Shown here one piece after another: positions 1 through 64,000 of a stretch of 64,000 bases of DNA; the stretch's first letter is position 1, and each line of letters begins with the position of its first letter. The DNA lies in contig NIVC01001563.1 in the NCBI GenBank assembly GCA_002269645.1, positions 62,001-126,000 on the forward strand. Direction: 5' to 3'. The notes below the pieces were generated by a model. That model was not told the DNA's origin. It saw nothing but the letters and a program-made list of their open reading frames with translations, and ran no database searches. The DNA comes from Macrostomum lignano. Lineage: Eukaryota. Made by a program: the position numbers and the translations under genes.

Positions 1-492
1 ATCTACTGACCGCAATACTGAATCTACCGACTGCAGTACTGAATCTACCGACTGCAATACTGAATCTACCGACTGCAATACTGAATCTACCGACTGCAGT
101 ACTGAATCTACCGACTGCAATAATAAATCTATTGACCGCAATACTGAATCTACCGACTGCAGTACTGAATCTACCGACTGCAATACTGAATCTACCGACT
201 GCAATACTGAATCTACCAACTGCAGTACTGAATCTACCGACTGCAATACTTAATCTACTGACTGCAATACTGAATCTACTGACTGCAATACTGAATCTAA
301 CGACTGCAATACTGAATCTACCGACTGCAATACTGAATCTACCGACTGCAGTACTGAATCTACCGACTGCAATACTTAATCTACTGACTGCAATACTGAA
401 TCTACTGACTGCAATACTGAATCTAACGACTGCAATACTGAATCTACCAACTGCAATACTGAATCTACCGACTGCAATACTAAATCTACTGA
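1..492. repeat. 21-bp minisatellite (unit ~ACTGAATCTACCGACTGCAAT), runs off the left edge
   Basis: Direct tandem copies; explains the LNLPTAI-repeat ORF 132..530. Confidence 0.95.
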
Positions 493-1235
493 TCCCAATG
501 CTTGACACGAATGCACCAATAAAAGCTTAGATTCGGACGCATCTGATCCGATTTTAGCAGGAAGCAACTTCGTCAAACGCAAAGGGAATTTGTAAAGCTG
601 CAGACCCCCCAATAAACCGATTGTGTTGTATTTAGCCTGACTTGTATTTTTATTAGAATTGCGCTTTACTTTGCACACTGCGTTGGAAAATGTAAGCAAT
701 AAATACAAATATAAAGTGAGTAATTGTTTGTTTAGGCTTGTCATAAACAGTCTCGCGCGACAAAAAAATGTACCTTGAACCCGGGACTGGCATAGCAACA
801 TATTGGCAATATGAAGCATTTTATAATTGATAAATATTATTTATATTAGACTGTTCAAAATGGTGCTTTATTAATAACAACACGAGCCACACCTGCTCTA
901 ATAGCAGTAGTAACTGAAATATATAGGAATATGGGCAACCAACCCCCCCCCCCAAGATTCTGAATAATCAGAGACGTTACTACGGAACTTAATTGACAAT
1001 TAATTAGAGTTTTAAGCAGGATATTTAGAGAGGAACAGAGTTAAGTCTACTGTAAATAAACAGATCCCGCTTTTACAATATATACTAAACTAAAGAGAAC
1101 AAGAATTGGAGGGTAAAATAGGAAGAAGCGAACCTACAGATAGAAACTGTTCGTCATTCACTGGTGGCAGAGAATCAACAATGTCCATACAGAGACAGGC
1201 AGAGCAGGTACCCGGACAGGACAGGTCACCGAGGC

Positions 1236-4200
1236 TTAAAAATCGTCATAGTCATCTTCGCTCATCTCCTTGGCCGTCTCCAGTTCGGCGGCCTCGCGTT
1301 CGCGACGCTCCTCGGCGCTCTCCAGATCCTCGGTGTACTTCTTAGGCGGGTAGCGCATCGCTCGGACGGACTGCTCGCGGACCTGAGATGAGCCCGAGGG
1401 GGGGGGTGGGAGAGCTTTGTATGGGATTTAGAACGGGCATAGGCAACACAGAGGAACCAGAGTGACGATGCTGCAGCAGCACACAAAGGAGCCAGAGTGA
1501 TGGGGCTGCAGCATCACACAGAGAAGCCAGAATGATGGGCTGCAGCAGTACACAGAAGAGCCAGAGTAATGGGGCTGCAGCATCACACACAGAGGAGCCA
1601 GAGTGATGGGGCTGCAGCATCACACAGAGGAGCCAGAGTGATGGGGCTGCAGCATCACACAAAGGAGCCAGAGTGATGAGGCTGCAGCAGCACACAAAGG
1701 AGCCAGAGTGATGGGGCTGCAGCATCACACAGAGAAGCCAGAATGATGGGCTGCAGCAGCACACAAAGGAGCTAGAGTGATGGGGCTGCAGCATCACACA
1801 CAAAGGAGCCAGAGTGATGGGGCTGCAGCATCACACAGAGAAGCCAGAATGATGGGCTGCAGCAGTACACAGAAGAGCCAGAGTAATGGGGCTGCAGCAT
1901 CACACACAGAGGAGCCAGAGTGATGGGGCTGCAGCATCACACAGAGGAGCCAGAGTGATGGGGCTGCAGCATCACACAAAGGAGCCAGAGTGATGAGGCT
2001 GCAGCAGCACACAAAGGAGCCAGAGTGATGGGGCTGCAGCATCACACAGAGAAGCCAGAATGATGGGCTGCAGCAGCACACAAAGGAGCTAGAGTGATGG
2101 GGCTGCAGCATCACATAGAGGAGCCAGAGTGATGAGGCAGTAGCAGCAGGAGATAAAGTGATGGAGTGTGGTGGAGAACCAGCAGTACACAGGTGCCGAT
2201 CAATTCGGAGGCCTCACCTGCAGGCAGAAGTTGATCCGCTGCTGAAACTGGTCAGCAGGCTCGGCAGTGCCATAGAGATCGGCGGTCTCCCGGCTGCTCA
2301 AGGTGCCGGCCTTGTGATCGATGGTGGCCTCGATCACGCCATCGCGAATAGCCTTAGCGGCCACGTATTCGGCTTCCTCGGCCGAGTCCAGCTGCAGCTT
2401 GGAGGCCACGGCGACCAGGGAGATGCGGCTGTAGGACAGGGCAACCTGTCGGACGCCGACCTTGATGACATTGTGCCGCAGGCGGACGCACAGCAGCCAG
2501 GTGTTGTCGGCTTTGAAGCGGGCCGCATTATCGCGTAGTACGGTGTTGAATTCGGCCAGCCGGCCGGATCGGACTGCCTGGGTGAGGCGCAGGTAGGGCG
2601 CCAGCGGCCGGCGGAGGCCCTGCTCACGGAACGCCTGACGATCGGGGGTCTCGCCAATTAGAAGTTGCACCACCACCTGCAGAGTTGGATAAGTTAATAG
2701 CTTTCAATAAAAGTACTTTACTAAGAATCACAGTTACAGTATAAAGTGCTAGGGAGTACTGGGCAAGCCCAATCAAAAGAGAATCGCGTGACAAAAGTTG
2801 TCAGGAAGCTGTACACCAGATGGAAACGGTACCTAGGCCAACAAGCATCCCAGAGTCGTTTTAGAGTTGTTGCAGGTAACACAGGTAAAATAGGAAAGAA
2901 GTGACTCCAGACATCTCTAAAACGACATGCAAGATGTCACGGTACAAGTCGTCAAAAAGTCGTCAAAGAGTCGCCTAAGAGTCAATTTGAGGCGTTTTAT
3001 TGCCAGGGACTCAGAAACGACTTTGGGGCCGTAGAGTCGTTATCACTACGCTACATATCGGTAGTCAATAGTTATTTCTCAACAATGGCATGGACAGTAG
3101 GCAGTAACAAACCTGCAGTTTGGTGCAAATCTGCCGAAATCCCAGAGCCCGCTGACCGCTGGCAGCTTTGCGCAGCGCCTGCTGCAGGTGCTGGGCGGCC
3201 CGGCTGTACTGCAGTTGAGCGGCCCGAATCCGGCCCAGGTAGAAATGATACCTGGCCAGCTCGTGATTCGGCGCCAGCTCGGGAAAGGCGCACTTGTCAA
3301 CCAGCCTGGCGGCCTGGTCTAGCAGGCGGTCCATCAGGTAGGAGCGCAGCAGGCAGTTGGTGAGGGTGGCGCAGCCGTGCCAGTCCTGGCGCAGGGTGCA
3401 GGTGCGCAGCCGCTGCAGCATCTGGGGCCGCACGGTGGACAGCTGGCCGGCTAATTCGTGCGATCTGGCGTAATAGAAATAAGCCCGGGCGGTCAGCATG
3501 TCCAGGGTGCGCCTGTTGAACTGGCCGGTGCGTTGCCATAGCAACTGGGAACAGCTAACGGCCTCAGCCTGGCGATTCGAGTCGAGCAGGTGTAGCAGCA
3601 GCAATAGGTGAAGAAACACTTCCGTCTCTGGGAGCAGGCGGCGGGAGGCCTGAGCGCTCTGGCCTGTTCGGGGGAAGGGGGAGGTTTGCAGTTTGAAACT
3701 CTGCATAAAGGGTTTTACGTGAATATCACTCTGACTAGTGTGACCGTCGACGTGACACTCAAATGTGATAGTCTAATAAACAGTCACCAGTGTGACCGTC
3801 GCTGTGATAGTCGAATAAACAGTCACCAGTGTGACCGTCGATGTGACACTCAAATGTGACAGTCCCTCTTATACAGCTTGTATCCGGAAACTTAAAAAAC
3901 AACACACAGTCTCACCGGAACCGGAACTGGCAGCCGACAGGAAGGCCAGGAAGGCGTCTTTGCTGGGCGACACGCCGGGGAAGTAGGCCTGGGCCAGGCG
4001 GAGCAGCACGGCCTCGTTCAGGCGACGCCGGAGCGGCACCAGCGAGCGAACAGTTCGAGTCATAAACCGAGTCTCCTTGGTCTGCACAGCCTTCTCAATG
4101 TGCCGCACCTGCTCTTTGATGTCCTCGAGGGTCAGCGTGTCAGCGTCGGCCCTGGCCGCCTCGTCGTCACCCATTTCAACGTCCTCGTTGGTGGCAGCCG

Positions 4201-4267
4201 TCTTCGCCACCGAAGCCGCCTGTTGCTGCTGCTGCGTCTTTTTTAATTCGCCGTTTGGGGTGCCCAT
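1236..4267 (-). CDS. PSMD3: 26S proteasome lid subunit Rpn3/PSMD3; exons 4267-3916, 3663-3113, 2676-2218, 1382-1236 (502 aa)
   Basis: All introns are GT-AG and phases close (1,0,0). Motifs [73 protein letters not shown] and C-terminal [22 protein letters not shown]...[10 protein letters not shown] match the PSMD3 family (PCI domain plus Rpn3 C-terminus). Confidence 0.95.
1445..2150. repeat. ~32-34-bp minisatellite (GAGCCAGAGTGATGGGGCTGCAGCATCACACA) filling PSMD3 intron 3
   Basis: Direct tandem copies between the donor at 2217 and the acceptor at 1383. Confidence 0.95.
2810..3040 (+). mobile_element. Dispersed repeat (SINE-like body) in PSMD3 intron 2; homologous, inverted, to ~46590-46800
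   Basis: Reverse complement shares colinear blocks with the second copy, e.g. GTCTGGAGTCACTTCTT vs GTCTGGACTCACTTCTT (46724) and GGCAATAAAACGCCTC vs GGCAATAAAACATCTC (46648). Confidence 0.7.
3735..3860. repeat. Short ~38-bp tandem repeat (CAGTGTGACCGTCG... core) in PSMD3 intron 1
   Basis: About three imperfect copies. Confidence 0.75.
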
Positions 4268-4386
4268 ATTGCTTTCTGTTGTGACTGTAGTCTGGCTTGC
4301 AGGAGGGAACTGAGCCGAGCATGCAGAATGGGGAAGCTAATGCCGGTGACGATGGTGCTGTATCTGGTTAGCCCACTTATCTAAGA

Positions 4387-4389
4387 GTG

Positions 4390-4456
<67 letters not shown>

Positions 4457-4529
4457 CTCTATCTATCTATCTATCTATCTCTCTATCTATCTATCTATCT
4501 ATCTGTCTTTCTATCTATCTATCTATCTC

Positions 4530-4580
<51 letters not shown>

Positions 4581-4701
4581 CTCTATCTATCTATCTATCT
4601 ATCTGTCTTTCTATCTATCTATCTATCTCTCTATCTATCTATCTATCTATCTATCTCTCTATCTATCTATCTCTCTATCTATCTATCTATCTATCTATCT
4701 C

Positions 4702-4740
<39 letters not shown>

Positions 4741-4745
4741 GTCTT

Positions 4746-4834
<89 letters not shown>

Positions 4835-4843
4835 GTATCTATG

Positions 4844-4887
<44 letters not shown>
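4387..4887. repeat. (TATC)n microsatellite, ~500 bp, directly upstream of PSMD3
   Basis: Direct observation; periodic TCTGTCTT and TCTC interruptions. Confidence 0.98.
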
Positions 4888-5629
4888 CCTTTATCTTATG
4901 TACCTATCTAGCAATCTATTTATTTATTATTTGTTGGATGAGCTCATTAAATCAAGTCTCTAGAACAAGGCACAACAGTCGAGTTGCAATAAATTCGATA
5001 TTTTCACCAGTCAGTTATTGCAAAATTGATTACAGCGGCAAGGCAGAGAAATTTGCAGATGAAAGTTGGTCAAGATTTATAAATACCGGATATGCAGCAT
5101 GGCAGTGCAATACTGTGTAAATAAATATGTACAACTTTAGCATCGAGCAACAAGAATTAACCATATGCATATAATAAGCGTTGTTTCTAGCAGGTAAAAA
5201 TAAGCTGAAGAAATTCGGTACTATTCAATTCAAAGCAGACAAGCAAGAAATAAGCAGAGCAAACTGGCAATATAAGCGAGTGAGTCAGAAACAGATCACT
5301 AATAAATAACCGATTGACAACACTGAAAATATGGCAAATCAATGGCCAATGACAGCAATTAGTAGAGCTACTATATAAGTATCGATAACGTCAATTAAAA
5401 AATCAGCAAACTAGTCATGGTGGTTTCGTGGCTGCTGTTTCTTCTTCTTCAAGAACCCGCTGTACACAATTGAAGAAGAAATGAAATGAATTGTTCGAAT
5501 CTAATAAAGCACTACTAGGAGCTATTTAGTAAATACCAAAGCTTGTGAAAGATGCTATTATCATATGTGATAATGATGAGATTGTATGATTAGAAATTAC
5601 CATGCGAGCGGTGTGTGACTAAGACATTA

Positions 5630-5885
5630 AGACAGACAGTAAGACAGACAGGCAGACAGACAGACACTAACAGACAGACACTGAGACAAGGCAGACAGAC
5701 ACTAAGACAGACAGGCACTAAGACAGACAGACACTAAGGCAAACAGACAGACAGACAGGGCAGACACTAATACAGACAGACACTGAGACAAGGCAGACAC
5801 TAAGACAGACAGACAGACAGACACTAACAGACAGACAGGCAGACAGGCAAGACACCAAGACAGACAGACACTAAGACAGGCACTA

Positions 5886-5946
<61 letters not shown>

Positions 5947-6055
5947 CTTAAACAGGCAGACACTAAGACAGGCACTAAGACAGACAGGCACTAAGACAGG
6001 CAGACACTAAGGCAAACAGACAGACAGACAGACAGACATGCAGACACTAAAGAAA
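5630..6055. repeat. (AGAC)n-derived compound microsatellite
   Basis: AGAC runs with ACTAAG/AGGC interruptions. Confidence 0.95.
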
Positions 6056-6974
6056 CATAGTCCATTCGAAGACTAACGATACACATATAGTATTACTAGT
6101 AGTATTTATAACACATCTGCTAATTTCTGAATCCTAAAATCGATTACATAAAACTACGAAGCGCTTAGTGGTTTTTCAAAACCGAATTTAAGCTCAAGGC
6201 AGTAAAAAGTCACTTTAGACAAAACAGAATTTCTAGGAATGAACAAATCTGAACTTTGCACACTGCAAATTCTATGTACAGTAAAACATTATAGCAATTC
6301 AATGCTTATAGTCTGGGCATGATATCAACCAACAAAGCATCTGTAGCCCATGAGACAAGTGACGGACGAGCGCAAAAACGCACACCTTTGAAAATCATAT
6401 TTTTTTGTAAACCGGAGCTAGGCAAGAGAGAAAAGATAAATCCATAACTATATTTTAGTGACTAAAACACTGAGCGATAATATAATATGTCCCGAATACA
6501 TTTGGTTCGCATGCATTAGGTGAATACACGAGATGGATTGAGGGATTTATTTATCACCGGTGGGAGGGGAAGGGCATATATCCCAATCGAAAAATGTGCG
6601 AAAAATGGAGCTGGGCATAAAAATACTGCCAAGTCTGATAGAACAAACTCAAATAGATTACACGCCACTATTAACTTAGTTATTAATCTACTTGTGCATT
6701 AAAAACTTTACCTTATAAGCACAAATATTATGCATTAACTAGTATTTAAACAGACGTACAAAAAGGATTAAATTTGCGTGCGCCCAAATACCGCTACTTA
6801 GTAGGGTAGTGCGCATTTTGCCGTAAAAAAATAATTGTTTACTTAAGCTTAGGTCGGAAGCAGTGGGAATAATGTAAAAATGGAGTATGATGTATTAACA
6901 AGCAGTGAGTTTGAGTCTTTTCGCTAGCCTTAGGTTCCTTAGCTTGAATGCGTTATGCATAGAAACAGTTAGAT

Positions 6975-7375
6975 GGCGATTCCACATGGGTTTAAAGGGC
7001 GATTCCACATTGGTTTAGAGTGCGATTCCACGTGGGTTTAGAGGGCGATTCCACGTGGGTTTAGAGGGCGATTCCACCTGGGTTTAGAGTGCGATTTCAC
7101 GTGGGTTTAGAGTGCGATTCCACCTGGGTTTAGAGTGCGATTCCACCTGGGTTTAGAGTGCGATTCCACCTGGGTTTAGAGTGCGATTCCACCTGGGTTT
7201 AGAGTGCGATTCCACCTGGGTTTAGAGTGCGATTCCACCTGGGTTTAGAGTGCGATTCCACCTGGGTTTAGAGTGCAATTCCACGTGGGTTTAGAGTGCG
7301 ATTCCACCTGGGTTTAGAGTGCGATTTCACCTGGGTTTAGAGTGCGATTTTACCTGGGTTTAGAGAGCGATTCTA
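6975..7375. repeat. 23-bp minisatellite (GCGATTCCACCTGGGTTTAGAGT)
   Basis: About 17 direct tandem copies. Confidence 0.95.
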
Positions 7376-7522
7376 CAAGGGCTTATTACCCGTAAAGGGC
7401 GATTTTATGTAAAAGAATTTAGAATGCGATTGGACAGAGTATAAAATCATGTCACCCAATACTACACAATGATATTGTATAAAGGACTTTAAAAATCATA
7501 AGCCATATATTATCCAGCCAAA

Positions 7523-9626
7523 TCAGTCAGACTTTGTAGACACAGTGGAAGCGGCGGCCGGGGATGCGCCGGGACTATAGAGGAACACCCTGGCCCATTG
7601 CTGCTGTTGTACGTCTGGCCAAACTTTCCGCGCAAAATGATTGACAACGCAGAGCGCAGTGGCGCAAGCGAAAACCAGGTCGTAAATGAGAATCAATGGC
7701 AGATTATCTAGCCAATAGTCTGACGCGGAGTCGAACGTGCCAAGCAGCGAGAAAGTGGTAATACCCAACAGGCGAGCCTGCAGCGGCAGAGCCGAAGCGC
7801 TCAGCAATAGGCAGAACGCATTGAGCAGCATGTGCATCAGAGGCGTGTCGCGAGGTCGCAGAGCGCGCCGCTTCATCGGGCCCAAAGAGTAGAGGCCCGT
7901 GAGGCTGCATGCGAGGCTGTGCAGCACCAGTGCGGTCTGCAGCAGGGCGCCCAGGCCGCCTAAAGAGGACAGGGAGCGAACGCCGAAGCTGAAGGCTGCT
8001 CCGTGCAGATGATGCTGGTTTTGATGAAGCGAATCGGCCTGCTGATGCTGAGTTAAGCCGGCGGCCAGTCGGAGCAGATGATGAGCAATAAAAAGAAATT
8101 CTAACAAAGTTAGAAGCAGACTGCAGCACAACAGAGCCAGGTGGCCAAGCAGTCTGGCAGGTGAGAACACGGCCATCTGCTGGGCTGCTGAAGCATTCAC
8201 CTGTTGCTGCTGCTGAGGTCCGATTCGCAGGCAAAACTCGGAGGGCGCTGTAGCCCGGTGCAGCTGTTCCAGTTGGCTGCGCAGCCGATCGTTCGGACGG
8301 TTGGCCAGGCGGGCCTTCAACTGGGCGCTGGCGCCGCGGAATGCGAATAGCAGCAGGTAGACGTGGCCCATTGGGGTGCACAGCAGCAGCAGCAGCACTG
8401 AGCAGAATGACACCAGCGAGAATAGGGCTGGCAAATATACCTGCGGGTGTGGGATGGAGAGGCTGGTTGCTGTAGATACTTGGGATGAGCAAGACTGGAG
8501 AGCGCTGTTGGTGACGCTATTGGGAGCATTGTTGGTGACGCTATTGGGAGCACTGTTGGTGACGCTATTGGGAGCACTGTTGGTGACGCAACTAGGAGCA
8601 CTGTTGGTGACGCAACTAGGAGCACTGTTGGTGACGCAACTAGGAGCACTGTTGGTGACGCAACTAGGGGCACTGTTGGTGACGCAACTAGGAGCACTGT
8701 TGGTGACGCAACTAGGAGCACTGTTGGTGACGCAACTGGGAGCACTGTTGGTGATGCTATTGGGAGCACTGTTGGTGATGCTATTGGGAGCACTGTTGGT
8801 GACGCTATTGGGAGCACTGTTGGTGATGCTATTGGGAGAAATGTTGGTGATGCTATTGGGAGCAATGTTGGTGACGCTATTGGGAGCATTGTTGGTGACG
8901 CAACTGGGAGCGCTGTTGGTGATGCTATTGGGAGCAATGTTGGTGACGCTATTGGGAGCAATGTTGGTGACGCTATTAGGAGCATTGTTGGTGACGCAAC
9001 TGGGAGCGCTGTTGGTGACGCTACTGATTAGGAACATATCAATAACTTACCCGCCACAGGTCCAGAAAGGAGCCATGCCAGAAGAATGCAAACAGGGTAG
9101 TGCCCAGACCGAACAGTACAACGCACAGCAAACAAAAAGTGCACAATGTCTCGTAGAATCTAGCCAGCAAGCCGGGCCTAGAGCCGGGATAGCCTTGGCT
9201 TTCAGAGAACAAATAAGCAAATGGCAGTAGTAAAAAGATGCACAGATTAGCGCTTAGGCTAACCCAGCGCCACAGCTGCAGCACTAGGGTGCCAGTCAGC
9301 CATTGCATGTAAAATGAGTCCGGATAGGCCAATTTCACTTCGTTGCTAATCACCGATAGCGGCAATAGTAGCACTGTTGCTATGGCAACAGCTAGGCTCA
9401 GAGTGCAGACTAACAAAGTAACGGTGTCAACAATGCGCTCCTCGTTGTCCAATCGCAGCAGTTCTGGATCGGCTCGCCGGCAATGCGACAGAGCCTGATA
9501 GGCCAGCAGGAAGAGGACCACAAACAGCAGGCTGCTGATGAGCAGGTCGCGAACGGCTGCGTCGAATAGCTGCGCCTCGGCGCTTGGCGGCGACTCTTCA
9601 CGCGGCTCTTCCCATGGGCCTTGCAT
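7523..9626 (-). CDS. LMBR1: LMBR1/LIMR-family multipass membrane protein; exons 9626-9051 and 8440-7523 (497 aa)
   Basis: Phase-0 intron (GTAAGT...CCCGCAG) joins LWR|VYLP. Motifs VLLLPLSVISNEV, FYMQWL, NLCIFLLLPFAYLFSESQG, LLLLLCTPMG and SALPLQARLLGITTFSLLGTF fit LMBR1/LMBR1L; the two cannot be distinguished here. Confidence 0.9.
8500..9025. repeat. 24-bp minisatellite (GGGAGCACTGTTGGTGACGCTATT) filling the LMBR1 intron
   Basis: About 22 tandem copies; source of the NSAPSCVT-repeat ORF extension. Confidence 0.95.
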
Positions 9627-10275
9627 GAGCCAGCGGCCTGCAAGTTAGCGAATTGTGGCTGCGTTATGGGGGGAGGGGCGATTTTCGGATGGTAAAGAAA
9701 AATATTGCCACTACGTTATGAAGCCTTAAAAAACAAAAATCACAAAAATACACAGGTTGCTGATACCACGAAAAGTACGCATACTAGTTTTATTTTAGAG
9801 TTTTAATACACTAGCCAAACTGGTAAGAATTGAATAGGCTAACAATTATAACTGTCCCAAAAAATGACGGACGAATGCAATGCGCCATGTCTGTCTGCCA
9901 ATTGAAATTACATTATGACTAATACGCTCGTAAATACACTTACACACTAAATAGTAAGGAGCATAATATCATAGCTGATTTTTCTAAGATGTCGCTTATA
10001 AAAGCCGTGACCTGTTTTTGTATCACGGATTTTAATTAGTACGCAAAACGTTTCGGAGCCAAATAAAAATGATAACTAATTATTAATCTAAAATTTGACA
10101 TGATTTGACAAAGTTTTAAGCTGTAGAATTAAAACCAAACCAGCTAACCGTTCTTCATTTACACCGTATATTATTAAGAATGAGGAACTGCAATCCAAAC
10201 TGGAATAGTGGGATTTGCTTTTAAAGGCTTGACTATCAGACTGAAAGAATTTGGAGATCTCAGTGACAAAGGTTA

Positions 10276-10489
10276 TTGTCTACCTACCTACCTATCTATC
10301 TGTCTACCTACCTACCTATCTATCTGTCTACCTACCTACCTATCTATCTGTCTACCTACCTACCTATCTATCTGTCTACCTACCTACCTATCTATGTCTA
10401 CCTACCTACTTACCTATCTAACTATCTATCATCTATCTATCTATCTACCTATCTATCTATCTATCTACCTACCTATCTAACTATCTATC

Positions 10490-10537
<48 letters not shown>

Positions 10538-10538
10538 C

Positions 10539-10593
<55 letters not shown>

Positions 10594-10623
10594 CTCTATC
10601 TATCTATCTACCTACCTATCTAA

Positions 10624-10676
<53 letters not shown>

Positions 10677-10736
10677 CATCTATCTATCTATCTATCTATC
10701 TATCTCTCTACCTATCTATCTATCTATCTATCTATC

Positions 10737-10802
<66 letters not shown>

Positions 10803-10810
10803 AATCTATC
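10276..10810. repeat. (TACC)/(TATC)n compound microsatellite between ZRANB2 and LMBR1
   Basis: Direct observation. Confidence 0.97.
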
Positions 10811-11176
10811 AAGACTTTTCGCTTTTCAAATGATCGACGGAGCTTATTTGTTTCATACTATCCATATCAAAAAAACGAAGAATAAATTCTAAGTACTTCA
10901 TAAATGAAGAACTCTAATGGATTATCTGCGAATTGTTTTGGTGAAATTCCTCAGAATTTCCACCCCCTGTTATCAATATTTCCAGACTGTCGAGATTTCA
11001 GTCTGGTCCTGAATTTACGCTCCCTGGTCAGTCCCTATCCTATTAAGAAGCAATTTTCAGTGATCATTCGCTCCCTATTGAGCCGGCAAAAATTCCCGCA
11101 GGGAACAAACAGAGCAGGAAAAACGCAACTAGAAATGTAAATAGTTTTAATGCTTTTAATTCCAGTTGACAAATGA

Positions 11177-12154
11177 TTATTGCTTGGATTTGGTCTTGGA
11201 AGGCGACGACGATGTCGAAAAATCGCCGTTATCGCGTCGACGCCGCTTCTCGGCACTGCCGCCGCCTCCAGAGGACTTCGATGACGATGAAGATGAAGAT
11301 GAAGTATCTGAATTCGATGAAGAGGAGGAGGCTGAGCGAGACCTGGGCGCTGTTGCCGGTTCCCGTTTCCGGTCGTCGCTACTCGCAGCCGGCTTAGCGT
11401 CGCCGTCCTCCGCCCACAGATTGTACTTTGCCAGATCGCCTTCGTCGTCGTCCTCTTCCTCGTCTGCAGCTTCCTCTTTATTCTCTTCATCTCGCCGATC
11501 GTACGCTTTGTCAGCTTTGCCTTTGCCTCGTCCATCATCGTAATCTCGTTTCGAGCTCGACGAAGCGGTCTCGGCCGGCGCCGAAGTCAAGCCTCTGTAG
11601 CGTTTCTTTTTCCGGCCAAATTCGTCGTATTCGCCGTCCGATCCGGCGTCGTCGTCGATGGCGCGCCGGCGCCGGCGCTGCTCATCATCGTTGCGCTCCA
11701 TGTAGCCGCCGCCTAGGCCGGTGCGCTGGCCCAATTGTTGAGTGTCGCGCGACGTATTGCACACGTTGCAGATATTCCGCCTGGCCCAGTTGATGTTGCC
11801 GCAGCTGCGACAGTTCCAATCGTCCGGGCTAAACAAGCCTTTGCTTTTCTCGGCCATTTGCCGGCCAATCTCGGACGATTGGCGAGAGCCGCTCCGGCTG
11901 CCGCTGCTACTGCCGTGACGGTCACCGTGACGGTCGCCGTGACGGTCGCCGTGCCGGTCGCCGTGCCGGTCGCCATACCGGTCGCCATGCCGGTTGCTAT
12001 GCCGGTCGCGGTCGCCGCTGCTGCCATCGCCGCCGCCGACGCCACGCGGCTTGCCGCACCGGTTGCAACGGTCCCGCTTAGCGTAGTTCACGTTGCCGCA
12101 TTTGGCGTCCGGGCAGCGCCAGTCGTCCCGTTTTGGCACGAATTTGCCGGACAT
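11177..12154 (-). CDS. ZRANB2: Zinc finger Ran-binding domain protein 2-like splicing factor (325 aa, uninterrupted ORF)
   Basis: Two RanBP2-type C4 fingers (DWRCPDAKCGNVNYAKRDRCNRC; DWNCRSCGNINWARRNICNVC), then family motifs RTGLGGGYMER, GEYDEFGRKKKRYRG and DDDEGDLAKYNL. Confidence 0.92.
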   Translation of the reverse strand: MSGKFVPKRDDWRCPDAKCGNVNYAKRDRCNRCGKPRGVGGGDGSSGDRDRHSNRHGDRYGDRHGDRHGDRHGDRHGDRHGSSSGSRSGSRQSSEIGRQMAEKSKGLFSPDDWNCRSCGNINWARRNICNVCNTSRDTQQLGQRTGLGGGYMERNDDEQRRRRRAIDDDAGSDGEYDEFGRKKKRYRGLTSAPAETASSSSKRDYDDGRGKGKADKAYDRRDEENKEEAADEEEDDDEGDLAKYNLWAEDGDAKPAASSDDRKREPATAPRSRSASSSSSNSDTSSSSSSSSKSSGGGGSAEKRRRRDNGDFSTSSSPSKTKSKQ

Positions 12155-13106
12155 TTAATTTTAGCGGTTAGCTTTAATTGCTGAATTGAAACGGATTTAT
12201 GATTTATGAGTACGATCAAATACAAGGAGGGCAGTTAAAAGCAGGAATATCAAGCCATTTATTCACCCGGCCAACTACCAAGGAGGGGAATTATCTCCCG
12301 CCCCAGGAAATTTTGACACTAAATTCAAGAACACGGCCCAACTCTTGGTTGCGCACCTTCTTCTCAAACAAGAACCAAGTCGCCAGCCCCCCGGCAGTTG
12401 AGACATTCAACAAGCCTGTCAGAGGGTCCAAATTTCATCAGCAAGTAGACCACATGTGCCTGCATGAGTGTGTGGGTGAAGGCAAGAGACTAATCAAGTC
12501 AGACCTGATGCAGAAACATGTGGTGGACGTGCCGATAAGATTTGGGGATTTGTTTATTTCTTTTACCCGAAATTTGTCTGCTTTAATCCTAGCTTCCGTT
12601 GAAGTACAGGGGTGCCGCAGAAGTAACTAAACAACTTTTAACTGTAACAATTCTCAGAATGTAGTCAGTTTTATAGATTTACTGTTTCGAAATGATTCCT
12701 GTACACCCTCTATGGAACCTGATCATAATTGGAAAATTAAACAACAAGAAAAATGTATAAATTTAAATCTGATTTTATGATGCTGTTGTTTGTTTTTGGT
12801 TGCTTTGTTATATTTGTTGTTGTGAGTGTCGCACTGTGTTGTGGGACTTGTGCGATAAGGGCCTATCTATGAGCTCAAATGGATCATAAGGAATGGAATA
12901 CTACTACACTAAAAATTATGGGCGGGGACTGGCTAAACAGCAAAACACTACTAACTATAAGTAGTACCAACACGCGGTTGGTTTCATTGCTACAACTGAC
13001 AAATTTTTGTAACTCAATAGGGAGAGAAAAGCCTAAAACATTCTATAGTTCAAAAGTGCAGTCACGGCCTGTACATGTATAGGCCTTTTAACTTCAATTC
13101 AATGAA

Positions 13107-13349
13107 TTAATTCTTCTTCGGGATGGCCATCGAAGCGCACAGGCCAAGCGAGTACAGAAAGCCTGCACCGCTGATGGCCAGCATGGCGTTGGCGGCAAAC
13201 CTGTAGCTGGGAAATTTCTGCCACACCAACAGGCCGTCCTGCCTGGTCATCACGTGCTGAAGGTACAGAATTCGGCGATAGGCCCGGTCATTGGGCACGA
13301 TGCCCATCGGCTGCTTAGGCAATGGTTGCTTCAAGGAGTTAGCCACCAT
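13107..13349 (-). CDS. Cytochrome c oxidase subunit 7A-like, short form (80 aa)
   Basis: LQHVMTRQDGLLVWQK, then one hydrophobic helix and a C-terminal PKKN, matching the COX7A pattern LQ..F...DG.PV.LK-TM-PKK. Acceptor TTTGCAG 13 nt before the ATG. Confidence 0.75.
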   Translation of the reverse strand: MVANSLKQPLPKQPMGIVPNDRAYRRILYLQHVMTRQDGLLVWQKFPSYRFAANAMLAISGAGFLYSLGLCASMAIPKKN

Positions 13350-13424
13350 GGCTTAGATTTGGCTGCAAATGGGGCGAGCAAATATTTAAATTTACTGCTC
13401 ACTTCGATACCCCTTCTAGTGCTC

Positions 13425-14680
13425 TAGACCCATGCTGACACAAATCTCAGATACTCTGGACCCATCCCTGACACAAATCTCAGATACTCTGGACCCATCC
13501 CTGACACAAATCTCAGATACTCTGGACCCATCCCTGACACAATTCTGATACACTGGACCCATGCTGACACAAATCTCAGATACTCTGGACCCATCCCTGA
13601 CACAATTCTGATACACTGGACCCATGCTGACAAAAATCTCAGATACTCTGGACCCATCACTGACACAATTCTGATACACTGGACCCATCCCCGACACAAT
13701 TCTGATACACTGGACCCATGCTGACACAAATCTCAGATACTCTGGACCCATCCCTGACACAATTCTGATACACTGGACCCATGCTGACACAAATCTCAGA
13801 TACTCTGGACCCATCCCTGACACAATTCTGATACACTGGACCCATGCTGACAAAAATCTCAGATACTCTGGACCCATCACTGACACAATTCTGATACACT
13901 GGACCCATCCCCGACACAATTCTGATACACTGGACCCATGCTGACACAAATCTCAGATACTCTGGACCCATCCCTGACACAATTCTGATACACTGGACCC
14001 ATCCCTGACACAATTCTGATACACTGGACCCATGCTGACACAAATCTCAGATACTCTGGACCCATCCCTGACACAATTCTGATACACTGGACCCATCCTG
14101 ACACAATTCTGATACACTGGACCCATCCGACACAATTCTGATACACTGGACCCATCCCTGACACAATTCTGATACACTGGACCCATCCCTGACACAATTC
14201 TGATACACTGGACCCATCCTGACACAATTCTGATACACTGGACCCATCCGACACAAATCTGATACACTGGACCCATCCCTGACACAAATCTGATACACTG
14301 GACCTATCCCTGGCATAAATCTGATACACTGGACCCATCCCTGACATAAATCTGATACACTGGACCCATCCCTGACATAAATCTGATACACTGGACCCCA
14401 TCCCTGACAAATCTGATGCACCGGACCCATCCCTGACACAAATCTGATACACTGGACCCATCCCTGACACAAATCTACGATACTCTTTGGACTCAGCCCT
14501 GAAACAAATCTAAGATACTCTCTGGACCCATCGCTGACACAAATCTAAGATACTCTCTGGACCCATCCCTGACACAAATCTAAGATACTCTCTGGACCCA
14601 TCCCTGACACAAATCTAAGATACTCTCTGGACCCAACCCTGACACAAATCTAAGATACTCTGGACCCATCCCTGACAAAA
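13425..14680. repeat. 31/33-bp minisatellite (CTGACACAAATCTCAGATACTCTGGACCCATCC) between the two COX7A-like genes
   Basis: About 39 tandem units of two interleaved variants. Confidence 0.96.
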
Positions 14681-15056
14681 TCTGACTATTGCGCCATGGC
14701 TCTAAATAAAACTAATACATTTAAATCTGTACAAAGCATAACATTGTCACTAAGAAAATGAATACAAATAGAATGCAGCTCCGTTTGAACATGAACGCAT
14801 ATTCACTATCTAATTTTATTTTATAACTAAAATACTAGGGAAAAGTAAAATCAAAGCTTACATCTCTAACAGGATGACTGTATTTAGTAAGAAACTATAG
14901 AGCTAAGTTAAATAACTCGAGACAGTAGATTAATATTACAAAGTGCTGACATTTCAAACTAAAAAGCAGTCAGTTCTGATTTATATATATTTCTCATTGT
15001 GTCACTAATTGATTTATCGGGTCAATCTAAACCCAGAGAGCGAGATGCTACTTAAA

Positions 15057-15485
15057 CTACTGCAAGTGAGTAGTCCGTATGGCAAATTGTTGCAAACAGT
15101 CGCATAATCTAAATGAATTAATTCTTCTTCGGATGGCCATCGAAGCGCACAGGCCAAGCGAGTACAGAAAGCCCACGCCGCTAATGGCCAGCATGGCGTT
15201 GGCGGCCAGCCTGTAGCTGGGAAATTTCTGCCACACCAACAGGCCGTCCTGCCTGGTCATCACGTGCTGCAGGTACAGAATTCGGCGATAGGCCCGGTCA
15301 TTGGGCACGATGCCCATCGGCATGGACTTCGCCGACAAGCTTGCGCCGCGCCGGGCAGCCTGCTGTTGGCCAGCGTCCAAATTGTAGAAAGTTGTGCCGG
15401 ATATGCCGTGCACTATGCGATTCTCGGGTGCGCGAGAGCCGCCTAAGCCGGCCAGGGTGAGCGGTTTGCCCTCTGCAGTTGGCAT
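15057..15485 (-). CDS. Cytochrome c oxidase subunit 7A-like, long form (142 aa as assembled; 1-nt deletion near the C-terminus relative to the short copy)
   Basis: Near-identical to 13107..13349 from PMGIV onward, with a different ~55-aa N-terminus. Acceptor TTACAG 11 nt before the ATG. Confidence 0.7.
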   Translation of the reverse strand: MPTAEGKPLTLAGLGGSRAPENRIVHGISGTTFYNLDAGQQQAARRGASLSAKSMPMGIVPNDRAYRRILYLQHVMTRQDGLLVWQKFPSYRLAANAMLAISGVGFLYSLGLCASMAIRRRINSFRLCDCLQQFAIRTTHLQ

Positions 15486-16248
15486 CTTTGTATTGGCTGT
15501 AAGTATTATGGTCGGAGTCCTTGATATCGGGGCTAATATAAAAACGAATGCCTTAAATGCTGTTAGTTGTGGAGAATTAGTTTTTTAGCTCTAAAATCAA
15601 ACAGACTTCATTTAAATCAATAAATTTGCTAGTTACTGGTATATCTAAAGATAATTACTTGCATAATTATTTACCATATAGTTGTGTTTATGTAAAACAA
15701 TCACATATAGAACTAGATCCTAGATAGAGACAATTCATTTTTAATATAGCGGGTATATAAATTTGAAGCAAAACTTACTATTTTGTCAAAAACCCTAAAA
15801 TACTACAATAATTAAGATACATTATTTATGAAAAACAAAAAGAATCACAAGTACAATGTATGTTTATCACTAACAAGGCTTATAAATTGATATGTACTTA
15901 ATTAACTGCAACTTTAATTATTTGACACTATAGTCTGTACATTCAAGACTATACCAAAATACTTGTAGAAGCAATAGGATAAAATTTCAAAAAGCTTGCT
16001 TAGCGCAGCATTGTATACTGTCAGTACAAAGCAGTAAAATATACAGTTAATTTAACAAATTTCTTGAGTTTCATAACCATTTGATGCTCTTTCAGGTAAA
16101 AAGTATATTTTTTGCACAAATTCATCAGATTGAGCTACATACTGCATTGCATTTGCATACAATTCCTTGCATTGCATGGCCTTGGTGTTGGGCTAAGTTA
16201 AGTTGGTTAGAAAGGAAAGGAAAAGAAAAAACAACTGTACATACAATA

Positions 16249-16859
16249 CCCTATAGGAAAAAGTTGTAAATCCGCGGACGGCGTCCGGCGCACTTTTGAA
16301 ATTTTTCTAAAGCGCGGCGCGCGCACAGGCGCGCAGCGCCTGTGCGGCGTGCGCGCGCTGCCTTTTCTTGCTGGCTGCTGCTCTAGCAAATACATATGCA
16401 TGGAAAGGGGTCATCTAATACCTCTGTGGAAGGGGCCTATACACTTATAATTTATAAAGCTTAGAGATGTTCCGAAATTTCAATTTGAATTTTCCAAAAT
16501 TAGAATTTTTATTAAGAGCAAATTTCAATTTCGAATAAAATTAGAAGTCAAAATTTGGAAGCTAAAATCGAAAAGTCAAAAATCGCTAAAAAAGCAGTAA
16601 TTTCTGCTACATCTACGTGTATTTCATTTTGCATAAGCAGTAAATCGAATGTAAAAAGTGAGTATTGGTCATACTAAACTTTGTTTTTCTGCGTTTTGAT
16701 TTCGGATAATTTCAATTTTGAGTTTGGAAAGTTAACGAATTTTGATTTCGAGGAAACTGCTCTTTCGGGACATCTCTAATTATCCTAAAGCGCGGGAAAA
16801 TAATTTGACTCTATTCTAAAGCGCGCGTCCGCGGGTTTTCAACATTTATTCCAATAGGG
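16249..16859. mobile_element. Non-autonomous DNA element (MITE), CCC...GGG termini, imperfect ~33-bp TIRs, 8-bp TSD ATACAATA
   Basis: Left end CCCTATAGGAAAAAGTTGTAAATCCGCGGACG; right end reverse-complemented CCCTATTGGAATAAATGTTGAAAACCCGCGGACG; ATACAATA at 16241-16248 and 16860-16867. Confidence 0.8.
16462..16778. mobile_element. Possible nested hAT-like MITE inside the CCC...GGG element
   Basis: 16-bp inverted termini TAGAGATGTTCCGAAA / TTTCGGGACATCTCTA; flanks match only 5 of 8, so no clean TSD. Confidence 0.5.
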
Positions 16860-18127
16860 ATACAATATACACTCCTATCCCTTCCAATTGGGGCTATAGT
16901 GCAAGAGCTTAGGCTAAAGAGTGTCAATATAGCTTCATTTGCTTGCATATAGACAAAGGAAAATTAGATTGATATAAACAGGCATCACATGATTAGAATT
17001 TCCTATTAAATTTAGCTCTTTAACAGCACAATTGAATTGCAAGCCTAGTATACAAAGCTTGGCTAGTGGTAGATCTAAGTCACTATGTGTACAATCCTCC
17101 TCCCCTTCAGACCAAAAGGTCAGGCAATATGGCTTAGTATACATACAAAGTAGCATTGTACAGTGTTTTGGAATGACTTTATTAATTATAGCTTTCTTTG
17201 CATCCCAATAGAAAGATTTATGGGTATCTTACAAAAGTTAGTTTAGTAACGTTCTAATTTTACCATTATCCTACAATCTGATTAAGATATATCCCATAAA
17301 CTAGTTGGCTTTCAAAGCATTGGTTTGAAAGCCTGGTTTTCAAAGCACTTGAGCTGATGCTCAAGAGGATCTGTGTTGAAACAACCAGCTTAATGAGGTG
17401 GTTATCACCCTGTAACTCACTGGAGACTTTAGACAATTTATTTAGATTAAGGGCTTATTAAAGAATCTAGGCAATGATAGGCTAGACAAGATAGATAAAA
17501 TGAAAGGGAGTAGAGAAGACAAGAGGAAAGAGATAAAAGATAAAACAAGACAAGCAAAAGACTAGAGACTAGAGAAAGATAAGAAAAGAGAGAAACATAA
17601 CAAACAAAGAGAGAAAATAGGAGAAGTAGAGATTTACATTTTTCTTGAGCTTTTTAAAGTTCTTTTTCAGTGGTACAAAACTAGGTCTATCAATTAGTAA
17701 GACAACCCATGTCTAAAAAGAAGCCTGTTTACTAGTGGTAAAAAGACATGTCTTTATACTACTTGTCAAATTGTTAACTGGGAAACCATTGCCTATAGGT
17801 CACTTTGTCAATTGGCTAATCAATGGACTTCTAAACATGGTCATTTCATCAATTGCCAAATGCAACACTTTAAAATGGTCACTTTGTCAACTATGCATTA
17901 TATATATTTATATAATATTTATATATACTATAGTATTGTATATAAATGTTCATAATCACAGCTATATATACACCAAGAATAGAGGTCAGACGGGATCCCG
18001 ATCCCAAAATCCCAGGATTCCGAGGAAAATTGTATTACTGCGGGACCAAGATCCCAACCCTAAAAAACACAAGAAATGGGAATAGGTCTTTTGATCAAAA
18101 GTTTATAGAATTCGTAATTACTTAAAT

Positions 18128-20624
18128 CATGGGTCCCCAACCTGCGGCCCGCGAGCCCTTTTTGTGTGGCCCGCGGCACCTTCCAGTAGTTTGCATTACA
18201 TGCGGCCCGCCGAGTCTATCACTGGATTTCACTGCGGCCCCCGAAAATGTTAAAGTTTTCCTAGCTGTATTGAAAATATGCCCAGAAATCTCTTACCCCC
18301 CCAACCGCTAGAAGCGACGCTTCAATTCATTTGGATTGCTATTTTAGCCACTCCTAGCGCACAAATGTACATGCAGTCAAGAGTTGAAGTGAAAAGTAGG
18401 AAGGAATGCTAGCTAATATCAATAAGGTTCAAGGCAAAGGAGGTGGGGGTTGGGGGTAAGGGAAGTGAGGGGAAGCAGTGTACACATGTTGTGTACACTG
18501 TACACACATGAAAAACCCCCCTCACCCCCACTCCCCTATTCCGCTCAAAGCCAACCCAATGTACATGCATGACTAACTGTACACCACTTAGTCTTACCGA
18601 GTCCCAACCCCAGTTCCTTAAAATGGTGGACCAGTAGCAAGGAGTAACTCTATAACTCAGTAACTCTATAGTTCCAGATGGCACACGCTGCAAAAAAGAG
18701 GAAGATCGCGGAGGAGAAGCGCTCCTTTAATGCCGACTGGTGTCAGTTCTTTTTCGTGGAGCGCAAGGGGAAGCCGCTGTGTGTCATCTGCCAGGAGACG
18801 ATCGCCGTATGCAAGGAGTTCAATGTGAAGCGGCACTTCACCACGAACCATGCCAAGTTTGTGGACATGCCGGAGGACAAGCGCAAGACTGAGTTCACTC
18901 GCTTGGCAGCCAACTTGGACCGGCAGAATGCCCTCTTTAAAAAGCCTGTGAATCTGGCTCAATCTGCCGCAATCCGCAACACGCGCGCCAGCTACCGAGT
19001 TGCCCACCTGGTAGCGACCCAGCTAAAGCCCTTCACCGACGGGGCATTTGTAAAGGAGTGCATGATGGCCGCTGTAGAGGAAGTCTGCCCAGAAAAAAAG
19101 GATCTCTTCACCAACATCAGCCTCTCTGCTTCCACCATCACTCGCCGCATTGAAGAGATGGCAATCGACATTCGTTCAACGCTTAAGCAGCGCTGCCACA
19201 GTGCACGTTTCTTCTCCATTGCCCTCGACGAGTCTACCGACGTCAAGGACACAGCTCAGCTCGCCATCTTCTTTCGTGGCGTCACGGACACCTTTGACGT
19301 AGTGGAAGAATTCGTCCGGCTGATGCCGATGCAAGGAACCACCACTGGTGCCGACATCCTGCAGTGCGTGCTAAAGTTGGTGCAGGAATTCGAGCTGGAT
19401 CTATCACGCCTGTGTGCCATTACCACTGACGGTGCACCTGCCATGGTTGGGCCAACCAAGGGCTTTGCTTCCCTCCTGGTAAAGCACTGCCGGGACCAGG
19501 GACATATGCAGGACATCATGCGCATCCACTGCATCGTACACCAAGAAGTCCTCTGTGCAAAGTCGACCACCATAACGTCCGTTATGGGCGTCGTGGTGAA
19601 GGCGGTGAATTTTGTGCTAGCTCGGGCCCTGAATCACCGCCAGTTCCGGGACTTGCTGTCAGAGGCCAAAGCACAGTATGGGGACCTTCTCTATTACTGT
19701 GAGGTGCGCTGGCTCAGCCGCGGGAAGATGCTGCAAAGAGTCTTCGATCTGAGGGAGGAGCTAGCCGACTTCTTGGATTCAAAGGGAGCTGCTGTCCAGG
19801 AGTTCACTGACCCAGCGTGGGTGCAAGACCTCGCCTTCCTTGTTGACCTGACTGGGCACCTCAACACCCTGAACACCCAGCTGCAAGGCCGTGGCGTCCT
19901 TGTGCCAGACATGATAAACAAGATCAAGGCATTCGAGACCAAGCTCAGGCTGTGGGAAGCACAGATAAAGAATCGAGAGCTCACACACTTTCCCAACCTT
20001 GCAACTTTCGAGCTGACTAATTCAGCTGCCCAGAAGTACGCTGACGCCCTTTCGGACCTGAGGGACGAGTTCGCCAACCGCTTCTCGGAGTTGCGAGCGA
20101 ATTCAATGGAGCTGAAGCTATTCAGCAGCCCTTTCGACCTGGATGCTGATGAAGTGCCTGCCAATCTGCAGATGGAGCTCATTGAGCTTCATTGTTCTGA
20201 CGAGCTCAAAGCAAAGTTCGGCTGCACCTCCCCAATGGGATTTTGGAGCCAGGGCATCAAGCCTGCTGACTTTCCAGGCCTCGTCCTACACGCCACGAAG
20301 ATTGCTGCCATGTTTGGTTCTACATACGCATGTGAACAGCTCTTCAGCCGAATGAAGCTGACCAAGAGCAAAACTAGAGCGCAGTTGACTGACGGCCACC
20401 TCGAAGATGCACTGCTGCTCGCTGTTTCGTCGATCAAGCCAAATGTTGAACTGCTGTCGAAGGATAAGGAGCACCAGCCATCTCATTGATTTTGTTTGAC
20501 ATTTGGAAATGGACATTTTTGCTTGGTTTTGTGTATTTCATGTTTTGTGTATTAGCATGCGGCCCGCACACACCAAGCCAGTTGTCAATGCGGCCCGCCG
20601 CCCATAGAAGGTTGGGGACCCCTG
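18128..20624 (+). mobile_element. Full-length hAT DNA transposon, Buster/SPIN/Charlie group, 2497 bp
   Basis: 16-bp TIRs CA(T/G)GGGTCCCCAACCT; perfect 8-bp TSD ACTTAAAT (18120-18127, 20625-20632) with the central TA typical of Buster elements; subterminal GCGGCCC repeats at both ends. Confidence 0.96.
18678..20489 (+). CDS. hAT transposase (GTF2IRD2/SPIN/Buster-like), 603 aa, uninterrupted
   Basis: BED finger CVIC...RHFTTNH; catalytic ALDESTD, TTDGAPAM and CEQLFS; HCIVH and RWLSRG motifs; C-terminal dimerisation region RAQLTDGHL. Confidence 0.95.
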   Translation: MAHAAKKRKIAEEKRSFNADWCQFFFVERKGKPLCVICQETIAVCKEFNVKRHFTTNHAKFVDMPEDKRKTEFTRLAANLDRQNALFKKPVNLAQSAAIRNTRASYRVAHLVATQLKPFTDGAFVKECMMAAVEEVCPEKKDLFTNISLSASTITRRIEEMAIDIRSTLKQRCHSARFFSIALDESTDVKDTAQLAIFFRGVTDTFDVVEEFVRLMPMQGTTTGADILQCVLKLVQEFELDLSRLCAITTDGAPAMVGPTKGFASLLVKHCRDQGHMQDIMRIHCIVHQEVLCAKSTTITSVMGVVVKAVNFVLARALNHRQFRDLLSEAKAQYGDLLYYCEVRWLSRGKMLQRVFDLREELADFLDSKGAAVQEFTDPAWVQDLAFLVDLTGHLNTLNTQLQGRGVLVPDMINKIKAFETKLRLWEAQIKNRELTHFPNLATFELTNSAAQKYADALSDLRDEFANRFSELRANSMELKLFSSPFDLDADEVPANLQMELIELHCSDELKAKFGCTSPMGFWSQGIKPADFPGLVLHATKIAAMFGSTYACEQLFSRMKLTKSKTRAQLTDGHLEDALLLAVSSIKPNVELLSKDKEHQPSH

Positions 20625-21440
20625 ACTTAAATGTATTTTGGTTTTAACTTGTATTCATTACATTATTACTTTGTTTGGTACAAAACTTTGCATCAATTTT
20701 GTTGTGTTTTACTTTTGATCTTGACAGTTTTGCTCAATTTTGTTTAACTTTATATGGACCTATAAACTAAATTAATACTAAATTACAACAAAATATAAAA
20801 TTGTTTAAAAATGATAAATAATCACCTAACTCACCTTAAAAAATCACAAACAAAATTTTTTATAAAAATTTCCATTCTCTATACACATTTGGCACCAAAG
20901 TAACTATATTTAAAAATGAGATCAATTTGCCAATTGCAAATACTGATAGGCCTATCCCTACCAAATAGTCATTTTGTCAACCATTTGAAAAATGCCACAC
21001 TTAGAGACACGGTGACCATGTTTATAATGTAGAAACTTATAGACACAGTGGCCATGTCTAATAATGACTGGGTCTATACTAGCCATTGTGTCTATAAGTA
21101 TAGACCTAATCACTATTACAGACAGGGCCGCCGTGTCAATGAAACTTGTATGGCAGCAGTATTGTTAATATTGAATGGGTTCACACTTAGAGACATAGTG
21201 GGTGGCCGTGTCTCTAATATTGGAGCTTATACTTATATTATAGGCATAGCTACCATGCTATATAAATAATCATCAATTAGATAAAAAGATTAATTGATTG
21301 AAAAGCTAGAGTTTTTTATTTGAATTTTTTTAAATTAAATTAAATTTAATTTTTAAGAGTAGGCCTAGTCTAACACAAAATCATTTTAAAGTGTGGCCAT
21401 GATAATATATATATAGCTATTGAAAAAGAAATATTTTTTT

Positions 21441-22032
21441 GGCAGTGCTTATCCCCACGGTACCGTAGGAATAATTTCTGTCTTATTCCAACGGTACCGT
21501 GGGGATAATTTTCTGCTTATCCGCACGGCACACTGACGAGATAGCTGCCTATCTTCTACATATGCCGTGGGTTCATAATTTAGTTTAGTACTTACGGTTT
21601 GAGTGCAATATAACAACATAACTTTGCTTGGCTATTATTTTGATAGAAGTAAAGATTTAATGGCCTTTTTACGCAAAAAAACACTTTTTTGTATTTATGA
21701 CGTATGATTTAAGATGAATTGCTCTAGTAATTGTTTACAATCTAAGAACTTTTAGCAACTAGTCTAATCCCGACATCCCCGAAAAGTCCATTGCCGCTGC
21801 TTCTGTAGACTTCTTACTAGACATGTAAATTCTCAATTTGTTTGTATAGATTATTGCATTGCTTCAACAATTCACCCGTGCGGATAAGCAGAAAATTATT
21901 CCCACGGCATATGTAGAAGATGGGGCAGCTATCTCGTCAATGTGCCGTGCGGATAAGCAGAAAATTATCCCCACGGTACCGTTGGAATAAGACAGAAATT
22001 ATTCCTACGGTACCGTGGGGATAAGCACTGCC
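21441..22032. mobile_element. Foldback MITE with ~131-bp TIRs and 9-bp TSD (MULE-like)
   Basis: 21441-21571 is the near-perfect reverse complement of ~21900-22032 (GGCAGTGC...GCACTGCC). TATTTTTTT flanks both ends, but it is low-complexity and so weak TSD evidence. Confidence 0.8.
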
Positions 22033-22204
22033 TATTTTTTTTCTATATATATTGACCACACTTTAAAATTTAGTATTAGGGGCCTACTCTTATTAAAAAA
22101 ATTAATTTAGGCCAAATTTATTATTTTATTTTAATGAAGAAACTTAAAAAGTTCAAGACACAAAAATTTCTATTTGCTTAAAAAATTCAAATTAAAAAAA
22201 ACTC

Positions 22205-22272
22205 CAACCACTTGGGATTCAAACCTTGCTACACGTAATTACAAGGCAACTGTCTTATCCACTAAGCCACCA
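22205..22272 (-). pseudogene. Degenerate tRNA-like sequence (Thr-TGT-like loop), probably a SINE head or tRNA pseudogene
   Basis: Box A TGGCTTAGTGG, loop CTTGTAA, box B GGTTTGAATCC; the anticodon stem does not pair. Confidence 0.55.
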
Positions 22273-24689
22273 ATAAATTGTGAGAGAGCCGTACAGAACA
22301 CACATTTTATATCAATGATTATAGCCATGCCTATAAACTCAAATATTATCTAGACATAGCTGCTGTGCCTATAAGTACTCCATTTGAAAAAATGCCAGTT
22401 AGGCCCCTACCCTAACAAAGTGACCAACATCTGAAATTTAGAATTTTCAATATTATAGGCCTAATGTATAACTTATAAGCTAGGTCTAAGCATAACAAAA
22501 ATCCAAAATAGGCCTAGGCTTAGCACTTAGGTCAAGAAAAATATTAATGTTAGTCGTTAGAGCTTAGACTCTTAGAGGTAGATGCAATGCATATTTATTA
22601 AGAAATTTGGCTTCCCAAACAAAGATCTCCACGACCACAGACAAGTCAGGGGCGTTCAAATAGTCCTAGGCCTAATCCACTAAGGATTTCTTAATTACTC
22701 AATGCTCAACGCATGGGCGTATGGCTTTCAGTTGATTCAGTCTAGGGCCTAGCCTACGGCCTAGCCCTCGTCCAACTTTACAACTTTTTTTTCATACTGA
22801 AGATTTTAAATTGACAACGTTGAATGTCTCCGATTTATGTTATGCCTTTAGAACCTCGAGCCCAAATATATGCATCGCCTACCCACCCAATCACGCGAAT
22901 GACAATTGCCAATGGTTTTTCTGTTCCATCTTCCATTTGACTGTACATTTTTTATTTTTTTTTTAATTATTAAGACACAAGTAATGCTTTGGAAATTGTT
23001 TATAGAAAAACAACATTATTTTATATTATGTTGCTTTTAAGTTATAAAATGATATACTTAAAAACGTTAATTACTGTTTGTGGTATTTGTTTTATTTTAA
23101 TGCGTTAACGAGAACTAAAAACACCTTTAAATATAAATTTGATAAAAGTACAAATACATTTGCATGGCATAACTCCTATTTTCTACTTAATTAGGCTAGT
23201 AGTTTGTCTTTCTCGCTTGAAAACACTTATAGCATAGTGTTTTCGAGTGTCATGGTTTTTATTTCGGTAGATTTTTAATCAGAAAACCTGCATTGCTGAA
23301 TGCAGCAATTCAGTAGAAAAGGGTTCTTGTATGGTACATTATAGGGACATAGAAATTTGGTAGCTACAGTAGCTACAGACTACAGATTATTTGAAACCTA
23401 GATGTATGTATTTGTTCATGGAGAGTAGTTAAGGGTTAGAGAGGTGGTGGATTAAGAGAGAGCAAAGTGGGGCTCTAGCCAGTCTGAAAAATTCAGATCG
23501 ATGTACAAATTGTAATCACACTCAGGTCTGATGAGTCACTTTAACTAAGAGCAGCATTATGGTGCTTTAAAGAATACATCTGAGTATTCCTTAATTGATT
23601 ACACATTTATTTATTGCAGCTGCTGCTGTGAGTGTACATGATGTTACTTAATTAAGAAAACAAAGTTTGACATTTTAATTGAAAAAAACACGTTTAGCTT
23701 GCAATAAAATAAAAATAACACACTAAATTAATAGTTTTACACGTCATACGAACATTAACCGTAGGTCAGCATGAAAGCTATATAGCAAGTGAAGATGGGC
23801 AAAGAGCTGAGAGCTGAGAAATGGGCAAAGATGATTAAAACAGGAAGGACGAGGCATCTTGTTTATTAGATTATTTTAAGCCTCATTTTTTCCGAAAAAC
23901 GACACTATTTGATTAAACGCCCATAAAATGATAGTTTTAAAATGTACATGCTTTATCTTCTCTATCGCTTTAAAGATTTTTTAAGTCAAGCCGTTAAAAC
24001 TTTTCCAAGAAATCCAGTGTTTCTATTTTCTCGATTCTATAGTGGAACTTGAAAATGGGAAACTGTCAAAGAAGCAGAGTTGAGACTCAAAAAAGCAAAT
24101 GAAAATAGCACTCATGTCATACCATAAATAATGAATGCGTGTACAACAAACGAGATGCACGGATGTTTACATGTACATAAAAACGCAATAGAAATTTGAA
24201 AACATTTGAAAAATGAAAGAGAAGCGAGACGGAGCCAATATTAAATAACTACATGAATGCAAACGCTAAAGCAGGCATCAGGAAGGCCGCAATGACCTCT
24301 TAGGGTTGGGCAATAGAGTAAATACAATGAAAGATTTATGCTCAAAAGCTCTCTAGCAGGGTGTAAGAGTATACTTTACTTCACAGTTAAGCAAACGATT
24401 AGAAAACCACAGCTAACAAACAATGGCTAAGAGAATTGCTGACAGAGTACAAAAGTACATTTATGATTAAATATAAATATGAACGTGCTAACTCGATACG
24501 TGTGTGACAGAAAGTTGCAGCGATTGCTTTACTGAAAAATTTGTTCTAATTTTTCTTACGCTATAGAATTAGATAAGAGGATCGTATACTGGGTCCAAAA
24601 AATTGAACGGGAAGAGGGCCACAGGAATTAAAAAACTGAAACATAAGGCTGCTTTGCTTTATCAAAGGACAGGAAGAAGAGTTAGCGGC

Positions 24690-25262
24690 GCTACATTGAG
24701 AGACCGGAAGTGAACTAAGCGGCGCTAAATTGAAGGAACGGAAGTGAGCTTAGCACCGCTACATTGAGAGACCGAAAGTGAATTTAGCGGCGCTAAATTG
24801 AGGGACTGGAAGTGAGCTAAGCGACGCTACATTGAGGGACTGGAAGTGAGCTAAGCGACGCTACATTGAGGGACCGGAAGTGAGCTAAGCGACGCTACAT
24901 TGAGGGACCGGAAGTGAGCTAAACAACGCTACATTGAGGGACCGAAAGTACATTTAGTGGCGCTACATTGAAGAACCATAAGTGAATTTAGTGGCGTTAC
25001 ATTGAGGGACCAGAAGTGAATTTAGTGGCACTACATTGAGGGACCGGAAGTGAACTAAGCGACGCTACATTGAGGGACCGGAAGTGAACTAAGCGACGCT
25101 ACATTGAGAGACCGAAAGTGAATTTAGTGGCGCTACATTGAGGGACCGAAAGTGAATACAGCGGCTCTACATTAAAGGACCGGAAGAGAGCTTAGCAGCG
25201 CTACATTGAGAGACCGGAAGTGAGCTTAGCACCGCTACATTAAAAGACCGGAAGTGAACCTG
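24690..25262. repeat. 34-bp minisatellite (GCTACATTGAGGGACCGGAAGTGAGCTAAGCGAC) just past the DCAF6 stop
   Basis: About 17 diverged tandem copies. Confidence 0.93.
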
Positions 25263-25408
25263 GTGGCGCTCCTCATGAGCAGTGATAGCAGCTTTAGCCC
25301 GCTTAGCCTAAACTCACACTGGATACGCCACTAATTCTTCAAAAATGCTACTTTATTCCACATTCTCATTGCATGAAAGTACAATTGGCTGCATCATGGT
25401 TCAAGTTA

Positions 25409-28400
25409 TCAATCACTGCGCTCGTGGGAATAGAGCCTAGACAGAGTCCGCATGATAGATAGCATAGCGCTGCCAGGCACAGTCACTGTGTTCATAGTCT
25501 GCGCTAGCATGGCCTGATTTCGCTTAACCAAACCGGCCAAATCATTATTAGCCGAAGTTAGCGACTTTTCACCGCCGGCTATTGGCGACCAGAGCTTCAC
25601 GTCGTAGTCGATGCCGCTGGTTGCCAGGTAGAGCAGGCTGGGATGCGGCGCCACCCGATTCACCACCCGCTTGTCGGCCAGGCAGGCGTTCAATAGGCGG
25701 CCATCGCTGGCGCGCCAGACAAGAAAGTGTCCGCAATCGCTGCCGGACAGGACATAATTGGAGCCCCAGAATGCCGCCTGTTGGATGCAGGTGCGCGCGT
25801 TCCGGTGGCCCTGGAACACCCGGCACACCGGATAGCTTGGATAGTCGGTCGCCGATTCCACTTGCGAGCCGCTGTCGGCCAGGCCGCGGCGATTTGACTG
25901 ACATGGAGCGGCGCGGGTGGCGGCGGAGTCAGCAGGGACTGAGGCTACGGAAGCGGCGGAGGCGGCGCCAGCTCCATTGCTGCTTGAATTCGACAGCTCG
26001 TGCGGTTCCGACGAAGGCGCCGGCGTCGGAGGCTCGGAGTGGCGCTGTCGAACTGCGGGCACCTCGTCAGAGGTGTCATCGCTGTCCTCTGGCAGCGGCG
26101 GGTTCTGGCCCTCCTGGTCCATCGGCTGCTCGGACGCTGCAGCGCCGGCCGGATTTCGCTGTCGATTGAGCTGGTAGGCCCGCATCATGAACTGCCCGAG
26201 GCGCTCGCTGTAGTCGCCTGAGCCGCGGGCGACGCCGCCATCGTTGCCGCCACCGTCTCCGCTGCCACTGCCACCACCGCCGCTGCCGCCTCCTTCAGTT
26301 GAAGACGACGGCGGCTCGGAGCCCGGCCCGGTGTCGGACCAGTCGCCGCGGAAGCGAAACACGATTCGACCTGACGAGTCCTCGGCTGGAACGGCGTCGG
26401 TTGGCAGCGGGCCGCCGTGCAGCGGATCGCAGCCGGCGTTGGGCGCGGCGGTCAGTTGCGACTGAGGCACAGTCTGCTTGATGTCGAACAGGTAGAGACT
26501 GCCGCCATTGTAGGAGGCCAGCAGCTGGGTTGCACTCGGATTAAAGCTTAGGCTGGTAACGCGAACAAGTCGCTTTGAGCTGAGCACTTCAACAGGTTTG
26601 GACTGGCTGACCCAGCGACCGTAGCCGATGCAGCGCCGATCATATTCGCCAATGTAGCCGTCCTTGTCGGCCACGAATAGCCGCTCTCTGGCCAGCGGGT
26701 GGACGGCGGCTGCCGTGTAGCCATAGTAGCTGGGTTGTGAGGTGGGCCGGGGCTGGCGAGCATCGGTCAGAGAGCATCAGTGAGCATCAGTCAGTGAGCA
26801 TCAGTCAGTAAGCATCAGTCAGTGAGCATCAGTCAGTGAGCATCAGTCAGTAAGCATCAGTCAGTAAGCATCAGTCAGTGAGCATCAGTCAGTGAGCATC
26901 AGTGAGCATCAGTCAGTGAGCATCAGTCAGTGAGCATCAGTCAGTGAGCATCAGTCAGTGAGCATCAGTGAGCATCAGTCAGTGAGCATCAGTCAGTGAG
27001 CATCAGTCAGTGAGCATCAGTCAGTGAGCATCAGTGAGCATCAGTCAGTGAGCATCAGTGAGCATCAGTCAGTGAGCATCAGTCAGTGACCATCAGTCAG
27101 TGAGCATCAGTCAGTGAGCATCAGTCAGTGAGCATCAGTCAGTGAGCATCAGTCAGTGAGCATCAGTCAGTGAGCATCAGTGAGCATCAGTCAGTGAGCA
27201 TCAGTCAGTGAGCATCAGTGAGCATCAGTCAGTGAGCATCAGTAAAAGGTCACGAGTCGCGTTCTCACCGGCAGTGCTGGTTGGTGAGCAGCACAACATG
27301 CCTGGAGTCGGGCTGGCGCACATCGAACTGTCTGAGAGTGCCGTCGGCGCTAACGCTAAGAAACAGGTCGGCCTCAGTGGGGCTGGTGACAATGTCGAAC
27401 ACGGTGGCCCTGTGACAGGCGTAGGAGCGAATGTTGCCACCATCGTTGCTGGCCTGGCCAAGGTCGATCAAGTTGATTTTGCCGTCGCCAGCTGCCGATA
27501 AAATTTTTAGATCATCTGACATTGGCAGGAATTTTGAGCTGAATATGTTCGCCCGGTGGCCAGATGCAATCGAGTGAGACTCGGCCTGGTTAATTTTAAG
27601 TATTCAGGCATAATTTCATTTGTAGCTACTTATCAGTAGTGTGCTGGGCAAAGACATGCAGGCCTGGACCCTATTCATACAATGAGATGCAGTGCTATCT
27701 ATATATAAGCCTTTGGATACAATTACTCAAGATTTCACTACATTCTTCTGCAGCAACTAAAACACCTGCTTTCATTACCATATGCCCTGTTCTGTTTGCC
27801 ATTATTTTGCAATGCAAAGCAATGTTCCAAATTCAACCTGCATGCATGCAATAGTTTTGGATTTGTTTAGTTTTGATACCAAAAACCATGGTTGGGAAAG
27901 ATTTGAATCTCTTTCTAAAATAGACAGGAGCTACAGGGTATTAATCAGATAGTTAAAGGCTTAAGAAATATTAACTAGAGAAAAAAGTCAAATAAAAGTC
28001 TAATGGAAATTGTAAAACATCTCAATAATTGTTAAAATGGTTTATGACTTATTGAAAGCAACTTAGCTTACCAAATGACTAAATGGAGATGTTATAGCAA
28101 CATTGCGATCATCTGAGCCAGACAATAAGTAGCGCCCATTAGAGCTCCAACACACTGAATTAACCTACAAAAATGAAAAGGAAAATTCTTGATGATGATG
28201 ACTATGATGACTAATAGTCATCAAGTTTTTAAAAGATATACAATAGAATTAAAGAACTCACACAACCAGAATGCACAGGAAGAATTTTTTCCAATGATAG
28301 TCGCATTACACTCCATTCAAAGTCTAAAAAGGTTAGAAAATGTTTAAATGTTTATCTTCTTTATTAAACTTTTACTATATTATATTTATTTCCAATAATG

Positions 28401-28821
28401 CAATATTGGTCTCATTCTGTATAATCATAATTATCATACATAGTTTATTTTAAAACTATCTTATAAGTAAAGGTTTATTACAGAAGAAAAACAAAATGCT
28501 TAGATAGAGCAGACTTAGAGCAGAATACTAAAAGCAAAAAAATAGTTGTTAGTAAATAGCTAAGTTATAAGTTACAACTGATATAAGGGTGCAAAACACA
28601 GTGGCACAGTCGGAAATTTTTTTGGGGGGCCCATTCAGGGGAGGGGGAATTTTGCCAGGCCCCCGCACCCCCCTGGCTGTGCCACAGGCAAAACAATCAA
28701 TTCAACTTCTTCTCTAAAGCTATCAACATTTTTGGAGTAATTATTTACCTTTGAAATTGCTTTTTGGAAGGTTATCAGGAAAAGTTATTCGATAGTTCAA
28801 ATTTTGGTGAAAGAAAGACAT
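25409..28821 (-). CDS. DCAF6: DDB1- and CUL4-associated factor 6-like WD40 protein; exons 28821-28749, 28323-28262, 28164-28072, 27585-27269, 26729-25409 (621 aa)
   Basis: All GT-AG, phases close (1,0,0,2). Motifs LPVHSGC|VNSVCW...LLSGSDD, SGHRANIFSSKFLP, GHRNART...FWGSNYVLSGSDCGH, LATSGIDYDVKLWSP and NTVTVPGSAML fit DCAF6. The first three exons are missing from the ORF track. Confidence 0.88.
26765..27242. repeat. 14/10-bp minisatellite (CAGTCAGTGAGCAT) filling DCAF6 intron 4
   Basis: Direct tandem copies. Confidence 0.96.
28599..28687. mobile_element. 89-bp hAT-type mini-MITE in DCAF6 intron 1
   Basis: TIRs CAGTGGCACAG / CTGTGCCACAG (one mismatch); exact 8-bp TSD GCAAAACA at 28591-28598 and 28688-28695. 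Confidence 0.85.
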
Positions 28822-30697
28822 TTTTAAAGTTCACAAAATGTCTAAAATAGATCTGCAAATAAAGTCCCCCCCCTAGTAATGATTTAGCAAAAAACAAACG
28901 AGTAAGAAGTAATCAATTAAAATTAAAAATTCTACGGTTACAAACGTCATTTGCTTTGTGAAGCAAACAAAACTTTAGGCAAAGCAAGTTCTACTTTGCC
29001 AGTTTGCTGAAAATTAATTTGATCTCGGTTAAGCGAACGTTTTGTAGAAAAAAAGTATTCAAATTTTTTGGTCATTTTCGTAATGTAAAATATACTTTAC
29101 GGCTCGTTTTTATACATAAATATTATTCAATTCAAAATTAATTATTTAAAAAGTAGACAATTTTTTTGCAAAATTTCTCCTTAATTTAAATATATAGTTA
29201 TACTTAATACATTTGTACGATAATTTTACGAGGTAAAACCTATTTTGAAATCATTCAACAGTCCGTCAATTTAAATTTTTGTTTGGCTCTGAACTTTCCT
29301 TTTTCGTTTTAAAGAAGTTAAGTAGACATATACTTCTTTAGCATGTTTAGCATTTAAAATTTCGACATTCGAGTGTTATAACTACAGTACAGGCAACATG
29401 AATATGAGTATAATGTATATAATGTATAATGTAATTATATCTGTATTGGTGGTAAACTTACTGTAGTCTGTAATTGTAATGTGTACTGTACAATATTAGC
29501 TAGGCGGCTAACTTTGGCTCCCTAAGCAGATTAAGATGTAGCCTATTACATTTTTATGTGGTGGGTAAGGCTATAGTAGGCCTATAAAACACATGCATAG
29601 CAATATAGATTAAGAGGGTATTAGAGCCCAGAGGTTAGTTGCAAGATGTTAGATGGGACATTTTTCTATCTATAGGCCTAGGCCTAAAATGCCTGAAAAC
29701 TTTAAGCTTTATGTATGAGTATGACATTGGCATAAATAGATAACAGATTTGGCTACAGGCTAGGGGCCTATCTCTTAGTCCATGACTCTACTATCTTATG
29801 TTATTATCCCTTGTTCTTAGGCCTAGGCCTAGCTGTTATTTTTTTGGCCTATAGAGGGCCTACCTCTTAATTTTGTATCTAGTTTTTTAGGCAGTCATTA
29901 TTTGCATAGTAGGCCTACTGTGTAAATATAGCTAGTGTTATTTACAAATTATTTACAAAAGTAACTAAAATAAATAGGCCTACAATCTACATTAGCCTAA
30001 GGCCCCATAAATAGTTATTTTATCAAGGACTAATCAATATTTGATCCTTGTATCTTTTATTTTCAATATGAGTTTAAACTAACTAAAGCTAGGCCTTAGT
30101 AAAATAGAGTTTAAACATAATTTATGTTTATAGCTTAGCATTAGCTTAGCATAGCTTAGCTTAGCTAGCCTAGCTTAGTATACTTAAAAAACAAATAAAA
30201 GATGCAACTTATTTGCCTTTAAAATAAATGGATTTGTGGTCAGTCAAATATAACTTGATTAGGCCTATTCTCTTATAGCCATAGTTAGGAAGATAGCCTT
30301 TTTTACAGATAATTCCAGTGCAAAAAAGGGTTGGGTATGTTATATTGAAGCATTCTGGCACAATAGTAGGCAAGGGAAAAATTTCATTCTTTTGGTTAAC
30401 AATCACCTTAACTTAAATAGTGATGATCCCTCAAACAATGACAATCACTACTGAAAACAGTTGTAAAACATAAAACCCAATGGTGGTTTCCAATGAAATG
30501 AAATTGAATGTTGGCAAATTGACTTTGTTTATTTCAAATGATGGTAAGACTATTATAGCTTATATTTCACTTTTAGTTTACAATCATCTATATGTATGTT
30601 ACTATTAAAATGATTGCAAACCAAAGTTGGCTATAGGAAAGCCCATTAAATAATTTTAATTATAAAGTCGCAAGTTTGAACTAGCAGCTTATATATA

Positions 30698-32035
30698 CAA
30701 GGTGTATTCAAAAAGTTCTTTTCCATGCCCTACAAAACTGAACACAAAACAACTGGAACTATGAAAACACTATTAGATTGTTTAATTCTGTCACTCAACA
30801 TATTCATTGCTAATGTCTTTGCACTTCTGCCAGAAATTTACCAGGCCTCTGTTTCCAGAACTCACACCATTTATATCTGTTTGACGAACAGCTTGACTGC
30901 ATGCAACTTGGATGTGCTCAACGCTGTCAAATTGAATGCCTCGAAGGTGCTTCTTCACAGAATGAAATAAGAAAAAGTTGCATGGCAACAAATCAGGCAA
31001 ATAGGGTGGATGTTGGAGCACTTCTCAGCCCCATTTGCTCAGGAGTTCCACAACGTTGTGCTTGCAATGTGCTGGCGCATTGTCGTGCAGCAGGATCATG
31101 CTAGGTTCCAGCAGACCAGGGGCGCTTCTTTCCTATTGCTGGGCGCAACTCCTGCAGTATCCACTTTTAGTAGTCCCCATTGACGGTGGTTCCTTGTGGG
31201 ACTGCCCAGTTCAGCAGGATTCCTTGGGAATAAAAAACATGACGTGCATGATCTTCAGCGCACCCTGCTTCCTGATGGCTATCTGAGGTCTTGGAGAATA
31301 TGCTGGAAGCCATTCGGCAGACTGGGCCTTTGTCTCAGGATCCCAGCTGTAAACCCACGTCTCGTCTCCAGCAACAATTCTTGATAGAAAATCCTCCCCT
31401 TCTCGATGGAACCGACACAGGTGGCTGCTTGAAGCCAGAGTTCACTGCATCTTTTGCTCACCTGTCAGCAGGTGTGGCACCCACTTGCAAAACTTTTTCT
31501 GCAGGTGAAGACACTCAGTCAGAATTGTGTGGACGCTTCCTGCTGACACACCAACGTCTTCTCCCAACTCTTCGCAAGTCCGTAGCCGATCATCATCCAG
31601 GAGCTCTTGTACTTTCTTCACAACAGTCTCATAGGTTGCAGTCATCAGCCTTCCAGAGCGATCATTGTCCCCAACGCTCTCTCTTCCCTCAGCGAACAGC
31701 CGGTACCATTTTCGAAATGTCTGCTCAGTTGGTGCACAGTTGCCAAGCACTTGCTGAAGCTCCCTAAACATATCCGGTGGCTTTTTACTTGCAGAAACTG
31801 AAACTTCATCAAGCTTTGAATGTCTTACTTTGAAAATGATTCAGCTATGGCCAAGAAATTGAGTGGTAGCTGATAAAAATGTTTGCTGCTCTAAACATAG
31901 TTGCAAACTGAGGCTAAAAACCCTAGGAACATTTAGGCCATAGACATAACTTGGTGAAATCACTAAAATTCTGTTTACAATGCTTTCTAAAAATAAATGC
32001 CAAAGGACCAAAAAGAACTATTTGAATACACCTCA
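30698..32035 (-). mobile_element. Full-length but decayed mariner element (1338 bp)
   Basis: TA-flanked TIRs (AGGTGTATTCAAA.AGTTCT). Transposase pieces with HTH (FRKWYRLFAEGRESVGD), WVPHLL and degenerate YSPDLAP (HPPYLPDLLPCN) are split by stops and frameshifts. Confidence 0.92.
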
Positions 32036-32741
32036 TATATATCACTTTTAGTTTATGATCACCTAAACATATATTGCCTATTGAAATAATTGTGAACTAA
32101 AGCTGGCTATAAAAAAGTGTCAAATATAACAAATAGTCACCATATGCAGAAAACTGCTGCTCATTCTAGATCAAAGGCATCAAAATCCCCCTTTACCTTT
32201 GCATCCCCCTTACCTTTGCACCCTCTCTCCTTTGGTTTATGATTACTTCCACATATGCAATCTGCTAAAATGATCGCAGTCCAAAGCTGGCAATATTACC
32301 TTTACCCTAAGTGCATGTGCATTACATATAATATTAATTTTAACCCAGTTTCAGTTCAGTTTCAGTTTCTATTTGCATTACACATTCAAATGATCATATA
32401 CCAAAGCTGATATATAAGCATCATCCAATAAACTGCACTTTCAACTTTGTGTATTTTAAGTTTTACTAGTATTTTTTCAAATGGAAAATTATTGATTTTT
32501 GCATTTTTTCAAAGAGTTATAGTACAAAACCAAGCAAACCTTTTTAATAAGATTTGTTCCACAGCACAGTGCAATCAAACTTTTTTGATAAGATTCATTC
32601 TGGTATAGGCATGCCATGATCCTGACTATAGGGCTACAGCTATAATTATAAGTACTATAATATATAAAACTAGTATTTATTTTATTTACTGTGCAAATAA
32701 CAAGTACTAGTATTTTAGGATCTTTATTTATTTGTCTTCTA

Positions 32742-33569
32742 CGAGAGGTGTCCCAAAAGTTCCCGGAATGTCTAACGTAGCTCTTCAACAGAGCCATGAA
32801 ATTTCACGCCCATGGTGTCAAATGAAAAGAAATTTTGTCACAAAGAATACAAAGTTAAAATCATGTTGATATCTTTTTTTATTCAAGAGCTACAGCAAGA
32901 AACGTGCGCAAAGGTCATGGGTAGTGTTACACAACCTCAACAATCTATGGCAATAATTTTTTCATCTCCATTTTTGGAGTTTTTCATTTTGAATTCGTGC
33001 TACTGACGTGTTAGAAAGACGTGGTAGTGTCTATGGAAAAAAGCAGAAATGCTCATAAAGCTAATCTGAGCTTTTGCGCGAGTGCAGATAATTTGTACCA
33101 AGCGCTTGCTTTCAACTTGAAATTTCTTTGCGAAAATGAGTTCTCTTCAGAGCCTTGAAAGTCAGCAAAGTCAAGTTTTTGCCCTTTGGTCAGTAGGATG
33201 GAGTAGAGCCAAGATTTCTAACCACTTATTCTCCATCCACGGTGAGAACAGCCTGAAAAAACTGCAATTTACGGATGGATTGAACGCTTTAGAGTTGGCC
33301 AGTCTGCTGTGAATGAATTCAAAATGAAAAACTCCAAAAATGGAGATGAAAAAATTATTGCCATAGATTGTTGAGGTTGTGTAACACTACCCCTGACCTT
33401 TGCGCAAGTTTCTTGCTGTAGCTCTTGAATAAAAAAAGATATCAACATGATTTTAACTTTGTATTCTTTGTGACAAAATTTCCTTTCATTTGACACCATG
33501 GGCGTGAAATTTCATGGCTCTGTTGAAGAGTTACGTTAGACATTCCGGGAACTTTTGGGACACCCCTCG
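32742..33569. mobile_element. Mariner-derived MITE with ~255-bp TIRs (828 bp)
   Basis: TA-flanked; 32742-~32997 is the near-perfect reverse complement of ~33315-33569. The spacer encodes a frameshifted mariner HTH remnant (IYGWIERFRVGQSAVNE). Confidence 0.9.
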
Positions 33570-35399
33570 TAGTTATTTTAGACTAGGGGTTCAATAATAT
33601 TTAATTTTCAAGATTTTTGAGATTTGCTTTTTTGTCAATACAACATAAGATTCAAGTGCTACCAAATTTTTCAATGTCTAATTTGTCAACTATTTTGATG
33701 AGTTTGGTTTACCTTACCATGTACTATTGACAAGTTTAGTTACTTAACAATAAGTTCACTATTGTCATTGACTAATATATTTACTTTACACTAAAAATTG
33801 AAGGACAAAGCCTATTGAGAAGATACATATAGGATAACAAAGAATGGTTTTATTTGATATTATTTTTTATAAGCTGTTAATACCTGCAGATTTTAAAGTC
33901 ATTGAATTCTAATAATAAATCCCAGGAACTATTTTTGCATGCATTTTAAAATCTAAAATCCAAAACCAAGTTAATGGTTGAGATAAGCAAAACTTGGGAT
34001 TAAATTTGTTTAAAAGGTTTGTTTGTTTAATTTAAATATTTATTCTAGTACATATTTAAATAATGAAAGAAAAACTAAACTTATAAATTATAGTTAGTTT
34101 ATAATTATAATAATTAATTATTGTATAATTTCTTTATGTATTCTAGTGGCTATGCAATATAGTCTTAGCAACAATGCAATTTATACTAAGAGGTTTTTTG
34201 TTCATATGGTAAAGTGTGTATATGTACCCAAAATTTGAAATTGCACCTTGAAATTGATAACAGAGTGCAATTTAATTGTGATATTATTACCTATTTTGAT
34301 AAGTAATAAAACTACTTAACTTTGACATGTTAGCTGGACTAAGTTAAGAGTCTTCAACCTTCTACAGAGAGTAGGCTGCATTAATAACTGGCTTGGGGTC
34401 TGTAGGCTACATGCTCCCCCTCCCTCCCAACCCTTTTAACCCCCAACCCACACCTTTGCCTTGAATCTTACTGATATTAGCTAGCATCCTTTCTTACTTT
34501 CATTTCTACTCTTGACTGCATGTATATTTGTATACTAGGAGTAGTTAAAATAGTAATCCAAATGATTTTAGGGCTGCATAAAATTTTGAAGGCAACAATA
34601 AAACATACATGTCTAACACCTGTCCAACCTGTCTAAACTAGATAGGTGAAATAGCCGCCAGCCAAGATAAGTTGCAAAATTGAAAATGCAAAAAAAATGA
34701 AAAATTGGGTGAAGAAAGAAAGGAAAAGAAAGAAGGGAGTAGAGAGAAAAAGAAAGAGGACAAAGAAAGAAAAAAAGAGAAAAAGGCAAGAAAAGTCATA
34801 TACAAAGTGAAAATTAAGTCCCAATCGGAGAAATTAAGTTGCAATTGAGAGGAACTAAGTTGCAAATCTGGACAAAACTAAGTTGTACTGGATAGGTGAA
34901 ATTTTAAGGTTGGGCATATATGCAGTGAAATCTGGTGATAGAAGGTACATAGTCAAGTTTAGTTATATAGTCTTGGTAGGCCACATGTAATGCAAACTAC
35001 TAAAAGTTGCCACAAGCTAAAAAAAGGGCTTGCAGGCCAAAGGTTGGGGCCCCTAGACTAAATACTATCATTATAACTGATCCCATAGCTAAAGAAAAAA
35101 ATGTTGTTGATTCTTAAGCTAAAGAAAATTTGCTTCAAAAGCTCACTTAAGTAGAAGATATAATGTCTACGCTAACAACTAAAATCAATTAAAGAGCAAG
35201 TTCCATGTGCAGAAAAAACAGTTACAATTTTTTATTGTCTTTCATACAGAAAGGCTATCAAACTTTTCAAATTAATAATTTTGAATTTGACAAAAACTGC
35301 TTAAAGCTTTTTGGGTATCATAATAAATATAAAGAGAATTATTGTTTTATTATTATTTATTTTTATTTTATATATAATATAATTAGATATATAATATAT

Positions 35400-35560
35400 A
35401 GTGGATTCTTAACCCAGTCGGAACAATTTGTGTCCTTGAGCAAGACACTTAATACTGCATTGTTTCAGTTCACCCAGCTGTAAAATGGGTGCCAGCATTA
35501 GCTGGGGTAATTGAGAGTGTGTGTGGCAACCCCAGTCCTTGGACTGAACAGCCATAAGCA
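35400..35560 (+). mobile_element. CORE-type SINE remnant
   Basis: GTGTCCTTGAGCAAGACACTTAA...CAGCTGTAAAATGGG resembles the CORE domain of MIR-like SINEs (GTGACCTTGGGCAAGTTACTTAA...ATCTGTAAAATGGG). Confidence 0.65.
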
Positions 35561-35889
35561 GCCTTAGATGTGCCACGCAATAGTTGTGGCTGACCTATTG
35601 GTTGCACATGTGCCCATGTGCCCATTGAAGTTGGTTACATTTGGATTAAACATTGTCTACAAATATAGCTAATACCCCAATGAGGTCTCTGAAGCCATTT
35701 TTAGATATTTTTATACCAAACTTAGGTACATCATTTTTTATGGAAACTACCTGGTATATAATGCTAGCCAGCTAATATTATATTATGCAAGCAATTAATA
35801 AATTTATCTTTATCAAGAAGTCTATCTTAAAGGTGTAAAGAATTTCAGTAGCTAAAAATTCAGTTTCAGTTTTAATGATTATTTTACAG

Positions 35890-38800
35890 GGAGACCCTGA
35901 GTCATTGATCATCACACCGCAGAGCTTTGCAGCACTGCTAGGTGGCAGCTTTCAGGTGAGAAATTGTATATTTATTTAGAGAACTATGGATTAATAAACA
36001 GAATTTATCTAATAAAAATGGATCCAAAAGTAATTTCTTATTTGCATTCAGTCTAGAGAGACTTTTATAAAGCAAAAAATGAACTTAGGTCCTAGTTTGG
36101 TCAGGTTATTTTTCTGTACCAACAGCAGTGAATTCAACTTTATCAATTAAATTAAGCTGCTGCTGATCGACTGCCGCTCGTTCCTTGAGTTCAACACCAG
36201 CTGCATACGCGGCGCTATCAATGTGTGCTGTTCGCGGCTTGTTAGGAAACGTCTGCAACAGGGCAAGGTGAGGAGTAACATGTGTTGTGTAATAATTGGC
36301 AAATATATTGTTAAAAATTGATTTATGGAGTCGGCCACTTATGTGATCAACGAGTGTCCAGTGAGACATAACGGTAGAAATTAAAATAAAAGCCACAGAT
36401 TCTATATTATCTATATGTGTCACTCGCAGCATTCTCCCAGCACTCCCCCACAGACACCCCCACAGGCCACAGACACTGGGTGCTGCTAATGCTTGAGAGC
36501 AGCAAAATCTTTACTCTATGGTCCTAACCCTCAGGGTTTTCGCGCTGCGGGCCAGGCGGCTAGAGTGACATTAATCTGAGATAAAGCCTGCATGAGCTGT
36601 CATAATCTATGGGCCAAAAGTACGAGCTAGATGCCCGAAATCTGCTTTGAGCTGCTTTGGCATTTTATATTTAGATAATTCTCTTGGTTGAACAGTGGCC
36701 TATCCAGGACGTCAAGGTTGAGGCTGATCTCTCCCGTGGGAAAAAATAAATCTTTGTGCTCAATCGTCAATTGGATATTTTTCATTTTACGAGGGAGAGA
36801 GAAGCTTCTCAAGCCAGATTCAATATTTTCTACCGCCGCTACGCGCCACCATTTGATGCGGATAGTGTTACGCCCGCCTGCTTGTCATAGAGAGGGAGGT
36901 TGGGAGGTTTCGGTTGGTAGCAAATAATAAGTGATAAAATCGCATATCCGATCCGATTAAACTAAATCTCCGCTGAGGTCTCCTACCCTGCCTCATAGTA
37001 TGCGTCACCCAACATTGCGGTTTGGCGTAGCGCCTCCCCCCACCCTCCAAGATCAAGGCCAATAATGCCGACCGTGTGCAAAATGACGTCAGCGTGTGTT
37101 GCAGTCGTGCGCGTAAATGTTAGCTATAAAATATATTTAATCGTATAGTCCTATGCCTGTTAGCATAAGCTGTTATATACATGTGTGTGATTCGCTTGTT
37201 ATAGCAACCTTTAACAGCTACTTGTTATCCAGCGCAGTCTGTGTTCTGACTATTCTGACTCATTCTGCATAGAGTGCACGCATTAAGCGAGGCTCTTTCA
37301 AGGTCAAAAACGCTTTTTTTAACTAACCCCATTTAACCAAGTAAATTTCTGATAGGAGCATTTTCAACTGGGATGATCAATAATTCATTGTTCATTATGA
37401 GCATTTCCAACTATGTAATCAATGTTTATTATGAGCATTTTCAACTAGGTGATCAATGCTCATTATGAGCATTTTCAACTGCGATGATCATTGCTCATTA
37501 TGAGCATTTTCAACTGCGATGATCATTGCTCATTATGAGCATTTTCAAATTGGGATGGTCATTGCTCATTATGTTCATTTTCAACTGGGATGATCATTGC
37601 TCATTATGGTGATAAGGGGCTCTTAATTGGAATGACTATTACTAGTATCGGGATTTTTAGCAGGATGGCCATTGCTCGTATTGGGATTTCTAAAGATGAC
37701 TACTTCTCATATTGGGATTTTTGATGGGGATTTCGAGATCAAATCTGCTCAGTTCCTCGGAATGCTCAGCTCATACGCAGATTTTCGTGGAGGCCGGTGG
37801 GTTGGGAGATTTTCGCCGGATTAGAGGCATCTGTTGCTATTAGCTAGTCCCGAGGGATGTTCTGTAAATTTTTTTCCGGCTTATTTGCTATTCATATCTT
37901 CACTTACTTTTCTGTGTGTATAACAAAAATCATCTATCCTTTTATTACTGCATTCTCAAATATTGATTGCGCAACCAATTTGCATGTTTCTGAGTAACTG
38001 ATTTTACATGTATAATACTGTTACAGAAGGGCAGGCTGTTTGTGCGTGTATAGAATGTGTCATCGAGCTTGCTATATTAGATTAGCTACTTAATAATAGT
38101 GAGCTGTAGTGGCTTAGGTAAGCCTGGACAATTGAGAATTGTGTGAGAACTATAAACGATTACTCACACTTAAGCTAAACTGCAGAGACCGAACATTCGT
38201 GCGTGTGAATAATTTCACGTTTACCTTGCGGGTACGCGGCTGTCTGGCCATACACCCTAGATCCATTGATTTTCCCCATTACTGTAGAGTATCCATATTG
38301 AGTTTATAGTTGTTTTTTGTAGAGTAGTGAATCCCGGATGGCTTGTGTGACACACATGATTGACAAACTTGTCCGATATGGGTAAGGCGTTAGTTTCTGT
38401 TTATTTACTCTGCGTAAATTAATGAAATATGATGGTTAGATATGGTATTTGCGTTCTATTGAGGCCGTAGTCTAGTGTTTTAGTGCCTAGTGCGATTCCA
38501 GGTGTAGTTGCATTAATTTGGGGCTAAATCGGAATCTCAGCTTGGCTCTGCTTGTGCAATTAACGCCATTGAGGGCCAATCCCACAAGGCACAGTGAAGT
38601 GTACATGCCTAACCATAAATAAAAGTTAGGGCCGCTGTACAGATCATGTGTGAGTGTGTGCCTGTGCGGATGACTGCTCAGGGGAGTCGACGGAATGGGC
38701 AATAATGCCTCTCGCAGGTATGTATGTGACAGTGACAATGTCGATTATTAAAGTGCACCAGGGTGCATGTAGCTCCCTGTCTTTAATAAAGAAATAACGT

Positions 38801-41800
38801 CTTATACTACTGAATTATAAGTAGAAATAAGAGATAGATTCCGTATTATGAAATGAAATTTATGAAGAACGCTGGCTCATACAGGGAAGTAAAGAAATTT
38901 CAGTGCAATGTGTTTTTGTTTACTTCACTTAACATCTAAAAATAGTAGTTTGTAAAGTGTCAGATGGAGCTTACTTCGCGTTAGTCTGCTTGCCCGCGAC
39001 AACTGAAAATAAGAATACGCGAAATCGATAGCCCCTATAGCAGGCAAGGTGCGTGTTTACCTTACCTTATTGTACCTGCGCTGTGCACCTGACTGACTGA
39101 CTCATCGGCCCGCACTGCTATAGCCTCGATAGCCTGCTTATTGCTAGAAATACTTCAACTTAGATTTCCTGTTTGCGTCTCCTGCTGCCAAATATAGATA
39201 GAATTATTGTTTTAAGTAAGCTTAAGTAAAATCCCGAGGGCAACGCGTGTTGATTAACCGTTTTTTAATTATTATGGTGCCTGTGATTATCAAAACTGTT
39301 AATTAGATTTAACCATCTTTATTTTAATAGAAATTTCTCGAATACAGAGTGTTCGGCCCGTTAATAATTTGTTGTCTCAAGGCTAGTTCAAGTTTCCAAT
39401 TGAATTTTATTTAGTAAAAGAAGCGACCATGAAATCTGGGAAGTCTACGAAAAAATGCCAAAATTGCTAGAGTTATGCTTTCGCTCTACTATAAGTAGCG
39501 TTTATTTTTAAGCGATTGATTAGTAAGATATTTAAATTCAGTTTTATTGACTGCATTTAGCTGCGCAATCCAATGCGTGACCTGTCGCGCCCTCATTTTT
39601 TACCCAATTCACTTCAAGCAGCTTCTCCTCCCTCGGGCCGGACAATTACGTAATTGAGGGGAGTGGGCGAGCGTGTGTTTTTCTTTCTTACTTCTCTCCT
39701 CTCCTCACTCACTCCGCGCATCATCGTCACTTTGTGGCGGTGACTAATGCTTAATGCTGGGCTTGGGCCGCGGTTTTGCCTCGATTGACCTCCCTTTTCT
39801 TCTCTTTTTTTCTAACCCGCAAATCTTCCTGTTTCCCTTGGGAGACTTCTGGTAAGCATAAGTCCTGGCATATCGAGTCACGGTGCGTATGCGCCAACTA
39901 TATGGGGCATATATAATGTTTTTTTCTCAATTTTTATGTTTTATAGGCTCTCCAATCCCTATTCCCTTGAGCGGTTTCTTAAATTTTTGTCTACCTGGCT
40001 TTAGCTCCCTCCCCGAGCTCTTGCGTTGCATAATAATAATCCCACTAACGGATGCTGGGCTTTGGGATTTGAGAATCCGGTGCTCAGGCAGTTGAATTGA
40101 ACAGTTTAAAAAACTGTTTATTGGTACGCGTTGCCACTGCACGGCCGTTGTCAGCGCTTGTATAATAATAATAATATTAATAGTTGTGTGTAAAGAGTGA
40201 GTCAACGTATTTATTGCTTGGGCGTATGGCATTGGGAAATGGGAAAGGAAAGAAAATGAAAGGGATGAGGGAGAGACATGGGAGGAAGAGAGAGAGCGAG
40301 GGGGGTGTTCTGGGTTGTGACCTTAGCTGGCAGTGCTTCAGCTGGGGAATTGCTCTGCATTATAGTCACTTTGGTGGTTAAAGTGGCTGCTGATTCGTGT
40401 CACCAGTTCTAATTGAATTGAACCGGGAGCGTTGGCTAAACAGAAGACTGTACGATCTTGTAGATTGCCTGATTCCCAGTCTGGGAGGATGAGTGACCTT
40501 GTGTAGGCTTACTAAGAATAACCGTTAGGAATGACGATTGACCTGCTAGGGGATTTAGGGAGGGCGAGTGACCTAGACCTACTAGGAGTCCCAGTTAGAG
40601 GCCGAGTGACCTAGAGCCATTGAGTGTGCCATCTAGAGAGGCCGAATGACCTACACCTACTGAGAGTGCCATCTAGAGAGGCCGAGTGACCTAGACCCAC
40701 TGAGAGTGCCATCTAGAGAGGCCGAGTGACATAGACCCACTGAGAGTGCCAATTAGAGAGGCTGAATGACCTAGACCCACTGAGAGTGCCAATTAGAGAG
40801 GCCGAGTAACCTAGACCCACTGAGAGTAACAATTAGAGAGGCCGAGTGACATAGACCCACTGAGAGTGCCAATTTGAGAGGCCGAATGACCTAGACCCAC
40901 TAAAGAGTGCCAATTAGAGAGGCCGAGTGACCTAGAGCCACTTAGAGTGCCAATTAGAGAGGCTGAGTGACCTAGACCCAGTGAGAGTGCCAATTAGAGA
41001 GGCCGAGTGACCTAGAGCCACTTAGAGTGCCAATTAGAGAGGCTGAGTGACCTAGACCCAGTGAGAGTGCCAATTAGAGAGGCCGAGTGACCTAGAGCCA
41101 CTTAGAGTGCCAATTAGAGAGGCCGAGTGACCTAGACCCAGTGAGAGTGCCAATTCGAGAGGCCGAGTGACCTAGAGCCACTAGACCTAGAGTGCCAGTA
41201 CTCCAATTGCAATGAATATTCCCTAAACTTTGAAAATTTTCCGCAGCTGTCAATCGACGATCTGATCGCCTCGGGCAGTCCTGGCGGCGCTCGAACGCCT
41301 CCGTCGCCGAAGTCGCCGCCAGCTGGGGAAGCCTCGGCATCGGGAGGCGCCGAGAGTTCTGGCGTGCAGGCCGCCAAGGGCCCCGAGCCCGACCTGGTTG
41401 TTGTGTACGATCAGTGCTCAGATCGGCCGCCAATTGAAGCGGGCGATTCCAGCTTCCTAATGCTGCTGATGCAGCGCCTGGTGCGACAGTACAAAGCTGT
41501 CCGCCTGCTGCAGGGTGAGGCTGCTGATGACTCACTGCCCCCCTCTCCCTCTCTCTCAAGCCGGCTTCTTTTGAAGTTATGATCTGTAGTTGAGTGGATG
41601 GACGATCTAGATAATTTCAATTTTCCTCCCAACAAGTAACTATAGGATGAATTGAACTTTTTTGTAACCATTTACAATCCCCTTCTGAGTCACTTCGAAT
41701 GGGGGGAAGTGGATCCTGTTTCTGGACTCGGAAATCGGTTCTGAATAGAAGTGGCCGCGCCTGGTCCTAGGAATTTATCTATCCGCATGTGTGCGCGCAG

Positions 41801-44800
41801 TCATAGCGTTCAGATACAGCCCTAGATTTTTAGCTATGACTAACAATCTTTGTTTAAGTGCTTTAAAGCGTTTAACCCAAGCGCTGTCTTTCTAATGCTG
41901 TCTTGGGTTTGGCGGTCTACCCCGGCAGTTACTAGCTGAAGTAGCAAATTACTCATCTTATTGCTTAGTCACAATTTAGCCGCTTTATTTCGGCACCCAC
42001 CCGCCAACTATATAGACTTTGCTAGTTTTTGTTGTTTGTACGACATCTTGAATAGCTTTGGAGGTATCACCCGAGTTGTCTTTGTCTTATCATAGGTTCA
42101 TGCCCAAGTTGCTAGTTTGTTCCCAGTTGTCTCATTGGGTGAGATTTTGAAACTTCTGTGTCTCGCTGGTTAAGATTTTAACCAACGTTGGCTCGTTAGG
42201 ACTTCTGTGTCTCACGGGTGAGATTTTGGCACTTTGTGTCTCATTGGGTGAGATCTTGGGACCTCTGTGTCTCATTGGGTGAGATTTTGAGACTTCTGTG
42301 TCTCACGGGTGAGATTTTGGGACCTCTGTGTCTCATTGGATGAGATTTTGAGACTTCTGTGTCTCACGGGTGAGATTTTGGGACCTCTGTGTCTCATTGG
42401 GTGAGATTTTGAGACTTCTGTGTCTCACGGGTGAGATTTTGGGACCTCTGTGTCTCATTGGGTGAGATTTTGAGACTTCTGTGTCTCACGGGTGAGATTT
42501 TGGGACCTCTGTGTCTCATTGGGTGAGATTTTGTGACTTCTGTGTCTCACGGGTGAGATTTTGGGACCTCTGTGTCTCATTGGGTGAGATTTTGAGACTT
42601 CTGTGTCTCACGGGTGAGATTTTGGGACCTCTGTGTCTCATTGGGTGAGATTTTGAGACTTCTGTGTCTCACGGTTGAGATTTTGGGACCTCTGTGTCTC
42701 ATTGGGTGAGATTTTGAGACTTCTGTGTCTCACGGGTGAGATTTTGGGACCTCTGTGTCTCATTGGGTGAGATTTTGTGACTTCTGTGTCTCACGGGTGA
42801 GATTTTAGGACCTCTGTGTCTCATTGGGTGAGATTTTGAGACTTCTGTGTCTCACGGGTGAGATTTTGGGACCTCTGTGTCTCATTGGGTGAGATTTTGA
42901 GACTTCTGTGTCTCACGGTTGAGATTTTGGGACCTCTGTGTCTCATTGGGTGAGATTTTGAGACTTCTGTGTCTCACGGTTGAGATTTTGGGACCTCTGT
43001 GTCTCATTGGGTGAGATTTTGAGACTTCTGTGTCTCACGGTTGAGATTTTGGGACCTCTGTGTCTCATTGGGTGAGATTTTGAGACTTTTGTGCCTCACG
43101 GCTGAGATTTTAGGACTGCTGTGTCTTACAGATTGCGTCTATTTAAAGTATTTTTGCATGCTTTTTAGGTTGCTTGAAAATAAGAAATTGGTTGGGTAGC
43201 AGGTGCTTAGCTGCTATTGACGGCATCTCCTTGTTATTCCTTTGAAGCAGCAGACTCGCGCCGCAGCTTTCCTCCCGAGTTGGGAGTCAGTTGTCTCTGT
43301 TGATTAAAAAGTAGATTATAAAAATGCAAAAAGAATTGGATATGGGGAGCCTATTTAGACCGGTTATTAATCCACTGGTTGATAATCTGGCAGTTCGCAT
43401 GAGTCACCAAATTGAAATATGGCCATAGCCAGACCGTATACAATACGCAGGTCCTTCCTGTTTCATATATCGGCCATTTTATTTATGTTTGTTATACTAC
43501 GGCTTAATCAAGGACAGCTTAAGTAGAATTCTGGTTTCTTAGAAAATTTTGAGAGCTCATTGTTTTGTGATGGAATAAACGAATAAATGAAAATTTCCTA
43601 TCTCCGTAGTGTATTTTCCTGCGCAAACCCAGTCCTGCTCAAGTCGTCCTTGGTCTTGTGGGTTAATGTTACAACAACTGAGTCATTGCGCTTGTTTAAG
43701 GAGGCCGCACTATTAGCTAATAATATTTATCAAGTGCTGCTCTGCGGCTGACGAATTGTCAACGCTTTGTAGTGAGCTGGCACGTGCGCGCAGTCATATG
43801 ATGTCAACACATCCAGCGCACTCTCAGCCCGTCCAATGTATTTTTTTGTTTAAAAAAAGAAAACGCGCTTAGTCAGATTCTCTGTTCAACTGGCGACAGG
43901 GGCCGCTCGGGGGGGGGGGGGTAGCCCCGCTGCGTTGGCCTTAGCAACGGGAGTGGGCTTGGTTGGCAACGCTACGGAGATTCCCCTCTCTCAACCCCAC
44001 CCCCACGTCCCCTTATTGTCGCCCGCCCACTTAGTCAGCATTTCAGCCTCTCAGTTCTAATTAAATACTGCCGCTGGGTACATTGCTTGTGCGTGTTTCT
44101 CTTTTTCTAAAACCTATTCGGGAGAGAGGGCGGCGTTGCACATTGCTATAGTGATAGTCGCTCGCTGATTTGCTAAGGCTGTCCACTGAGGGAGAGAGAG
44201 CAGAGTGCGCCCGCCTCACACCCCTTGCATTTATCTTTTCTATAACTTATTCGACTCTCGGGATAGGAGGGTGCGAGTTATATCAACACGCGGCCATATT
44301 GCTCTGTCACCCTGTCCTCCTGTCCGCCCAGTCATCATTTTTTATTAATCTTCTACTGTGATCGATTTGCCCGTCACGATTTGCAATAAGCATGCTTGAA
44401 AATCGTGGCGGTACCGGCGGCGGCGTTAACGCCATCGTCACAGATCAGCCCCCGGCCGCCTCTGTCGTAGTCAATAGGCCCCGGCCTCCCTGTCGATTGT
44501 CCCTATCGACGCCAATGGCCGCTGCTTTAGCCTCTCCGTTGAGCCCAATCTCGGCTAATCCATGCGTTACCATGGCAACAACGCCGACAACAAATTTGGC
44601 GCGAAAGCGTCGCACCTGTATGGGTAAGTATCGATTCAAAAAGGATTAGCTAGGGCCCCTAATTGCCGTAGAATCCTCATTAGAAGCTGGGGTGTGGCTT
44701 GCATTTTGTCACTCTGCGCTGCTCCCATCGCTCAGCCCCGCTCCAATCTGCTTTGCTTTGGTTTTGACTATTTTCTGCCGCTTTTTTGCTATCTTAGCAA

Positions 44801-47800
44801 AATCTTGTAACCATTTTGATAGCTCAAACAGATTTTATAACTGTCCCGTGTGTGTCTAGCTATTTCCTATATCAGGCTTAGCTATTTCCTATATCAGGCT
44901 GAGCTACTTCCTATATCAGGCTTAGCTATTTCCTATATCAGGCTTTGCTGTTTCCTATATCAGGCTTACCTACTTCCTATATCAGGCTGAGCTACTTCCT
45001 ATATCAGGCTGTGCTACTTCCTATATCAGGCTTAGCTATTTCCTATATCAGGCTGTGCTACTTCCTATATCAGGCTTAGCTATTTCCTATATCAGGCTGA
45101 GCTACTTCCTATATCAGGCTTAGCTATTTCCTATATCAGGCTTTGCTGTTTCCTATATCAGGCTTACCTACTTCCTATATCAGGCTGAGCTACTTCCTAT
45201 ATCAGGCTGTGCTACTTCCTATATCAGGCTTAGCTATTTCCTATATCAGGCTGTGCTACTTCCTATATCAGGCTATGCTATTTCCTATCAGTCTGAGCTA
45301 TTTCCTATATCAGGCTTTGCTGTTTCCTATATCAGGCTTACCTACTTCCTATATCAGGCTTAGCTATTTCCTATATCAGGCTGTGCTACTTCCTATATCA
45401 GGCTGTGCTACTTCCTATATCAGGCTGTGCTACTTCCTATATCAGGCTGTGCTATTTCCTATATCAGGCTGTGCTACTTCCTATATCAGGCTTGCTACTT
45501 CCTATATCAGGCTTAGCTACTTCCTATATCAGGCTGTGCTACTTCCTATATCAGGCTTAGCTACTTCCTATATCAGGCTGAGCTACTTCCTATATCAGGC
45601 TTAGCTACTTCCTATATCAGGCTTAGCTACTTCCTATATCAGGCTTAGCTACTTCCTATATCAGGCTGAGCTATTTCCTATATCAGGCTGAGCTACTTCC
45701 TATATCAGGCTGAGCTATTTCCTATATCAGGCTGAGCTACTTCCTATATCAGGCTGAGCTACTTCCTTATATCAGGCTGAGCTACTTCCCAGAATCATGT
45801 CAACACTGTTACCAGCCTTTCTACTGTGAACTGAGTTTTTATTATGAAAAATCTTCTCACCTCTAGGCGGCTTCCTCAGCTTCTCGGCCGGCTATCCGCA
45901 GCACTGCGAGTCCAAGACCAGCCAGGACCCGGAGGCTAGCGAGAAACCCGCAGCTGAGCCTTCCGCTATCAGCCAGGGCCCGACTCGGGTGCTCAACTTT
46001 CTGTACGTCGGTTCGCAAGCCGACGCTCTAGACGAGGAGGTAATCAGACGGCACGGCATCACGCACATCCTGAACGTCAGCTCCTCCTGTCCGCAGTCTC
46101 GGCACGTGTCGCCTGATAATTTTCTACGCATCTCCGTTAACGATGGTTATGTTGACAGGCTGTTGCCGCATTTTCAACAGGCGTTTCAGTTTCTTGGTGA
46201 GCAATTCTTTTCATTAACATTTTTTATGGAGTTAACGATACCTACTAGCTCAGCGACTCTCGCGCCACGAACCCTGGTTCGATTCCTTGTGCGGCCACAT
46301 CAGACGGTTAGAAAATCAGGGCCGCTGTACACATGACTCAAAAAACTGTAATGTGACAGAGAGGCGACTGACTGTTCAGTCGCGAGAGCATCACGTCAGT
46401 TGCAGAATCCTAGTAAGAGTCGTGAAAAGTTATCCAAGAATCGTTGTGTTAGCGCTTAACTTTCTACTAACTAAAGTAGACTAAATAGAGTTTCCATAAA
46501 TGAAAAATGCGATTCTTATTCACAAAGTGACGCAGATGGCTTTAGACGCAACTCAGTGATTCTAAAGGGACTCAGGCATGTCTGAGATCCGACTCTACGC
46601 CCCCCCGAGTCATTATAGAAGCGCCCCAGAGTCGTTTCAGAGTCGCAGGCAATAAAACATCTCAAATTTATCTTTGACGACTTTTTGGCAACTTTTACCG
46701 TGGCATCTAATCGTTCTAGAGTTGTCTGGACTCACTTCTTTCCTCTTTTGATGCCGGTGACTCTAGGACACTTATTGGCCTTGGTACTGTTTTCATCGGG
46801 TCGTGCACAAGCCCCAAATGAGTGTGGCCGCGCACGCAATCGAACCCACGTACCACTGAGCTACTCCGCCCCATCGCATAGAAAGGCTTGGCTTTCTTAG
46901 GCTCGTCTCAGTTTGCATTCGCCATTCCATCGGTCCTTCAATTCAGAAAATGTCCGCGAAACGTCCGGCCGCTGTCTCGTCCACTGCCTGGCCGGCATCT
47001 CGCGGTCGCCCACGCTTTCGATCGCCTATATTATGAAGCACAAGAAGATGTCTCATGAAGATGCCTACAAGTAGGAATTTGTTAATTATTATTATTTCAA
47101 TTGTGTAATATTAGTTTCTGTAGGGAAATGTTTCATTTACTTTGCTATCCACATTTCCGCAGATTTGTTAAAGAGAAGCGCACCAACATATCGCCAAACT
47201 TTAACTTCCTGGGCCAGCTGCTTGAATTCGAAAAGCAATTGAAACGTTCGGAGAGCTTCTCCGAAGCCGCCTCGCCATCCGGCGGCGGTGGCGGCAGCGG
47301 CGGAGACGGCAGCGACTGTTGGGAGGCGAAACGACAGCGCACGACCGTCGCGAGCAGCCGCAGCCAGCCAGCGGGCTTCCTCCGGCCGCCGCCGCCTCCG
47401 CCGCTGCCAGCCTCGGCACAGAGTCCCACCACGGCGCTATCGCGGCTGTCCTTCACGCCGTGCGCCTCGGCGGCCGCCCTTCAACATCACAACCACCTGC
47501 CGGACTTTCCCGGCACAAGCCTGGAGCAGGTGGCCGTCACGCCCTGCCGGTCCGCCTCTGCTGCCACCTGCTCCGCTCCACCTACTCCGCCACCTCCGCT
47601 CACGTCGGCTCTGCCTCCGCCGCCGCCGCCTCCGGCGCCAGTTCGCACCACCAGCCGTCGAGTCAGCGGTCAACAGGCATCGGCAGGCAGCGGATCTTCG
47701 GCAGCCTCGCCGGCAGCGTCTTCGAATAGCGGGCAAGCCAGCCGACCTCACAGCGTTGTGCTGTCGGCTGCCTCTGCCGCCGCCGCTGTTCGCAAGAGCC

Positions 47801-48063
47801 AATCGGAGAATCACCTGCTCAGCGAGGAGGACGATCGAAGCAGCGGCAGCAGCAGCAGTTTGGCGGCCACTTTTGCAGCGGCGGCTGCGGCGGCGGCTGC
47901 TGCGGCGGCGGCTGCAGCCGTGGCGGACGGCGGCCGGTCCCGCTCAACGGAGAACCTGGCAGCTGACGCGGCCTGCGCGGCTAGCGGCGGCAGCATGAAG
48001 TCGCTGTCTAGTAGCGCTTCTAATGGGTCCCACGGCAGTCAGGAGATTCTCACCTATTCATAG
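35890..48063 (+). CDS. DUSP16: Dual-specificity MAPK phosphatase, DUSP8/DUSP16 (MKP-7, VHP-1) type; exons 35890-35955, 36157-36267, 41247-41514, 45867-46196, 46947-47070, 47163-48063; start exon upstream and uncertain
   Basis: Phases close (0,0,1,1,2; 1800 nt). Rhodanese/KIM domain (LLIDCRSFLEFN...SRLVRKRLQQGK, VVVYDQ, LLQGGFLSF), catalytic HCLAGISRS and ISPNFNFLGQL, and a C-terminal GSQEILTYS like DUSP8/16 GSMEIIEVS. DUSP8 versus DUSP16 orthology is not resolvable here. Confidence 0.88.
37084..37091. promoter_or_regulatory. Perfect CRE palindrome TGACGTCA in a DUSP intron
   Basis: Sequence match only. Confidence 0.35.
37365..37610. repeat. 34-bp minisatellite (TTTCAACTGCGATGATCATTGCTCATTATGAGCA)
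   Basis: About 7 diverged copies in a DUSP intron. Confidence 0.85.
40565..41185. repeat. 40-bp minisatellite (TGAGAGTGCCAATTAGAGAGGCCGAGTGACCTAGACCCAC), ending ~60 nt before a DUSP acceptor
   Basis: About 15 tandem copies. Confidence 0.94.
42140..43115. repeat. 61-bp dimeric minisatellite (alternating 30- and 31-bp GAGATTTTG...TGTGTCTCA units)
   Basis: Strict A/B alternation over ~15 dimers in a DUSP intron. Confidence 0.96.
44392..44623 (+). CDS. Putative alternative first coding exon of the DUSP (77 aa + 1 nt), giving a 528-aa isoform without the rhodanese domain
   Basis: ATG-initiated open frame ending ATG G|GTAAGT (perfect donor, phase 1), compatible with the phase-1 acceptor at 45867. 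Confidence 0.65.
44566..44579. promoter_or_regulatory. RFX X-box-like palindrome GTTACCATGGCAAC
   Basis: 13/14 match to GTTGCCATGGCAAC; a second looser site GTTGGCCTTAGCAAC at 43934-43948. Confidence 0.4.
44858..45788. repeat. 22-bp minisatellite (CTATATCAGGCTTAGCTACTTC), ending ~80 nt before a DUSP acceptor
   Basis: About 42 tandem copies. Confidence 0.96.
46540..46872 (-). mobile_element. SINE-like element with a truncated tRNA-like head, in a DUSP intron
   Basis: Minus-strand head GGGGCGGAGTAGCTCAGTGG...GGTTCGATT (boxes A and B, compressed); body homologous to 2810-3040; similar head at 53222-53257. Confidence 0.6.
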
Positions 48064-49239
48064 TTGATTAAACACATTAAAGGAATGCTCGTATTCATTT
48101 ATAGCTGACTTCTGTTCGTTTGCGTCGGGTAAAAGTGCAAATAGAGAATATCCAGTGACGTTTGTCCTGGTTTTGCAGTTTATTCATTAATATTTGAACT
48201 CTGAAATAAAAAACTACACGCTAGGATTTGATTCATTACTGTTGTACTTTGTCGTCCGTCTCATATTTTTTGTTTGTTTCTGAACCCGCAGATGATTTAT
48301 TTCTAATGTGTTTAATATAAACCAGTGGGTGAGGTTTATCTCTGTTGTCAAGCCTAGGATACCCATTCATATTATTATGTGTTGTGTGCTGTACTGTCTG
48401 TGATTTCTCTACCTTTTCCTTTGTCTTAACACTAAATTAGTGGGTGTCTTTATTGTGTAGCAATTAGTCAGTCCAGTGCCTTGTTGGAGCTTATCTGTAT
48501 GTTATGATAGCACTACTGCAGTTGACTGGAATTCAGCAAATAGTATTAGCTTTAGTCTGGCCGTGTATAAAACCGTCCCTGCATAATACGAACTAACTTA
48601 TATTTGTAAGAGATCATTATAGCCTCTGTCGCTTTATATTTATCTGATTTTTTGTCACTTTTTAAAACGACTTGAATCAACTTTGTTAGTCAGCCGAAAC
48701 TGGCTTACTAAATTGCTACAAACTAAACAAGTGTGCTTATCGTCTCTGTCGGTTAACTTGACTTTTTAACCAGGGTACTAGTTTGACCTTAGGAGAGAGG
48801 GACAGCCGATCTTTCTCTAGTGAGTCATACACCCCTCGTCTCTAGCTGCTCTTTGAAGCCTAGATAACTAGCCAAGTTTATAAGATATACCAACCACAAA
48901 AATGCACTCATCTACTCATTTTTTCAGTAGCAAAATTAGTGTTTTTTTTGCCTTTTTTGGTAAATTAACATATTCAAAAGATTTTGAAACTGAAACAATC
49001 ACTTTGGCTTTCTACAAGCAGACCCATAATTAAATTAGCATCTTTACCGTGTTTTAAAGACTTCAGACTGACTCAAACTCAAAATTATTTAAAAAGAAAT
49101 GGATTTAAGACTGAAGAATGGAGAAAAAATTGTTGAACTCGAATCTAGTGCGTGTGCATAGTGAGCAAGAGAGAAAAGGGATTGCGCCCCAGCCCCCAGC
49201 CAGTCTGACTTTAACCTCTCTCCTTACTGCTTCCTCATT

Positions 49240-50130
49240 GGCTGACTTAGATTGGGCTTGCCCCCACCACCCCTAGGCTGCTTTTCGTTCATCTGACTGT
49301 CACCTTACCGCTCTCTCATTGGCTGATCTAGATTGGGCCTGCCTCCAGCCCTTGGCTGATTTTCGTCCGTCTGACTGTCATCTCTTTCCGCACTGCTCTC
49401 TCATTCGCTGAGCTAGATTGGGCCTGCCTCCAGCCCAATACTGATTTTCGTCCGTCTGACTGTCATCTCTTTCCGCACTGCTCTCTCATTCGCTGAGCTA
49501 GATTGGGCCTGCCTCCAGCCCAATACTGATTTTCGTCCGTCTGACTGTCATCTCTTTCCGCACTGCTCTCTCATTCGCTGAGCTAGATTGGGCCTGCCTC
49601 CAGCCCAATACTGATTTTCGTCCGTCTGACTGTCATCTCTTTCCGCACTGCTCTCTCATTCGCTGAGCTAGATTGGGCCTGCCTCCAGCCCAATACTGAT
49701 TTTCGTCCGTCTGACTGTCATCTCTTTCCGCACTGCTCTCTCATTCGCTGAGCTAGATTGGGCCTGCCTCCAGCCCAATACTGATTTTCGTCCGTCTGAC
49801 TGTCATCTCTTTCCGCACTGCTCTCTCATTCGCTGAGCTAGATTGGGCCTGCCTCCAGCCCTGGGCTGATTTTCGTCCGTCTGACTCATCTCTTTCCGCA
49901 CTGCTCTCTCATTCGCTGAGCTAGATTGGGCCTGCCTCCAGCCCTGGGCTGATTTTCGTCCGTCTGACTCATCTCTTTCCGCACTGCTCTCTCATTCGCT
50001 GAGCTAGATTGGGCCTGCCTCCAGCCCTGGGCTGATTTTCGTCCGTCTGACTCATCTCTTTCCGCACTGCTCTCTCATTCGCTGAGCTAGATTGGGCCTG
50101 CCTCCAGCCCTGGGCTGATTTTCGTCCGTC
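49240..50130. repeat. 85/83-bp tandem repeat downstream of the DUSP
   Basis: About 10 copies; the last ones share a 2-nt deletion, indicating serial local expansion. Confidence 0.95.
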
Positions 50131-51449
50131 TTGCGTTCAATTTTGCACATCGAGTTGAATGCTTGTTGTTCATTCTTAACTTCAATATGCTCCTGAGGCC
50201 AGAAACTCGGATGAAGAAAAGGCAATTTTAGCTGCCTCATTTAATTTTAATGACACTGCGCAGAGAAACTACTGAAAATTAATAGTCTCAACTTTTTACG
50301 AGTTTAGTTGCGAGTGATATATCCAGTTATTCTAGATTATACTGCCGAAGTTTTGGTACAAGATCTAATCCTAGAAATGTAGCGGTACGGGGAGCTATAA
50401 ATCGGTTTGTTTTTAATAAAAGAGAGCTCTCTGAATTGTCATAGTTGATAAAATTGTTAATAAGTGAACAAAAAGTGAATAGATTTTTAAACACAACTTT
50501 ATTAAAATTGTTGTAAAACTCCGTGTGCCTGCGTTGTGCCCCTTGGACACAGCAGCAAATCTTGTTTTGCTATATACATATATATAAAGCATGCAGACTC
50601 AGGGCCTTAGATTGCTTAACTAAATAGAATACAGAAGATTTTCAGTAACTTCCCCCCCCCCTTTTTGCCTGTCCCGTATCGCTATTTAAAGTAATGTATT
50701 CGTCAATAGCTAGTAGTAAGGATTTTCATCCAAGCCGAAAAAATCTCTGTGATTCTCTGCTGCTGCTTTGCGTCATTATTCTATTCTGTTAGATAGAATT
50801 TGCACCTGCACTAAGCCATGCTCGCATCACTGTCCCGGCTACTGTTTCCAGTGTTATTCTTGTCATACATTTATATATATCGATTTCACTGTACCAGTTG
50901 GATTGTTTGATTACTTCGCTGTCTCTATCCATCTTTCATGCCATTCTGTCAGGTATTATTACTGTCATACTTTATTTGCCTTCTCTCGTACGCCCGCCCA
51001 GCCCTCTGTCATACTCTGTCAGAATTTAATAAATCATTCTCTGTAATCGCTGTGCTATTTAAGTTACCTATCGCCTGTTTATATCTAAGCAGAGAGTGGA
51101 CTCTGCCGCTATAATAACTATATTATTTCTATTAGTCATTCTACCGGTAGATGTAACCGGTATTTTGCCACTTGCGCTCATTGGCGTCATTAAGTTTAAT
51201 AAAGCATAGCAGCGGCAGCACAGTACTGCATAAAATATGTAGTTTAAGGTACGTCTATCTAGTAACTAAATATATTGCATAGAAATTTACTCCCCCGCTG
51301 CTCAAACTTTTTAGCACTTTTAAGCACAGTGAATTATAAATATTGACTTGGGGTTTTTTGCTAACAAAAATGTTTTTTTTGGATTAACAATTGTTTATCT
51401 AAGGGACAATTGCGCTTAACAAATGCATGTACACACATTGTACCTTAAA

Positions 51450-52030
51450 TCGCCCCTCAACAGTAAATTAAAATCGCTCATCAACAACAGTACATCAGAA
51501 TCGCTCATAAACAAGAGTACATCAGAATCGCCCCTCAACAACAGCACATCAGAATCGCTCATAAACAAGAGTACATCAGAATCGCTCATCAACAACAGCA
51601 CATGAGAATCGCCGTCAACAACAGCACATCAGAATCGCCCATCAACAAGAGTACATCAAAATCGCTCATCAAAAACAGCACATCAGAATCGCTCATAAAC
51701 AAGAGTACATCAGAATCGCCCATCAACAACAGCACGTTAGAATCGCCATCAAGAACAACACATCAGAATCGCTCATCAGCAGCACATCAGAATCGCTCAT
51801 CAGCAGCACATCAGAATCGCTCATCAACAGCACATCAGAATCGCCCCTCAACAACAGCACATTAGAATCGCCGTCAACAACAGTACATCAGAATCGCTCA
51901 TAAACAAGAGTACATCAGAATCGCTCATAAACAAGAGTACATCAGAATTGCCCATCAACAACAGCACATTAGAATCGCCAACAAGAACAACACATCAGAA
52001 TCGTCCATCAGCAGCACATCAGAATCGCTA
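51450..52030. repeat. ~24-27-bp degenerate minisatellite (CACATCAGAATCGCTCATCAACAACAG)
   Basis: Direct tandem copies. Confidence 0.9.
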
Positions 52031-52469
52031 GAACTGTTGCTAACAGTACTGTTGTTGGTTGCTAACATACCCAAAAAGGGAATGGCCCATAGGCGGCCTC
52101 TTAAAATGTATGTCAACAGTGCTTGAGAATTGCTTGACTCACGGAAGGCCCTCGAGCTCGCCAAGATTTGATTAGAATCCAGGCAGCACTGGTCGCACTT
52201 TTTAAAAAAATCCCACCCAGTTTTTCATTGCCGCTCCATTATCCGACTGAAAGCTTTTTAGTCTCTGTTTTTTCCTCTGGGAGTCGCTTCCCCGCGTCCT
52301 CAACAGCCCAATGTAAAGGATGAAAGTCATAAATATTACAGTAGTTGTACTGCGGGCGATAGATTTATGAATCGGCAGCCTCAGCTGCTCCTCATTTTTC
52401 GCTCCTCAGGACGAATTTCAAGTGGGCTCCATCTAGCAACTGCACTGCCAACAATCCCATATAAATATA

Positions 52470-53187
52470 GCTTTTTGCAGCCCATTTGGGCCTACGCGCA
52501 TTGAATTTAATCCAAGATAAGTTTGCCAATGTAACAGAGCTTTTGTCTATGGTAGCAAGGCTGGCACAGCGGCATTTCATTTGGTCCAACAAGCATCAAT
52601 TTGGTCCATTGCTTCATTTGCAACTGCTGCAGGGGAGCAACATCAGCCCCAAAATTGTGGACCATATGCTAGGCTGTCGAAAGAATGCCATTGGCTTGTG
52701 ATCGATGAACTCGACAGAGGTGAACACCCAAAAGACATTGCAAGGCTGCTGAATGTAAAAGAAAACATGGTTTACAGCATCCATGAACGCGTTGAAACCA
52801 CTGCGGGCAGAGGTCGCCTGCGAAGGGGTGGCGATCGCCAAGGCAAGTTGTTACTCGATGCAGTTGAGACAAACCCTTTGTTGACGGTGCATAAAATACA
52901 GCAGAAGTTGAAGGAACAGTTCCAGTTGGTTATCAGATTTCGACTATCAGCAGAGCTCTGGAAAAGCGACTGAAAATTGTCGGTAGAGACGCTGACATTC
53001 CAGCGGTACTCAACAACCTGCAGACGGTTGCGAGAAGGCAGGAGCGTTTGGACCAAATTGATGCTTGTTGGACCAAATGAAATGCCGCTGTGCCAGCCTT
53101 GCTACCATAGACAAAAGCTCCGTTACATTGGCAAACGTATCTTGGATTAAACTCAACGCGCGCAGGCCCAAATGGGCTGCAAAAAGC
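52470..53187 (+). mobile_element. IS630/Tc1/mariner-superfamily deletion derivative with ~145-bp TIRs, retaining the N-terminal HTH coding region
   Basis: TA-flanked near-perfect inverted termini. The internal ORF 52581..52973 contains LDRGEHPKDIARLLNVKENMVYSI (HTH-like) and RRGGDR...AVETNPLLT; no catalytic domain. Confidence 0.8.
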
Positions 53188-53409
53188 TATATTATATTGG
53201 AGCTATGCCACTCATAGTTTAGGGGCGGAGCAGCTTAGCGACCCCTAGTTCGATTCCGATTCGAAATCTTCAGTTGGTGCGTCTTTGCATTGAAAATTGG
53301 CCCAGGACTCAGAGTGTACATGCCTGATGAGTAGAAAGTCGGAGTGTGAGCGTGTGCATGAGTGCGTGCTTGCATACAGTATTGGCGGCTTGTATGCGCT
53401 CTTCAACAG

Positions 53410-53800
53410 GAGAGAATAGATGAGAGATCAAAGAAAGAAACAAAAGGAGATAGGATAGACCAGGCAAGAAGAGAGAAAAGAGAGAAGCGAGAGTAGAAGG
53501 GAGAGAGGAGAGATGAGAGAGCAGAGGAGAGATACGAGTACGAGAGAAGAGAAGAGAGATAAGAGGAGAAAAAGGGGAGAGTAGAGGGGGATAAGAGAGA
53601 AGAGAGAAGATAGGAGGGAGTAGAGACCAGACGAGAGAGAAGAGATGAAAGAGTAGGGAGAAGAGTAGGGAGGAGAGATGAAAGAGTAGGAAGAGAGTAT
53701 AGATATGAGAGCAAATAAAGGAGAGATCAGAGATAATAGATAAGAGCAGAGAGGAGAGATTAGAGATGAGAGACCAAAGAGGAGAGAGGAGACATGAGAG
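53410..53800. repeat. GA-rich polypurine low-complexity tract
   Basis: Almost only A and G on the plus strand. Confidence 0.9.
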
Positions 53801-54670
53801 AGTCTCAGTCTGAACAATGGCAGTGGAGAAATGGCATTTGAGAGGTTTTATAGAGGATTTGGAGAGGATTTGGAAGATGGAATTCGGGTCATCGGATTCA
53901 GCTGATGGATTTCATGGAAATGGAATTCTGGCGATGGAAGTTCCATCCCCTCCTCCAACGGAGGAGTTGGCCTCGTCATTATTATCACTATGTCTCAAAT
54001 AACCAGGGACACAAAAATATTCCATACGCTTCCTCAAAATTCCGAGGGCAGGTGCTGAAGTTTATGCGGCAGGATTTTGTTTATTGTCAAGGAGTTGACA
54101 ACAGGCGCCTGAGCCGTGAGAGGCCCAGGATTTGCAACAGGCTTTGCCGGGCGCTGTCTGTCACAGGATCTGCACACGCGGGGATTTGCTCATCAGAGTT
54201 GTCATTCCAGGGTCCGAGGAAAAAGGGTAATATAACAAGTTGCGCATTTTGGGGGGAATTATAGGTATCAAGTTTTTTCAGTCAAGGAGACTTTAGTGCG
54301 TTTCGGTTTGCAGGTGCAGGCATAATGGATTGGGCGGTAAGAGCGGATTGATGCCGACTCTTATATAGCTTTTCGCTTTTCAAGCAGAAACGCGGCAGTT
54401 TTTCAGCGAATTTGCTGGAATAAAAAATTCACTTTTTGCGACCTTCGGGGGAGCTTGCATAAAACAACAACTAGCTAGTGCGGGTTTAATTAGCAATTGA
54501 CTTTGCCAACTCGCTCTTGGTTTCTGGACAAACAGCACTTCCTTCTTTGATAAAATATTCTGCAAAAAACTATGTGCGCGCTATTTAAATACGCTGGATT
54601 CGTGGTTGCGAAATCCATTATCAATTATTTTGTCTCAGTCTGTTCGCTCCTCTCCGTTCTTTCTACCCAT

Positions 54671-57644
54671 TCAACAGATGTCGTGCCACTGGTGCACCGT
54701 GCTGGGCTGGTTCCGGAAACAGTCGCTCCATTGGGCTGCCCCGCTGCCTCCGGCGACGCTCACCGGCCCGATGACCGCCCGGCCGAGGAGGCGGGCGCCG
54801 ACCATGGCCATGCGGGTGCGGGCGCAGGCTACCACCATGAGGTAGGTCTCGCCGTCATCCTGAGCGCCCGGCGCAACTCGGAACCGGAACTCCTGGTTGA
54901 TAGTAGACAGCTCGGCTGAGCTCGATAGCTTCAACGGCGGGCCTTTGCGCGACTTCTTTTTGCGCTCTTGGCGCATCAGGCTGACTCGGAATTGCACTGA
55001 GACTGTTGGCGATAGAGGCGGGGTGGGTTAATCGATGTTTTGTTAAACCTGTTGCTTAATATAATGGACATTTTTCTTAGAAATAAGCTTTCGAGGAATC
55101 GAATTTCTCTCGACCGAATCTTTCTATGGCAAAACTCCATTCAGCGCCATCCATGCGGTCTTGAGAGCACACTAAATGCGACAAATATCCGTTCCTTACC
55201 GGCCTAGGAACCATGGACAGCTAAAAAACCTTCTGGACTTCCCATTTGCAAATGGACGAAGCGTGCATTTTGTCCGAGATGATCCGAGTCTCTTTAGCTA
55301 ATGCTTTAAAATGCTAAAAAGCCAGCGAAATGTGGACGATTTGCAAGTGCAGAGGCTCCTACCTCGTCTGAGGATCTGAGATAAAAAACACACATCTGCC
55401 TAGTGCTCGTACTTCTTCCAGTCAGACAGTCAGTTACCTGACCTGTGTAGATGAAGTATGTTAGCTTTTTACCTGTGCCTGCTGACTGCTCACAATGAGC
55501 ACAATGCCCGGATTTGGGACCGGCTCAACGAGAGCTCTCTCTCTCTCTCTCTGCCTCTCAATAAAAGTCATCACTAAGCCTGCATATTAGCCTGGGCAGG
55601 CCCTGGGATCGGGAAGGGACTCACCGTCAGTGTCTTTCACTCGGAGGTCGCGGCACTCGAGTAGGCCAACGGTGAGCAGGCGCTGCTTCTGGCTGTAGGC
55701 CAGCGAGGCGTGCAGGCGGCTGGGAGGCTGGCCCGGCCGGCTCTGCGGAGGCGGAGGGGGGAGGCGGTTGCGCGAAGCTGCATGTAAAGACAGAAAGAGC
55801 AGACTAAATGGCTGCCCATGCAGTCCAAGCCAGCTAAGGGGCTTTGGGTGTGGCCAAATATGGAGCCGAGCGAGACCCCATGGCTGCACTTCTAATAAAC
55901 TATTTAGTCTGGGGCCAACTCAAAGTTAATGAGGAAGTGAGTAAACACGATACCAAGAGGGTTGTCGACAGTGCAATTTGATGGAGCATTGGGCTCGTTA
56001 TCGTTTACTCTAGCGTCTATAGCAACCGACATCTTGATTAACTGCGCTATTGGAGTCAAGGTCATTAATCAGTTAGGCGATGCGATCTTATTAGCTAACT
56101 CGGTTCGAAGTCAGAGATCCATCAAAGTTTGCGCGCACTGTTTGTGAAAAAGTACAAACTGGACCTCTTCGAAGCGAGACTGGACTTCTTCTAAACAAGA
56201 CTGGATCTCTTGTAAAACAAGACTTGACCTCTTCTAAAACAAGACTGGACCTCTTCTAAACAAGACTGGACCTCTTGTAAAACAGGACTGGACCTCTTCG
56301 AAGCGATACTGGACCTCTTCGAAGCGATACTGGACCTCTTCGAAGCGAAACTGGACCTCTTCTAAAACAAGACTGGACCTCTTCGAAGCGAGACTGGACC
56401 TCTTCTAAACAGGACTGGACCTCTTCGAAGCGATACTGGACCTCTTCGAAGCGATACTGGACCTCTTCGAAGCGAAACTGGACCTCTTCTAAACAGGACT
56501 GGACCTCTTCGAAGCGAGACTGGACCTCTTCTAAACAGGACTGGACCTCTTCGAAGCGAGACTGGGACGGCCCCAATAGCCTAACCTTAGTAGATATGCA
56601 CCTTGTCAAAGAGCATCTCAGCGGAACTCTCCAAACGCATCAACTCACAGCCAACTCGCTCGGTGGAGTTTGCAGGTCGCGCCAGAACTCGTGACCGCCG
56701 GCGCCCAGCTTCAGAAGCGGAGCCGCCGGGATGCTGCACACGCCCAACAGCTGCGACTTGCCGCGGAAGCTGGTCGCCCGCTCCTTGACGCGAAAGACGA
56801 GCAACAGGTCGCGCGCCGCCTCCTCGCTGTCGCAGTGCAGCACAAAGCGACGCTCAAGAAATTTCGGATTGCAGGCGGCGCTCACAAGCTGGGTCCGGTG
56901 CTTACCGCCGTCCGGGCCGGCTCTGAATGACACGTAGAAGAAGCTCACGTTGCCAGGCAACCGGCTCATCAGGTGGCGCGCCTCCAGCACAGTCACGGCC
57001 AGCCGGCCGCCTGACTCCATCTCCAGCCGGACGCACAGCCGGCCAAGCGAGGTCTCGTGGCGAGCCGAGCCGCAGTCCGAGTCGGCGCTTTCGGCGCCAC
57101 GGTACAGGTTGACGTCGATGCCGAACTCCTCCAGCAGCGAGGCTGTTGTGTCGGCGTCTCTGCTGGATGACCCGGACTGCGGTAGCTGCTGCTGGTCCTG
57201 CACGTCGCCCTGACTCCGGGCTCGCTGGCGTCGAAGATAGTCAACGGCGCCGCCAGCGCGGCTTCGGGACGGCTGGCCGCTTGACGGCTCCTCTACGGAG
57301 GTGCCGCTGCCGATTCGTCGGCCGCCTCGGGTGGTGAAGGTCCGGTAGCTGGCCGGCTGCTGCAGCGGCACGGCGATACCTCCGCGGGTCTCGTCGACCG
57401 TGCGGGCCGACATCCAAGCGAAGCAGCAGTTGCTGTCACGCCGACTGTCGCTGCTGCTGCTGCTGCCACCGCCGCCACTGCTGCAGCTGCTGTTGTCGCT
57501 GCTGAAGATGCTCCGGCGGAAGGTTTTGGCTTTTTGCTGCTTCCGCCTGCGCCACAGCCAGAAGCCGGCGGCGGTGGCAGCAGCCGCAGCGACGCAGACC
57601 GCTGCCACACCGGCCGCCAGAATGGCCGCCTCGGCTGCCTGCAT
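54671..57644 (-). CDS. Synaptotagmin-like protein: N-terminal TM, linker and two C2 domains; exons 57644-56649, 55742-55625, 55002-54671 (481 aa)
   Basis: GT-AG, phases close (0,1). Hydrophobic N-terminus followed by RRRKQQK; C2A LGRLCVRLE...LAVTVLEARHL...NPKF...LLG; C2B LHASLAYS...LTVGLLECRDL...INQEFRF...QWSD...VHQWHDI. Confidence 0.82.
56155..56545. repeat. 21-bp minisatellite (CTGGACCTCTTCGAAGCGAGA) in synaptotagmin intron 1
   Basis: About 18 tandem copies. Confidence 0.94.
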
Positions 57645-59374
57645 GCTCTCTGACTTGCCTGCCTGTCTGTTGATGATGGAGTCTGTTGATGACTCAATCT
57701 TAAGATTCTTCAGTACGGGCGAACTGAAAGTTTTTACTCGGCTGATTTCGTCTGATGATATTTTTGGTTTTTCCTATTCGAGAGATTCCCGATTTTATAG
57801 ACTGTCGCCCACCCCTGGCGCGAAATCCTCTTTGAGTCTCTGCTCCCACATCCCCGCTCCCCTGTTCCTTCTCTACTCGCTCGCCTTCCGTACGCTTGAG
57901 ATTGGCCAATCCCGGTTCGACCCGAACAAAAATGATCTCCAAGCCTGCCCAGAATCCCGCGCCTCATCCTTCAACAGACATCCCTTGGCGCGTCTTACCT
58001 GTGAGGGGGGAGGGGTGGGTGGAGATGATAATCAGCAGGAGTAGCAATATTGAAAATAACTGGCAAAAATTTCGCGCCCGCTCTGATGCGTGTTTTTGTC
58101 GCTAAGTAGCGGCTGAGTGGGTAGAGAGGCAGGTAAGGGAGTTATTGGAAAATTTGTTTACTGCCTGCTGGCACCCGAAATTGCCGCCGCTCCAGTTGCC
58201 GCTTTCAGCGCCTGGGATTTAAAGAGACCGGCAAATTGAGCAATCTCGACTCGGGAAGGCGCGGGGGTGGAGACTTATCGCGAATAAGCGGCTGCTCTAG
58301 AGCCGCACCTGGCTCTTGTCTATTATTATTTCCCAGCTTGAGTATGGGAATCGCTGAGTGCCCGCTTAGCAGGTAGGGCCGGAGAAGGGGGGCGCTAAGC
58401 TCCGCGGGGTCCGGTTGCCCATCATCTCCCGGCTTTAATGAGCTGCGTTGCCTCGTCTTCAGCCTCGTCAGCAACGGTTCACTCTCGTGTAATAAAATAT
58501 TGCATAAAGAATGCGTTTGACGGCTCAAATGAAGGACCTCGCCATCTGTCCGATTAGCTGCTATTCGAGACCTCGCGATTTTAATAAGCGGCTTTGCTAA
58601 TCCAGCAGCAGCAATTCGAGCTGGGGCGGGGGGCGGTGCTTCGACGAACAGAGATTAAGAAACCTTCCTTAGCTTCCTTTCTGTTCCTTGCTATGTCTCT
58701 TAAAAGCATTGCGGTGTTGCTTTGGAAGCTAAAATTTGATTTATTTGCTATCTTTCAGGCGCCGCCGCCCGGGCTAGGAGGCCATTTTTGAGAGCGACAC
58801 CTTGCATAATCAAATGGATTGCATGGAAAGGTGACAGGCGGAATAAAGGATTGGATTATAAAACAGGTGGCTAATTTAACTAATGGCACTCAGGTAGACT
58901 CTTCTCTTGGCTCACTAAATGCACTACGACTGTGGAATACTTTTGTACCTTAGTTTTTTTGTTTTTGTTTTTTGCGTCTTTAGCACAAAATGCTCTTTTT
59001 ATGAGGGAATTTTGAGGGAAAGTTACATTTTTTCGAGGCCAATTTCCTGGGAAAACACTGTGGAGATAGGAAAAGTTTATTTTTTTCATAAACAAATCTA
59101 TGATTGCATTTGATCTGGGGCAGTGAAGATAACCATTATTTTAATTTAACATGCACAAATGTTGCTCTGTTGTATTTTATATAGTTGGATTGTGAAATAT
59201 TCATTTTCCTATTATTTTCTTTTCATTTAATATGCTGAAGCCACGTACAGTTAGTTGTACATACTCTCAAGTGAAGTTTTCATTTTATTTCATCTTGAAA
59301 CAAGTATATTTGTAATAAATTTGTTGCATGTGCAGGTACTCTAATGCAGATAAGAAAAGGTAGTCTGTGATAAA

Positions 59375-59665
59375 GTGGCCAGTGAGCATTGTGACTCTTT
59401 GTTGTGGTCTGATACATGTAGCTTAGGTCGCCAGTGAGCAATGTGGCTCTTTGTTGTGGTCTGATATACTGTACATGTAGCTAAAGTCGCCAGTGAGCAA
59501 TGTGGCTCTTTGTTGTGGTCTGATATACTGTACATGTAGCTAAAGTCGCCAGTGAGCAATGTGGCTCTTTGTTGTGGTCTGATATACTGTACATGTAGCT
59601 AAAGTCGCCAGTGAGCAATGTGGCTCTTTGTTGTGGTCTGATACATGTAGCTTAAGTCGCCAGTG
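59375..59665. repeat. 59-bp tandem repeat containing TACATGTA
   Basis: About 5 copies. Confidence 0.9.
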
Positions 59666-60921
59666 GCGCAACGGGTGTCATGGATGTCGCAGCGATCGTG
59701 CGGCGCATGGAAGGATTCACTCGTCGTTGAGCTTCAGACTTTCTGTTGAGCAAACGACTGAAGAAGCATATTGGAGACGGAAACAAAAAGAGGGGAGGGG
59801 ATCGAAGCACGTGAATTATGCAGACCAGAAGTGGAGCAGCAGAGGCAGTCAGACAGAAGCTTTATCCGAGACTCAACCGATCGTGACACACGAGACCCAG
59901 AGCCGAGGCGTGCATGGCTAAACGGCTTATGCATACCAATAGGCGCGAAAGGCTTCAGTAAAAATTTGCCCCAGACTCAAGCATCAGAGAGTACAGAATC
60001 CCTGCAAACACAGCAGCAGGCAAGCAGTTTTTTATCTAGCTCAGGCGCATCCCCCCAGGCATGCGCACGAATTCTATACACGAACTCGAGCATTCTGCAC
60101 GGCATTAGTAGCTAAGGGGCAATTATACTGTGCGTATTATGTGCCAGAACACAATACCAATTCACAGCTGCTTTGCCTCCTTCATCATTGTCTATATCTC
60201 TAGTCTGCCGCCCACTCTCGCCGCTGTTGAGCATTCTGTACTATTTGATGTTAGTTGAACAAATTCGTGCAGAGTGAATTATAAATGTGCATTATTAATG
60301 AAATAATTCTCAAACTGAGTTGTTGCAGAGACTGCAAGCATCATTCCAGATCCCTTCTTTATTTGTTAAATATAAAAAATAGCCGCGATGCTGCATGGCC
60401 TTTAGGGTTATATTTATGAACATATATATTGAACTTCTACATATATTACAAACATATTGAACTTCTGTTTAACACGTAGAACAATTACTATACCATGAAG
60501 GGTTCATGTAAAATAGAAATTTCTCAAGCTATTGTTTTTTATCGATAACACCGGCAACCCACGGCTTTTAAATGGCTGTAAGTCGCAGTAAGAATGCTCT
60601 GGGCCCAGCTTAGGAAAATTTTCTGCCGAGCTTTTCACTGTATCTACCTACAGAAGAAAATACCGCTAAGAAAATGCACACCTTGTAGGAAACATTTCAG
60701 CAAGTAATTATCCTGTATCCCAGAGACAATTTGAGCGAACGGCTATTTGCAATCCCTCTGCAGCTGCTGCTCCGCGGCCGAACCAACATCTGACTCGTAC
60801 ACACGTATGTAGATGGGATTTCCTCAATGCTACGCTCGTAGATTGTATGATTGTATAGTTATGTTGCATCTTTGAAGAATGGTTAAAGCGTAGCGCACTG
60901 TATAGAATTATCGGGTCTCTA

Positions 60922-61369
60922 CTCAGCAACAGCTAAACCCCCCCCCCCAACTCACGCTGTCACACGGCCCAAAAGTTTTGTATGCCATCGGTGACTCAGA
61001 AATGTGTGAAGGCTGCCGCCGCCAGACGCGAGCGCAAAGTGCGGCATGGGGGATTTGGTGAGGGGGTGGCGCAACTCAAAGTCTCCAGACATGAACCCCA
61101 TCGAGCATGTCTGGGACTTTGTAAAGCGAAGAGTTCAGCAGGATGCCCCACAGAATGCTGAACAGTTGCGACTGGCGGTGCTGAATGCCTGGCAGCAGCT
61201 GCCCCAAGAGTTCATCAACCGGCTGGTGATCAGGATGCCACGACGAGTCACGGCACTTTTGCATGCTCGTGGTTCCTACACACGATACTGAGACTAGAAT
61301 TAAAGACATTGCTTAACTTTTGTGCCCGTGTGACAGCGTGAGTTGGGGGGGGGTTTAGCTGTTGCTGAG
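60922..61369 (+). mobile_element. 448-bp Tc1 deletion derivative retaining only the transposase C-terminus
   Basis: TA-flanked ~45-bp TIRs (CTCAGCAACAGCTAAACCCC...CACACGG); internal frame SPDMNPIEHVWDFVKRRV...MPRRVTALLHARGSYTRY*, the DD34E Tc1 end. Confidence 0.9.
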
Positions 61370-64000
61370 TATTTAAGAATTTCCCGCAGCGATGTTTTCC
61401 CGCAGCGAGGTTTTCCCGAAGGGTTTTTCCAGTCGGAATTTCAAGTAGGATCCAATCGGATTTGAAATCTAGTCTAGTCCAGTTCTAATCTAGTATAGTT
61501 TTTAATCTAGTCTAGTCTAGTCTAGTCTAGTCTAGTCCAGCATTCTTTAGACTGGATTTGAGCGGCCATTATTTCACACTTTTGATTTGATTGGACGAGA
61601 GATGGGGTGGGTGGGTCACTTGGGGCAGAGGGTTATGATGTACATTGATTACGCGTGGCAAGATAAGATAATAGGCGAGTTCAAAAGCCTAAATAAATTA
61701 ATTTCATTAATAAAATCATAGCAGTATACCTGCTCTTGTCAATTGGCAAAAATCTGCCGCTGCAGGAGTCGCTCGCTGAATGGTGCAATAATGGCCGTTT
61801 TGACTTGGCATTGTGTCTGGGAAAAAGTTCTTACAATGAGCCGCTGTCATGATCCACCCTGTCTTCGTAAGTCCTCGATACAAAGATCCATGCATGTACA
61901 TTGTACATCGTACATGCACATGTAATTAAGCCAAGGCCTAGCTTGTACTCCCCCCTATGAAAGCCGAATGAAAGCCGCAACATGCCAATTCCGACGCTCT
62001 CCACAAGCTAGCTAGACATCTAGCTAACCATCTTGCGAATTGCAATTGACTTATCAACCGTGTGTGTGTCGGTCCTGGCTGCATTTTGCAGTAATTGCTG
62101 ACTGTGCTGGTAATTGTCGCAATTTTGTGCCTCCGAATATAATTGACCGTCTTGAACAGTCTGGAAATTACGGGACCGCTTTTAAGTAGCCGGCGTAATT
62201 GCAATCTGAATTTTCTTTGAATTTTACATGCGACAAGAAAATACTATGCATGCAGTATATGGAGAACGAGACAAAAAAGCATTACACAGGCACGATCAGT
62301 CCTGTAAGCTCAATCAATCGCATATGGAGAGACAAACCATTTTTAGTATATGGATTTAGTTGTTCAATTTTCAATTGTGCCCAGGTGCTTGATTGCCATG
62401 ATCGTAATTGCGCTGCAAGAAATTGTCTAAACAAGCAGGCCGCTGCAATTGTAGCAGTTAATCGATCATGCAAATAGCCTGAGCAGAAGATTTTCTATGA
62501 TGGCCTGCAGGCGAGCGTCGCCATATGGATTTTAAGGTGGGGGGGGGACAAAGCCAAGAATTAAGCATGCACGGACTTTTTATTTAATTTTTGAAATACA
62601 GGTTTTTTATCCAGCCTAATATAATGAATAAATGTATTAAATATTACATTCGTTTTTATAATTTATATCATTACAAAACTTGACAGCTGCAGAAATTCTT
62701 AGCTGGTACCCTAATTAGTTCCTTGCCGCAAGTTTTCTCCGCTGGCAACTTTCTCAGCTGGCAAAGTTCGTAGTACATGTAGGACCCTGCACAATTGCAT
62801 TCGAGGTGCCGTACTTGAGAGCGACCGGCCACCATCTCATTTATTGGAATTGGGCGTTAAATGTCAGAGGCACCGTTTCATTTGAAGGAAAGCCATTTTA
62901 CTTTTTGACTTGTTATGGTCACGGAGCCAGAAGCGCTATGTACATGTAGCTAGTAGTATATAGTAGCACCAGCAGCGGTAAGTACCGGGGCGCCAGCATC
63001 CTATGGGGTGTGACAGCTAGCACAGGATGCCATGGACCAAGGGGTAGCCAGCAACAGGAGAGCTGCTGTAAGAGGTTGCTTTACTTTTAAGATATTACTT
63101 TTGGCAAGCCCATAACTACATGTACATGTACGCCTAGATGTAGAGTACGTAATGATTAACATCGCGTTATTACTACGCATTAGCTTAATCTGATGTTAAT
63201 TTATTACTGACTGAGATTAAATTTTCCTCACAAAGTAGTTCCTGCATAACTTATGTCTGTGTGATTGCATGTGCACAAGTAAAATACAAAGGAAATTCTT
63301 TGATTAATACACATGTAAAGACAATTAAATATTAGTAATTATTAAATATTAAAAAATTATAAATATACAAATATAGATTTCAAAACTTTATCGAACAGAG
63401 CTGTGCGCCATAGTGCGGTAAATACGACTGAAATGCACCAAAAAATCCTTAAAATTTTTTGTAGGTTTTAAGTCGGTTGCATTGTAGCTAAGAGAATTAG
63501 AAAAGTCAAGCTATAGTTTCGTCACCTTTATACTCATGCAGCCGTAAATTCCTAAAATTGCACCGCTTTGTTTCTTTTGAGTTTTCCTCAATCCAAAACG
63601 TAAATCTTAGCTGAAACAGAGTTTGACATAGTACAGTTTAATACTTAATACCTACTTCAATTAAGGAAGTGAGTTTAGTTTATTCTATTTTAATTTAAAC
63701 TTGACCGACACTTCTTTCTTAGAAATATCGCCAGCACCATTACTTTGCAAAACACGTAGGCTGTAGCACGCTTCTGTTGTATTTAGGACTAAGGAGCTTA
63801 AGCCGAGCTACCGATTCATAATAAAAATTATATAATGGTGTATAGCACAGCCATTTTGACTGTGATTTTCCTCGAATTTAGGTCCAGGCCAATATCTAGA
63901 TTAGACCTGGCTTATGTTATGTTATGTGTGAAGTGTGGCATTTTTTGGGGGTTTTATGACTGACATTTTCGTCTTCAACAAAAATTTTGATAGGCCTAGA

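Follow-up and report, generated by a model that had tools for sequence, protein, structure and literature searches.

The locus analysed here raises the question of whether one gene of the flatworm Macrostomum lignano may give rise to two MAP-kinase phosphatases that share a catalytic domain and differ in how they recognise their kinases. Within the window (the whole stretch of 64,000 nucleotides that was analysed), the initial annotation had pointed out an exon starting with ATG inside the intron that splits the rhodanese domain, and had proposed that it swaps the kinase-binding domain for a linear docking peptide. The observation was confirmed and the interpretation was partly supported by the analysis below.

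A DUSP8/16-type gene and its rhodanese-containing product

From sequence comparison, the window locus is a DUSP8/16-type MAP-kinase phosphatase gene of M. lignano. The catalytic domain scored 164.8 bits to DUSP16, 155.4 to DUSP8 and 121 to DUSP10, and the neighbour-joining tree placed the gene inside the DUSP8/16 clade, where it clustered with vertebrate DUSP8/16 and with the homologues of molluscs, mites and nematodes. Pfam DSPc was matched over the full profile (134.7 bits) with HCLAGISRS and VNDGY present. The features of class III DUSP8/16 enzymes were thus found, namely the catalytic domain, the rhodanese/KIM region (in the long form only) and FNFL. The sequence ISPNFNFLGQLLEFE and that of MKP7 in 4yr8 are identical and in the same register, and FNFL is the putative JNK F-site motif. 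In MKP7, FNFL contacts the F-site of JNK; the catalytic domains of MKP7 and MKP5 bind the JNK1 F-site, whereas the kinase-binding domain does not bind JNK (PMC4802042). Orthology of the window gene with Puckered/DUSP10 was rejected since the scores favour DUSP8/16 over DUSP10. Insect Puc and DUSP10-like proteins behave in the opposite way, their scores being 146–180 bits against DUSP10 and about 100 against DUSP8/16.

The long isoform is encoded by the following features together with three shared exons given further below (splice boundaries are marked by a slash).

35875–35955, + strand: canonical coding exon 1 (MIILQGDPESLIITPQSFAALLGGSFQ), genomic ATG at 35875
36157–36267, + strand: canonical exon 2, first half of the rhodanese domain (Pfam Rhodanese match; DUSP16 structures 2vsw/3tg3)
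41247–41514, + strand: canonical exon 3, remaining rhodanese to ...AVRLLQ/G, ending in phase 1 with a GTGAGG donor
41515–45866, + strand: long-isoform intron of 4,352 nt, housing the alternative exon and two tandem arrays

This model is open, its phases fit, and the canonical product has 604 amino acids with a rhodanese/KIM domain, the basic cluster of the KIM (SRLVRKRLQQGK) lying in exon 2 at 36232–36267. Pfam detected Rhodanese at 33.7 bits (cut-off 22.2) in addition to DSPc, and the N-terminus matched the kinase-binding domain of DUSP16 in the two structures. The rhodanese part encoded by exon 3 is 100% identical to M. lignano UniRef entry A0A1I8J5B3 (P0121), the N-terminus of which is MIIFQGDPESL. 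Exon 1 contains an internal acceptor, TTTTACAG/ at 35889/35890, in agreement with the trans-splice consensus. The host intron lies between ...AVRLLQ/G and GFLSFSAGYPQHCE and thereby splits the rhodanese domain. Its tandem arrays consist of 15.2 copies of 61 bp (42199–43126) and 42.5 copies of 22 bp (44858–45789). ARAGORN found no tRNA in a tRNA-like inverted repeat.

A probable alternative first coding exon in the rhodanese-splitting intron

The features of the predicted short isoform are listed here.

44359–44361, + strand: in-frame TGA stop, the nearest one, 30 nt 5' of the alternative ATG (44392)
44392–44623, + strand: alternative first coding exon, 77 codons plus 1 nt (232 nt), GTAAGT donor, phase 1
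44624–45866, + strand: short-isoform intron of 1,243 nt, mostly 22-bp tandem array, acceptor ctctag/GC
45867–46196, + strand: shared exon with the last rhodanese element GGFLSFSAGYPQHCESK, the linker and the start of the catalytic domain
46947–47070, + strand: shared exon with the active-site loop HCLAGISRS at 46982–47008
47163–48063, + strand: shared last exon with FNFL at 47200–47211 and TAG stop

The coordinates of the ATG exon, as well as its donor and its phase within the 4.3-kb intron, were verified. The donor reads G/GTAAGT, the ATG has an A at –3, and satellite makes up 75% of the intron 44624–45866. Joining of the exon to 45867–46196, 46947–47070 and 47163–48063 produced an open CDS of 1587 nt, as had been claimed for a product of 528 amino acids, in which HCLAGISRS, the VNDGY acid loop and FNFL are retained. 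The last exon also encodes a low-complexity tail with AKRQR and SPTTALSRLSF and the C-terminus ...SQEILTYS. The predicted absence of the KIM/rhodanese region held as well, Pfam finding DSPc and no Rhodanese in the short form.

The open frame of 95 codons is the longest in the host intron, a length that is unremarkable by itself. The codon log-likelihood of the alternative exon reached +17.3 bits, the best of the six frames and above all 6,697 windows of the same length taken from the introns of the gene (maximum 1.0). Discrimination between frames was modest (17.3 vs 12.1 bits) and the score per codon was 0.23, compared to 0.39–0.67 in the known exons; the high score mostly reflects exon-like composition. 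Opposite the exon, the minus strand contains no competing ORF. The most fitting description of the region 44392–44623 is that of an alternative first coding exon.

In collections of 5.8 billion protein clusters / 15 billion sequences, the 528-aa and 604-aa products were both absent, as was any protein with the 77-aa peptide or with the catalytic domain of the window locus. The sole product of the locus found there is a 153-aa rhodanese-only gene model. As the transcript and protein of the window exon were absent from these collections, we infer the use of the 44623–45867 junction from relatives only.

The candidate docking peptide in paralogues and in other animals

Two paralogues group with the window gene in a clade restricted to this lineage, with 64–70% identity in the catalytic domain: paralogue A (PAA66250.1/PAA60843.1; NIVC01001575.1, locus L001) and paralogue B (BOX15_Mlig009817g1). 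The short proteins of both start with MVLCRK[FN]RP[EC][RG]L[TK]F, a candidate JIP1-class JNK docking motif, the N-terminus of B being MVLCRKNRPCGLKF. Intron-free transcript contigs of A-like and B-like short forms exist (L004–L006). In paralogue A, the ATG-initiated MVLCRKFRPERLTF... lies directly upstream of the GGF acceptor and corresponds to the annotated protein PAA66250.1. Because intact rhodanese exons are kept upstream of this start (L001:1464–1580 and ~5074–5142, with the same boundaries as in the window gene), A shares the dual layout of the window gene at the level of gene structure. No rhodanese exon was found within 10 kb upstream of paralogue B, and its GGF remnant is degenerate; the rhodanese exons of B have been lost or lie more than 10 kb away. 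Comparison of noncoding regions gave no significant alignment between the 5' UTR of the L004 transcript and the genomic upstream region of L001, nor any significant similarity between the upstream regions of the window gene and its paralogues. The window copy needs an extra intron to reach the GGF exon, unlike A and B, an observation that counts against alternative 5' ends at the window locus.

The peptide considered in these comparisons is the following.

44464–44505, + strand: docking-motif-like peptide VVVNRPRPPCRLSL, residues 25–38 of the short form, in gap-free alignment to paralogues A and B

Since no protein with the 77-aa peptide of the window was found, conservation could be judged on the paralogues only. 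MAFFT aligned the peptide to A and B with V26, R29, P33 and L36 invariant. When all 66,148 six-frame 13-mers of the window were scored against the N-termini of the paralogues, VVNRPRPPCRLSL ranked 9th, corresponding to p ~0.009 for the 77-aa peptide. The window motif is one residue longer than the core of A and B. VVVNRPRPPCRLSL also resembles residues 8–25 of human DUSP10.

The JIP1-class JNK docking core, taken here as [RK]-P-x-x-L-x-[LIVMF] (ELM/Zeke et al.), is present in paralogue A (RPERLTF), paralogue B (RPCGLKF) and human DUSP10 (RPQDLNL), with a chance rate of about 0.5% for the match of A and B. Due to one extra residue, RPPCRLSL of the window does not match the strict core. It also fails the NFAT4, MEF2A and DCC patterns; its sole match is to the generic D-motif pattern, a permissive one that 19% of shuffles match too. 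The reading of this peptide as a D-motif is supported by homology to the N-termini of transcribed short paralogues, and fails at the strict JIP1 core. For this reason a JNK-specific motif can be assigned, from pattern matches, to paralogues A and B only. The peptides of JIP1 (RPKRPTTLNL) and DUSP10 (RPVRPQDLNL) that the initial annotation had cited for comparison are correct (Zeke et al., 2015, supplement).

In an AlphaFold2 model of the short form, built on a shallow alignment of 6 sequences, segments 1–3 and 8–112 lack secondary structure and stay under a pLDDT of 50, and the catalytic domain is confident. The candidate docking peptide is accordingly predicted to sit in an accessible disordered segment. 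The SP/TP sites and the RKRR of the window N-terminus, to which a meaning had been attributed, are not kept in A and B, which leaves the idea of a different localisation without comparative support. In a profile search of 1.84 billion representatives, matches to the full N-terminal peptide were confined to Macrostomum.

Human DUSP10/MKP5 combines a JNK D-motif, contained in residues 8–35 (RVVVALSRPVRPQDLNL...) and validated in cells, with a p38-binding rhodanese domain (Zeke et al., 2015, PMC4670726). It is comparable to the window gene as a class III JNK/p38 phosphatase with an N-terminal linear JNK-binding motif (...VVVALSRPVRPQDLNL), to which the window peptide and the paralogue sequences RKFRPERLTF and RKNRPCGLKF bear resemblance. 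The rhodanese domain of DUSP10 docks p38 while its catalytic domain binds the F-site of JNK (PMC4670726, PMC4802042). In DUSP10 both motif and rhodanese domain are part of one polypeptide, whereas they would lie on alternative 5' ends that exclude each other in the window gene, which is of DUSP8/16 type and has a motif shifted by one residue.

Rhodanese-less short isoforms also occur among insect Puckered and 'DUSP10-like' proteins. They display a docking-type start, M[RK]xK[RK]xxPCLxLx[FL], joined directly to a GG[HLF]xEF remnant. In the DUSP10/puckered-type gene of the beetle Coccinella (P0139), an exon that starts with ATG (MRVKRPNACLVLRFMPLQQTS) and ends at a GTGAGT donor in phase 1 is located in an 11.4-kb intron before GGH, i.e. 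in the same intron and the same phase as the window exon. Unlike the window gene, these insect proteins belong to the DUSP10-type clade (PMC6264519), their motif is of the MEF2A/NFAT4 and not of the JIP1 type (Zeke Table EV3), and the dipteran proteins in the data set are short forms only. By analogy, the window gene would work like Puc, yet it is no member of the DUSP10/Puc clade.

Within the DUSP8/16 type, rhodanese-less isoforms joined at GGF are annotated in the brachiopod Lingula (DUSP16 X2/X3), the crinoid Antedon (X2) and the nematodes Mesorhabditis belari (with both long and short forms), Steinernema and Heterorhabditis; short forms are also found in the annelid Owenia and in teleost DUSP8. 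All of these are database gene models. Several carry D-motif-like peptides (KPPRPHLFL in Mesorhabditis, KIYNHIKLKL in Owenia), whereas the alternative N-termini of Lingula ('MG') and Antedon have no motif, and none of the DUSP8/16-type short isoforms shares the MVLCRK..RP..L.F peptide of Macrostomum in a profile search. The vertebrate 'DUSP8 isoform X2' models (P0074, P0080) were discarded as D-motif forms, as they start inside the catalytic domain and look truncated. The novelty attributed to the arrangement for DUSP8/16-type genes was therefore overstated, since annotations in several phyla already include rhodanese-less isoforms with the same join, for DUSP16, DUSP8 and DUSP10-type genes alike. 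A search of the literature on puckered, DUSP16 and vhp-1 isoforms and docking returned no paper describing the arrangement, and none that takes up the gene models listed above. The layout of the window gene is plausible in view of these comparisons, and layouts of this kind are already annotated in other animals.

Probable alternative 5' ends and their possible significance

It is considered probable that one DUSP8/16-type locus has two alternative 5' ends, giving either a rhodanese enzyme or a D-motif enzyme. The long mRNA, with exons at 35.9, 36.2 and 41.3 kb, would encode the 604-aa enzyme with the rhodanese-type kinase-binding domain and its KIM; in mammalian MKP7 and MKP5 this kind of domain docks p38 and not JNK. 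The short mRNA would start inside the last rhodanese intron, most likely from an internal promoter, with translation from the ATG at 44392 and splicing from 44623 to 45867. In the resulting 528-aa enzyme, about 110 disordered residues would replace the folded kinase-binding domain and carry a D-motif peptide that may descend from a JIP1/DUSP10-like JNK docking site. With the catalytic domain and its FNFL common to both forms, docking is predicted to switch between the kinase-binding domain (p38-type) and a linear D-motif plus F-site (JNK-type).

The D-motif start could instead be an ancestral one that is now unexpressed or non-docking in the window copy, the locus producing the long enzyme only, or nothing. 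This is regarded as unlikely, yet several observations favour it. Protein collections contain only the rhodanese-only model from this locus; the window motif departs from the JIP1 core kept by A and B; the Met directly before the motif in A and B is missing, the window ATG being 24 codons upstream; and a satellite-filled intron separates the alternative exon from the GGF exon, while none lies between peptide and GGF exon in A and B. Against decay stand 77 open codons behind an ATG with A at –3, a consensus GTAAG donor in exactly the phase required, exon-like composition above every intron window, retention of the conserved V, R, P and L residues, and the intactness of all other exons of the gene.

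Even less probable is that the same short protein comes from an mRNA whose 5' end is formed when a spliced leader (SL) is trans-spliced onto the long pre-mRNA at an acceptor within the intron, in which case competition between cis and trans splicing, and not a promoter, would choose the isoform. SL trans-splicing affects about 30% of M. lignano genes, with the acceptor [TC]TNCAG and a spliced leader that ends in ATG (PMC8629364). One consensus-like site, TTTCAG/, would place the exon start at 44047, 345 nt 5' of the ATG, but there the ATG of the leader would open an upstream ORF of 6 codons, and at the nearest AG (44390) the reading would be ATG CAT GCT TGA, out of frame. The spliced leader was found neither in the window nor in any transcript contig, including those of relatives (0 of 3), although assemblies may lose it.

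The initial annotation had excluded a cassette exon, which stood for the nearest AG and for all 26 acceptors tested between 43925 and 44391 (phase-1 entry from exon 41247–41514 leads to stops) and failed for three AGs inside the exon, as starts at 44444, 44471 and 44531 give open in-frame cassettes of 180, 153 and 93 nt. Such a cassette, which would add 31–60 residues between ...RLLQ and GGFLSF (with the docking peptide in two of the three, and a moderately pyrimidine-rich tract, ccgcctctgtcgtag, at the 44471 site), is nonetheless highly improbable, because it would disrupt the rhodanese fold immediately ahead of the last element, and because the peptide of A and B, contiguous with the next exon and starting with Met, can only be an N-terminus, as is likewise the case in the beetle and nematode short forms.

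Returning to the two alternative 5' ends, a broader and more tentative proposal is that an internal ATG docking exon before 'GG[FH]xxF' is an ancestral bilaterian feature of class III genes (DUSP8/16 and DUSP10/Puckered), of which Puckered and paralogue B kept the short form only. Every class III gene would then have had a built-in switch between a p38-docking and a JNK-docking enzyme. The rhodanese-less Drosophila Puckered may have originated from an old alternative-first-exon isoform that became fixed, and in other phyla, 'isoform X2' models may in many cases have biological meaning.

M. lignano is a model of regeneration, a process in which JNK signalling is important. Provided that the short form is made, two phosphatases with the same catalytic domain and different MAPK recognition would come from one gene, which would offer a simple genetic means to tune JNK versus p38 feedback.

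An internal ATG exon in the phosphatase gene

The window's DUSP8/16-type phosphatase gene, on the + strand, is an animal gene interrupted by introns. The initial annotation had placed an ATG-initiated exon in its interior, and reading and translation of the region from 43.8 to 48.3 kb confirmed the coordinates, the length of 232 nt, the GTAAGT donor, the phase and the 528-aa product. In the features of the gene listed here, a slash marks an exon border, and the GGF exon is the shared exon holding the last rhodanese element and the start of the catalytic domain.

35875-35955, 36157-36267 and 41247-41514, +, three further upstream coding exons
41515-45866, +, host intron, 4,352 nt
44359, +, in-frame TGA upstream of the alternative ATG
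44392-44623, +, alternative exon, 232 nt, ATG at 44392, ending ...TGT ATG G/GTAAGT in phase 1 (sequence reading and translation)
44624-45866, +, intron of the short isoform, 1,243 nt
45866/45867, +, acceptor of the GGF exon, ctctag/GC
45867-46196, 46947-47070 and 47163-48063, +, shared downstream exons, boundaries corrected

Together with the three downstream exons, the alternative exon amounts to 1587 nt (528 aa). The upstream exons (35875-41514) contribute a rhodanese domain that is intact and carries the basic cluster SRLVRKRLQQGK; they end in ...AVRLLQ/G in phase 1 and, joined to 45867, give a 604-aa protein. By Pfam, the long form contains both Rhodanese and DSPc, the short form DSPc alone. 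A 153-aa gene model of Macrostomum lignano (UniRef A0A1I8J5B3) matches the rhodanese part at 100% identity, and the window therefore belongs to M. lignano or a near relative; a second copy has three differing positions. Among solved structures, the N-terminus matches the kinase-binding domain of DUSP16, and the catalytic domain scored 164.8 bits with DUSP16, 155 with DUSP8 and 121 with DUSP10. A neighbour-joining tree placed the gene and two other Macrostomum paralogue groups (A and B) inside the DUSP8/16 clade, with insect Puckered and 'DUSP10-like' proteins in a separate DUSP10 clade.

By codon log-likelihood the proposed frame of the alternative exon was the best and exceeded all intron windows, the score being modest and partly compositional. 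The protein collections searched contained neither isoform, nor any protein with the peptide or the catalytic domain of this gene; expression of the locus is therefore putative. A tandem array (22 bp, 42.5 copies; 44858-45789, 932 nt) fills 75% of the intron 44624-45866. The host intron holds a second array at 42199-43126 (61 bp, 15.2 copies, 97% matches). Inverted arms of 24 nt (46276-46299 and 46823-46846, 88% complementary, 523 nt apart) were observed in intron 46197-46946; they carry the tRNA T-arm-like GGTTCGATTCC and are perhaps two repeat elements of tRNA origin, and ARAGORN detected no tRNA in them.

An uninterrupted 603-aa ORF at 18678-20489 (+) matched the Pfam families Spin-doc zinc finger and DUF4371 weakly, below the cut-off; it is possibly a gene of transposase origin or an element. 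Other neighbours were assigned by Pfam:

2200-4267, -, proteasome subunit PSMD3/Rpn3-like
7523-9626, -, LMBR1-like membrane protein
11177-12154, -, RanBP2-type zinc-finger protein
25409-26674, -, WD40 protein
56640-57644, -, C2-domain protein

Paralogues and the position of the peptide

The best database matches to the short isoform were Macrostomum and related proteins devoid of a rhodanese domain: group A (P0001, P0002), starting with MVLCRKFRPERLTF, and group B (P0003-P0005), starting with MVLCRKNRPCGLKF. MAFFT aligned VVVNRPRPPCRLSL of the window's peptide gap-free to both N-termini, with V, R, P and L invariant; the remainder of the 77-aa peptide aligned weakly up to the GGF junction. Scored against the paralogue N-termini, the motif site ranked 9th of 66,148 six-frame 13-mers (p about 0.009 for a peptide of 77 aa).

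At the genomic locus of group A (NIVC01001575.1), the rhodanese exons are intact and share the boundaries of the window's gene; they stand 8.5 and 5 kb upstream. A peptide starting with Met runs directly into the GGF exon there, through the acceptor ttatttcag/GC. Judged from this genomic layout, group A shares the dual arrangement and its peptide can only be an N-terminus. In group B, no rhodanese exon was found in 10 kb upstream and the GGF remnant is degenerate. Since the peptides of A and B run contiguously into the next exon, the intron 44624-45866 looks specific to the window's copy. In three Logan contigs, drawn from two sequencing runs, short forms like those of A and B have intron-free coding sequences and 5' UTRs of 79-260 nt; these contigs represent spliced transcripts because the genomic copies contain introns. 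Given the tree (A,(W,B)), where W is the window's gene, the dual layout would most parsimoniously predate the paralogue split.

The earlier statement that the exon cannot be a cassette held for entry from upstream, as phase-1 entry from 41514 met a stop at all 26 AGs tested before the ATG (43925 to 44391). It did not hold within the exon, where three AGs (exon starts 44444, 44471 and 44531) each yield an open in-frame product; against such cassette use stands the homologous peptide of group A, which as a Met-initiated stretch contiguous with the GGF exon can only be N-terminal.

The proposed docking motif

Residues 8-35 of human DUSP10, RVVVALSRPVRPQDLNLCLDSSYLGSA, contain the JIP1-type core RPQDLNL, validated in cells through N-terminal truncation (Zeke et al., 2015, PMC4670726), in line with the RPVRPQDLNL given in the initial annotation. 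D-motif classes were scored with ELM-style patterns, chance rates being taken from shuffles. Groups A and B and human DUSP10 matched the JIP1 class (about 0.5% of shuffles by chance). The window's peptide misses this class because of one extra residue (RPPCRLSL) and matched the generic pattern only, as did 19% of shuffles. The paralogues show no conservation of the SP/TP sites or of RKRR. In the AlphaFold2 model, nearly all of residues 1-112 of the short form (segments 1-3 and 8-112) had pLDDT below 50 and lacked secondary structure, which points to predicted disorder.

For MKP5, p38 binding is assigned to the rhodanese domain and JNK binding to the linear motif, the corresponding position in protostomes being taken by an NFAT4/MEF2A-type motif (Zeke et al., 2015, PMC4670726). 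The kinase-binding domains of MKP7 and MKP5 dock p38 and not JNK, and their catalytic domains (FNFL) bind the JNK1 F-site (Liu et al., 2016, PMC4802042).

Proposed alternative 5' ends and their counterparts in other animals

The reading towards which we lean is that the gene has two alternative 5' ends, by which a single catalytic unit would be made either with a kinase-binding domain or with a D-motif; the observation itself was confirmed and its original interpretation is supported in part. A switch of 5' end would then change the docking mode from p38-type to JNK-type. The short mRNA would most likely start at an internal promoter. Its 5' end could also be made by spliced-leader trans-splicing, which is common in M. 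lignano with a leader ending in ATG (PMC8629364), but at candidate acceptors near the alternative exon the leader ATG would miss the frame or open only a very short upstream ORF. Within 35875-35895, in the long form's first coding exon, stands TTTTACAG/GGAGAC, in agreement with the acceptor consensus for trans-splicing in M. lignano; a leader ATG there would be in frame, reading MGDPESL..., and the long-form start might therefore come from the leader instead of the genomic ATG at 35875.

Insect Puckered/DUSP10-like proteins occur as long forms of about 400 aa with a rhodanese domain and as short forms of about 210-260 aa (about 400 aa in Diptera), which start M[RK]xK[RK]xxPCLxLx[FL] and join directly before GG[HLF]xEF; many are already labelled as isoforms by NCBI. 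The DUSP10-type gene of the beetle Coccinella has an ATG exon (L007:9644-9707, MRVKRPNACLVLRFMPLQQTS, GTGAGT donor, phase 1) within an 11.4-kb intron that separates its rhodanese exon from the GGH exon, in agreement with the window's gene in both position and phase. The N-terminus of its rhodanese-containing long isoform (L007:2001-2060) shows the NFAT4-type pattern RDGLKLPL, and the Coccinella gene therefore has two different docking-motif first exons, one per isoform.

DUSP8/16-type rhodanese-less forms joined at the GGF point are annotated in Lingula (DUSP16 X2/X3), Antedon, Mesorhabditis, Steinernema, Heterorhabditis, Owenia and teleost DUSP8, and several carry D-motif-like peptides. The downstream parts of the Mesorhabditis short (P0262) and long (P0356) forms are identical. 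In teleost DUSP8 models (P0278, P0315, P0320, P0033), the GGF point is preceded by an alternative N-terminus of basic character, ...MKLKIRVRRIKEGRDLR, which matched none of the D-motif patterns tested. The initial annotation knew of no description of this arrangement for DUSP8/16-type genes; the literature search found no paper describing it, but rhodanese-less isoforms are annotated in several animals. The exon layout matters mainly for the comparative picture across animals.
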